Program-made: the position numbers and the translations under genes
Shown here: positions 1 to 64,000 of the stretch, piece after piece
Position numbering within the stretch: the stretch's first letter is position 1
Layout: each line of letters opens with the position of its first letter
The notes under the pieces: model-generated
Seen by the model: only the letters and a program-made list of their open reading frames with translations
Database searches by the model: none
What the model was told of the DNA's origin: nothing
Assembly: GCA_032718475.1 (NCBI GenBank)
Contig: JAUCBJ010001293.1
Span: 3,432-67,431, forward strand
From: Nemertoderma westbladi
Taxonomy: Eukaryota; Animalia; Xenacoelomorpha
DNA: 64,000 nucleotides
Direction of reading: 5' to 3'

Positions 1-250
1 ACAAGTTAAATATATTAGCTTGCCCAAATGGGCAAGTTATCTATTAGCTTTCCCAAACTGGCAAGTTAAATATGTTAGCTTGCCCAAATGGGCAAGTTAT
101 TAGCTTGCCCAAACTGGCAAGTTAAATATATGAGCATGCCCAAACTGACAAGTTAAATATATTAGCTTGCCCAAATGGGCAAGTTATCTATTAGCTTGCA
201 AAAACTGGCAAGTTAAATATATTAGCTTGCCCAAACTGGCAAGTTAATGT
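1..250. repeat. ~30-bp tandem repeat (gcaagttaaatatattagcttgcccaaa[c]tg) with internal dyad ttgccca/tgggcaa; runs off the window start
   Basis: About 8 degenerate copies read directly from the sequence. Confidence 0.9.
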
Positions 251-1026
251 ATACATTTATTATAGGAAGGGATCTACAGTAGTTTCACTTTTACTTGTAT
301 TGTTGATATTATAGTGTATTCTCCTGCAATAAAGAAATACTTTTGCCGAAACGCGACTGTTGCCGAATCGCGACAGTTGCCGAAACGCGATGTAACCTAT
401 TGCTAATCCAATTATCCTACTATTAATAAAACTGTTCGTACATACCGATAATAATCCAGTCAATCTAAAGCGATATAGAGGGGTAAACCAAAACTAATTC
501 GCAATTCATACGAACCATTTTTTTTGATTCTACATTATTTTGCTAATATCAACAAAAAAATATATAAAATTAAATTATGGCGATCACTCTTAATTCCATG
601 CTTATTTCCTTAGCAACAGGGATTTTAGATAGCAACAGACCCCCTGTTGCTATCTAAACTACCTCTACCTGTTGCTCTATTGGTGGGATTTTCCCAAAAT
701 TTGGTACAGACAATCTTTAGTCCAATGACTATGGATTGACTGAACTATGCACTTCTACATAGTTACCATTAGTTTCACGAGCAACGTAAATCCGTCTAAC
801 TATTTAACCATTATTAATACCCATTTTGCTGGTAGTAGTACAGTACAGTAGTAGTAGTAGGTAGTGCCAGAAGCGCTACATATTTAATTAATGAAATTAT
901 TATAATTATAGATTATAAATCACAAGACATCAAACTAACAAAGACAAATTTCTACGCTAGAGCACAAGATTAACTAATACTTAACTAATTAACAATATAC
1001 AGCATATGTGCTATGTACACGTCGTC

Positions 1027-4000
1027 ACCTTCAAGGCAGAACCCCCTAAGTCGATTTTTGTAGTTCTGAGATAATCGATAAAAACTGTTTATTTTTTAGA
1101 GAGATGCCTCAGTTTACTTGTTATTGTGTTTTTTGATAACTAAATATATATAGAATTCATATAACTAAACTTTCAATTTGATTTAGAATTACCTTTGAAA
1201 TATATTGCGGTTTTTTTGTAAAAATTCTGACTTATGGTGTTTTGCCAAAACAAAGGGGAACACCATTTTCTGGTATTATCCCGTAACTATACGATAGTTG
1301 CGGGGTATTGCCTAGAAAACAAGGCATCCTCAATTTGGCAAAACACCATAAGTCCGAATTTTTACAAAAAACACGCAAAATATATCAAATTATAGCCAAG
1401 GCGTATCGTACGTCCTTAATAATTTAGTGCGTAGTGCGCACGTAATACATGTGCGCATTTGTTATTAGCTAATACGTGCTATCTAACATGTTAACTAGCA
1501 CATGATCAGGTGTTAGTATTACCTGTAAACGCAATAATAACAAATAATCACATACAATATAGCTAACACACTTGCGCACATGTTGGAAATTTTTGAATTC
1601 AAAATTCTAAAGGGCTCCATAAGTTTTTGATATTTTGGTATTAATTGCTTCTAAAATAAGTACGGGACTGTAGTTAGAATCATGTATCAATACAAATTGA
1701 ACAAAATGTAGCCAAATGCAGAACTATAAGAACAAAATTTAGATTCAAGCAAAGCGGAACTCTAAGTACAAAATATAGCCATGGGTGGTACTCTACAGTA
1801 AGAACAAAGTCTAGCTACAGGGTTACAGCTACGTTAAAGTTAAAGTTCACTTACAGTACGTCATGACGAATAATTAAAGACCTGTTTTTTCTACAGTACG
1901 TGGCAACATTTTGAGCAACTCTATCAGCAACTTAGTAAGCATGTCAGGTTGCCGATCAAGTTGCTCTATGTAAACGCGAAGTTTGTTGCTGTAAAAGATG
2001 CCTCATATAACGGAGACTAAAAGTTAATGTTACTCAAATTAAGTTGCTAGTTGCTGACCAAATTGTCCAAAACGTCCGGCAACCTAGAGTAACTTATAGC
2101 AACTTGGACACAAACATTAAATGAGGGACAGATATTTATCAGCGCCACAAACATTAAATGAGGGATAGATATTTATCAGCGCCACAAACATTAATGTGGG
2201 ACAAACATTAATCAGGGGGACAAACATTAATGTGGGACATAAACATTGATATAGGACACAAACATTAATGAGGGACACAAACATTAATGAGGGACACAAA
2301 CATTAATGAGGGACACAAACATTAATGAGGGACACAAATATTAATGATGGACACAAACATTAATGAGGTACACAAACATTAATGAGGGACACAAACATTA
2401 ATGAGGTACACAAACATTAATGAGGGACACTAACATTAATGAGGGACACAAATATTAATGAGGGACACAAACATTAATGAGGTACACAAACATTAATGAG
2501 GGACACAAACATTAATGAGGGACACAAATATTAATGAGGGACACAAACATTAATGAGGGACACAAATATTAATGAGGGACACAAACATTAATGAGGGACA
2601 CAAGCATTAATGAGGGACACTAACATTAATGAGGGACACAAATATTAATGAGGGACACAAACATTAATGAGGTACACAAACATTAATGAGGGACACAAAT
2701 ATTAATGAGGGACACAAACATTAATGAGGGACACAAATATTAATGAGGGACACAAACATTAATGAGGGACACAAACATTAATGAGGGACACAAACATTAA
2801 TGAGGGACACAAGCATTAATGAGGGACACTAACATTAATGAGGGACACAAATATTAATGAGGGACACAAACATTAATGAGGTACACAAACATTAATGAGG
2901 GACACAAATATTAATGAGGGACACAAACATTAATGAGGAACACAAATATTAATGAGGGACACAAACATTAATGAGGGACACAAACATTAATGAGGGACAC
3001 AAACATTAATGAGGGACACTAACATTAATGAGGGACGCAAATATTAATGAGGGACACAAACATTAATGAGGTACACAAACATTAATCAGGGACACACATC
3101 AATTGATGGACACAAACATTAATGATATATACAAACATTAATGAGGGACACAAACAATAAACGAGGGACAGATATCAATCAAGGACACAAACATTAATCA
3201 TGGGCACTATCGCCCTTCGCACTTAGTATGATTCATGTTACCCCCCATGGCACTTAGTATGATTCCTGTTAACACCCATACACATACAATATATTACAGT
3301 ATTACAATTCTCATTACTGTCAAGCAATAAAATAACAACAATAAATAATAACATAATTAATCTGACCAAACCAATAAACTATGTTATTGCCAATTGAAGG
3401 AAGGGGTCAGGTTACAGAGATGGTTTTTCTAACCAACACAATAAACGATGTTGTTACTAAAAAGGGAAGGAGTAGGAGTAAAAAAATGATGAACATGAAG
3501 GGGAGACAGGAATGGGGGGGGGGGGGGGGGTCACATGAATGGTGGTGGTAGGAGGTAAATTGAAAATATGGGGGTATAACAGACGGGGGGGGGGGGGGGG
3601 GTAGTAGCAAAGCAGGCAGCTGAACAACATAACCGAACGTCGCTTTCAATTAATTTCCATCTAATTAGGAAGATGGAATGTATACAAAACGGCGGTACTT
3701 TGATCGAAGCTCACGTTCCCATGGTAGTACTTTTTCAGTTAATCACTTAATATTTAATCGTCTGATGGCAAGCACCACCATCGCTCATATTAATATCCAT
3801 TGGCAACCATGGACCCCTATTAATGTTTTGTGCCCCTTAATATGTGTCCCTCATTAATGTTTGTGTCCTGGCCGCAATACAAACCAGTATATAAATGATA
3901 AATTACGGGGTTTTGCCAGGCTATTGTTTCTGATTTACGGGGTTTTACAGGTTGTTATTTCTGATTTAAGGGGTTTTGACAGGTGGACTGAATTTCATAT

Positions 4001-4220
4001 ACTTGAATTTACGGTGTTTTGCAAGCCAATTATTGACTTGTGGGGTTCTGCCTCGAAGTGGGCATAAGTTACGGGGAACTGTCTTTGGCTTATAACTCAA
4101 AAATGGCTGGTAGAAAAGCTTTGGGGTTCTGCCAGACGAAAAAGCCGATATCGAATTACCCAAAAAGTCAAAAACATGAAAATCTAAAAAAATCGACTTA
4201 GGGGGTTCTGCCTTGAAGGT
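1027..4220. mobile_element. Non-autonomous TIR DNA element (33-bp perfect TIRs, subterminal ggggtt(c/t)tgcc motifs) containing nested repeats
   Basis: accttcaaggcagaaccccctaagtcgattttt at 1027-1059 and its exact reverse complement at 4188-4220. GGGGTTYTG motifs recur at 3905-4135; an internal inverted repeat lies at ~1210-1370. TSD not resolved. Confidence 0.75.
2106..3200. repeat. 19-bp minisatellite (cattaatgagggacacaaa)n, ~55 copies
   Basis: Direct tandem periodicity. Reverse-complement copies at ~3819-3868 suggest it is one expanded arm of a foldback element spanning 2106-3868. Confidence 0.95.
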
Positions 4221-4239
4221 ATCACTGGGGCTCTGCTCG

Positions 4240-4790
4240 GGTTCCTGCAGCTATTATTAGTTTGTATGTTGGTTTGTGGCTGGCTGGCTGGGTTTGTGGG
4301 AGGACAGGAATGTTTGAACGCTAATAAGTCGGTCAATCTTGGATGAAATGGAACCAAAGTTGGTACATATGTCATGTAGTCTATCAAAAGTTTAGAAATT
4401 ATACACACAGACAGACTTCCATAGTTCCTCTGTCTGCCGCTAGGGGGCGAATTAACGGAAACGTAAAAGTGGCTGTAATTATAGAACCAACCATCAGATT
4501 CATCTGAAATTTGGTAGTAGTAACTTACGATCATTGCTTAATTATGAATTCTACACACAGACATACTTTTACTGTTCATCTGTCTGCCGCTAGGGGGTGA
4601 ATTAACGGAAACGTAAAAGTGGCTGTAATTATAGAACCAACCATCAGATTCATCTGAAATTTGGTAGTAGTAACTTACGATCATTGTTAATTATAAATTA
4701 TACACACAGACAGACGTTTACAGTTCCTCTGTTCTCTGGCTGTCAGAAGGGGGCGAATTGTCAGAGCTCCAGTTCATCGTGTGCTTAGCA
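4240..4790 (-). mobile_element. Helentron/DINE-like non-autonomous element remnant with ~150-bp internal tandem units carrying gccgctagggggcg
   Basis: Two near-identical ~150-bp units (4400-4550, 4550-4700) and a partial third. Motif shared with 49960-51297 and 56930-57500. Confidence 0.55.
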
Positions 4791-6469
4791 CGGTGTAATT
4801 TACACAACTTTTATACTAAACGGCCCTGATGAAAAATAATAGTAGTTCTACTGTACTAAATACCGGCACTGGTTGTCTGCCTGTTATATTTGTCAAACCG
4901 AGAGACCATGTTAATTTTTAAATATTTTGTAAATACTTCACAATAACTAACAATTTTGACAAGTTATACTAAGTTCTTGATAAAATTACAACTTTTCTTT
5001 TGACTGACACTTTTCATAAATTTGTGTTAAGTATTTGACAAGTAACTAACAAATATGATAAATTATAGAAAATGATTGATACAAATTGCAATTTTTCTTT
5101 AAACTGTCACATTTTGATAAAATTTTGTGAAGTATTTATTTGACAAATCTAGTAGGCTATAGCTTTGAATGCTGCATTACATGTAGATAGATAACACCGT
5201 ACCGGTACTACAGTATGTCAGTGTCATTCACCCATACCCACTTCCTGGGAACAGGTTGATGGAGACAAAGTGGTGACAGGTCAGCAATCACCCCATACAG
5301 ATACGCCATAACGGTACTGATGTCAATTCAACATTACATGATTTAAATATTATCTTCACTAACTTTCAATCAATTGATTCATATCGGAAGCAAAGCAATA
5401 ACCCTAGTGAAAAGACCCGTGTTCCTATATTATATCTCAACAGCTCAGAAAGCCGGGAATACATTTTGAATTAGAGGAGTGTCTCAATTCGGAACAGCTA
5501 TGTTCATCGTGGTACTAAAATTATTAGTATTTTGGATTCGGATAGCTTCGGATTTTTGGATCGCTCTGTTGGGAACGCTGCAAACTGCGGATTACACTAC
5601 AAGAAGCGATTACAATGATATTCATTCTAATCAGTCTTACCGGATATCAATCTTCCTTCCACCAGCACATCAGAGCACGGAAGGTGAAGAACATGGTATG
5701 TAAATTTTCAATAGGGGGTGGATGTAACCTCGCCCATCGGATTTGTCGAACTCAAAAACCCTTATCCCCAAAAATGTATTTGTTTTATTACAAACTATTG
5801 TGGTTTTTAAACTAAAACAAATAAATAAATTGCACCTAAAATTTATAGAGCAATCACAATTTCTTCGCTAACATTAATGGAAATTATGAAATTTCCTTGC
5901 AGTGGAATTGTATAATTTTTTTATCAGTTACCTTCTTTTATCTGCCAATGTTCCCATATGGGAACATGTACTTGTTGCTAAAAAAAATAAGTACTATAAT
6001 ATATAATATTCTTCTTAACTTGCAATATGGGACAACATAATAAATATGTTTTGTCAGATTAACTGAAAATTTACCAATGATTGACAACATTTTCGGAACA
6101 GTGGACCTCTACTTTCATGCAAAAATATGAATTTTGAACAGTATAATTTATTTGCATGAAATATACAAATAACATAGAGTTATTGTAGTAGAAAGTTCTC
6201 AAATGTTGAATCAAGTAATTTATTTGTTGTTTAAAACAACATATACTGTATGAATGTGCAATGATTTTATGGCCCGATATTGTACACATCTTTTTACCTC
6301 ATGTTCCCATATGGGAACATTGGCCAAATGAGAGACCTAAGTAGGCCCATTGAGTACTGAGCCTACTAGGAGCATAATGAGTACAGCAACAGCACGTATT
6401 TCTAACCCTATAATTCTACAAGTAGTATCATATTTCTGCATTATTGATCAATTCTGCATTCTACAGTGT

Positions 6470-6574
6470 TAGACTGGAGCTCCGGCTCCGGTTCGGATCC
6501 GGCCCGGAAAATGGTGCTCCGGTTCCGGTCCGGCTCCGGCAAAAATAAGACCGGAGGACCGGAGCTCCAGTATA
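6470..6574. mobile_element. ~105-bp GC-rich MITE
   Basis: Terminal inverted repeats tagactggagctccgg / ccggagctccagtata with internal ccgg repeats. Confidence 0.6.
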
Positions 6575-6842
6575 AAACTGTAAAAGACAGACAGAGACAC
6601 ACAATGCACAATTTACAATGCACAATCCAGCAATCAGTTGTCCACAGTCACAATCACCTAGTCCATCATACATCATAGTTGTATGGGGGGGTGCTACTCC
6701 CTGGGTGTTATAGAATTGTTGGAACTCAATATAAACAGCTACACTGCCTACTGCTGTACTGGCCTACCAGGTGCCAGGCTGAGGCTACAAAGACAGGCCA
6801 GTCAGCAGTCAGTACACTAGTACCTACAGTACTGCTATGCAG

Positions 6843-8328
6843 CTCATAATAAGTAAGTTCAAGTTCTAAAGTACACTGCACAGCACACTACTGCATACTT
6901 ACCTACTAAGTTACTCATAATAAGTAAGTTCAAGTTCTAAAGTACACTACACAGCACACTACCTGACTACTGCATACTTAAATACTAAGTTACTCATAAT
7001 AAGTAAGTTCTAAAGTACTCTACACAGCACACTACTGCATACTTACCTACTAAGTTACTCATAATAAGTAAGTTCAAGTTTTAAAGTACACTACACAGCA
7101 CACTACTGCATACTTACCTACTAAGTTACTCATAATAAGTATAATAAGTAAGTTCAAGTTCTAAAGTACACTACACAGCACACTACTGCATACTTACCTA
7201 CTAAGTTACTCATAATAAGTAAGTTCTAAAGTACACTGCACAGCACACTACTGCATACTTACCTACTAAGTTACTCATGAAAAGTAAGTTCTAAAGTACA
7301 CTGCACAGCACACTACTGCATACTTACCTACTAAGTTACTCATAATAAGTAAGTTCTAAAGTACACTACACAGCACACTACTGCATACTTACCTACTAAG
7401 TTACTCATAATAAGTAAGTTCTAAAGTACACTGTACAGCACACTACTGCATACTTACCTACTAAGTTACTCATAATAAGTAAGTTCTAAAGTACACTGCA
7501 CAGCACACTACTGCATACTTACCTACTAAGTTACTCATAAAAAGTAAGTTCTAAAGTACACTGCACAGCACACTACTGCATACTTACCTACTAAGTTACT
7601 CATAATAAGTAAGTTCTAAAGTACACTACACAGCACACTACTGCATACTTACCTACTAAGTTACTCATAATAAGTAAGTTCTAAAGTACACTGCACAGCA
7701 CACTACTGCATACTTACCTACTAAGTTACTCATAAAAAGTAAGTTCTAAAGTACACTGCACAGCACACTACTGCATACTTACCTACTAAGTTACTCATAA
7801 TAAGTAAGTTCTAAAGTACACTACACAGCACACTACTGCATACTTACCTACTAAGTTACTCATAATAAGTAAGTTCTAAAGTACACTGCACAGCACACTA
7901 CTGCATACTTACCTACTAAGTTACTCATAATAAGTAAGTTCTAAAGTAAACTACACAGCACACTACTGCATATTTACCTACTAAGTTACTCATAATAAGT
8001 AAGTTCTAAAGTAAACTACACAGCACACTACTGCATACTTACCTACTAAGTTACTCATAATAAGTAAGTTCTAAAGTACACTGCACAGCACACTACTGCA
8101 TACTTACCTACTAAGTTACTCATAATAAGTAAGTTCTAAAGTAAACTACACAGCACACTACTGCATACTTACCTACTAAGTTACTCATAATAAGTAAGTT
8201 CTAAAGTACACTGCACAGCACACTACTGCATACTTACCTACTAAGTTACTCATAATAAGTACTGCATACTTACCTACTAAGTTACTCATAATAAGTACTG
8301 CATACTTACCTCCTAAGTTACTCATAAT
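6843..8328. repeat. 65-bp tandem satellite (ctcataataagtaagttctaaagtacactgcacagcacactactgcatacttacctactaagtta), ~22 copies
   Basis: Period measured at 7381 -> 7446; units are highly homogeneous. Confidence 0.95.
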
Positions 8329-10372
8329 ATATAACTATGCTGTTTATTTAAAATGTTATAAATATTTACTTTGTCTGTTTAATGGCCAATGTTCCCATAT
8401 GGGAACATACACTCCCTGAGTCAAAGAGTGGGTAGTTTTGAAAAAATCGTTCTGATCCTTTCATACCCAACGAATCTAAAGTCAAAAACATGATAAAGTT
8501 ATAATTTTTAAAAACATGGGGTGGCAGGTAAAAGGTAATATATCGTGATATTTTTTATATTTTTAATTAAAAATTAGATGTGACATATAGTTACCGAGAA
8601 TAACAATTAACGTGTGACAGGCCAGTGAAAATTATATTAATTCCCCATTGAATTGCAGCATATTATGCAATTAATTTAATTATTCTGGAACATTACTAAT
8701 ATGCCACTTATTCTTCCCTAATGTTCCCTTTGTTTGGCTTGTGTTATGCAAATTATGTATAATTTCAATGAATATATATATAATATATATAAGTTTCGCA
8801 AAACACTTTTTTATAGTTTTTTTTGGTCTTTAACAATGTAATATAGAATCCCAAAAATGTGTTTCGGATTGATTGCGAAACACTTATTGGATTTTATGCT
8901 AGATTGACTCGCCTATAAGGAATACGATTATCGGAAAACAGGTAAAAGCTATGTTATTTGAAACGGAATTCTAAATAAATGATGAATAAATGAAATTGAA
9001 TAAATTAGAAAATGTTTACACTCCTTTCGATCTATTAAATTTATAGGCCTTTGTGGTGGCTGGATGTATTGGAGCGTGCTGAGTCTTTAGTTCTAATTTT
9101 AATAAACTCGTCTATCGTGTGGCAGTGGTCGCAATGACTGGTCAGTTGCTCAGTAGATTACTGCAAATGGTCTCTGGGACTAGACTGTAATTAAGTCTAA
9201 GTGTGCCTGTGCCTACTGCCTGTGGGTAATGTCGATTATCTTATCACTCACTTAGCAATTATCAGTTTGGCTGGGTTGGGATTGCCTTTTTAATGCTGTT
9301 AAACTTCCCCACTTCTTCATTGCCCACACCTAACTGTGGTCGACGTCCCTATTTCACTGAGAATATAATCTAACGTGTTTTAGTATCAGTTGCTGCAGCC
9401 AGCCATGGGGTGACCGGTGCCAAACCATTGATCCAACCATGCAACCAACCCTGGCTGCCCGAACTGTGAAAATGATTCACAGTTGGTTGGATTGTGGTTA
9501 CTCTCTACCAGGAACTGGTGATGAATACGGGAAAGAGTACCAAAGGGCACATCAGTGAGCCTGGAGTTCAGATCAACTAATGGGAGGAGCCGCTACTTAC
9601 TGCTGATTCATAATGTTTCAATAATACCATCACACTGCCTTTGCTTTTGTGCCATTGTTCGTTCCTTCAGTTCCAGTCAATTTTATTTGTAGTGGCAGTG
9701 GGAGTGGGGTTGTCTGTTCACTGTAATGAAACTCTAAGGTAAGCAGCAACATAGATGCCTGAAGCGCTGACTGGCTGAAGGGAAGGCTCAGGATGATCTC
9801 TTACTGTCTTCCTAAGTGGTCTGTGATTGGTTGCTTTATTTATTTCTTCTTCTGTTCTTTAAGGACCTATTACCAGATTACTGCATTAGGCCTACTGCAG
9901 GATAGAGGACTCAGTATCAGTCAGTCAGTACACAGTAGGCCTATTCAGGTATTAGTGATGCAGGTGTGTGTGTATTAGGCCTACAGTATTACAGTATATT
10001 GTTACAGTTAGTATTGTGTAGTTTTCATTACCGGTATCTAAGTCTGTAAAAGTAGGCCTTCTGAATTACCGTACAGAATCGCCGCACTGCGCACTGTCAT
10101 ATGTCAGACCAGCCAGCAGCTGAGCAGACTATCAGTATCAGTTTGCAGTTATCAGACTCACTGCAGCACTGACTGTACTACTGTAGCTGTAGCACTGTAG
10201 GCTATTACTGTCAGTCAGTGAGAAGTCAAAAATTGGACTTCAAGTCCAATTTTAGACTTCAAGTCCAATTTGGGACTCTGAAGTCCAATATTGGACTTTA
10301 GTACAACTCCAAGTGTACACATACTGTATACTGTATATATCGGTATTTAAATCAAAACTGCATCCCGCATCC

Positions 10373-11450
10373 GGTCAGCCTAAACACCCAACTACACCCA
10401 ACTTTCACCCAACTACACCCAACTACACCCAACTTTCACCCAACTACACCCAACTACACCCAACTTTCACCCAACTACACCCAACTTTCACCCAACTACA
10501 CCCAACTTTCAGCCAACTACACCCACACAGTTCCACCCCACTACACCCAACTTCCACTGCACTTCCACTCTGCATCCAACTTACACCAAACTATACCTAC
10601 TGTATGGCACCAAACTTCCACAAATTACAATATGTACAGTAACAAACTCTTCGAGGAATTGCTGAGATATGAGCTTTTAAATGTTTCATGTACTGTATGT
10701 TGCCCCCACTGCTGAGCAATTATGAAAATAACAAACTAACGTTTTATATTTTTTGCAGGTTGGTTCTAGAATAATTGATGAATTTAGCAATAAATATACA
10801 AAGGAGAGACGCAGAGACTATTGACGAACGATCCAAGCTACAGTATAAAACTAAACTGGCGCTGTTTGGGATTGTGGTGAAAATGAAAACGGTATTGATA
10901 CACAGGGGGGTCACCGTCACAGCCTTAACGACGAAATCGCATTGGAAACTTCTGTTATGGGAATAGCAATGCAGATAATTCGTACAAAGTTAATGGACAT
11001 AAGTTCTATATTATACAGTATGTTTAATGCAATTATAATAATGTAATTATCCTTTATGTATCATAGAATACAAGAAAAAGAACTGTAACATTATTTTCAG
11101 CAGCTTTATTTTAATCTTGGGCCCATGTAAACACTTTCTGCCGTTATATATTTAACTTTGCAGTTGCCCCCATGTGAAGAATCCCAGGTTTTCATTAAAA
11201 TCACAGGTTACAAAAGGACTGAATCTAACCAAAACAATAAACGAAATTTAGCCGTATCAAAACGAAACGTATCAAAAAGATAAATTAAAAAAAATAAAAA
11301 ATCTTCATACATAAAATTCCAATAAAATGTCGACCGAAAAGTGAAATCCTGGTATTATTCACATGGGCGAACTTTATGGCCTTTATATTAATTAATTTTT
11401 AACGAAACAACAGCAATAATTTTAGAACATTTTACATTTTTGATAAACTA
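10373..11450 (+). repeat. Dispersed repeat copy A, beginning with a (cacccaacta/cacccaacttt)n array
   Basis: Aligns by eye over ~800 bp to the reverse complement of 13575-15121 and partially to 12620-13430. Confidence 0.85.
11162..11372. mobile_element. MITE inserted in repeat copy A
   Basis: agttgcccccatgtgaagaatcccagg ... cctggtattattcacatgggcgaact inverted ends; absent from the homologous inverted copy near 13650. Confidence 0.6.
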
Positions 11451-11832
11451 AAAGGGGATCTGGTAAGATCTGTACAGGTCAAGGGAATTTCTGCAAGGAA
11501 CTTATTATGATCTTCACATACAGGCGATGCCAGAATGGACAAGATCTCTACAGTATGAGAATCGATAAGATCGTTATACATTACAGATCTTACAGTAGTA
11601 GAAATAATAATTCATCACACTAGGGTAGAGAATTGCAGACGTTGATCAACGTAATCATATAGACGCGGCTTGTGGTCTCTAGTACATACTGTACAGTATA
11701 TGTACAGTAGGATATGACAATATTCAGCTTATTTTATTACAAACAACGAAATGGGAGAAGTGTATTTAATCTTTCAGACATTCCACCCATTCGAAAATCC
11801 TCATGTGATCAACATTGAGGTTTCCAAACTAA

Positions 11833-12320
11833 TGTGTGCATTGTACTTGACACAATGAACCCGGCGTAGCATTCTTGTGAATGTGCCATCCAGAGATTTG
11901 GTGTCCTCAGCAGTTAGAGCCCAGCATGGACTCCCGTAGAGGAGTACTGGAACTACTGCTGCTCTAAATAATCGGACCTTGAGTTTCCGATTAATTCTCG
12001 GTGACTTCCAAATCCTGGAAAGCCTATTCAAGGCTGCCCATGCCTTTCCCTTACGTATTCGAAGGTCCTCACCTGACTTCCGGATCCATGATCCCAGGTA
12101 ACAGAAGTTGTCCACATGCTCAAGCATACCATCCTTTGAGCTTATGCTCATCCGATCAGAGACTTGCTGAGGACTTTCAAAGTTAACTGTCAAAATTGTG
12201 GTCTTTCTGGAGGTAATAAAAAGACCAACACTAGAAGCAGAATGTTCTAATGAGCTGAGGAGCCGTTGGGCTCCCTCTAATGATTCTGAGAGTACTCCTA
12301 AGTCATCAGCAAAGTCTATC
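11833..12320 (-). pseudogene. Non-LTR retrotransposon (RTE-like) reverse transcriptase C-terminal fragment
   Basis: Minus strand encodes IDFADD near 12320, then VDNFCYLGSWI...RKGKAWAALNRLSRIWKS...LKVRLFRAAVVPVLLYGS..W. A paralogous copy lies at 57550-58020. Confidence 0.9.
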
Positions 12321-13574
12321 TGATCAACATTGAGGTTTCCAAGCTAAATTCTCACATGTGAATGAATAATACAGTATGTCACACACTTTAGGTATGTTGC
12401 TACATAGTCGGATCCCAAGTGGGGTTTCTCATGGGGCTTTAATGTGGATCAGTTGGCGAAAATCTTCAAAAGTTACTTACGAATGAATTTTTCGTTACAG
12501 ACAGACAAGCGGACAGAACGACCGACTGGAGATGAAATTTTGCCCTATTTTTACTAATTGCAATTGTGCGCTAAGGCTTGCCCTGACTGCGTGACTCGTC
12601 CCACAGAACACCAAACTCTCCAACCAACTACACTCAACTTTGACTCACTTTCACCCAACTACACTCCACTTCCACCCAACTCTCACCCAACTACACCCAA
12701 CTTTCACCCAACTACCCCCAACAACACCCAACTTTCACCCAACTACACCCAATTCTCCACCCAACTACACCCAACTATCACCCAACTACAGTACACTCAA
12801 CATTGTCTCACTTCCACCCAACTACACTTACCTTTCACCACTTTCTCGCAGGTCAGGATTTTTGAAAATAAAAAATTATAAAGCAAATTATAAAATTGTC
12901 AAAAACCATACAAATCCTAATCTACGTCGCTTTTTTGGATGTGAAGATGAGTAGGACATACAGTACAATATATCTAATGTTTAGTTCTGAGGCATAACAG
13001 CGAGAACATGCGAGCCACGTAGTAAAGGCGAGCCTTAACGCACTATGATAATTAGTAAATACTGGAAAATTTATTTCGAGTTATTATCATATTCGAGTTA
13101 GTGAAATATTGAAACGAGGGACCGAAGTGAGATAAAAGTACATTATACACTATAATATGTTGTTTTATTGTTAATTTATTGTTATTACTAATAAATTTAT
13201 TAATATATTGTTATTACTTAACGCTCGTCTATGGACGAGCCGCAAATAATCCATCTATCTACTGTATTTACGGCTTGTCCAAGGACAAGCGTTAAGTACG
13301 GTAATTCAGAAATTTAACAATAAAATATTATAATTATCCTTTGTATCATATTACAAGAAAGATTGTAACATACAGTAGTCTTTATTTTCAACAGTTTTAT
13401 TCTAAACTTCGTGGCCTTTATATTAATTTGATCTTATCTTTCGTTTATTATTTTGGTTCCATGAGAAATTTATTATTCGCCTATATTATACAGAAAGTAC
13501 TTTATTTGCTAACCATTAAGATTGGATCAGGGAGCCAAATGGAGTGTAAACTTGAGACATGTAAAATGTAATGA

Positions 13575-15121
13575 GAAATGTAAAAAGTTCTAAAATTATT
13601 TCTGTTGTTTCGTTAAAAATTAATTAATACAGTATAAAGGCTATAAAGTTTAAGATAAAGAAGCTGAAAATAATGTTACAGTTTATTTTCTTGTATTCTA
13701 TGATACATAAAGGATAATTACATTATTATAATTGCATTAAACATACTGTATAATATAGAACTTATGTCCATTAACTTTGTACGAATTATCTGCATTGCTA
13801 TTCCCACAGCAGAAGTTTCCAATAATGCGATTTCGTCGTTAAGGGGGGGTACACCATTTTCGGCCAACTCTTCGATTTATCACTCTCAGCGTTTCAAAAT
13901 TGTTTGATTTTGGCTAAAATTTGGCATATAGGTGCCTAAGATGCTATTCTACATGACAGGTCAGAAAATTTTTTTTTTTCGCTATTGAATATTAGTTAAT
14001 ACTAGTTAACAACAAAAAAAACTTGGTTGCGTTTAAAACCCTAAGGCTTTTACAGTTTTGAACCTAATCATATGAAAGTTTTTTTATATGATAGATCAAA
14101 GATGGGGCAACATAACTATCAGGCGAAATTTTGTTAAAATAATTCTGCACCGCTAGGTGGCGCTGCAAATTTATGCAAATTTTTAGGTTTTTTATAAATA
14201 GTATTAAATTTTATTAACAAAAAATTTCGAAAAGTTGCCTGATACTTTTATGCAGGGTGGCTATCTAGACACCCACAGAAAGTTTCAGACTAATTGCTCA
14301 AACATTGTAGAAGTAGTAGGGTTTTGAAGTCGAGAATTTCATAAAAAATTTTTTTGGAGATAATCGACCTTTCATTATATATAGTAATAGTAATTTCAAT
14401 AGGATTCCGTAAATGGAAATTTACATAACTTGAAAACTAAAAGAGCTATTAAATAGCGGTTTTCAGATATGGAAACACCATTCAATGGTGCATTACAATA
14501 GACCATAAAAAAAATTTCGACATATTTTGGACCAAAATGGTGTACCCCCCCCTTAAGGCTGTGACGGTGACCCTCCTGTGTATCAATACCGTTTTCATTT
14601 TCACCGCAATCCCACAGCGCCAGTTTAGTTTGTACTGTAGCTTAGTTTGGAGTTTTGATGCGTGGTATGTGTAGACATCTATAGGTATCTGGATCGTTCG
14701 TCAATAGTCTCTGTGTCTCTCCTTTGTATATTTTTTGCTAAATTCATCAATTATTCTAGAATCAACCTGCAATAAAAATAAAATGTTAGTTAGTTATTTT
14801 CATAATTGCAGGGCAGTGATGGCAAAATACAGCACGAGTACATGCAACTTTTAAAAGTTCATATCTCAGCAATTCCTCAAAGAAGTTCAGAGTTTGTTAC
14901 TGTACATATTGTAATTTGTGGAAGATAGGTGCCATACAGTATAGAGTTTGGTGTAAGTTGGATGCTGTTGTGTTGAAGTTGGGTGTAGTTGGTGAAAGTT
15001 GGGTGTAGTTGGGTGAAAGTTGGGTGAAAGTTGGGTGTAGTTGGGTGAAAGTTGGGTGTAGTTGGGTGTAGTTGGGTGTAGTTGGGTGAAAGTTGGGTGT
15101 AGTTGGGTGATTAGGCTGACC
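13575..15121 (-). repeat. Dispersed repeat copy B (inverted relative to 10373-11450), interrupted by a TTAA element
   Basis: Ends gttgggtgtagttgggtgattaggctgacc, the reverse complement of the start of copy A; colinear similarity throughout. Confidence 0.85.
13843..14552. mobile_element. 710-bp TTAA-specific MITE with GG termini (Kolobok-like)
   Basis: TTAA|gggggggtacaccattttcggcc ... ggaccaaaatggtgtacccccccc|TTAA. The empty site cagccTTAAcgacg is visible in copy A at ~10925. Confidence 0.9.
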
Positions 15122-15411
15122 CTCCCGCATCAGTACATACATATCATGCATATTACATAATTACAATGCAACATTATTTTAATGATCAAATTAATTATTC
15201 TAAGTATTATAAGCAGGGATCACATCAGTAGTTACTTTTTGCGGTAGTGGTATGACTTTGCGGTAGCCTTACTGCCTTAGCCAGTTAGCCTAGTTCATTC
15301 ATACCCATACCTGTGGTATTTTCGTAAGGAAAAATTAAGAGTACTGTAAACTGTAACCTATTATTTGAGTTAATAAGTTGAGTTAATGTTTATTGACTAA
15401 TTGTTTTGATT

Positions 15412-15720
15412 AGGTTCACTGTGTCAAGTACAATGCACACATCTCCAACCAGATGCTATATAACATGAGTTGATGTTGGAGGTGTCTCATTGGTTCCCCC
15501 AAGCTTGACACTAGAACAAAGCCGTCTCCGCTTTGCAGGACATTGCTTTCGCCGTGAGGACCAGCCAGTGCACCTCATGGAGTGAATATGCATGGTGGAC
15601 AGCCCATGACTTTCTTGAGACGCATCTTTCTTACTGTCTTAAAGGACACTGGCCTTGAAGATGCGGATGATCTAACAAATGTCATGGGTGATAAGGCTGT
15701 AAGGGAGTTGTGGAGGCGCA
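15412..15720 (+). pseudogene. 3' part of the same RTE-like LINE family
   Basis: Starts VHCVKYNAHISNQML, continuing the 11833-12320 and 57550-58020 fragments, then SRLRFAGHCFRREDQPV. Confidence 0.75.
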
Positions 15721-17092
15721 ATTTTGTCAACAAGCCGGCACAGCATTCTTAATAGGGCCTATATATATAATGCAGTTGCAATGCAGCATGCCGATTGTAG
15801 TAGTAGTTGGTTAGAAAAGCCTGCTTCTGTATGTATAAGCACATGCCCTATGTCTGTATGTGGTGATAGGGCTCCTTCAATTGGTAAAGTCAAAAGTGGC
15901 CGTTTATTGTTTTAGTTAGAAAAGCCTTCCTCTGTAACCTGTTCCTTTCCCCCAATTGGTTCATGTTTTATTATGTGAAGACCCCAACACGTTAATCAGT
16001 TAATCCCCTTTCATTATCAGGCCGTTTTAAAATACCATTCCTGTTGTATGAAAAAATTAGAAGAGGCTGAGAGGTGGTGGTGGTGGTAGCATCAACTTGT
16101 AGTATTTCTTTCTGATAGGGCTCCCATAGGCTTAGACGAAATCGTAGCGTAGCTTGTACTGTAGTTAGCCTTAGCAGCAGCTGCAGTTGGCAAACCTGGC
16201 GTTGCTACCAGTTTCCACCAAATATAATTTGTAATTAAATATTTGTTGGAGCATAATCCAATCTAGTCCTAAAGACTCTAAAGTCCTGGGTACATAAGGC
16301 TGTAAGGTTAGACATAACATGAATGTAAACTAAACAATTACAATACTAAAAGTAAAGTACAAAGTACCTAGAATGCTAGAATGTACCATTATATTCTAAG
16401 TACAGTACGCTGAAGATACATACAGTATACAGAGAGCTGCAAAGGTAACTTTCCATAACTTAATAGCTGTCTGGCTGTCTCTCATCTGTCATGATTCATG
16501 TACCTTTAAGTTTTTTCATTCTCAATGTCACGTCCAAAATTGGACTTAAAGTCCAATATTGGACTTTTGTAATAATTCAAAGCCTTATAAAAAAAGTTCC
16601 CCCTGGTGAATTTCAGGTCCCCCTGTTCAAAACTCTTATTTTTTGATATACTTTCGATTAAAAAAATAAAATCCCGCCCGATCCAATTACCCAAGGCCCT
16701 GGAACAATTGGCTGATTTGAAGTCCAATATTGGACTCGCAGAAGTCCAAATTTGGACTTGAACTGGAGTCGAAGTCCAATTTTGGACTCAAGTCCAATTT
16801 TTGACTTCTCACCGACTGACTGTATTATGGTACTGTGGTATTAGGCCTAATTACTGAATTAGGCCTGCCTGACTGGGTGATTCAGTGATTACCGGTACAG
16901 CATTAAGTCAGTGATTACATCATTAAGCTGTTAAGTTAGCATATTAAGTCTGTAAGTATATTACCGCTGACGGATACTTCACTGCTACCGTCTACCAGTC
17001 TACACCCGAATGTGGGCTGGGCATTCCCGTAAGTGGGCACCAACTTTTTAAAACTACTGTAATTTTTAAACTACCGTAGGCCTATAATACTT

Positions 17093-18462
17093 GGGTGCGG
17101 GTCTATTCGCCCCTCGACCTTTTCGCCCCAAGTCTGCAAGTCGATTCGCCCCACATTTTAGGGGCATATGGACCTGGCTGCCTGGGGCGAATAATAGACT
17201 TGGACAGTTGACTAATTCGCCCCACCTTCCAAGTCCATTCGCCCCAGATGATATTATTTAATGTTTTACTATTCTTTTTATGTACGGTACAATGATATTA
17301 TTAGAAAGTGCAGAAGTGCAGAAATACCAGATGATGACCAGAGGTTCACCATATCAATTTGTTTCACAGGTAGGCCTAATTCATTATGTATGCTTCTACT
17401 GTAGATTGGAGGTCCCGGGTTCGATTCAATATATTGAAGCTTAAAAGGAAATTAGACAGAAACAACATTTGCTTGATCCACCGTATCAATTTGTTTCACA
17501 TTATAAGCTCCTGAAAAAATATTCAAAAGTGTTTGTAACAAGATTTCCTGTAATTTATTGTAATAGATTGAAGGTCTTAAAAATATTGCGCGCAATCGAG
17601 GCGAGGGTCAAACTATTTGTAACAAGATTTCTACTGTAATTTATTGTAGGCCTAATAGATTGAAGGTCTAAAAAATATTACGCGTAATCGTTTTTTTTTT
17701 TTACTAATTACATGCCGGTCTTACCGGATGTGCACCACATGCGGGGTGATGATGATGATGAATGAATAAGATAATATTATATCATCAGATCATGCGTAGT
17801 TTAGCATTAGGCCTAACTATTTAATATATTTACATCATATGCAATACAATCACAATTAATTTAGTGAATAATGAGCCATATTATTTTGCGTAATTTTTTT
17901 TAGACCTTCAATCTATTACAATAAGTTACAGGAAATCTTGTTACAAATACTTATGAATAGTTTCTTATGAGCTTATAATGTCAGAATGTGAAACAAATTG
18001 ATACGGTGAATCAAGCAAATGTTGTTTCTGTCTACTTTTCTTTAAAGCTTCAATATATCGAATCACGTGCTGACGTGAATCACATGTCAGTCCACAGTAG
18101 TAACAGTTGTACTTTAACTCTCATAGGCAAAGGCAACTCTTGTGGCTCGGCAAGGGTTCGAACCCGGGACCGCCAATCTAGAAGCATACATAATGAATTA
18201 CATGTGAAACAAATTGATATGGTGAACCTCTGGTCATCATCTGGTACTTCTTCACTTTCTAATATCATTCATGTCATTCTACCTAAAAATAATATTAGTA
18301 AAACATTCAATAATATCATCCGGGGCGAATGGACTTGGAAGGTGGGGCGAATCAGTCATCTGTCCAAGTCGATTCGCCCCAGGTCCATATGCTCCTAAAA
18401 TGTGGGGCGAAACAACATTCGACTTCGGGTGAAAAGGTCGAGAGGCGAATTGACCCGCACTC
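17093..18462. mobile_element. Mutator/foldback-type element with ~550-600-bp TIR arms and perfect 9-bp TSD
   Basis: ATAATACTT|gggtgcgggtctattcgcccctcgacc ... ggtcgagaggcgaattgacccgcactc|ATAATACTT. Arms 17093-17690 and 17885-18462 are colinear. Confidence 0.9.
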
Positions 18463-18756
18463 ATAATACTTCAAATAATAGTGAACAAATAATTAAATAG
18501 GTTTTTTACTAAATCTGCGGACTACCGGCTGAAGCTGAACGGTAATTACCGGTAATATTTATTATAACAGTATTAAGTTGATATTATTAAATTTCTGTAT
18601 ATGGTAAATCTTTCAGAGGTAGGTACCACAAAATCGTCGTCTGAAAGTTCGACTGTTCGAGCGACGATTTTACTAACATTTTCTTACTGGCATTATTTAT
18701 TCATCAAACGCCTCTATCTGCAACTTTATTGAGTTCTCCCTCTGTACAAATTCGTC

Positions 18757-19727
18757 GGTCCGACGAATCTGTACAAAAAAAATACAAAATAGTACAATAT
18801 AGTACAAAAGAGAACAATACAGTGCAAAAATAGTACAAAAGAATGCAAAAATAGTACAAACGAGTGAGAAACGCATGCAAAAGCAAAACGTGTATACCAG
18901 TGTAATATACCGGTACACTACACTTCAGCACTTGTATACAAATATAATTAATTGTTAGCAAAAATGCAACGGCACCGAAACATGCGCCACGACAGTGTCA
19001 ATAACAGAATAACGGCCTTGGTTCTGTGGTAAAGGTACCGTATGAAATGATTGACAGAACTTTGATTCATGTAGATTTTGACTGGCATAGGCCTACAGTC
19101 TGACAGTAGAAGTAGGCAGGTAGGCTACTGTTCGTATAACTGTATAATAGACCTACAATATAATGCGAAACATACTATGTAGTTTGTAGATGTAAACTCG
19201 TATAACTGATGATTTAGGTCATAGTCTTAAAGTAGCCCATATACTGCTGTACTGCAGTACTGGGTAGACTGCATCACTGCATGATACGTCAGTACGTAGG
19301 CCTATAGACTACGTTATGTAGGCTATGTCCTATGTATGTATGCCTCTATCTACAGATCTAGCAACTTTATTGAGTTCTCCCTCACCAATTTTGCGGGCTT
19401 GGGAAGGTCGACAGTTTTTTGTGTTTTTCGAACACAAAAAGCTGCATTAAAACTCATAAGATTGTATTGTCTTGTCATGCTCTCTGTCTGCTAGATCAGA
19501 CCCCCGCTTAGTGCGTGGCTCGCCCCACAATGATTTTATTTTATTTTGCACATCATGTGCGCCCCACTACACGATTTGAACTACACTTGTATACACGTTT
19601 TGCAAGTGTTTCTCACTCGTTTGTAGTCTTTTGTACTATTTTTGCACTTTATTGTACTCTTTTGTACTATTTTGTACTATATCATTGTACTATTTTGTAT
19701 TGCTTTTTTGTACAGATTCGTCGGACC
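18757..19727. mobile_element. MITE/foldback element with ~170-bp arms rich in agtacaaaa repeats
   Basis: ggtccgacgaatctgtacaaaaaa (18757) vs ttttttgtacagattcgtcggacc (19727); inverted similarity of 18757-18925 with 19580-19727. Confidence 0.75.
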
Positions 19728-20700
19728 CTAATACTATGGTATAGGCATAGGGTAACCGGTGCCGGTACTTCTTTCTTTATTGCATTCTTTGTACTTGCGT
19801 CTTGGCAGTCTGCCAGTATAATAATACAACTGAATATATATTAATGATATTACAGTAGGTATTAAACCAATATCCCAATCCATCCCAGTCACTATCTACA
19901 AGACATCCCAATCATCAAATCGCCCAGTATTTCGCCAGTTTAGTGTAATGTGCCTCGAACCAGGTTATTTTTATTGGAAGCCCAGGAATGTCAACACTAG
20001 CACTATGAGACAATACTGCACAGCTGCAATACGAGTGCATTAAAATTCAGAAATTTAGCAATAAAACAAGGGAGTAATTCCCTTTTTCTCACATGCATCC
20101 CTCGTTAAACCGATTTAGAAATTGTGATTTTTAATTACAAATTTCACTGTAACATATTTAGGGAAAAAAAACGTTGCCGCCGTGACCTATTTTATAAATA
20201 TGCATGATCGGTTTACGTGTTGCATTGTTAAATAAAGTTTTCTTAATTGTTTGTCACCTTAATTTATAATACAAACAGAACAGTACAGAGAGAGTTTAAA
20301 TTATTTTATTACCGGTATTAAATATGTCTGTCTAAGTGTTATAGTCCTATGAAACGTTGATGTTATAGCCATAGCCTACTGTCAGACTGTTTTGAGGAGA
20401 TTATAATCCTACCATTATCCTGCTTGTTTGTTGATGACATACCTATCTAATTTATATTATCTTTTGGTTCACGGAAAGTTTTTTTTATTGTAGTACCTAT
20501 AGTCGGATCTTCTTTCATGTTTGTTAGCGATCAAAGGTCACCAATGGGTTTATGGTTGAATGCAACAACTGTATATATATATATCTGTTGAGTTGATAAT
20601 GGATTCAATTTCATCTCCAGCTCTAGTATAAAGTTATTTCCGCACATTATATCGATCTAACTCCTATCACTGCGTACCGGTACTAACGTCGGCCCTCGAG

Positions 20701-23700
20701 ATGTGTTCGACCCGGATGGAGACTGGACTTGTAGACGTCCACTGTGGTGATTGGGAGCGCGTCGAGTGGGTTGAGATCGTAGAACCCCGAACCCACCAGC
20801 ACATGTACGCGAACCTAACCAGCGGTGAGTGCGTCTGGGACGTACCTGCCGGTGTAGCGGTAAAACGTACCGATAACAACCAGTGGTGGGAGCTTTTCGA
20901 CCAGAAAACCTCGCGGTTTTATTACTACAACGCTGCCACTCAGAAAACCGTGTGGCATAGGCCGGTTCATTCCGATATAATCCCGTTGGCGAAGCTCCAG
21001 ACGTTAAAGCAAAACACGGAGGTGGGGTCTACAGCTCAGCTGCACCCTGCAGGGCCCGATACACCGGCGGTGGCCGCCGCCGCTAAGCCGCACCGCCCCC
21101 ATCACCGCGGGAAGCAGCACCGCTCGCGTCGCGTTGCTAGTCGACCCAAACCGGAGATGCGAACCATCGAGACGCAGACGGAAACATCGCCGCCTCGCGG
21201 TTCCGGACTGCCACTCCTTCCGGACGACTCCCGCGGAAACAACAACCTCCACCTCCTCAACTACCTGCGGCAGGCCAACGCGGCCGCCGCCGATGCCATC
21301 AGCTACGCGAGCGCCGAGAGTTACGACAGCGGGATCCCGGACGGCTCGACGGCCTACCCGACCGCGGTCTACCAACCGGTCTACGGGGGCCGTTACTCCG
21401 ACTCCGACCCAATCTACGCCGCTCTCAACCCATCCAGCGGAGGCGCGTCTAGTCGCTCGGCCAACTCGGATCCCGATAATATATACGCGGCGATGCGGAG
21501 CAATAGTTGCCACGATAACCGGAGGTCCTCGTCCACGGACTACCAGCGTCACCCTGCGGACCCTCGCAACCCGAGCGGCGACCACTACGGTCCCGCCACC
21601 TTCCATCCGCCGCCCACCAGCCACTACGGCCGGCCGCCGCCGCCCCACCATATCGTGTTCCAGAACGGCCGACACCCGCGGCCACAGAGTCGCCCCGTTG
21701 TCCGGGACGACAGCCAATCGGCGTACTCGACCGCGGACCCCCGGGTCTACCGACCCCAGCCGGATCCAATCTACTCGGCCCTGCCGCATCACGGCGCCGC
21801 CGCCACCGGCGCCACATACTCGCCGCACCTGCCGCCGCGCTGCAACAACGCCGCCGAGCGCCGCTCCAGTCTCCCTGACAACCGAATGGACGGCGATCCC
21901 CGGCACCGTCCGTCGATCTACTCTCCACGCGCCGCGCGAAAACGGTTCCCCGCTACGGTGGCGCACCATCGGGGTACCGAGACGAAGACGCCGCTGGACA
22001 TTGTGGCGCAGCCGCCGCCGCCCGCGGAGCCGCGTCACGGCGCACCGTCCCCGGCTCTGCCGCGGCGCGCCCCATTGGCGCAGTCGGCGCGGGTCTACCA
22101 GTCTCCGGGCTCCCTCCCCCCGGGCCCCCAGGCCCCCCTCCCCCAGGGGAGGCCCCCCTGGGTGCTCCAGGATCCCGTTAAACGATCCCCCGCCAGGAGC
22201 GACTCCTCGTCCCTCGGGAGCTCCCACATCGGGAGTCCCGAGACCAACTCGTTGGTGAACCACTCCGACTCAACCTGTCGCCCCCAGCAGCCTGTCGACC
22301 AGTTCATGGTGGACCAGTTGTGCGAGCGATTCCGATCCAACGACCTGCCGTCGACGCTGTCCGGAGTGGATCAGAGGCGGCGGACTCCGGAGTCGAGCGA
22401 AGGGGAGGAAGTCCGGAGGAGTCGGGAGGTCGGGGTTGGGAGGAGTCGGGAGGAAGAAGGAGTGGTCGAAGGGAGCAGAAGGAGGAACGGGGAGGACCTC
22501 GGTTCCACCGACAGGGAGAGTTCCAGTAGCGACGAAGAGGAACTGGTGGAACAGCGTAAAGGAACGGAGGAACCGATGGAGAAGCGACGAGCGGCATCGT
22601 TGCAGGGCGGGTCGACCCGACCAATGTCGGTCATTATGGCCAGCCAATCGGAGGGCGACTTCCCGGGGTCCAATCGGATCTGCGTAAATAAATCCAACAG
22701 TTTGGTGGATCCGCGTCGATCCTCGGCCGGATCCCGAGTCGCCGACACCCCGGTGCAGCTCTCGCTGTGCGAGTTCGCGAGCGAGTTGAGTAAACCCGCG
22801 GCGGCTAGTAAGAGTCGGTTTGCTAAGAAGAAAGTCGCCGTGGAATCGAACCCGTTGAGTTGGAGTAAAGAACATCTGAAACGGCCGCTGTTGGATCCAA
22901 CGGATAAAGTTTATAAACGCGACGCTTTGGATTCCTTTAAGTTGATACAAAGTTACATGGGGGACAAAGCGAGTAAGTTGGATCAGGACGAGGTCTGTTT
23001 GAATCTCACGGTTAAAGGCTGGTCGACTCCGTCGCTGCGAGACGAGATTTACTTACAGCTGTGCAAACAGACGACGCACAACCCCCGTCCGGTGAGCTGC
23101 CAGTACGGCTGGGAGCTGCTCGCGGTCTGTCTCGCCTTCTTCCCGCCGCAGCCCAAGTTCCACGCCTATCTGGAGGCGCACATCGCGCAGCGGGCGTGCG
23201 GCGACGCGGGGGGGCCCCACGAGCGGCGGTACGCCGACCACTGTCTGCGACAACTCGCGCGGATCAGGCAGTCAGGCGGCGCAGGTAAGGCGTTGCGGCG
23301 GCCCAACGTGGAGGAGATCGGCGTCGCGAGGAACTCCGTCTTCCATCCATCGATGTTCGGGAACTCGCTGTCGGAGACGTTGGCGCTGCAACGGGAGCGC
23401 TTCCCGTTGCGTCGACTCCCCTGGGTGCAGACGGCCCTGTCCGCCGAGGTACTCAGACTGAACGGCGCCCAGACCGAGGGGATATTCCGGGTCTCCGGCG
23501 ACATCGACGAGGTCAACGTGCTGAAACAGCGTTGCGACCGGTGGGACGTAGCGGGTACCTGCGACGACCCCCACGTTCCCTGCAGCCTCCTTAAACTCTG
23601 GTACCGCGAGTTATTCGAACCTCTGATTCCCCCCTCCTTCTATGACCAGTGTCTCGAACAGTTCGAATCTCCTACCCAAGCCGTCGGTATCGTTCACACC

Positions 23701-23946
23701 CTCCCCGATATCAATAGAATTGTTCTCGCCTATCTCATCAACTTCCTTCAGGTCTTCGTTCGCCCCGAGAATGTAATTCATACCAAGATGGATGTTAATA
23801 ACATCTCCATGGTGATGGCGCCAAACTGCTTGCGTTGCGATTCTACAGACCCGAAGGTTATATTCGAGAACACGAGGAAGGAAATGGCCTTTATTAAAAC
23901 CCTAATTATCCACCTCGATACTCGATTTATCGAGGACATCATCTGA
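20701..23946 (+). CDS. ARHGAP39: Rho GTPase-activating protein 39 (Vilse/CrGAP) ortholog: two WW domains, low-complexity linker, MyTH4, RhoGAP; single-exon ORF of 1081 aa
   Basis: EWVEIVEPRT..MYANLTSGECVWDVP, QWWELFDQKTSRFYYYNAATQKTVWHRP, DIIPLAKLQTLKQNTE; MyTH4 LRDEIYLQLCKQTT..GWELLAVCLAFFPP; RhoGAP EGIFRVSGD (arginine finger), LLKLWYREL, TKMDVNNISMVMAPN. Start could be M1 (20701) or M6 (20716). Confidence 0.97.
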   Translation: MCSTRMETGLVDVHCGDWERVEWVEIVEPRTHQHMYANLTSGECVWDVPAGVAVKRTDNNQWWELFDQKTSRFYYYNAATQKTVWHRPVHSDIIPLAKLQTLKQNTEVGSTAQLHPAGPDTPAVAAAAKPHRPHHRGKQHRSRRVASRPKPEMRTIETQTETSPPRGSGLPLLPDDSRGNNNLHLLNYLRQANAAAADAISYASAESYDSGIPDGSTAYPTAVYQPVYGGRYSDSDPIYAALNPSSGGASSRSANSDPDNIYAAMRSNSCHDNRRSSSTDYQRHPADPRNPSGDHYGPATFHPPPTSHYGRPPPPHHIVFQNGRHPRPQSRPVVRDDSQSAYSTADPRVYRPQPDPIYSALPHHGAAATGATYSPHLPPRCNNAAERRSSLPDNRMDGDPRHRPSIYSPRAARKRFPATVAHHRGTETKTPLDIVAQPPPPAEPRHGAPSPALPRRAPLAQSARVYQSPGSLPPGPQAPLPQGRPPWVLQDPVKRSPARSDSSSLGSSHIGSPETNSLVNHSDSTCRPQQPVDQFMVDQLCERFRSNDLPSTLSGVDQRRRTPESSEGEEVRRSREVGVGRSREEEGVVEGSRRRNGEDLGSTDRESSSSDEEELVEQRKGTEEPMEKRRAASLQGGSTRPMSVIMASQSEGDFPGSNRICVNKSNSLVDPRRSSAGSRVADTPVQLSLCEFASELSKPAAASKSRFAKKKVAVESNPLSWSKEHLKRPLLDPTDKVYKRDALDSFKLIQSYMGDKASKLDQDEVCLNLTVKGWSTPSLRDEIYLQLCKQTTHNPRPVSCQYGWELLAVCLAFFPPQPKFHAYLEAHIAQRACGDAGGPHERRYADHCLRQLARIRQSGGAGKALRRPNVEEIGVARNSVFHPSMFGNSLSETLALQRERFPLRRLPWVQTALSAEVLRLNGAQTEGIFRVSGDIDEVNVLKQRCDRWDVAGTCDDPHVPCSLLKLWYRELFEPLIPPSFYDQCLEQFESPTQAVGIVHTLPDINRIVLAYLINFLQVFVRPENVIHTKMDVNNISMVMAPNCLRCDSTDPKVIFENTRKEMAFIKTLIIHLDTRFIEDII

Positions 23947-24534
23947 TATAGTCGATTATATTATCTCAAGTTTTTGTCTGTCGTGCTATAAATAGTAACA
24001 ATCACTCAGCAGCACAGCTGTAGGGATTCCCCGGATATTCCGCTGAAATCCGCCCAATTTAATACTTAACCCTATTTTATTTAATTTTCATAACTTTATC
24101 AAATAATACAATATTACGCAGATACACATTGCCACATCCTCGATATAATAAATGTATGAATTACCGGGTTGAAATTAGACTTTAACATTTTATTTTATCA
24201 ACCGAGTTTCAATCTATAATATCTACTGTATCAGTTCTTAGTGTTTTTATTCCGGCGACCGACGAATTATCCCGGATATCCGAAAAACCTCTACCGACGC
24301 TTCGCAACTCACATTGTAGCAGATTTTTTTTAATTTTTATTGGTATTATTATTATTATATTATATATATTTAAAGTTAATCAAATATTATTAATTACAAT
24401 TATAATATTGGCACTTAATCAACCACTTAGTGAGATAAACAGCAAATAAGTTGAATTTAATTAGCAATAACTCGTCGATGTCGGAATGTATTTTAATTAG
24501 TTCCGTTTGTTTTTAATTGTAGCAGTTTAAATGT

Positions 24535-24712
24535 GCTCTAACGTTTTTGTTTTTGCTCTAACGTTTTTGTTTTTGCTCTAAAGCTCTAACGTTTTTGTTT
24601 TTGCTCTAATGTTTTTGTTTTTGCTCTAAAGCTCTAACGTTTTTGTTTTTGCTCTAACGTTTTTGTTTTTGCTCTAACGTTTTTGTTTTTGCTCTAACGT
24701 TTTTGTTTTTTT
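24535..24712. repeat. 20-bp tandem repeat (gctctaacgtttttgttttt)n, ~8 copies, in the probable ARHGAP39 3' UTR
   Basis: Direct periodicity; UTR status is inferred from position only. Confidence 0.9.
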
Positions 24713-27700
24713 GTCTACGTTTTTTTTTGGAACTTTTACGATGATTTTCATTTATTTTAGCTACGCGTTATTCTCTCATTGACATAGATTACGGGTTTAT
24801 TATTATATTTTGATACACTACTATGTACTGTTAGTTTTTGCTTAAGGAATACAGTGTATTTCCCAATTGATTGTGTGTTTTTAGGTCTGCGTACCTGCGA
24901 TTTATTATTTATTGCACTGCCAAACCAAAATCGCTATGTAATCTTCCCCTTTGCTATGGCAACAAACGGTATATAGTTAGAAGGATAAAAATACATTTGG
25001 TTGCTCAGGGAGATATCCTATTTATTATATTGACTTGCCCAAATCAGATAGAATTTCTTAAACTTGTTTTTTATGTTTTCAACTTCTGAAGCGTTTCCTG
25101 ATGGGTTTAGTGTTTTGGTTTGTAGTTCTCCGATTGTAGATTAATTTATTTAGTATCCAAAACAATTCGGCATTGGAATTAGCTGAATTAATAAGAATCT
25201 TGGCAATAATTAATTAATATACATTTGACGTAGACTTTATGTCTATCTTAAGACTAAATTTAACTTTCAGTCCAGAATTAAATGTTTACCAAACCTAAAA
25301 TTATAACAGACCCATTATTTTGCGGAGTACCGGTATTTGTAGTTTTGATCTCAATTTTATTCAGCGGATTTCTTAAATTCGTTTAGGGTGTCCTTCGTCG
25401 TTTGTTCATATTTTCCTACAGAGTACTTATTTATTGTCAGTTACTATAAGCATCGAGTTGCATTTTATTTCGATTGTTACCATTATGGCACAGCCACTTA
25501 CGTTATGGCACTGGTCATGGCGTGTTATCTAGCTTATTGGAATTAATCTAAAAATGAAAAGGTCTTCTACTACTAGACTTATTGTCTTATTCGCATATCA
25601 ATTACTTTCCTAATAAAATAAATTTTTGTGATAATATTTCGTGGTGAGCATTTGCTACTGCCATGACAACATCTAAATAATCTAATTAATTAAACGTTGT
25701 GTCGCACATTGTGTAATAATTTTGTGTATATTTTGGTCCATACACCAATCATATCGGAGATGTTATGTTCTGTTATTGTTCGTAAAAAAAAACATACAAA
25801 GGTACAGTTCGGTTCCGTGGATGCCGTGTTTTTTTGTTATCCCTTTCAACTTTGTGCATTACGTAATGTTTTATTTCAATCCTTGTAGTTATTTATTAGA
25901 TGATCACATTTATTTATAAATATATATATTGCGTCATGCCGCATGATCAAAATCTGATATACATTAGTAACCACCAGCAACCCAACCCCCCCCCCCCCCC
26001 CATCCCCTGTAGAACCCCCTTAACTATGGCTCCATAATTTCCTTACTCCAGACACCTTTTATTCTGAATGAATTATTTACAAAGCAGCTGTTATCTTTCA
26101 TTGTGATCTCATTTGCGCAATAATTACCCCTTGCAGAGTATTCACCTGCACGGTAGTTAGTTCATTTGCCAGAACGTCATTCATTGTGAAGATAATTAGT
26201 ATCAACGTCAACACTGGTTTAACTAGCCGGAGGTTTGGTGTTCTAAATCAACCGATTACATGTTGGTTATGGAAGGAAATCCATGCCATCATGGCATGGA
26301 TTTATTTAGCTCATGTTCTATCAGACATAATTATAGTTTTATAATAAAACTCTCTCGGTATGGGTTCAATAAATACTAATTAATAATAAGAGAGTTTATG
26401 TTGTCTTGTCTACTTACATTATCTACCCATCTCATCAAGAAATAATTACTTTCTTATCTCAATATGATATATAATAATAGTTGAACTCTTGTGTTTGTAA
26501 GCAACCGGAGGGGGTATTGAACATTGGGGCATAAACTGACTGCCCATTAGCTTTTTATTTGGCCAAATGAGCGATATCCCGCTTAGTAATTCAATATGCG
26601 ACAAGTTATATGCGCTGCGGTTGGTTTCTACGTATAAGTCGTTCTAAAAAATATGTTTCTTAGAAATTAACGTTGATTTGTTGTTCGGTTAATAATGTCT
26701 TACCAACATAGAACACCGCTGGGCTCCGATCTCAGATAACATTCTCACAATCTGTTAGATAACGCGTTGCCCCTAAATAATGTCGTTATCGATTTGCTTA
26801 TGGGTTGGCCGGTAGATTCTGAGTACCAGAGCTTCTACTGTACACCGAATTACACAAGTAAAGAGCCCCAGGGTAACTCCAATATGGGTTGCAAATTCCT
26901 GAACCCAGGTTAACGCTCTCTCCTTAGCTTTCTGCCTCCCTGTAGAACCGAAATTCCATGAAGATTTGTAGCCCAGGAGGTTCGCATCACCTCATAAACG
27001 GTGATTAGGGTTGCTTCAATGGGCACCGAAGGGCCCATGTTCGCCCCAAACAGCATGAGGTTTTGACGTCGATTCGATTTATAGCAACCAAGCGCAATGA
27101 AAATGTTGACCCGTTTTCCAGAAGATAAGGAAATGTCATCTTTTGTAAATGGAAATAAACTCTAGTCCAGTAATTGGATTTTTATCGAATTTCCTCGTGA
27201 CATAAGGGTTGTGGAATGTGTACAATGCAGAAAATCTTCGAACTACATCCACCAGGCAACCATTAGTGCTTCCAATTGTTCCTAATCGAACACACATGGT
27301 TGTTAGTAGCAATAATAATATGCAGATATAAGCTGCAGTTATGTTTTTATTGCATGCCATTGTATGATTACTATGTGAGAGTGAGCGTGATTGTGAACTG
27401 GAATGGAATGAAATGCTAATAGGAGATGATGGATGGGTAATGTTTTGAGACATTCTACAGACGAGACTGTATTAACTGAAAAATATAAACCATATGTTTT
27501 CAATGACTGGGTTCAATCAATCAATACTTGGTTTGGTCGGTAAACTTTGAACATTTTCTATGTGTTTGTGGAGTTCCCAATATCGGCGACACGTTCACCA
27601 TGTGGTATATATTGCTCGCAGCTACTTAATGGATATTATATTTTGTGCCTTATATAAATAGCTAACGGTAACAGATCCATTGAACGCCGTCCGTCCTTCC

Positions 27701-30254
27701 GTATATTGGGCGTCTCGTCTAAGCTCGACCCAATGAACCTACATGTAGAGCTAATAATAGGCCCATGATAAGTGGGCGAGTAGAATGGAGGTCATGGACC
27801 CAGATAACGGTTTTACATGATTCTCTAGGCTCCCTCGCACGCGTTACTGCAGCCACAATAGGCATCTCTAGGCGACTAGTAAATCGCCGCTGGCGCCATA
27901 GGGCATTCGATCCGCCCGTCATCCCGACTGCATCGGCGCCATTGGTAACCACGTACTTACTGCCCTTGTAGGCAGCCAACAAACACTTCAACACTTGTAA
28001 TTATGTGGTTCGACGACCTTTTATCTGACCTCATTCGCTACAGAGAATAGGCCCTGTTGCCCCTGGCATACAACTTATCACTATCCCAGCTTCTCAACAC
28101 CCAAGTTAATCTTTTTTGCTTTGAGGGATTGTAGCAATCAATGACCCCATTAAATAATTGGAAAATTCCTCGGTTCTGCAACTCAGATCACAGGTGACAA
28201 TATTGTTTTTTTTCTCCAGAGTTAACGTTTAATCTAGTTGATGGCAACTGATTGATAGAATCCCTTAGAGCTCTCTTTCTGCTCGTTTAGTCGTTTATTG
28301 TTTCGCAATTCTCAATCAACGCAGCGGTGAAAACAAACTTACTCGCTCATATGAGTGAGTCACTATATTCTGTTCTGTATACTAGCAAGTCTCACTTTGT
28401 TCAAGGAAAGGACGTTATACGCTAATTCGAGGCAATCGTACGCCACACAATAGGTATAACTTGTTGTCAGCGAAACATTTTGACAACTCCAGCTCATTCA
28501 ATTCTACCACCTAAAAGCTCTTGAGTTAGTTGAGTTACTTTGTATACTGCTAATTTAACTTTTATCGCGCCTTAAAATAGAATATAGGCAGGCCCTTATT
28601 AAAGATGACTTGTGTCCTAATTAGTTTAGACTATTCAATCTAAACCGGGCGCCTAAAAACTGCATAACGATTTGTTTTGTATTGCCAATGTCCCTGGCTC
28701 TATAGTTAGACTCTCAAGGTTCAAGTATCTTTGCCTCACGGACGCAACAAACTACTCAATTAACTGGCTCACACAATGTCCCACCCAAAGTAGCGCACTC
28801 CAATAAACCTTTAAGATTGTTTATAAAAATATATGTGTCGTGTATTGGGTATTGAGCGTTAACGACCCAATCACCAATAATACCATATGTTACCGTGACA
28901 ATAATTACTTATAACATTAATGTAGTTAACCCGCGCTGATACTTCAAGGGAGATTTAATTTCGATTTGGTTGTGGCTTAAATGAATCCATGATATAACGC
29001 ATTCAGCCTATAGATTCATTGTCTTCCGGCCCCGTGTCCTTGTTTCCGCTCATTGGTCACGCATTTGGGCAGTGCGTCACCACCGTAATCACACGCACGG
29101 CCTTACTTAATGCCCATTGCGGTTACTAATGCGTATATATATATACTGCCAATACCACGGCGGGGTATCTATGGCTGTACGTACGTGCCAGCTGCAGGGC
29201 CGCTTTGTGCTTGTTTCACACGTAATTTTATCGTTCCAGTAATTCCCTAGCTTTGTCCGCGAATGGTACCAGTTACTTGCACAGTTATTTTCGGAGGCCT
29301 TCAATTTATTTGCACGTGGAAATGGACTGTAATCAGGTTGGGAAACCATCTTTGAGCCGACACAACCTACGCTTCTTACATCCGAGGTAATTTACTCTTA
29401 TTTCGGAGGTAGAATTCTGGCTTCCTGCTGCGTGTGCCTCCAAGCCGATATTGGATTAGGCTACGATGTGTGTTGTGGTTCCGCGCTGTTGTAGGAGGGG
29501 TGGCCCATTTGAGGCGCTTCCATTCTACCACTAGGATGGGGTCTCGCTAACAGGGCCACACTCTCCCACTCACCTCGTTAGCCGTACTTCGGTTATTAGA
29601 TTGAGAAAATACCGTCCCATTAAGTTCATTAGGTATTCGAACCCCCTTCAAGAATCCCCTTATAAATGAAGTCACAGTATTCACTGAGGTTTTAATTATT
29701 TAAACTAGTGGACCGTTAAGTATGCTGAATCACGATATAATAAAGTTACAAACCTTATAAGAGTATCACAGGACGCTCCATTCCCTTTTTGTGGCAAAAT
29801 GATGTTTAAAGACACATTTTAACGTTTCCCAAACTACGAAAGCATCAATCATGATTCTTTTACGCTGAATTCTACTATTATTACGATGTTAATGAAATGA
29901 TATTCAAAGTTTCCTATAGAGTCCTGCATCATTGCATGACAAAAAGTAGTACTTTTTATATAATATTATGATGTTTTTAATGTTACCACGCTGTTTATAT
30001 AAATTGCACATTTCATACTAAACTATTTAGATTAGTTGGTCTAAATATGATATCCCACTCCATAGCGAAATATTCATCCGATCTGATAGCTCAGTACACA
30101 CACCCGGCTGATGATAACCGGAAGTTTGAACACTATGGAGAGCATTATCATATTGTCCTATTTATTACATTGTATATTTAAATTCACCGTCACTCACCCC
30201 ACAACAATTCATTTATTATTATTCATTAACAGCCTGGGCCAGGCATACGGGGTT

Positions 30255-31218
30255 ACAGTGGTTTCTACAACTGTTTCCTTAAGGAATGCCTGGTGATTTT
30301 CCACAGTAAACCCTTCCACTCTGTTTCCTAAAGGCATGCCTTTTCACCACCATGGGTGATCTTCCACAGTTAACCTTTCCACTCTGTTTCCTAAAGGAAT
30401 GCCCTCTTACCACCATGGGTGATCTTCCACAGTAAACTCTTCCACTCTGTTTCCCAAAGGAATGCCTGTCCACCACTATGGGTGATCTTCCACAGTAAAC
30501 CCTCCACTCTGTTTCCTAAAGGCCTGCCTATTCACCACCATGGGTGATCTTCCACAGTAAACCCTTCCACTCTGTTTCATAAAGGAATGCCTGTTCACCA
30601 ATCCACCATATGGGTGATCTTTCACAGTAAACCCTTCCACTGTTTCCTAAAGGAATGTCTGTTCACCACCATTGGTTATCTTCCACAGTAAACACTTCCA
30701 CTCTGTTTTCTAAATGCCTGCATGTTCACCGCCATGGGTGATCTTCCACAGTAACCCCTTCCACTCTGTTTCCTAAAGGAATGCCTGTCCACAACCATGG
30801 GTGATCTTCCACAGTAAACACTTCCACTCTGTTTCCTAAAGGAATGCCTGCTCACCACCATGGGTGATCTTCCACAGTAAACCCTCCACTCTGTTTCCTA
30901 AAAGCCTGCCTGTTCACCACCATGGGTGATCTTCCACAATAAACCCTTCCACTCTGTTTCCTAAAGGAATGCCTGTTCACCAATCCACCATGGGTGATCT
31001 TCCACAGTAAACCCTTCCACTGTTTCCTAAAGGAATGTCTGTTCACCACCATTGGTTATCTTCCACAGTAAACCCTTGCACTCTGTTTTCTGAAAGCCTG
31101 TCTGTTCACCACCATGGGTGATTTTCCACAGTAAACCCTTCCACTCTGTTTCCTAAAGGCGTGCCTATTCATCGCCATGGGTGATCTTCCACAATAAACC
31201 ATTCCACTCTGTTTCCCA
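30255..31218. repeat. ~63-bp minisatellite (caccaccatgggtgatcttccacagtaaacccttccactctgtttcctaaaggaatgcctgtt), ~15 copies
   Basis: Period measured at 30351 -> 30414. Confidence 0.95.
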
Positions 31219-32424
31219 AGTAGCCTTGGTTCCCATTTATCGAGCAGTGAAGGATGAAAGCCTCAGGTCTGTACAGCATTTAAAGCACTGGGCCCAAACA
31301 GTTCTTTTTAACAATAACGATTATCTAATCTTATATTTTGAAATACGTGACTTCGTTTGATTACTTATATATACCGAAGTTAGTAACAGAACATTGGCTT
31401 CCGTTTGTAGTAGTTGGCAACCCCGCTTACAGATCAATAATTTATTCCGATCTCCATCTCCAATTCGGGTTTAGCTATAATCTCCGCGATTGTAATTCAA
31501 CCGGGGGACACATATTATATTCTCAATGAGTTCGGAAAACATATCAACATAAAAGGTGGTCGGGTGACCGGTGAAGCCCGGGTTAGGGATAGTGATTAGT
31601 AATCTTTAGGTCAGTTTATTACCTTGTATGGTACCTGGAGTGTAGCTGAGTATTTAAGGATAATACTAAATCGTGACAACAGATAAATATTTGGGACGTA
31701 AAAACGTATTGTATGTAGTGAAAACAGTAGAAAACAGATCTACAGTATATCAGATAAAAAAACCGTTTGGTAAATATAGAATTGAATTAAGTTAGCCTAT
31801 TATAATAGGCTAGATTTACCATTCATTCTCTGGGGTTGAGTGGATTGGGTCCTTTGGTCTGGTGTCAAATGGGTCTAGTCCACTTTTTTAAATTCCAGAA
31901 GTTCCGTCTAACGAGGTAAAAATTAACCTACTTATTGTCTATATATCACTGTCATCCATTTTCAAGATCCCCAACTATAACATGGTTATAAAACAGCATA
32001 TTATTGACAATATTAATTGACCAATATACGCGTACAATAAGGACCCCCTTGGAAATAAGCTGCAAAGCTTTAGGGGTAATCCTATATGTTATGTTGGACA
32101 ATACCTTTATACCGGTACATTGTTTGGTGTATTTGTTATTGTTTTTACATAATGTATAAATAAATCTATCTATCTACAATATACATCATTACTAATTTAA
32201 TAATTATCAGTAACTACAGTACTGTCGTAGATATTTGAGATGAGATTGGTGTAGTAAACTTATTAATTAACTGTACTGATACTGGCAGGATACTGGCGGG
32301 TAGTAATTAACGATTAATATATTTAGGTTATAAATTTACACCATGTCTTAACATAGATAAGTTTTACCTCACTCCTAGTTTGTGGGTGAGCCAGAATTGT
32401 TATTTTCGCTTTCAATCTTTAAGT

Positions 32425-33450
32425 GTTTGAAAAAAGTGTCTCCGGCAACATTGCACCAGTCGTACTGCAGTTATTCTCCAATCTAGTAATATGTTGATAG
32501 CATTGGAAAACTGGTCATGCAAGGATTCCAAATATGTAAAAAATATTTGCATTTGGTTGGGAAATAGCTCAGTTATGGGCATTCGAAAGTATTTGTATTA
32601 TATTTTATTCCGCTGGCATGCCATGTATTCTATTTAATAAAATACACAATATTCTGGAACATTTTGTTTATGTAAGAATATCTACTTACCACAAGAAGGT
32701 GTACTATAATTATTTATTGCATGGCAAAAGGAGTACTCCAGGTAGGTAGCCATGGGGAAAATGTATAACTTTCTTTCATTATTCTCGAGGCATTTTATTT
32801 ACCGAGCATTAGCGAGGTTAATAATGGGTCGATACTTTTTGTTGCTCATTTCTTTAATAAAACATAGAGCGATATAACGTTACAAAATAAATTGAACTGC
32901 AGTATTTTACTTTATTGCTTCCATAGTTACTGCGATTCCAATTATTGTACTCTTCAACTCCTGATGCTGCCTTACTCAATGTTAAATAATTTGGTATTCT
33001 CGAATATGTATTACGTGAGAGCCGCTTAACAGCATATCCGTTTTGGAGTGGGCCTAGGCCGCGCAGACACTAAATGTGCAATAACTTTTGAGTGCGTGCA
33101 GGATTTTTGGTCAAATTACCTGCAAACCTTTTCTTCGTCCATGCTCTTTCAACACATGTAATAAAATTTGAGAAATTCCACCACGAGTTGTTGTTGACAG
33201 TAAGACAGCTGACTTCTAGAACATTATGTATTTAATAAATAGAACAAATAAATAGCCAGCAGCGGAAGCAAATACATGCAACTTTGGAATGCCCATATCT
33301 CAGCTATTTCTCAACCAAATTCAAATATGTTTACATATTTTAAGTCCTTGCACATTCCACGGCCAGCTATCCATTGCTACCAAATCACAATAAGATTGAA
33401 GAATAACTGCAATACGACTGGTGCAATATCACCTGAAACATTTTTTAATG
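32425..33450. mobile_element. Old MITE with ~165-bp diverged inverted arms
   Basis: attgcaccagtcgtactgcagttattct...gaaatagctcagttatgggcattcgaaagt vs actttggaatgcccatatctcagctatttc...agaataactgcaatacgactggtgcaat. Confidence 0.7.
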
Positions 33451-33473
33451 CTTTTTTGTAGCCCTGGGGTAGG

Positions 33474-33613
33474 GAGGGGGGGGGGGGGGGGGGGGGGGCA
33501 GGTACCTGAATAACGACACTATATTCCAGGACATTGTGTATATGGGATGGAGGGGGGGGGGGGGGGGGGGGGGCAGGTAGGTACCTGAATAACGACACTA
33601 TATTCCAGGACAT
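33474..33613. repeat. Two poly-G tracts, each followed by a duplicated 35-bp unit (aggtacctgaataacgacactatattccaggacat)
   Basis: Direct tandem duplication visible in the sequence. Confidence 0.85.
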
Positions 33614-34841
33614 GGTGTATTTGGTATTGTTTTTTAATGTGCTGTATTATTGCGAGAGTTATATCAAATTTTTAACAACACGTATGTGGGAGCGAGCATA
33701 CGTGTCAAATATAAATTTAAGTCAAGATATTAAATCTTTGACAATAAAGAAATACTTCATTAACCTCATTATATAAACAGTGTCATTCCGTCCCTTGGTT
33801 AGGTGACTGCATTTTATCCAAATTAATTGAAGTTTGGATACCTTTATACTGTACAATAGGTTGATGAAAAATTACAAATAAATTTTTCAAAATTTTTAAT
33901 TTTTTACCTAAATAACATTTATGCCATTATTATTTATTAAATGCAAACGATCTTAGATGGATTGTCTTCAAGTACCCAAAATTTCATCACTTGTGCACAA
34001 TGGGGTCATGAAACGACTGTATTACCAGAATTTCGATAAATGCTAAATGTTTAAAAATTATTTGATAAAAAAACAATTTTTTGACACATTTTGCCATTTT
34101 GACATTTTTTTACATATTTTTCAGCAATCACAAACAAATTGAAAAAAAATTGTAATAGGTTTTAAGCATCACCCATTCATCATACTTACCAAATTCCACG
34201 CGAATTCGTTTATTTTTGGAAAAGCCTTTGCAATTTGAAATTTATAAATTGCATTCGGCAGAAAAAGCACCTAAAGTTTATGGTAAGGGTAATTGAATTA
34301 AGTCCGTCCATTGCAATGTTAGAATGCACACAACAACCCAGCTGAAACTTTTGTTGCAAGTGTTTCGGGTTAATTCTGATGACACTTTTCTCATTTGACA
34401 GCGTCTTGTAAAAAATAAAAATGAACTATGAAAATAAACTAAAAAAAAAAACTATAACCGACAGCTTAACAGAGAAACAGACAATGTGGACCTTCCCTTA
34501 TATTTTTACAGACACACCGACCGACAGACTTAATCGACTTCGCCAAAAAAGAACACTGACATCGGAAATAAAAGCAGCGACCAGGAAAACCACAACAAAT
34601 AATACGTTTTAGCTAGTTGGTGTATGTTCTTATATTTTTGCAGACAGATCGTCAAACGGACAGACAGACTGACATAGAGACAATAGTTTTCGTTAAACGT
34701 GAAAACTGACGTTCTGATTGAAATCTGCGATCAGAATGAACCCCCATAACAAAACTTTGAGCTAGGATGAATGACAGACAAACCGTCAGAAACACAATCC
34801 CAGACAGACACTTAAACAGAGTATGGTTACCATTATTACTC

Positions 34842-36588
34842 ATGGGTGTAAACGTTACACCGACAGCAGAGAACCGACAGCAGACAACCGATAGAAGACA
34901 ACCGAAAGCAGATAACCGACGGTTTTCACTTTTCGGTCTATATATATATACCGGTATATGAAGAATTTGTATTTGTTTTAAGTATATGGTGTATTTATTA
35001 AATAGAATATAATAGCCCAGCGCTGATCGAAACCATGCAACTTTTGAACACCCGCCTCAGCTATTTTTCAACTGCTGTTGGTTATCTGCTGTCGGTTGTC
35101 TGCTTTCTGTTGTCTGCTGTTGGTTATCTGCTGTTGGCTGTCGGTTGTCTGCTGTCGGTTGTTGCTGTCGGTCAGTCTGCTGTCGGTTGTCTGCTGTCGG
35201 TTGTCTACTGCTCGGTTGTCTGCTGTCGGTTGTTCTGCTTGTCGGTTGTCTGCTGTCGGTTGTCTGCTGTCGGTTGTCTGCTGTCTGTTGTCTGCTGTCG
35301 GTTTCTGCTGTCTGGCTGTCGGTTGTCTGCTGTCGATTGGTTATGCTGTCGGTTGTCAGCTGTCGGGTTGTCTGCTGTCACTGTCGGTTGTCTGCTGTCG
35401 GTTGTCTGCTGTCGGTTGTCTGCTGTCGGTTGTCTGCTGTCGGTTGTCTATGCTGTCAGCTGTCGGTTGTCTGCTGTCGGTTGTCTGCTGTCGGTTGTCT
35501 GCTGTCGGTTGTCTGCTGTCGGTTGTCCTGTCGGTGTCGGTTGTCTGCTGTCGGTTGTTACTGTCGAGTTGTCTGCTGCCGGTTGTCTGCTGTCGGTTGT
35601 CTGCTGTCGGTTGTCTGCTGTCGGTTGTCTGCTGTTGGCTGTCGGTTGTCTGCTGTCGTTTATCTGCTGTCGGTTGTCAGCTGTCGGTTGTCTGCTGTCG
35701 GTTGTCTGCTGTCGGTTGTCTGCTGTCGGTTATCTGCTGTCGGTTGTCTGCTGTCGGTTGTCTGCTGTCGGTTGTCTGCTGTCAGTTGTCAGCTGTATGC
35801 TGCGTTGTCATGCTGTCGGTTGTCTGCTGTCGGTTGTCTGCTGTCGGTTGTCTGCTGTCGGTTGTCTCTGTCGGTTGTCTGCTGTCCGTTGTCTACTGTC
35901 GTTGTCTGCTGTCGGTTGTCTGCTGTCGGTTGTCTGCTGCCGGTTGTCTGCTGTCGGTTGTCAGCTGTCGGTTGTCTGCTGTCGTTTATCTGCTGTCAGT
36001 TGTCAGCTGTGGGTTGTCTGCTGTCAGTTTTCAGCTGTCGGTTGTCTGCTTCGTTGCAGCTGTCGGTTATCATGCTGTCGGTTGTCTGCTGTCGGTTGTC
36101 TGCTGTCGGTTGTCTGCTGTCAGTTGTCAGGTACGGTTGTCCACTGTCGGTTGTCTGCTGCCGGTTGTCTGCTGTCGGTTGTCTGCTGTCGGTTGTTTGC
36201 TGTCGGTTGTCAGCTGTCGGTTGTCTGCTGTCGGTTGTCTGCTGTCGGTTATATGTTGACGGTTGTCTGCTACCGGTTGTCTGCTGTCGGTTGTCTGCTG
36301 TCGGTTTTCTGCTGTCGGTTGTCTGCTGTCGGTTGTCTAATGTCGGTTTTCAGCTGTCGGTTGTCTGCTGTCGGTTATCTGCTGTCTGTTATATGCTGTC
36401 GGTTGTCTGCAGTCGGTTGTCTGCTGTCGGTTGTCTGCTGTCGGTTGTCTGCTGTCGGTTGTCTGCTGTCGGTTGTATGCTGTCGGTTGTCTACTGTCGG
36501 TTATCAGCTGTCGGTTGTCTGCTGTTGGTTGGCTGCTGTCGGTTGTATGCTGTAGGTTGTCTGCTGCCGGAGTGACGTTTACACCCAT
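34842..36588. mobile_element. TIR element whose right arm has expanded a 14-bp subterminal repeat (gctgtcggttgtct)n to ~1.5 kb
   Basis: atgggtgtaaacgttacaccgacagcaga (34842) vs tctgctgccggagtgacgtttacacccat (36588). Four inverted units in the left arm, ~100 in the right (35073-36568). Confidence 0.85.
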
Positions 36589-36659
36589 CACTTTGTTTCC
36601 AATATTAGTGGACATGTTATTTATGGTTCGATTGGAAATTTTCTGTAGCCTACTTCCAT

Positions 36660-39600
36660 CCACCCATCTGACCCCACACTACCCATTTTACGGTAGGTAC
36701 ACTATACCCATTTGACCCCACACTATACCTATTTGACCCCACACTATGCCCATTTGACCCTACACTATACCCATTTGACCCCACACTATACCAATTTGAC
36801 CCTACACTATACCCATTTGACCCTACACTATACCCATTTGACCCTACACTATACCCATTTGATACTACACTATACCCATTTGAACCTACACTATGCCCAT
36901 TTGACCCTACACTATACCCATTTGACCCCACATTATACCCATTTGACCCTTAACTATACCCATTTGATACTACACTATACCCATTTGATACTACACTATA
37001 CCCATTTGACCCTACACTATACCCATTGGACCCCACACTTCAATACCCATTTGACCCTACACTATACCCATTTGACCCCATACTATACCCATTTGACCCT
37101 ACACTATACCCATTTGATACTACACTATACCCAATTGACCCTACACTATACCCATTTGACCCTACACTATACACATTTGATACTACACTATACCCATTTG
37201 ACCCTACACTATACCCATTTGACCCTACACTATCCCCATTTGACCCTACACTATACCCATTTGATACTACACTATACCCATTTGACCCTACACTATACCC
37301 ATTGGACCCCACACTTCAATACCCATTTGACCCTACACTATACCCATTTGATACTACACTATACCCATTTGACCCTACACTATACCCATTGGACCCCACA
37401 CTTCAATACCCATTTGACCCTACAATATACCCATTTGACCCTACACTATACCCATTTGACCCTACACTATACCCATTTGACCCTACACTATACCCATTCG
37501 ACCCTACACTATACCCATTTGATACTACACTATACCCATTTGACCCTACACTATACCCATTCGACCCCACACTATACCCATTTGACCCCACAATATACCC
37601 ATTTGACCCTACACTATACCCATTCGACCCTACACTATACCCATTTGACCCCACACTATACCCATTTGACCCTACACTATACCCATTTGACCCCACACTA
37701 TACCCATTTGACCCCACACTATACCCATTTGACCCTACACTATACCCATTCGACCCCACACTATACCCATTTGACCCCACACTATACCCATTTGATACTA
37801 CACTATACCCATTTGACCCTACACTATACCCATTTGACCCTACACTATACCCATTTGACCCTACACTATACCCATTCGACCCCACACTATACCCATTTGA
37901 CCCCACAATATACCCATTTGACCCTACACTATACCCATTTGACCCTACACTATACCCATTTGACCCTACACTATGCCCATTTGACCCTACACTATACCCA
38001 TTTACCCCACACTATACCCATTTGACCCTACACTATGCCCATTTGACCCTACACCTACACTATACCCATTTGACCTCACACTATACCCATTTGACCCTAC
38101 ACTATACCCATTTACCCCACACTATACCCATTTGACCCTACACTATGCCCATTTGACCCTACACCTACACTATACCCATTTGACCTCACACTATACCCAT
38201 TTGACCCTACACTATACCCATTTGATACTACACTATACCCATTTGATACTACACTATAACCATTTGACCCTACACTATGCCCATTTGACCCTACACTATA
38301 CACATTTGATACTACACTATAACCATTTGACCCTACACTATGCCCATTTGACCCTACACTATACCCATTTACCCCACACTATACCCATTTGACCCTACAC
38401 TATGCCCATTTGACCCTACACCTACACTATACCCATTTGACCTCACACTATACCCATTTGACCCTACACTATACCCATTTACCCCACACTATACCCATTT
38501 GACCCTACACTATGCCCATTTGACCCTACACCTACACTATACCCATTTGACCTCACACTATACCCATTTGACCCTACACTATACCCATTTGATACTACAC
38601 TATACCCATTTGATACTACACTATAACCATTTGACCCTACACTATGCCCATTTGACCCTACACTATACCCATTTACCCCACACTATACCCATTTGACCCT
38701 ACACTATACCCATTTGATACTACACTATACCCATTTGATACTACACTATACCCATTTGACCCTACACTATACCCATTGGACCCCACACTTCAATACCCAT
38801 TTGACCCTACAATATTCCCATTTGACCCCACACTATACCTATTTGATACTACACTATACCCATTCGACCCCACACTATACCCATTTGACCCTACACTATA
38901 CCCATTCGACCCCACACTACACCCATTTGACCCTACACTATACCCATTTGACCCTACACTATACCCATTTGACCCTACACTATACCCATTTGACCCTACA
39001 CTATACCCATTCGACCCCACACTATACCCATTTGACCCTACACTATACCCATTAGACCCTACACTATACCCATTTGACCCTACACTATACCCATTTGACC
39101 CTACACTATACCCATTTGACCCTACACTATACCCATTTGACCCTACACTATACCCATTCGACCCCACACTATACCCATTTGACCCTAGACTATACCCATT
39201 AGACCCTACACTATACCCATTTGACCCTACACTATACCCATTTGACCCTACACTATACCCATTTGACCCTACACTATACCCATTCGACCCCACACTATAC
39301 CCATTTGACCCTACACTATACCCATTCGACCCCACACTACACCCATTTGACCCTACACTATACCCATTTGACCCTACACTATACCCATTTGACCCTACAC
39401 TATACCCATTTGACCCTACACTATACCCATTCGACCCCACACTATACCCATTTGACCCTAGACTATACCCATTAGACCCTACACTATACCCATTTGACCC
39501 TACACTATACCCATTTGACCCTACACTATACCCATTTGACCCTACACTATACCCATTCGACCCTACACTATACCCATTCGACCCCACACTATACCCATTT

Positions 39601-42600
39601 GACCCTACACTATACCCATTTGACCCTACACTATACCCATTCGACCCCACACTATACCAATTTGACCCTACACTATACCCATTTGACCCTACACTATACC
39701 CATTCGACCCCACACTACACCCATTTGACCCTACACTATACCCATTTGACCCTACACTATACCCATTTGACCCTACACTATACCCATTTGACCCTACACT
39801 ATACCCATTTGACCCTACACTATACCCATTCGACCCCACACTACACCCATTCGACCCCACACTACACCCATTTGACCCTACACTATACCCATTTGACCCT
39901 ACACTATACCCATTCGACCCCACACTATACCCATTTGACCCTACACTATACCCATTTGACCCTACACTATACCCATTCGACCCCACACTATACCCATTTG
40001 ACCCTACACTATACCCATTTGACCCTACACTATACCCATTCGACCCCACACTACACCCATTTGACCCTACACTATACCCATTTGACCCTACACTATACCC
40101 ATTTGACCCTACACTATACCCATTTGACCCTACACTATACCCATTTGACCCTACACTATACCCATTCGACCCCACACTACACCCATTCGACCCCACACTA
40201 CACCCATTTGACCCTACACTATACCCATTTGACCCTACACTATACCCATTTGACCCTACACTATACCCATTTGACCCTACACTATACCCATTTGACCCTA
40301 CACTATACCCATTTGACCCTACACTATACCCATTCGACCCTACACTATACCCATTCGACCCTACACTATACCCATTTGACCCTACACTATACCCATTTGA
40401 CCCTACACTATACCCATTCGACCCCACACTATACCCATTTGACCCTACACTATACCCATTCGACCCTACACTATACCCATTTGACCCTACACTATACCCA
40501 TTCGACCCTACACTATACCCATTTGACCCTACACTATACCCATTTGACCCTACACTATACCCATTTGACCCTACACTATACCCATTCGACCCTACACTAT
40601 ACCCATTTGACCCTACACTATACCCATTTGACCCTACACTATACCCATTCGACCCCACACTATACCCATTTGACCCTACACTATACCCATTTGACCCTAC
40701 ACTATACCCATTTGACCCTACACTATATCCATTGGACCCCACACTTCAATACCCATTTGACCCTACACTATACCCATTTGACCCTACACTATACCCATTC
40801 GACCCTACACTATACCCATTTGACCCTACACTATACCCATTTGACCCTACACTATACCCATTCGACCCCACACTATACCCATTTGACCCTACACTATACC
40901 CATTTGACCCTACACTATACCCATTTGACCCTACACTATATCCATTGGACCCCACACTTCAATACCCATTTGACCCTACACTATACCCATTCGACCCCAC
41001 ACTATACCCATTTGACCCTACACTATACCCATTTGACCCTACACTATACCCATTCGACCCCACACTACACCCATTTGACCCTACACTATACCCATTTGAC
41101 CCTACACTATACCCATTTGACCCTACACTATACCCATTTGACCCTACACTATACCCATTTGACCCTACACTATACCCATTCGACCCCACACTACACCCAT
41201 TCGACCCCACACTACACCCATTTGACCCTACACTATACCCATTTGACCCTACACTATACCCATTTGACCCTACACTATACCCATTTGACCCTACACTATA
41301 CCCATTCGACCCTACACTATACCCATTTGACCCTACACTATACCCATTTGACCCTACACTATACCCATTCGACCCCACACTATACCCATTTGACCCTACA
41401 CTATACCCATTTGACCCTACACTATACCCATTTGACCCTACACTATATCCATTGGACCCCACACTTCAATACCCATTTGACCCTACACTATACCCATTTG
41501 ACCCTACACTATACCCATTCGACCCTACACTATACCCATTTGACCCTACACTATACCCATTTGACCCTACACTATACCCATTTGACCCTACACTATACCC
41601 ATTTGACCCTACACTATACCCATTTGACCCCACACTATACCCATTTGACCCTACACTATACCCATTTGACCCTACACTATACCCATTTGACCCTACACTA
41701 TACCCATTCGACCCCACACTATACCCATTTGACCCTACACTATACCCATTTGACCCTACACTATACCCATTTGACCCTACACTATATCCATTGGACCCCA
41801 CACTTCAATACCCATTTGACCCTACACTATACCCATTTGACCCTACACTATACCCATTCGACCCTACACTATACCCATTTGACCCTACACTATACCCATT
41901 TGACCCTACACTATACCCATTCGACCCCACACTATACCAATTTGACCCTACACTATACCCATTTGACCCTACACTATACCCATTCGACCCCACACTATAC
42001 CCATTTGACCCTACACTATACCCATTTGACCCTACACTATACCCATTTGACCCTACACTATACCCATTTGATACTACACTATACACATTCGACCCCACAC
42101 TATACCCATTTGACCCTACACTATACCCATTCGACCCCACACTACACCCATTTGACCCTACACTATACCCATTTGACCCTACACTATACCCATTTGACCC
42201 TACACTATACCCATTTGACCCTACACTATACCCATTCGACCCCACACTATACCCATTTGACCCTACACTATACCCATTAGACCCTACACTATACCCATTT
42301 GACCCTACACTATACCCATTTGACCCTACACTATACCCATTTGACCCTACACTATACCCATTCGACCCCACACTATACCCATTTGACCCTACACTATACC
42401 CATTCGACCCCACACTACACCCATTTGACCCTACACTATACCCATTTGACCCTACACTATACCCATTTGACCCTACACTATACCCATTTGACCCTACACT
42501 ATACCCATTCGACCCCACACTATACCCATTTGACCCTACACTATACCCATTAGACCCTACACTATACCCATTTGACCCTACACTATACCCATTTGACCCT

Positions 42601-44608
42601 ACACTATACCCATTTGACCCTACACTATACCCATTCGACCCTACACTATACCCATTCGACCCCACACTATACCCATTTGACCCTACACTATACCCATTTG
42701 ACCCTACACTATACCCATTCGACCCTACACTATACCCATTTGACCCTACACTATACCCATTTGACCCTACACTATACCCATTCGACCCCACACTACACCC
42801 ATTTGACCCTACACTACACCCATTTGACCCTACACTATACCCATTTGACCCTACACTATACCCATTTGACCCTACACTATACCCATTTGACCCTACACTA
42901 TACCCATTCGACCCCACACTATACCCATTCGACCCTACACTATACCCATTTGACCCTACACTATACCCATTTGACCCTACACTATACCCATTCGACCCTA
43001 CACTATACCCATTTGACCCTACACTATACCCATTTGACCCTACACTATACACTATACCCATTCGACCCTACACTATACCCATTCGACCCCACACTATACC
43101 CATTTGACCCTACACTATACCCATTTGACCCTACACTATACCCATTCGACCCTACACTATACCCATTTGACCCTACACTATACCCATTTGACCCTACACT
43201 ATACCCATTCGACCCTACACTATACCCATTTGACCCTACACTATACCCATTTGACCCTACACTATACCCATTTGACCCTACACTATACCCATTCGACCCT
43301 ACACTATACCCATTTGACCCTACACTATACCCATTTGACCCTACACTATACCCATTCGACCCTACACTATACCCATTTGACCCTACACTATACCCATTTG
43401 ACCCTACACTATACCCATTTGACCCTACACTATACCCATTTGACCCTGCACTATATCCATTGGACCCCACACTTCAATACCCATTTGACCCTACACTATA
43501 CCCATTTGACCCTACACTATACCCATTTGACCCTACACTATATCCATTGGACCCCACACTTCAATACCCATTTGACCCTACACTATACCCATTTGACCCT
43601 ACACTATACCCATTCGACCCTACACTATACCCATTTGACCCTACACTATACCCATTTGACCCTACACTATACCCATTCGACCCCACACTATACCCATTTG
43701 ACCCTACACTATACCCATTTGACCCTACACTATACCCATTCGACCCTACACTATACCCATTTGACCCTACACTATACCCATTCGACCCCACACTATACCA
43801 ATTTGACCCTACACTATACCCATTTGATACTACACTATACCCATTTGATACTACACTATACCCATTTGACCCTACACTATATCCATTGGACCCCACACTT
43901 CAATACCCATTTGACCCTACACTATACCCATTTGACCCTACACTATACCCATTCGACCCTACACTATACCCATTTGACCCTACACTATACCCATTTGACC
44001 CTACACTATACCCATTCGACCCTACACTATACCCATTTGACCCTACACTATACCCATTTGACCCTACACTATACCCATTCGACCCTACACTATACCCATT
44101 TGACCCTACACTATACCCATTTGACCCTACACTATACCCATTTGACCCTACACTATACCCATTTGACCCTACACTATACCCATTTGACCCTACACTATAC
44201 CCATTTGACCCTACACTATACCCATTCGACCCTACACTATACCCATTCGACCCTACACTATACCCATTCGACCCCACACTATACCCATTTGACCCTACAC
44301 TATACCCATTCGACCCTACACTATACCCATTTGACCCTACACTATACCCATTTGACCCTACACTATACCCATTCGACCCCACACTATACCCATTTGACCC
44401 TACACTATACCCATTTGACCCTACACTATACCCATTTGACCCTACACTATATCCATTGGACCCCACACTTCAATACCCATTTGACCCTACACTATACCCA
44501 TTTGACCCTACACTATACCCATTCGACCCCACACTATACCCATTTGACCCTACACTATACCCATTTGACCCTACACTATACCCATTCGACCCCACACTAC
44601 ACCCATTT
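36660..44608. repeat. 21-bp satellite (ccctacactatacccatttga)n, ~7.9 kb, ~375 copies with recurrent variant units
   Basis: Direct periodicity. Variants tcgacccc, gatacta and the 24-bp ggaccccacacttcaata recur. The long ORFs here arise because several frames of the unit have no stop codon. Confidence 0.98.
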
Positions 44609-46129
44609 GGCAATAGGAACAAAATTCGCAAAATATCAATAGGAACAAAATTCGCGCCACCGTTCAAGGATTAGTTACACCAACAGACACAGCGATGTTG
44701 AAATCGTGGGAACTGTATGATAAGCACGCTCGCTAACTTTAGTCTAGTAGTCAAGTAGACAGTACCGACCACCGTTCAAATTGGGTATGACTGCAGTTTT
44801 TTTTGCTGAAAGTGTTAACTTGTATAAACCATTTGAAATTATGTTATATTTCACATAGTCCGCATTGAGCAATTTTTTCTAGAACACTATTTATCTTAAC
44901 GACAGATTTTTTACATAGCAACAATAATGAATTAACACGCAGGGGTATATTTATCTATTTAGACAATGGTCAATCATAAATAAGGAGAAACCAAGCTCGA
45001 GAAAATAAAAATGTAAGGAATAAGGATTATGTTTGCAGTTATGAGTTACAAATTTTGTAACATTGCAGTGTTATGGCAAACACTGTTACTGGTAGTGAAC
45101 TTGTAATACATACAAGGCTCGGTGTGCAATTTGGAGCTCATCACTGTGGCCAAGTAATGCACCGACATATCTGTCTGTCAGGAATATATGCTGTCAGCAC
45201 CCTAACTCTCGCTAGACATGTATCCTCAAGAACTGGTGGAAAATATGTTGGAAATATGTTAATTCGAATGTGGACTTTGTGGCCGACGCATTTATGGACA
45301 GAATGGCGCAGGTTTATCCTTAACGAAGTAGCAGTGGTTACCCAAACTGAGATGTTGTTTCTGTAAGGTGATGTCCGGTATTACCAGTGGACCGTGAAAT
45401 AAAAGGTGGAAGATTGTCGATGAAACAACTTCTGCATTTGCAGTAATTACTTTTAGTTGAATGTTTGATAATATATTTATTTACACGTTATCACAGTCCT
45501 TGTTCGCACACTTGCAATAAAAATTGAAAGCCCAATTTACAAATTGCTCCCACATCCAACCAAAGTTTATAGGCTATAGTAGCGGCTGCCGGCTGCATAT
45601 TATCTACAGCCGCTCTCCAGAATAATACTTGCGAGCCCGCTCTTCTTATATTCATTCTTGACTGCTGCAGTTTCCTTTAATTCTAAATTTTACATCTGAA
45701 ATAAATAATACTTTCATTATATTTTGTGCAAGATAATTCGCAATGCTAGGTTAGCTTTGCAGGAATTAAAAGTTCTAGGAATTCGAATAATATATCAATA
45801 TCTGCATTATACAATAGTAAAAAAAACCAATCAAACAGTCGGACTGAAGGCATCTCTTCGAAGATAGGGATTTAGTCGCAATCAAAATTCATCCCTCTCC
45901 AGGGAAAAATCGACGCAAATAACAGCTGGATACTCCCAAAAATAAAACTGTAACCTGTTCTGTTGACTTTCGTTTATCATTTTGGTTAGAATAACGTGCC
46001 ACTGTAACATGCTTCTGTCTCCCTCTTCAGTAGCTGCTACCCGAAGGTATGACTGGTGCTACTCGTATCCCAAGGTTTGTTCCCAGTAATTCAACAGGTA
46101 CTCATTTTATCGACCCCAGTGAATGAAAG

Positions 46130-47250
46130 AAGGTCGAGCAGAATGAGAACCAACCTGTTGAAACTTAGAAAGACACTAAATATTGCTACAATGAACGCAC
46201 GCACTCTAAAACTGCTTATCAAACATTATTGCAGCTCTGGCAATGGAATATTACATCGACATCATTTGTATTCAAGAATATCAGATTAGTCATGAGACAT
46301 TGCCATCAAGTATAATGAATGACATTTGAAATGGACGTTTATAACGTCCATCCACTTCCAGTCTGCAAATTCAGCAGAAAGCAATTCGGTCAAAGTTTCA
46401 ATTGGTTGAGTATGAATTCTCCTAAGTCCATTTACACTTCTGACACTAAACCCCATCGAATATAAAAATTCCAGGATCATAAACTAATATAATTACAACA
46501 TTTTTGGTGGGAATCACAAGACAACAGCAATGTGTTGTTGCTACAGTCCAACCAACAATGCATCAGAGACAGAACAAACAGTCAAGGACTAGACGATTTG
46601 AAAGGGCTTATAAAGTCATTGATACCTACAAACACCACATTCGAAAAGAGTAAGGATGGACATTTAACTGCGAGGCATACAGTAGTCAGCTCGTTCAACC
46701 TAATTTGTTCGGACCAGACCAGACTGCAGAGCTCAGACTCAGTTTGAGAGCCAGTAAACTCAGGACAAGCAAGCAAATCAACTATAACTGGGAGAAACTC
46801 AGAACTGACAATGCAGTAAAGGAAGCTTACACAGTAGAAGTTCAAAACCGCAAGAGAGAAGATGTTAAGATACTCCTACTCCAAAGTAAAAACTGAACAA
46901 CCAACAGCCGAAAACATCAACAAGGTTGAGAAAGCTAAACAACTAGGCACCTGCCGAACTCCAAAGAAGTATTAAAAGCATGTCCAATTATAAAGCGAGT
47001 AGTGGATTAGGTGAAATCCCTGAAGAGGTATGGAAAACCGGAGTGCTAAAAAGACCATTTTCGGATGATTGCAACCGGATGTTAAAAGGGGACAATCCAC
47101 CACCAATTTGGACTAAAGGTCAACTAAAGCCTCTCCCCAAGAAAGGAGACCTCGGCATACCAACAAACTATCGTGGGATCTGTCTGCTTGTGGTAGCTGC
47201 CAAAATATGCAATAAAATGATTCTATATAGGATTAGGCCTCACTTAGAGA
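46130..47250 (+). pseudogene. Decayed RTE-type LINE ORF: APE endonuclease start and RT N-terminal part
   Basis: LNIATMNARTL; CCYSPTN; GEIPEEVWKTG; PLPKKGDLGIPTNYRGICLLVVAAKICNKMILYRIRPHLE. Many stops and frameshifts. Confidence 0.85.
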
Positions 47251-48328
47251 ATGTTGCTCTTTTATGTTGCGTTTTATTCACTTTTTTTTTTATATAGGCC
47301 TATGTTATAAACAAATAAAGTTGAAAAAATATTTCTTTCATAACAAAAAAAATCTGCCATATTTTAAAATAAATAAATAAAATCTGAAATATTAAAAAAA
47401 AATGAAATAATATTGTATAAATGTTGGGTAACGGCAATATGTTCCAGAACATTTATATGTATCAAAACTTAAAAATAGCTACAAAAAAAAGTATTATAAA
47501 ATGATCAATAATGCTTGATAGGGCCGCGGTGATGGAGACGTTTTAAAATTATTTTCCAACAACAATTGTAAAGCGAAAATACAAGTCTTTTTAAATATAA
47601 GTATTATACAATATTCTATATATTAAAAGGTGGTGTACATTAAGTATATTACCTTTAAAATTGACGTAACAACTTCGATAGAATCGGGTTCCCAAAATAG
47701 TTAGGTCTTCAAGCTCACCATCTCCCAAATCCAAATGAATCTTCAAATTTCCATCAAATTCTTCGTATCGCGGCAATCTTGTTTCGCAAATCAATGGCAA
47801 AAGTCCTTTCTCATATTGCTATCGCTGCATTTTTCTTGCGTTTCCAACTTTTGGATTTTTTGGATCTATCGCCTTACATAAGGCGGTAGATCCAGATAAG
47901 GCAATCTTTCTCAAACCTAAATGTCACTATTAATCACAATAATTTTTAATTATTTTAGTCAAAGCACTCGTTGCCTCCAACTCTCTTTAAGGTTATTTTC
48001 ATTGCCTAAATGTAACTTATTACTGCAATGTTTTGAATCATAAAAACATAATATTCTAGAATGTTTAATGTTGTTGCTAACACATTCTCTACATAGATTA
48101 ACATTTTTTTGGAAATTTTGTTATGATTTTATCCTCCAAACAAACGGCAATAAAAAAAATTGCTCAACCTTTCCCAAAGTCTTTATAGCGAAAATTTATT
48201 ATTATAATGTGGAACAACATCATGAGCAAATAAAATTGCAGTCATACGCTGGTGAACGGTTCGTCAGTAAAATGTACCAAGCGTCTACTCGACTATAGCT
48301 ACTGTAACTGCGGAAACTTAGATAAAGG

Positions 48329-48461
48329 AATGTTTAACCTGGTTGCCTAACAATAATATTGTTAGGCAACCAGGTTAAACATTAACAAAAATTAAATTTC
48401 ACCATAAAAAGGAGATAAGGATATTATCCTTATCTCCTTTTTATGGTGAAATTTAATTTTT
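48329..48461. repeat. Two adjacent perfect palindromes (55 bp, 48329-48383; 75 bp, 48387-48461), each with a 1-nt centre
   Basis: Arms of 27 and 37 bp checked base by base. Confidence 0.95.
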
Positions 48462-48799
48462 CAATTTAATTTTGCGAATATTTAATTTCGCTAATCACTT
48501 TAAGGTCCCTTTACTGCCGGAATTATGAAACCTTTGTAATAACAATTATTTTTTGGTCCGATTTTACTGCATTACACTTAAATAACATAAAAAATATAAA
48601 TATTACACTTATAAACGTTATTTTCAAGAACATATTATTTGGTATCGAATTCGATGCAATCGGCAAAAAAGTTATCTTTTTTATTTTGTTTTTTTAACAA
48701 ATATGCCGATTGTATCAAATTAGATACATATTTAATTTATTTGGAATCGCAGGCATATAGTGGTGTATTAGTCATTTAGTTGCTACATTTAGGTTACTA

Positions 48800-49655
48800 G
48801 TGATGGTACAACTGGGTTACGAACGAGGTTACAATTTGGTAATGTGTGAGGTTACAATTTGGTTACGAGTAAACTGGAACTGGTTTATGACGAGGTTGAC
48901 CTCGTTAACTGTGTCAGAAGTTGAGTTACAGTTCGGTCATGAGTGGGATACAGCTCGATCACAAGTGAGTAACAGCCTTGTTACGAGTAAGTTACAGCTC
49001 AGTCACAAGTGAGTTACAGCTTGGTCACAATTGAGTTACAGCTCGGTCATTATCACAGTTATGTTACAGCTCGGTCACAAGTCACAGCTCGGTCACAAGC
49101 AAGTCACAGCTCGGTCACAAGCAAGTCACAGATCGGTCACAATTGGGTTTTCAGCTCGGTCACAAGTGACTTACTGCTCAGTCACAAGTGAGTTACAGCT
49201 TGGTCACAATTGAGTTACAGCTTGGTCACAATTGAGTTACGCTTGGTCAGAAGAAAGTCACATCTCGGGCACAAGTGAGTTACAGCTCGGTAACAGGTGG
49301 GTTACAGCTCGGTCACAAGTGAGTTACAGCTCGGTAACAAGTGGGTCACAGCTCGGTTACTAATGAGTTGCAGCTCGGTCACAAGTGAGTTACAGCTCGG
49401 TAACAAGTGGATTACAACTCGGACACAAGTGAGTTTACAGCCCGGTCACAAGTGAGTTACAGCTCGGTAACAAGTCAGTAACAGCTCGGTCACAAGTGAA
49501 TTACAGCTCGGTCATTAATAAGTTACGGCTCGGTCACAAGTAAATTACAGCTCGTTTACACGTGAGTTACAGCTCGGTAACAAGTGGGTCACAGCTCGGT
49601 CACTAATGAGTCACGGCTCGGTTACAGGCGAGTTATGATCATGAGTGGGTTACTG
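48800..49655. repeat. Degenerate 22-bp tandem repeat (gagttacagctcggtcacaagt)n, ~35 copies
   Basis: Direct periodicity; built from two related 11-bp halves. Confidence 0.9.
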
Positions 49656-49959
49656 GCCTAGAGATGATCCTCCTTCATCAGGAATTGACCTGCCTTAGTG
49701 AGATTTTCAAATAAAATTAAGCCTATTGTATCTAATTTGATACATGTTATTAAATGATCTCAAATATTACTATTTACAGGGGTATTGTACGGAGCCCAGG
49801 AAGGGACATGAGAAAAATATTTTTCTAACACGAGTCCACGTGTTACTAACACGAGCCCTCGTGTTACTAACACGAGCCCACGTGTTACTAACACGAGCCC
49901 TCGTGTTAGTAACACGAGCCCTCATGATAGCTCCAACGACCATTTACGTTAATATTACA

Positions 49960-51106
49960 CGAAGTGGGGCCTTCGCGCAGCACGTGACTTAATTATACTT
50001 AGTTATACATTTCGCCCTCTAGCGGCAGACTGGAGGACTCCAGACCGTTTACTGCCCACCAAAGACTCAGGCCGACTTCTACTACATATCTGCTACGTTT
50101 CAGCTTGAACGGATCATAAATAACGAGATGGGAGAAAGATTTCACTTTCAAACATTTCGCCCTCTAGCGGCAGACTGAAGAACTGCACACGGATTAGCCT
50201 TTAATTCAATTCAATTCAATTCCTTCTTTCAAAGTCACAGCTAATGGTCTAGTACATATCTGCCAAATTTCAGCATAAATGGATTAAAAGCAAAGAAATG
50301 GGAGGACATTTAACGTTTAGACATGTGGCCCTCTAGCAGGAGACTATTGCTCTGATGGTGTCTGAAAGTCTCTCAAACGTCTCAACTTTAGCTCATATTG
50401 ATACCTACAAATTTTCAACTTGGCAGCTTTAAATCCGACAAAGTTATTAGCATGTCAAAATCGTAACGACGACAACGATTTCACTTTCAGACCTTTGGCC
50501 CTCTAGCGGCAGACTGGAGAACTGCAGATGGATTCGCCTCCTTTGAAAGTCACTGCTAATGGTCTAATACATATCTGCCAAGTTTCAGCTTAAACGGATT
50601 AAAAGCAAATAAATGGGAGGGCATTTAATGTTTAGACATGTGGCCCTCTAGCGGGAGACCATTGCACTGATGGTGTCTGAAAGTCTCTCAAAAATCTCAA
50701 CTTTTGCTCATATTGATACCTACAAATTTTCAACTTGGCAGCTTTAAATCCGACAAAGTTATTAGCATGTCAAAATCGTAACGACGACAACGATTTCACT
50801 TTCAGACCTTTGGCCCTCTAGCGGCAGACTGGAGAACTGCAGATGGATTCGCCTCCTTTGAAAGTCACAGCTAATGGTCTAATACATATCTGCCAAGTTT
50901 CAGCTTAAACGGATTAAAAGCAAAGAAATGGGAGGGCATTTAATGTTTAGACATGTGGCCCTCTAGCGGGAGACCATTGCACTGATGGTGTCTGAAAGTC
51001 TCTCAAAAATCTCAACTTTTGCTCATATTGATACCTACAAATTTTCAACTTGGCAGCTTTAAATCCGACAAAGTTATTAGCATGTCAAAATCGTAACGAC
51101 GACGAC

Positions 51107-51199
<93 letters not shown>

Positions 51200-51297
51200 A
51201 ACGACGACGACGACGACGACAACTATTTGCATAAATTGACCCACCCCCTAACAGTGTCAATTCGCTAAGGCTCCGCCAACTTCGTGGCTCGCCCCAC
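49960..51297 (+). mobile_element. Helentron/DINE-like element nested in the left TIR: three 315-bp units, (GAC)n of ~40 copies, end motif gctaaggctccgccaacttcgtggctcgccccac
   Basis: Splits the left TIR at aatattaca^aattt (intact in the right TIR) with no clear TSD. Period 315 (50461, 50776, 51091). Related ends at ~12570, ~13010, ~19510 and ~56935. Confidence 0.75.
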
Positions 51298-51501
51298 AAA
51301 TTTGGAGTTGTTTGATTGGTTGTAGTAACATAGGAGAACTAAATTGGAGGGAAATTAAAATTGTATCTCAGTGGTTCTTACGTTTCTGTTCTGTTCCTGT
51401 ATGTTCGTGTATGACAACAGTTCGAAGTTTCCCACTTAATTGAATTCGCAGTAATTCAACTTAGCAGCGCGAACTATTGCATGCCCAGCACATTTTGACA
51501 T

Positions 51502-52707
51502 ATGTGGCCCGATCAGTTAATGCCGCTTCGCAAAATTTATTTAGACCTTAGCATGCCTTATAAAGATATTTCGTCTGTACTTGCCAATGATCATGGGATA
51601 AGCATTGGTGAGCGACAACTAAAACGTTTATTTAGAGATTTCGGATTACAACGTCGAAATTACACACCATTGGAAGAAGTTGTAGAATTTATTAAAAATC
51701 AATTGGCTGGATCGGGAAGCATGCTGGGTTATAGAATGATGTTTGAAAAGTGTCGCCACAACGGCTTAGTTGTGAAAAAGGAGGACGTACAAAGAATTCT
51801 CAAGAAACTTGATACGCGAGGAGTCGAGCTTAGACAATCGCACCGACTTAAACGACGTTCATACTATGCCAGAGGTCCAAATTACCTCTGGGGCATTTGG
51901 ACGGCTATGATAAACTAAAACCGTTCGGTCTATGTATAAGCGGTTGCATAGATAGGTTTTCACGCAAGATTTTGTTCTTAGAAGTTTATAAAACCAATAA
52001 CAACCCAAAAATTATTGGTGGCTATTTTGTTGATTTAGTATCTCGCCTTGGTGGATGCCCTTTAATGGTCAGGGCAGACTACGGAACTGAAAACACCTAC
52101 GTGAGAAGCTTTCAGATGTTGTTTCGCCGCAATTGCACTGATGGCTTGGTAACCCGGGCGTATACAGACGGGCGCAGTACGGCAAATCAAAGAATCGAGA
52201 GTTGGTGGGGGGTTCTTCGGAAGGAGAACGCGCAGTTCTGGATAGAATTATTTAAAGAATTGCAGGCAGAATGTATCCTCCCCGGAGACTTTGTTTCAAA
52301 GGCTGTTGTTCAGTTCTGTTTTACTTCACTAATTCAAAACGAACTAGACACATTAGCATCAGTGTGGAACCACCATCTTATTCGTCCTTCAAGAAATCCC
52401 AACGTTCCAAGCGGTCGACCTTAATATTATGTATTGTTCGCCTAGCCTCTACCGTTGTGCTACCGAACAGCTCGTAACCGTAGCGCCTTCTGAAATTAAT
52501 ACCTGCTGCTCCAACGAATTATTCCGCTCATCAGCTATTCCTTGTGATGCCGATGTATATGAACTGTGCATTCAGTTAATGCGTGAGAATAACCTCCGAC
52601 TTCCTCTATCCGTAGACGACGCCGTGGAACTTTATCTCATCCTTCATAATGCAATTCGCGAACTTCTTGGAAACAACGTAAACGATATGTATACTGAGTC
52701 AGATTAA
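51502..52707 (+). pseudogene. DDE transposase with integrase-core (rve/IS3-like) domain and N-terminal HTH-like region, broken by two +1 frameshifts
   Basis: RLKRRSYYARGPNYLW / HLDGYDKLKPFGLCISGCIDRFSRKI / VRADYGTEN / STANQRIESWW / WNHHLIRPS..GRP / MYCSP. Removing one G at ~51893 and one T at ~52421 joins the three ORFs into ~400 aa. Confidence 0.9.
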
Positions 52708-53000
52708 CTAATTATTATTATAGTTGAGTATGATGTAGGTGTGTTTTTATGATATACTGTACTATAATTATTGACTGTATAGCGAGAATTAATTAATTTG
52801 ATAATCGATATAATTTATTTATATCAATAATCAACCATCAATCAACCCCCCCCCCCCGCCCCTCGTTCCTTTATTTATTATCGGAGATATCTATTTTAAA
52901 TTAAAATAATAAAATAATTACTGACCGTTTGCATTTGAATAATAAAAGTATGTTTAAAACACATGTTTACAATTTATTTATTAATTAATAATTTACATAC

Positions 53001-55271
53001 CAACAAGGTCCTGGAGATAATCCCTCCAATAGGTTAGCATTCGACGCTCGCGTCGCCGCCGAATTGAACCTTGCTCTGACCACTGCACTTCAAATAGCTG
53101 TTCAACAATAGTGGCGTCAAGTTCACACTTTGAATAAACGAAAACTTCCTTAAAGATATCTCTATGATAATTTTAATAATTCTAATATTATTTAGAACTC
53201 CGAGAGTCTTTAATCCTTCCTTGAATCTAGAAAGGTGAATTACTATTGTAATACATTAACTTAACAATGTACCAAACTTGTAATTGCCTTTCCGTCGTCA
53301 TAGTAACGATCATTATTGTTGATAATTATAGTTAATAAAAAAATTAATTAATTAAATAAATATTGTAAATTCAACAACTTTAATAAAACATGGCTCAATA
53401 GAAAGGAGTGAAGGAAATTAAGAAAGTTATAAAGATTGATTAAGTTACATAAATTTTAGATAATTGTAATTATTCAGCAATTAATCCATATAATTAGTGG
53501 CAGTTTTTAAATATAGGAAAAATTACTGTTCTAGTGGCCGGCGAATGCGATCGAAGCAAATAAACTTGTTAAGACTGGAGACAAGTGTATCTATATGGGT
53601 GAATTTTGTTGTCAAATTGTAGCAACCAGACATTCCAATAATCTTCTGGGCCTTATTGACTGCTTCGCGAAAGTTATCATCAGCTTCCGACACAGCTATC
53701 TAAAGAAACAGTACAAATAATTAATAAATAGCGGCCCGGATTTATAATGAATTAATGCCCTAGAATGGCCTTATAACTATTATGGTGGACCGGTCCGTTA
53801 TAACAGTATATTTATACAGTAGTTATAGGCCGCCATAATAGTCTATAGTTATAGGCCTATATGTTATTGATACAAATAGCATTGATTTGAGATCGCCAAT
53901 CGTAGTCATTGATATGTTACAAATTAAACATAATTTGAGAATCCAGCTCTTGGGAAACCAGTAATTCGTAGGTAAACGGTGAAAAGAATAAGGGAACTGG
54001 GCCACGATGGGCTATCATATATGCAATCATGCGGCCAAAAATGAAATATTTGTTGTTAATTACACCTGCAAAATAATAAAAAAATAGACACTAACAAATT
54101 GGTCTAAATATTTAATTACTTTAATAGAATCCTATATAAATAAAAATAATTAAGTAATAAAATAAAATAATTAAGTAATAAATAATTACTAACTGTTATA
54201 ATCAAGAGCAAAGCATTTAGCAGTATCTGGTCCTTCAAAAGTAGGTGCTCTGGAAATAGCCTGCATGGCAAGTCGCATGAACTCCCTACGAGGACCCCCT
54301 GCATCCTTTCCGTCCTCGTCACTAAACTTTACATCCAAAGATAAACATGGATTGAAGGTACTTCGAGTAAACCCCCGCATTACTCCATCCATAACATCTT
54401 CTCTATCGACGTTGATGATGTTTCTTCCCTCCTCGTTAAGCTGTTCTAACAAACTAATTAAAATCTTTGACAATGAAATTGATCGTTGACGTCAAAGTTA
54501 CTTTCAGCTGCCGTATCCCTAGAGATGAGAGAGGAAAGCGGATCTTCGGAGATGACAGTAGGCCGATCTTCCGAGGCCTAGAATCTAACAGAGGGCTGAA
54601 CTTCCAAGATGACAGAAGGATGATCTTCAGAGATGGATGAAGGATGATCTTCGGAGATGGATGACGGATGATCTTCGGAGATGGATGAAGGATGATCTTC
54701 GGAGATGGATGACGGATGATCTTCGGAGATGGATGAAGGATGATCTTCAGAGATGGATGAAGGATGATCTGCAGAGATGGATGAAGGATGATCTTCCGTG
54801 ATAGCGGAATGTGGATCTGGATAGGTTGAAAAGATTTCAGCAGGTGGATCGGCCGAGGAAACATCTAATTTTAATTTCGAACCAATATATAATCGAAGTA
54901 AGCCAACCAAGCTCCAACCTCGAGCAAGATTTATCATAAGTATTACCATTCATATTAACATCCTGATCTCGGATTCGTTTTGAACCTTTAGCTATTCCCA
55001 GCCTATTTCGTATCCGTTCCAATACAGTATTTCCATTAGAGTCGGCGTTCGATTCAGAGGTTGGTTTAGGATTATTAGAACTACTGGCACCGTTCATCTG
55101 CCTACAAAATGCCTTTACAGAAACTCGGTCGCCGTATGCTGGTAAGTAAAGTTTCAGTTCAACGTCATTTAGTAGTAATATAACTTCTGGGCTTATCTTG
55201 TCGGTTACCATCCGAGGAATGAACTCGCCCAAGCTTCGTTCTCTCATGAATGTTTCAAGTTCGTTATTCAT
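53001..55271 (-). pseudogene. Transposon cargo gene: N-terminal SAM-like domain, acidic EDHPSSIS repeats, G2E3-like HECT domain (N-lobe) in spliced exons; disrupted
   Basis: Exons 55271-54194 (frameshifted; ...VKFSDEDGKDAGGPRREFMRLAM..TFEG), 54065-53878 (YFIFGRMIAYMIAHRGPVPLFFSPFTYELL, one in-frame stop), 53699-53527 (..DRIRRPLEQ), 53226-53001 (FKEGLKTLGVL..FEVQWSEQGSIRR..WRDYLQD). Intron phases 1/0/2 are consistent; one donor reads AT instead of GT. Confidence 0.85.
54600..54800 (-). repeat. 24-bp coding tandem repeat (EDHPSSIS) x~7-8 inside the cargo gene
   Basis: gatgatcttcggagatggatgaag repeats on the + strand. Confidence 0.9.
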
Positions 55272-56196
55272 TATTCACACTTAAGTCAGTATACCTGCAG
55301 CCGTTAAGAGAAATGCGAAATATATAATAGGCTTATACTGAACAGAAACGTAAGAACCACTTATATACAACTTTAATTCCCCTCCAATTTAGTTCTCCTA
55401 TGTTACTACAACCAATCAAACAACTCAAAATTTGTAATATTAACGTAAATGGTCGTTGGAGCTATCATGAGGGCTCGTGTTAGCTAACACGAGGGCTCGT
55501 GTTAGTAGCACGAGGGCTCGTGTTAGTAACACGAGGGCTCGTGTTAGCTAACACGAGGGCTCGTGTTCGAAAAATATTTTTCTCATGTCCCTTCCCGGGC
55601 TCCGTAGTCTTGCATTTTTTGAAGAAAAAATTTGTTTTTTGGCTATTCTTGATACGAAAAAAAATTTTCGAGTGGAACATTAAATTTATATAGAACAAAT
55701 TAATTTTTTAGAAATGTTGAAAAATGGCATAATGTTAAAACGAAACCTTCTTATATACAACTGTAATTTAAAGTTACATAACTTGATGGTAGGTGGCGCT
55801 ACAGTATATCAAACGAAACCCCAATAAGTATAGATAGAATACGATACAGCAGGCCACTATTATTCAAAGTGCTTTGAGTTGGAATTATATGTCCACTTAA
55901 ATAACATGTATCGAATTCGATACATACGGTGGTAGAGGGTTAAGGGAGCCGGCGGGATAAAACAATAAACTTTAGGATTATTAATAAATTTTACTAAATT
56001 TTCAATTATCAATTAAATTTCCGCTAAAACAGCACCCCACTTGGAAATTTGTGTACCTACCAACTACCACAGGTACTGACTGCTTATTTGTACTATACTC
56101 TTCACTGGAAGGCTTATGAGTAGGCCCCTATCGTACATTAGTTTAATTTTTGATAAGTATTCAACGAAACTGTTCATAGTTTTGCGTAACTGTTAT

Positions 56197-56310
56197 TTCA
56201 AGCAAGCAAGCAAGCAAACAGTCGGCCGAAGCCGGAGGCGACCCGAAGGCTCCTCTTTCGATAGCTGCTACCCGAGGGTAGGGGTGGTCGCTACTCCTAT
56301 CCCAAGACTG
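56197..56310 (-). mobile_element. 3' end of a SINE/LINE-type retroelement with (TTGC)n tail
   Basis: (caag)4 followed by gccggaggcgacccgaaggctcctctttcgatagctgctacccgagg. A related motif lies at ~46020-46048. Confidence 0.45.
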
Positions 56311-56505
56311 TTATTTAGTGTGGGGGGTTTTGGTGGGACTACGCCATGGCCCCTTGGCTTGCACTAGGCAGTCAGCTGAGAGTCAGACTAGAAATACGGA
56401 TGAAAATGTTGCTGCTACCTCTGGTAGTCAGACTAGAAATAGAACGTTCGAGAATACGACAACTTCTAGCGATCTGAAGGTAGTCTGACTACCTATCTAG
56501 TGATC

Positions 56506-56809
56506 TAGTTTATATGGAGGGTTGCAAAAAGTCGCAAAAGTTTATATAGAGAATAGGTGGGGCCGACATCCATTACCAATTTGACATCTGAGTAAATGGT
56601 GATCGGAAGGGATGGTCGGTCATGGTCAGGGGCCGTATTTTCAGTTCTAGTGCGAAGACTACTGTAGAACTGAAAATACGGCCCCTGACCATGACCGACC
56701 ATCCTTTGCGATCACCATTTACTCAGATGTCAAATTGGTAATGGATGTCTCTGCCCCACCTATTCTCTATATAAACTTTTGCGACTTTTTGCAACCCTCC
56801 ATATAAACT
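56506..56809. mobile_element. ~304-bp near-perfect hairpin MITE (arms ~144 bp, ~15-nt loop)
   Basis: tagtttatatggagggttgcaaaaagtcgc...ttcagttcta / tagaactgaa...gcgactttttgcaaccctccatataaacta with very few mismatches. Confidence 0.9.
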
Positions 56810-56929
56810 AATGTGAATGGCTGTGTATAATCAGACCGCCAGCGACTTACGCTCAGTTCACTTTTGATCGCCTTTATACGTACCGTTTTATGGTACATGA
56901 CCCAAGTGAAAGAAGTAGGCAGAATAAAG

Positions 56930-57500
56930 GTCATAATGGCGAGCCACAAAGTTAGAGGTGCCTTAGCAAACTGACTGTATTAGAGTGAGTCAATTTTTGC
57001 AAATAGTTGTCGTCGTCGTTGTAACGAGTTCAACATGCCGAAAACCTCGTACGATTTAAACTCACTTAAAGGGGGGGGGGGGGGGGGGGCTGCTTCGGCT
57101 ACGGATGGCGAAGGAAGTTTCTGTTCTCACAAACAAACCCAAACAAACCCATTTATTCCTTTATTTTTGGTAACCGCAATCGGTCTTCAGCCCTGCCGCT
57201 GCAGTCTGCCGATAGAGGGCGAAATGTATATGAGAATGAAAACCTTCTCTCGTTTCCTTGATTTTGATCCGTTTTAAGCTTAATCTTGGCATATGTACTA
57301 GATCACTGGCTGAGTCTTTCTGGGGGAGCTAATCCGTCTGCAGTTCTCCAATCTTCCATTAATTGCCGAAATACTTGAAATGAAAAAAATGTATGAGTTC
57401 TTAAACCGTCTGCAGTTGCACAGTCTGCCGCTAGAGGGTAAAAGTAATGTGGAAAAATCTGCTTACATTGCATAAAGCTCCATACCATTTTTAGGCAACC
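56930..57500 (-). mobile_element. Helentron/DINE-like element related to 49960-51297, inverted and diverged
   Basis: ggcgagccacaaagttagaggtgccttagc, gcaaatagttgtcgtcgtcgt, cagtctgccgatagagggcgaaatgt and cagtctgccgctagaggg are reverse complements of motifs in 49960-51297. Confidence 0.7.
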
Positions 57501-57549
57501 ACCAGAAGTCTGGGAAATCCAGCCAAGTATCTACCTGTTGACTTACATA

Positions 57550-58020
57550 GGAGTACACTCAGAATCACTAGAGGGAGCCTAGTTAGAACAGGCTGCTTCT
57601 AGTGTTGGTCTTTTTGTTTACTCCAAGAAGTCCGAAATTTTGACAGTTAACTTTGAAAGTCCTCAAGAAATGCCTGATCGTATGAGCATACTATAAGCTC
57701 GAAGGATTGTTTGCTTGAGCATATTGACGACTTCTGTTACCTGGAATCATGGATCCGGAAGTCAGGTGAGGACCTTCGAATACGTAAGGGAATGTCATGG
57801 GCACCATTTAATGGGTTTTCCCGCATTTGGAAGTCATCGAGAATTAATCGGAAACTTAAGGTCTGATTATTTAGAGCAGCAGTAGTTCCAGTACTCCTCT
57901 ATGCGAGGCCATGTTGGGCTCTAACTGCTGAGGACACCAAATCTCTGGATGGCACATTCACAAGAATGCTACGTCGGGTTCACTGTGTCAAGTACAATGC
58001 ACACATCTCCAACCAGACAC
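57550..58020 (+). pseudogene. RTE-like LINE RT C-terminal fragment (same family as 11833-12320)
   Basis: High nucleotide similarity to the reverse complement of 11833-12300, e.g. ggatccggaagtcaggtgaggaccttcgaatacgtaaggga. Confidence 0.9.
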
Positions 58021-58277
58021 TACTGTATTATTTTATTTTATTGCTTTGCTGACCAATTTAAATTTATAACTCAGATACCAACGTAAATAATTTCTAGAAA
58101 GGTTTTTTAGACAATAAGGCACTTAAGACCGGTTTACACGTGACATATTTTTCGATAATTTGTTCAGCAACTTAATTTTGAACAACTTAGGGTACAGTCA
58201 TAGGCGTACAAGGTGGGGGGAGGGGGGCTGCAGCCCCCCCCCCCCCCCCCCCCCCCCCTGTGAACCAAAAGTGGGGG

Positions 58278-58384
58278 CGAAAAATCCGACGAGGGAGAAT
58301 GACATTCTCCCTCGTCGGATTTTTCGATCGATTCGTCGGATTGATTATATTTTTCGCCACATTGTGGCGAAAAATATAATCAAT
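58278..58384. repeat. Two adjacent perfect palindromes (49 bp, 58278-58326; 45 bp, 58340-58384), each with a 1-nt centre
   Basis: Arms of 24 and 22 bp checked base by base. They follow a hAT-MITE-like start (cagtcataggcgtac...ggggggctgcagcccccc) at ~58195. Confidence 0.95.
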
Positions 58385-58768
58385 GGAGAAGAAGGGGAGA
58401 ATGAGAGAGTGGAAAATAAAATCAACATCCAAAGTATAAATAATAATTGACCACATTTCTAATTTGTTTTATTACTTTATTATTTATTTTATTATTATAG
58501 ATTTGTATCAATTTGTAGTAATTGTACTTTTCGAACGTTCCGTACAGCGTTCCTTCTGTATTTCTCATAGTACATGTTCCGATTGCTTAGTACGTTTTGC
58601 CTATGTAACTTTCTTTGAATGTGTTGTTGTATAATCTTTCAAATTAAATATTAAATTTGTATTTTATTATTTAATTCCTTAAGTCTATTAGCCTCATTTA
58701 TCCGTCTATGTCTAGGCGGGTTTATATAAACCCCACCATCCATTCCAATTTATTAGTCAACATGTATT

Positions 58769-58985
58769 GCATAACGTCGCATAAGATTCAGCGCTTCAAC
58801 TGCTTTCAAAATAGTGTTTGGCGGCGCGGGTTCGAATCCAACTAAATGCTGTAGAAATTTTGCTTCTAATTGTTCTGTCCCAAGCATTTGGACATTAGTG
58901 CCTACGCAAACCCATCCCTTATAGGTAACAGCCAAGAGATAGGATCCTGTGGGTTATTTCGTGTTTCACACTTTTATTTTATTTA
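58769..58985 (+). mobile_element. tRNA-derived SINE (degenerate tRNA head, AT-rich tail)
   Basis: B-box GGTTCGAATCC at ~58830, gcat...atgc acceptor-like ends, no intact cloverleaf, ttttattttattt tail. Confidence 0.55.
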
Positions 58986-59489
58986 ATTAGTCATATATTG
59001 CCTTGCCCCATACAGTTATTCTGCTGTCTACTGTACAGCATGACTACACGAAGTAGCTACTTCAACTATTTATTAATATTGATTCCACACTTTCTTGTAG
59101 CGGTACGCCAAAGTCACCATCCGTGGATTATGTAACGGCTGGCACATTTTTTTGTAGGAAAGTAAGTCAGTCTAGTTACTTTATTTCATAAACACCAATT
59201 ATTTATTCATATAAACTGCATCCTTTATTAACATTGCGCTACTTTGCATCCACTATGATGTAATAACCGTTACTAAAGGCCGGTACGTGGCAACTTTCTC
59301 AACAACTTTATGAAAAACTCAGGTTGTCGAACAAAAAAGTTGCCACGTGTGCACTTGCTTTAATGCACATTATTACTTTATGTAAATGTATACTGTATTT
59401 AGGTAGTGTTTATTTACGTAGTTAAATTCAATCACAGAGAAGTTTGCATTTTCCTTCGTGAAGAGTAAATCGTTTACTGTAACTCTACA

Positions 59490-59609
59490 ATGTTAAAGGC
59501 AATGTCGTCTCTACTCCTGTTAACGTCTCTAATCCTGGCAGCTCTTTTAGCTGTTGAGTGCCTTGGAGAAAACAATCGGGACTCAGAAGATTTGGTTGAA
59601 AGAGACACT
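59490..59609 (+). CDS. Probable first coding exon of a secreted protein (signal peptide + acidic pro-segment)
   Basis: acaATG; MLKAMSSLLLLTSLILAALLAVECLG-ENNRDSEDLVERDT; consensus donor GTAAGT at 59610 in phase 0. Downstream exons are not identifiable in the window. Confidence 0.6.
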
Positions 59610-60084
59610 GTAAGTTCGTTCTTAAAGCAAAATTGTCATACAATATGTACCGTAGCCACTGAACATAAACTTACTACTGATACTTACGATAGTATTATAA
59701 AAAAAAGAACCAACTTCGCTGAAAATTCTTGATTTGGTAGATGCTGTAGGTCTACAGTACATCAAATTACCATCCATGAACATCCAGTCTTTTGCATTAT
59801 TTACCGCATCATAATGTTCTAAAACCAGTTTTGACTACAACGTCCCTGAGAATTATTGTATTTCATTCGAACCAGCAGTCATATCCAAAGTCTAAATGAT
59901 AGTTTGTATTCAGGTTCTAATTTATATAATTTGTTGTGCAATTTAATACTACGTTTTAGACTTCAACATTATTGTGCGCTATTGCGGAAATTGAAAAAGC
60001 ATTTTTTTCAAGTAGGACTTGATGTATCAGACAGTTATTGTACACGTTTTTATGGCCCGTGAACCCAATGGATCTATATAGTAA

Positions 60085-63000
60085 GTTGTTTGGGTTAGGA
60101 GGTTGGGCGTTGTTTGGGTTAAGAGGTTGGGCGTTGTTTGGGTTAGGAAGTTGGGCGTTGTTTAAGTTAGGGGATTGGGCGTTTTGGGATTAGGAGGTTG
60201 GGAGTTGTTTGGGTTAGGAGGTTGGGCGTTGTTTGGGTTAGGAGGTTGAGCGTTGTTTGGGTTAGGAGGTCGGGTGTTGTTTGGGTTAGGAAGTTGGGCG
60301 TTGTTTGGGTTATGAGGTTGGGCGTTGTTTGGGTTAGGAAGTTGGGCGTTGTTTAAGTTAGGGGATTGGGCGTTTTGGGATTAGGAGGTTGGGAGTTGTT
60401 TGGGTTAGGAGGTTGGGCGTTGTTTGGGTTAGGAGGTTGAGCGTTGTTTGGGTTAGGAGGTTGGGCGTTGTTTGGGTTAGGAAGTTGGGCGTTGTTTAAG
60501 TTAGGGGATTGGGCGTTTTGGGATTAGGAGGTTGGGAGTTGTTTGGGTTAGGAGGTTGGGCGTTGTTTGGGTTAGGAGGTTGGGCGTTGTTTGGGTTTGG
60601 AGGTTGGGCTTTGTTTGGGTTAGGGGATTGGGCGTTTTGGGGTTAGGAGGTTGGGAGTTGTTTGAGTTAGGGGATTGGGCGTTTTGGGGTTAGGAGGTTG
60701 GGCGTTGTTTGGGTTAGGAGGTTGGGCGTTGTTTGGGTTAGGAGGTTGGGCGTTGTTTGAGTTAGGGGATTGGGCATTTTGGGGTTAGGAGGTTAGGAGT
60801 TGTTTGGGTTAGGAGGTGGGCGTTGTTTGGGTTAGGAGGTTGGGCGTTGTTTGGGTTAGGAAGTCCGGAGTTGTTTGGGTTAGGAGGTTGGGCGTTGTTT
60901 GGGTTAGGAGGTTGGGCGTTGTTTGAGTTAGGGGATTGGGCATTTTGGGGTTATGAGGTTGGGAGTTGTTTGGGTTAGGAGGTTGGGCGTTGTTTGGGTT
61001 AGGAGGCTGGGCGTTGTTTGAGTTAGGGGATTGGGCATTTTGGGGTTAGGAGGTTGGGAGTTGTTTGGCTTAGGAGGTTTTGCGTTGTTTGGGTTAGGAG
61101 GTTGGACGTTGTTTGGGTTAGGAGGTTTTGCGTTGTTTGGGTTAGGAGGTTCGGCGTTGTTTGGGTCAGGAGTTTGGACGTTGTTTGGGTTCGACGGTTG
61201 GGCGTTGTTTGGGATTGGAGGTTGGGCGTTGTTTGGGTTAGGAGGTTGGGCGTTGATTGGATTAGGATGTTGGGCGTTGTTTGGGTTAGGAGGTTGAACG
61301 TTGTTAGGGTTAGGAGATTGGGCGTTGTTTGGGTTAGGAGTTTGGGCGTTGTTTGGGTTAGACGGTTGGGCGTTGTTTGGGATCGGAGGTTGGGCGTTGT
61401 TTAGGTTAGGAGGTTGGCGTTGTTTGGATTAGGAGGTTGGGCGTTGTTTGGGTTAGGAGGTTGAACGTTGTTTGGGTTGGGAGGTTGGGCGTTGTTTAGG
61501 TTTGGAGGTTGGGCGTTGTTTGGGTTAGGAGGTTGGGCGTTGTTTGGGTTAGACGGTTGGGCGTTGTTTGGGATCGGAGGTTGGGCGTTGTTTAGGTTAG
61601 GAGGTTGGCGTTGTTTGGATTAGGAGGTTGGGCGTTGTTTGGGTTAGGAGGTTGAACGTTGTTTGGGTTGGGAGGTTTGGCGTTGTTTAGGTTTGGAGGT
61701 TGGGCGTTGTTTGGATTAGGAGGTTGGGCGTTGTTTGGGTTAGGAGGTTGTACGTTGTTTGGCTTAGGAGATTGGGCGTTGTTTGGGTTAGATGGTTGGG
61801 CGTTGTTTGGGATTGGAGGTTGGGCGTTGTTTGGGTTAGGAGGTTGGCGTTGTTTGGATTAGTAGGTTGGGCGTTGTTTGGGTTAGGAGGTTGGGAATTG
61901 TTTGGGTTAGGAGGTTGGGCGTTGTTTGGGTTGGGATGTTGGGCATTGTTTGGGTTAGGAGGTTGGCGTTGCTTGGATTAGGAGGTTGGGCGTTGTTTGG
62001 GTTAGGAGGTTGAACGTTGTTTGGGTTAGATGGTTGGGCGTTGTTTGGGATTGGAGGTTGGGCGTTGTTTGGGTTAGGAGGTTGGCGTTGTTTGGATTAG
62101 GAGGTTGGGCGTTGTTTGGGTTAGGAGGTTGGCAATTGTTTGGGTTAGGAAGTCCGGAGTTGTTTGGGTTAGGAGGTTGGGCGTTGTTTGGGTTAGGAGG
62201 TTGGGCGTTGTTTGAGTTAGGGGATTGGGCATTTTGGGGTTATGAGGTTGGGAGTTGTTTGGGTTAGGAGGTTGGGCGTTGTTTGGGTTAGGAGGCTGGG
62301 CGTTGTTTGAGTTAGGGGATTGGGCATTTTGGGGTTAGGAGGTTGGGAGTTGTTTGGGTTAGGAGGTTGGGCGTTGTTTGGGTTAGGAGGCTGGGCGTTG
62401 TTTGAGTTAGGGGATTGGGCATTTTGGGGTTAGGAGGTTGGGAGTTGTTTGGATTAGGCGGTTGGGCGTTGTTTGGCTTAGGAGGTTTTGCGTTGTTTGG
62501 GTTAGGAGGTTGGACGTTGTTTGGGTTAGGAGGTTTTGCGTTGTTTGGGTTAGGAGGTTCGGCGTTGTTTGGGTCAGGAGTTTGGGCGTTGTTTGGGTTC
62601 GACGGTTGGGCGTTGTTTGGGATTGGTGGTTGGGCGTTGTTTGGGTTAGGAGGTTGGGCGTTGATTGGATTAGGATGTTGGGCGTTGTTTGGGTTAGGAG
62701 GTTGAACGTTGTTAGGGTTAGGAGATTGGGCGTAGTTTGGGTTAGGAGTTTAGGCGTTGTTTGGGTTAGACGGTTGGGCGTTGTTTGGGATCGGAGGTTG
62801 GGCGTTGTTTGGGTTAGGAGGTTGGCGTTGTTTGGATTAGGAGGTTGGGCGTTGTATGGGTTAGGAGGTTGAACGTTGTTTAGGTTGGGAGGTTGGGCGT
62901 TGTTTAGGTTTGGAGGTTGGGCGTTGTTTGGATTATGAGGTTGGGCGTTGTTTGGGTTAGGAGGTTGTACGTTGTTTGGCTTAGGAGATTGGGCGTTGTT

Positions 63001-63810
63001 TGGGTTAGATGGTTGGGCGTTGTTTGGGATTGGAGGTTGGGCGTTGTTATGGTTAGGAGGTTGGCGTTGTTTGGATTAGGTGGTTGGGCGTTGTTTGGGT
63101 TAGGAGGTTGGGAATTGTTTGGGTTAGGAGGTTGGGCGTTGTTTGGGTTAGGAGGTTGGGCGTTGTTTAGGTTTGGAGGTTGGGCGTTGTTTGGGTTAGG
63201 AGGTTGGGCATTGTTTGGGTTAGGAGGTTGGGCGTTGTTTGGGATTGGAGGTTGGGCGTTGTTTGGGTTAGGAGGTTGGCGTTGTTTGGATTAGGAGGTT
63301 GGGCGTTGTTTGGGTTAGGAGGTTGGACGTTGTTTGGGTTAGGAGGTTGGGCATTGTTTGGGTTAGGAGGTTGGGCGTTGTTTGGGATTGGAGGTTGGGC
63401 GTTGTTTGGGTTAGGAGGTTGGCGTTGTTTGGATTAGGAGGTTGGGCGTTGTTTGGGTTAGGAGGTTGGACGTTGTTTGGGTTAGGAGGTTGGGCATTGT
63501 TTGGGTTAGGAGGTTGGGCGTTGTTTGGGTTAGGAGGTTGGGCGTTGTTTAGGTTTGGAGGTTGGGCGTTGTTTGGGTTAGGAGGTTGGGCATTGTTTGG
63601 GTTAGGAGGTTGGGCGTTGTTTGGGATTGGAGGTTGGGCGTTGTTTGGGTTAGGAGGTTGGCGTTGTTTGGATTAGGAGGTTGGGCGTTGTTTGGGTTAG
63701 GAGGTTGGACGTTGTTTGGGTTAGGAGGTTGGGCATTGTTTGGGTTAGGAGGTTGGCGTTGTTTGGATTAGGAGGTTGGGCGTTGTTTGGATTAGGAGGT
63801 TGGGCGTTGT
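60085..63810. repeat. 24-bp G/T-rich satellite (tgggttaggaggttgggcgttgtt)n, ~3.7 kb, ~155 copies
   Basis: Direct periodicity; 23-bp variants; higher-order duplication of 61030-61700 at 62415-63000. Confidence 0.97.
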
Positions 63811-64000
63811 GTTCGCGCTTTCAGACCTTTGGCAGTTTAACCCACCAAATTAAGATGTCTTCTAGATATTAAATCAGTTTTTAGTCTATGACAAGTATTT
63901 GATTCACTACACTAGTCGAAACCAATCCGTGCGCGACCATTCACCCGCTGGATATTCCCGGGAGATTGGGTTCGACGGTTTAATTTTATTGCTATGTAAG

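Follow-up and report, generated by a model that had tools for sequence, protein, structure and literature searches.

The window examined here, a stretch of 64,000 nt of Nemertoderma westbladi DNA, contains one transposable element at 49788-55606, which begins with TACGG and ends with CCGTA (Table 1). The inverted repeats were 172 nt on the left and 174 nt on the right, and the flanking target site duplications (TSD), GTATTG and GTCTTG, were identical at five of six positions, for which the chance is about 0.005 from the base composition of the window. A single element with TAC/GTA ends and a 5/6 TSD is also what the preliminary description of this DNA had proposed. The left terminal inverted repeat (TIR) is in two pieces because of a nested insertion of 1.34 kb, which has a 315-nt tandem repeat (2.8 copies) and an (ACG)n tract. 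A relative of this insertion, 72-94% identical, is found at about 56938-57444 of the window.

Table 1. Features of the transposable element and its borders, in positions of the window.
Feature	Position	Strand	Remarks
Left TSD, GTATTG	49782..49787		5/6 identical to right TSD copy
Left TIR, outer part, TACGG end	49788..49959	+	21-nt repeats at 49825-49923
Nested non-coding insertion inside left TIR	49960..51295		ACA on each side
Left TIR, inner 99 nt	51296..51394	+	Just upstream of transposase; 94% complementary to 55337-55435
IS3EU-type DDE transposase pseudogene	51499..52707	+	Three frames: 51499-51918, 51852-52424, 52357-52707
Deletion junction of window copy	52962..52963		Expected place of last exon (C-lobe, catalytic Cys)
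Ligase exon 4	53001..53226	-	Profile 226-298; frameshift near 53170-53185
Ligase exon 3	53527..53695	-	Profile 174-228; two AGs lie 4 nt apart, the second being the in-frame acceptor
Ligase exon 2	53874..54065	-	From profile ~110; in-frame TAA at 53919-53917
Ligase exon 1	54194..55271	-	ATG at 55271; HECT begins ~54485
Right TIR, inner 99 nt + outer 174 nt	55337..55606	-	Ends CCGTA
Right TSD, GTCTTG	55607..55612		5/6 match to left copy

Contigs of the same species label continue into many differing flanks after 55606. At this right end (55606/55607), 8 contigs in set X1 and 5 + 4 in set X2 diverged from the window, with flank agreement of 0.52-0.56; judged there, the element has dispersed copies with different flanks, as IS3EU/GingerRoot elements do. 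The summed contig depth, which is not a copy number, was far greater on the TIR than in the element interior. Internal-deletion derivatives were present in the same species, and other copies (sets X1-X3) showed joints from 52444 to 53971, connecting transposase to ligase part, on which we do not rely because their short side spans 23 letters only. A location of the element within the nearby ARHGAP39-like gene was considered and rejected: the ORF of that gene (WW, MyTH4, RhoGAP) stops at 23943, and 118 further ORFs out of the 135 listed on the + strand yielded a single sub-threshold match.

The + strand transposase matched the Pfam families rva_4 (PF24764, 3e-26) and Clr5 (6e-5). Its HLDGYDKLKP, GTEN and NQRIE motifs agreed by eye with Repbase IS3EU cores in the accessible part of the supplement of PMC10045372, where IS3EU-1_DR1p and IS3EU-1_CGi_2p have the same transposase core motifs. 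The TA..TA termini (TAYGG..CCRTA), TIRs in the range of 100-200 nt and 6-bp TSD class (5/6 here) are likewise those of IS3EU/GingerRoot in the parts of PMC10045372 and PMC6839031 available, and together with this IS3EU-clade DDE transposase they agree with the IS3EU identity proposed earlier. IS3EU elements encode two proteins (PMC8232023) and have been described as poorly characterised; the window element also has two, the transposase and a convergent gene. Autonomous IS3EU/GingerRoot elements have an intact transposase frame, whereas the window copy is non-autonomous, its transposase requiring two frameshifts near 51890 and 52420. The preliminary description recognised the DDE transposase correctly and overlooked these breaks. 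The transposase was also sought in viral contigs, where 0 of 72 pattern matches were confirmed.

The convergent gene on the - strand is composed of four exons separated by three GT..AG introns (128, 178 and 300 nt; 67-86% AT), which keep the frame, in accordance with the in-phase splicing claimed before, and every HECT motif quoted there was found in the sequence. Against a profile built from 16 relatives, the conceptual spliced product had a score of 308 bits. In exon 2, two GT donors lying earlier (exon ends 53930 and 53921) were rejected, being in phase 2 with no in-frame join to exon 3. Exon 1 carries a SAM-like domain (about 55271-55085), a 24-nt repeat at 54615-54796 and the first strand only of a ubiquitin-like domain, which is truncated by a deletion at 54900, behind ELGWL. 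It is further damaged by frameshifts and by a TAG at 54580-54578. Exon 4 ends in a phase-1 GT donor, and there is no exon after it.

The single window exons were all below the Pfam HECT cut-off (best exon 2, E 0.022, 14.8 bits vs 23.9). The HECT (PF00632) match of the gene comes via relatives, 13 of the 28 longer relatives of exon 1 passing the cut-off. The window exons cover positions 8-298 of the 382-position profile, that is, HECT N-lobe and hinge only. Profile 299-382 gave no match with a meaningful E-value among six-frame ORFs of the window, and a C-lobe motif was not found within the element, so the catalytic Cys is absent in this copy. Same-species contigs depart from the window exactly at 52962/52963 with loose ends on both sides, and the exon layout of relatives suggests that the piece deleted there holds the C-lobe exon. 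The window copy is a pseudogene which can encode neither active ligase nor active transposase. A ligase gene with a catalytic, G2E3-type HECT had been proposed; the gene, the N-lobe and the hinge are present, but stops, frameshifts, the lost ubiquitin-like domain and the missing C-lobe with its Cys exon do not allow the catalytic part of that proposal.

A HECT gene lay downstream at E<1e-3 in 22 of the 88 loci that have a related transposase, always (22/22) on the opposite strand. The proportion was 15 of 26 where at least 3 kb of downstream sequence was available, and upstream HECT occurred in 0 of 31 loci having at least 1 kb upstream; reversed ORFs as control gave 0 matches at E<1. Locus L070 is a complete element of 9,394 bp with a 6/6 TSD, encoding transposase and a SAM/UBL N-terminus followed by Pfam HECT (1.4e-10), and its ends have TACGGAGCCC and AAGGGACATG in common with the window element. 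In L073 the gene has five exons, the fifth bearing the Cys, with breaks at profile ~108, 172, 228 and 300 as in the window copy. The pairing, its constant convergent orientation, the complete L070 and the shared introns uphold the earlier claim that the family carries its own ligase gene and that this is no one-off capture. We consider it very probable that this gene is a regular component of the IS3EU lineage and is dead in the window copy.

The HECT gene is not universal among the related transposase loci. Eleven of the 26 loci with at least 3 kb downstream gave no HECT match at E<1e-3 (one of them, L045, has Pfam HECT), and L003 has paired ends without a second gene. L087 is a complete element (6/6 TSD) with a protein kinase in place of HECT; because the N-terminal profile did not match it at E<1e-3, we claim no shared adaptor for it. 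Of the 30 loci tested, 1 showed both TIRs, a TSD and HECT together, a low figure for which the shortness of the contigs is mainly responsible. An exhaustive search with the HECT exon returned 601 matches at E<=0.001, and a word-index search 0 of 67 candidates.

All 20 of the C-lobe hits at the related transposase loci retain the Cys motif, as do 44 of another 57 relatives, and the C-lobe Cys of related elements aligns to the catalytic Cys of Rsp5 (E 4.8e-25). The HECT of related elements thus has the catalytic Cys, and ubiquitin transfer is its putative activity. Six non-identical HECT pairs (L049/L050 are identical and counted once) showed pS of 0.70-0.81 vs pN of 0.24-0.38, and one transposase pair was similar (0.85/0.28); as dS had reached saturation in most pairs, we give no dN/dS value. 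Between L022 and L080, identity was 63% for HECT vs 59% for transposase. Over 22 loci, transposase and C-lobe identities were correlated with a Spearman coefficient of 0.27 (permutation p 0.003), for which shared hosts could be the cause, and the related elements have HECT of two or more divergent types. Based on this weak co-divergence and the divergent types, lineages appear to have exchanged the ligase gene. Since related transposons from many other sources have this gene at the corresponding position and with the catalytic residue, the ligase is probably a functional component of the transposon lineage, not a chance passenger.

The N-terminus of the window gene was predicted to form a five-helix SAM-like fold (pLDDT 86.8), which superposes on SAM with Z 8.2 and rmsd 2.4 over 62 residues. 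The top 11 Foldseek hits were all SAM, but with E of 0.2-0.7; the ESM Atlas gave SAM_NCD1 at 0.76 and SAM_1 at 0.75, both under 0.9 and serving as leads only. Pfam SAM did not match the window ORF; the SAM-like N-terminus noted previously agrees with the predicted fold. In L045 a ubiquitin-like fold was predicted (Z 9.0, rmsd 2.3, 80 residues), and UBX matches in three relatives were below cut-off (E 0.004-0.05). The SAM/UBL N-terminal module is common to both HECT types (six loci matched). When the L022 transposase was modelled with its own SAM+UBL part, the complex scored 0.55 vs 0.02 for the best control, with at least 67% of contacts in common between runs and partner pLDDT of at least 65. 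Of the solved pairs, 51 of 78 attained the mark for such predictions, as did 2 of 108 mismatched pairs; 0.55 is weak, because scores no higher than 0.60 were seen for 5 of the 78 solved pairs and for all 4 mismatches that passed. The prediction for this relative weakly suggests that the ligase N-terminus may bind its cognate transposase, and the action of the ligase on the transposase, which had been raised as a possibility, gains from this one complex prediction a faint indication in its favour.

In 7 of the 10 clusters examined, the closest full-length relatives bore the name 'G2/M phase-specific E3 ubiquitin-protein ligase(-like)', and several near-identical loci in one genome were seen in 4 of 10 clusters of 'G2E3-like' relatives. 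The suggestion that some 'G2E3-like' genes may be transposon cargo is in line with this, many of them being close, often multi-locus relatives of the window gene. No zinc-finger family was found by Pfam in the window ORFs and 28 + 12 relatives; compared with true G2E3, the window lineage has SAM and ubiquitin-like domains and is without N-terminal PHD/RING-like zinc fingers. The accessible part of PMC3673628 describes human and mouse G2E3 as having zinc fingers and a non-functional HECT, and the class IV HECT families G2E3, GL-Metazoa and GL-Bikonta as extremely divergent and fast-evolving; 'transpos' does not occur in that part of its text. The element ligases, in contrast to human and mouse G2E3, keep the Cys; their kinship with the G2E3/GL families is putative, from database names.

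In the IS3EU/GingerRoot papers searched, neither HECT nor ligase was named as the second protein. A literature search for the IS3EU and HECT pairing returned no paper, although Repbase entries may already name the domain, and the available part of PMC6431247 mentions neither IS3EU nor a ligase. Fungal IS3EU families with TAYGG..CCRTA ends have alpha-kinase and TET/JBP second genes, the TET being proposed to counter methylation silencing (PMC12730594, as far as accessible). They share the termini, the TSD and an opposite-strand second gene for a modifying enzyme with the window lineage; the enzyme is a kinase or TET there and a spliced SAM-UBL-HECT ligase here. Helitron VTD/OTU deubiquitinases, according to the portion of PMC9741609 available, likewise join a DNA transposon with a ubiquitin-system enzyme, active in that case, but Helitrons are rolling-circle elements with the protease domains inside RepHel, in contrast to the separate ligase gene of the window lineage.

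We tentatively read the locus, with a little less than even confidence, as a decayed IS3EU/GingerRoot transposon with its lineage's own SAM-UBL-HECT gene, whose intact form likely binds and ubiquitylates the element's own transposase. Binding would occur through the SAM/ubiquitin-like N-terminus, as predicted, and the bound transposase would likely be the substrate. Ubiquitylation would keep transposase levels low or, once integration is complete, remove the transposase from DNA. ClpX disassembles the MuA strand-transfer complex, and by analogy, together with the weak UBX hits, removal might proceed via p97/proteasome. That the transposase is the main target is itself a supposition which we hold at not quite even strength. 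The conserved Cys and protein sequence would fit equally well with a counter-defence or chromatin-access factor, ubiquitylating host silencing or chromatin proteins at or near the element and merely recruited by contact with the transposase. Other modifiers can indeed take the place of the second gene, such as the L087 kinase and the fungal alpha-kinase and TET/JBP, and the Helitron-borne deubiquitinases are active enzymes. On the other hand, no chromatin-reader domain was found by Pfam among 28 + 12 relatives, no host target was indicated in any analysis run, and what the N-terminus weakly passed with was its cognate transposase. We regard this explanation as plausible, though clearly below even.

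In Harbinger elements the second ORF is a structural partner of the transposase. A similar role through the SAM/ubiquitin-like part, with ligase activity secondary, would agree with an N-terminal module which is common to both HECT types and weakly passed with the transposase while the catalytic module varies between lineages; the kept Cys motif and a HECT about as conserved as the transposase argue against it, and we think it improbable. Passive cargo, meaning a host G2E3-like gene picked up in one or several captures and carried with no benefit to the element, might be supposed from the decayed window copy, the internal-deletion derivatives and the gene fragments reported in GingerRoot elements (PMC6839031, accessible part). 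However, the transposase of the window copy has decayed equally, and neutral cargo is largely refuted by the fixed position and orientation (22/22), the shared introns, the kept Cys, and saturated synonymous vs limited non-synonymous change. It is very unlikely in our view.

To return to the ligase directed at its own transposase, a wider form of this reading, which we consider rather unlikely, is that a major IS3EU lineage of animals consists of a transposase and a dedicated HECT binding and ubiquitylating it, which would provide these eukaryotic IS3-like elements with an equivalent to the unfoldase-driven disassembly of transpososomes; most of the multi-copy, fast-evolving 'G2E3-like' (GL-Metazoa) HECT genes in animals such as fish and molluscs would be these genes, and the cellular G2E3 HECT might be a domesticated relic. 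The value of the window copy is solely that it points to the family. Through it, the second protein of a widespread animal IS3EU lineage was identified as a HECT ligase with kept catalytic Cys, and its role can now be tested directly. The very divergent 'G2E3-like' HECT genes at several near-identical loci, a known oddity, also find a cause here: many of them would be transposon genes, inflating the counts of host E3 ligases.

The element under study belongs to IS3EU. Members of this group have TA..TA ends and 6-bp target-site duplications (TSDs) according to the available text of PMC10045372, and their termini are given as TAYGG..CCRTA in that of PMC12730594. Here the ends lie between the flanks GTATTG (left) and GTCTTG (right), which are 5/6 identical, a match with a chance of about 0.005 given the base composition of the window. 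The terminal inverted repeats (TIRs) of 172 and 174 nt align, and by eye the core motifs of the transposase agree with those that the PMC10045372 supplement shows for IS3EU-1_DR1p and IS3EU-1_CGi_2p. The ends, TSD and group membership proposed in the preliminary description are thus upheld. In contig sets sharing one species label, contigs depart at 55606/55607 into unlike flanks (8 in X1, 5+4 in X2; agreement 0.52-0.56), therefore the element end is a true mobile boundary; the comparison covers four runs from at most three samples, with X1 and X3 being one sample, possibly the source of the window.

An inner inverted pair directly continues the right TIR, therefore the left TIR is split by an insertion (see table). 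The inner segments contain an ATTGG (reverse CCAAT) motif and stand directly upstream of the transposase and ligase genes, and by this position and motif the TIR may be the promoter of each gene. A relative of the insertion was found at about 56938-57444; this repeat is non-coding, with 315-nt tandem units, an (ACG)n tract and short inverted motifs near its ends, and is reminiscent of Helentron-associated non-autonomous elements. Its units carry CCCTCTAGCGGC repeatedly, which resembles a CTCF motif, and a similar motif is present in a 150-nt tandem at 4392-4732. The element was inserted about 150 bp from a 22-nt minisatellite array, and long minisatellites make up much of the window. The window also has a long ORF, ARHGAP39-like by its architecture.

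Positions of features in the window and extents of paired-end elements at related loci
Feature	Position or length	Strand	Description
IS3EU element	49788-55606		TACGG start, CCGTA end
Insertion in left TIR	49960-51295		1.34 kb; ACA on both sides; 315-nt tandem; (ACG)n tract
Inner inverted pair	51296-51394 and 55337-55435		99 nt, 94%
Tandem in ligase exon 1	54615-54796		24-nt unit, 7.6 copies, frame kept; encodes (SISEDHPS)n in ligase linker
Long minisatellites	30292-31216, 35072-44609, 48913-49635, 60085-63810		periods 63, 14, 21, 22, 24
Long ORF	20632-23943	+	1,104 uninterrupted codons; WW, MyTH4 and RhoGAP domains; 54-60% GC (window 36%)
L070	9,394 bp		TSD 6/6; ends close to those of the window element; SAM/UBL + HECT
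L087	9,331 bp, 7883-17213		TSD GTTATC, 6/6; convergent protein kinase in place of HECT
L003	2.5 kb		paired ends, transposase only

Three overlapping + strand frames match Clr5 (6e-5) and rva_4 (PF24764, 3e-26), which supports the DDE transposase described before, but its reading frame is broken: to align with its relatives it must shift frame twice, near 51890 and near 52420, and the element is not autonomous. There were 153 relatives of at least 334 residues out of 482 candidates, the best being 55-61% identical; the named ones are mostly from fish, and also from hemichordate, echinoderms, beetle, coral and oyster.

The convergent - strand gene had been described as four exons splicing into a HECT domain, and this holds for part of the domain. 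Taken singly, the window exons all fall short of the Pfam HECT cut-off. A search with the end of exon 1 yielded 601 relatives at E<=0.001, and PF00632 matches 14 of 28 longer ones picked among 150 listed (13 above cut-off). A profile built from 16 such proteins is matched by the four window exons in order, and the product spliced over three GT..AG introns (128, 178 and 300 nt) scores 308 bits, but only profile positions 8-298 of 382 are covered; nothing in the window corresponds to positions 299-382, which make up the C-lobe and include the catalytic Cys. In a profile of 15 relatives this Cys aligns with that of Rsp5 (E 4.8e-25; 75 solved sequences match). A good donor follows exon 4, and the stretch from there to the transposase stop is AT-rich and about 290 bases long. 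Same-species contigs depart behind 52962 (197 and 76 letters in X1 and X2) and before 52963 (53, 128 and 14 letters in X1-X3), therefore other copies hold a segment deleted in the window copy; one X3 contig crosses this junction as the window does. Judging from the relatives, the lost segment would be a fifth, C-lobe exon. The other breaks look copy-specific: relative to the window, contigs are without 11 nt at 53166-53184, differ at 54579 within TAG, are longer by a net 19 nt over 54418-54638, and continue into other sequence at 54900.

The N-terminus was rightly called SAM-like: it is predicted as five helices (pLDDT 86.8) with SAM domains as best structural matches (Foldseek E 0.2-0.7; Z 8.2, rmsd 2.4 over 62). 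A profile of 57 relatives aligns with it (2e-15) as far as an ELGW motif, which at L045, a related metagenome or genome-bin locus, opens a predicted ubiquitin-like (UBL) domain (Z 9.0, rmsd 2.3 over 80). This predicted domain is the part removed by the deletion at 54900. The family architecture is SAM, UBL, linker and HECT, the linker being UBX-like in some relatives (E 0.004-0.05, below cut-off). Relatives have other low-complexity repeats in place of (SISEDHPS)n.

Scans with the transposase alignment gave the best 80 of 528 confirmed metagenome loci and 9 genome-bin loci, and 88 of these listed loci carry the transposase profile match. A downstream HECT match (E<1e-3) was present in 22 of the 88, always on the opposite strand (22/22), with L049 and L050 being one sequence and other loci possibly from shared samples. 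With at least 3 kb downstream the count was 15/26 listed loci; no upstream HECT was found in 31 with at least 1 kb upstream, and reversed-ORF controls gave no HECT match at E<1. The L045 HECT, missed at the profile threshold, was found by Pfam, whose cut-off was passed by 7/7 candidate HECT ORFs. The T/S-C motif is kept in 20/20 C-lobe matches covering the catalytic region. Along the profile, exon boundaries of the spliced relatives fall where those of the window do, and all five exons are present at L073. A paired-end search of 30 loci gave three convincing elements around the transposase (see table). Together with the complete L070, the co-occurrence bears out a ligase carried by the family. 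The complete L087 element has a Ser/Thr-Tyr type kinase and seems to sit inside a further, 20-kb TACGG-ended element (306-20379); its contig was binned as bacterial but resembles intron-containing animal DNA. Spliced animal-type IS3EU sequences inside prokaryotic bins (L081, L082, L085-L089) are most simply explained as host contamination.

Six non-identical HECT pairs showed saturated synonymous sites (pS 0.70-0.81) and pN of 0.24-0.38, and the single transposase pair had a similar pattern of saturated synonymous sites and limited pN. Transposase and C-lobe identities over 22 loci correlated weakly (0.27, p 0.003; without L050, at a relaxed threshold of E<0.1), and two HECT types are intermixed across the transposase tree. 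This suggests a long association with some exchange; shared hosts could also cause the correlation.

The fixed place, kept Cys and conservation suggest that intact elements use an active ligase. With these features, passive cargo seems very improbable, and a mainly structural role of the protein is unlikely. The transposase is our leading, though tentative, candidate for the main substrate, and the ligase would then control its dose or remove it after strand transfer, for which ClpX and MuA offer an analogy. In complex prediction, the transposase of locus L022 with the SAM+UBL of its own ligase scored 0.55 versus 0.02 for the best control, with at least 67% of contacts shared between runs and partner pLDDT of 65 or more. 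In all, 51/78 solved and 2/108 mismatched pairs reached the mark, but passes at 0.60 or under comprise 5 of the solved pairs together with all 4 mismatches that passed, so binding of this transposase by its ligase has weak support. Host silencing or chromatin factors are plausible substrates too, somewhat less probably.

The available texts report IS3EU elements with two encoded proteins (PMC8232023) and call them largely unexplored (PMC11934779). In fungal families the second gene is an alpha-kinase oriented opposite to the transposase (PMC12730594, available text), whereas in the window element it is a HECT ligase. HECT was not found in the main text of PMC10045372, PMC12730594, PMC6839031, PMC10853768, PMC8232023, PMC11934779 and bioRxiv 2021.09.26.461848, and an IS3EU-HECT pairing was not found in the literature searched, Repbase entries and Kojima 2019 lying outside it. 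One IS3EU transposase is labelled '_2p', therefore Repbase lists another IS3EU protein, which may be already named. The nearest precedent for a transposon-encoded ubiquitin-system enzyme is Helitron deubiquitinases (PMC9741609, in part). A HECT survey called G2E3, GL-Metazoa and GL-Bikonta extremely divergent, with transposons unmentioned in its available text (PMC3673628).

Among 10 clusters of full-length ligase relatives, seven are named G2/M phase-specific E3 ligase(-like) and four have several near-identical loci in one species, which agrees with the earlier suggestion that some 'G2E3-like' annotated genes are such cargo. The window element is a real but dead IS3EU copy, and it points to a real, widespread pairing of transposase and HECT ligase.
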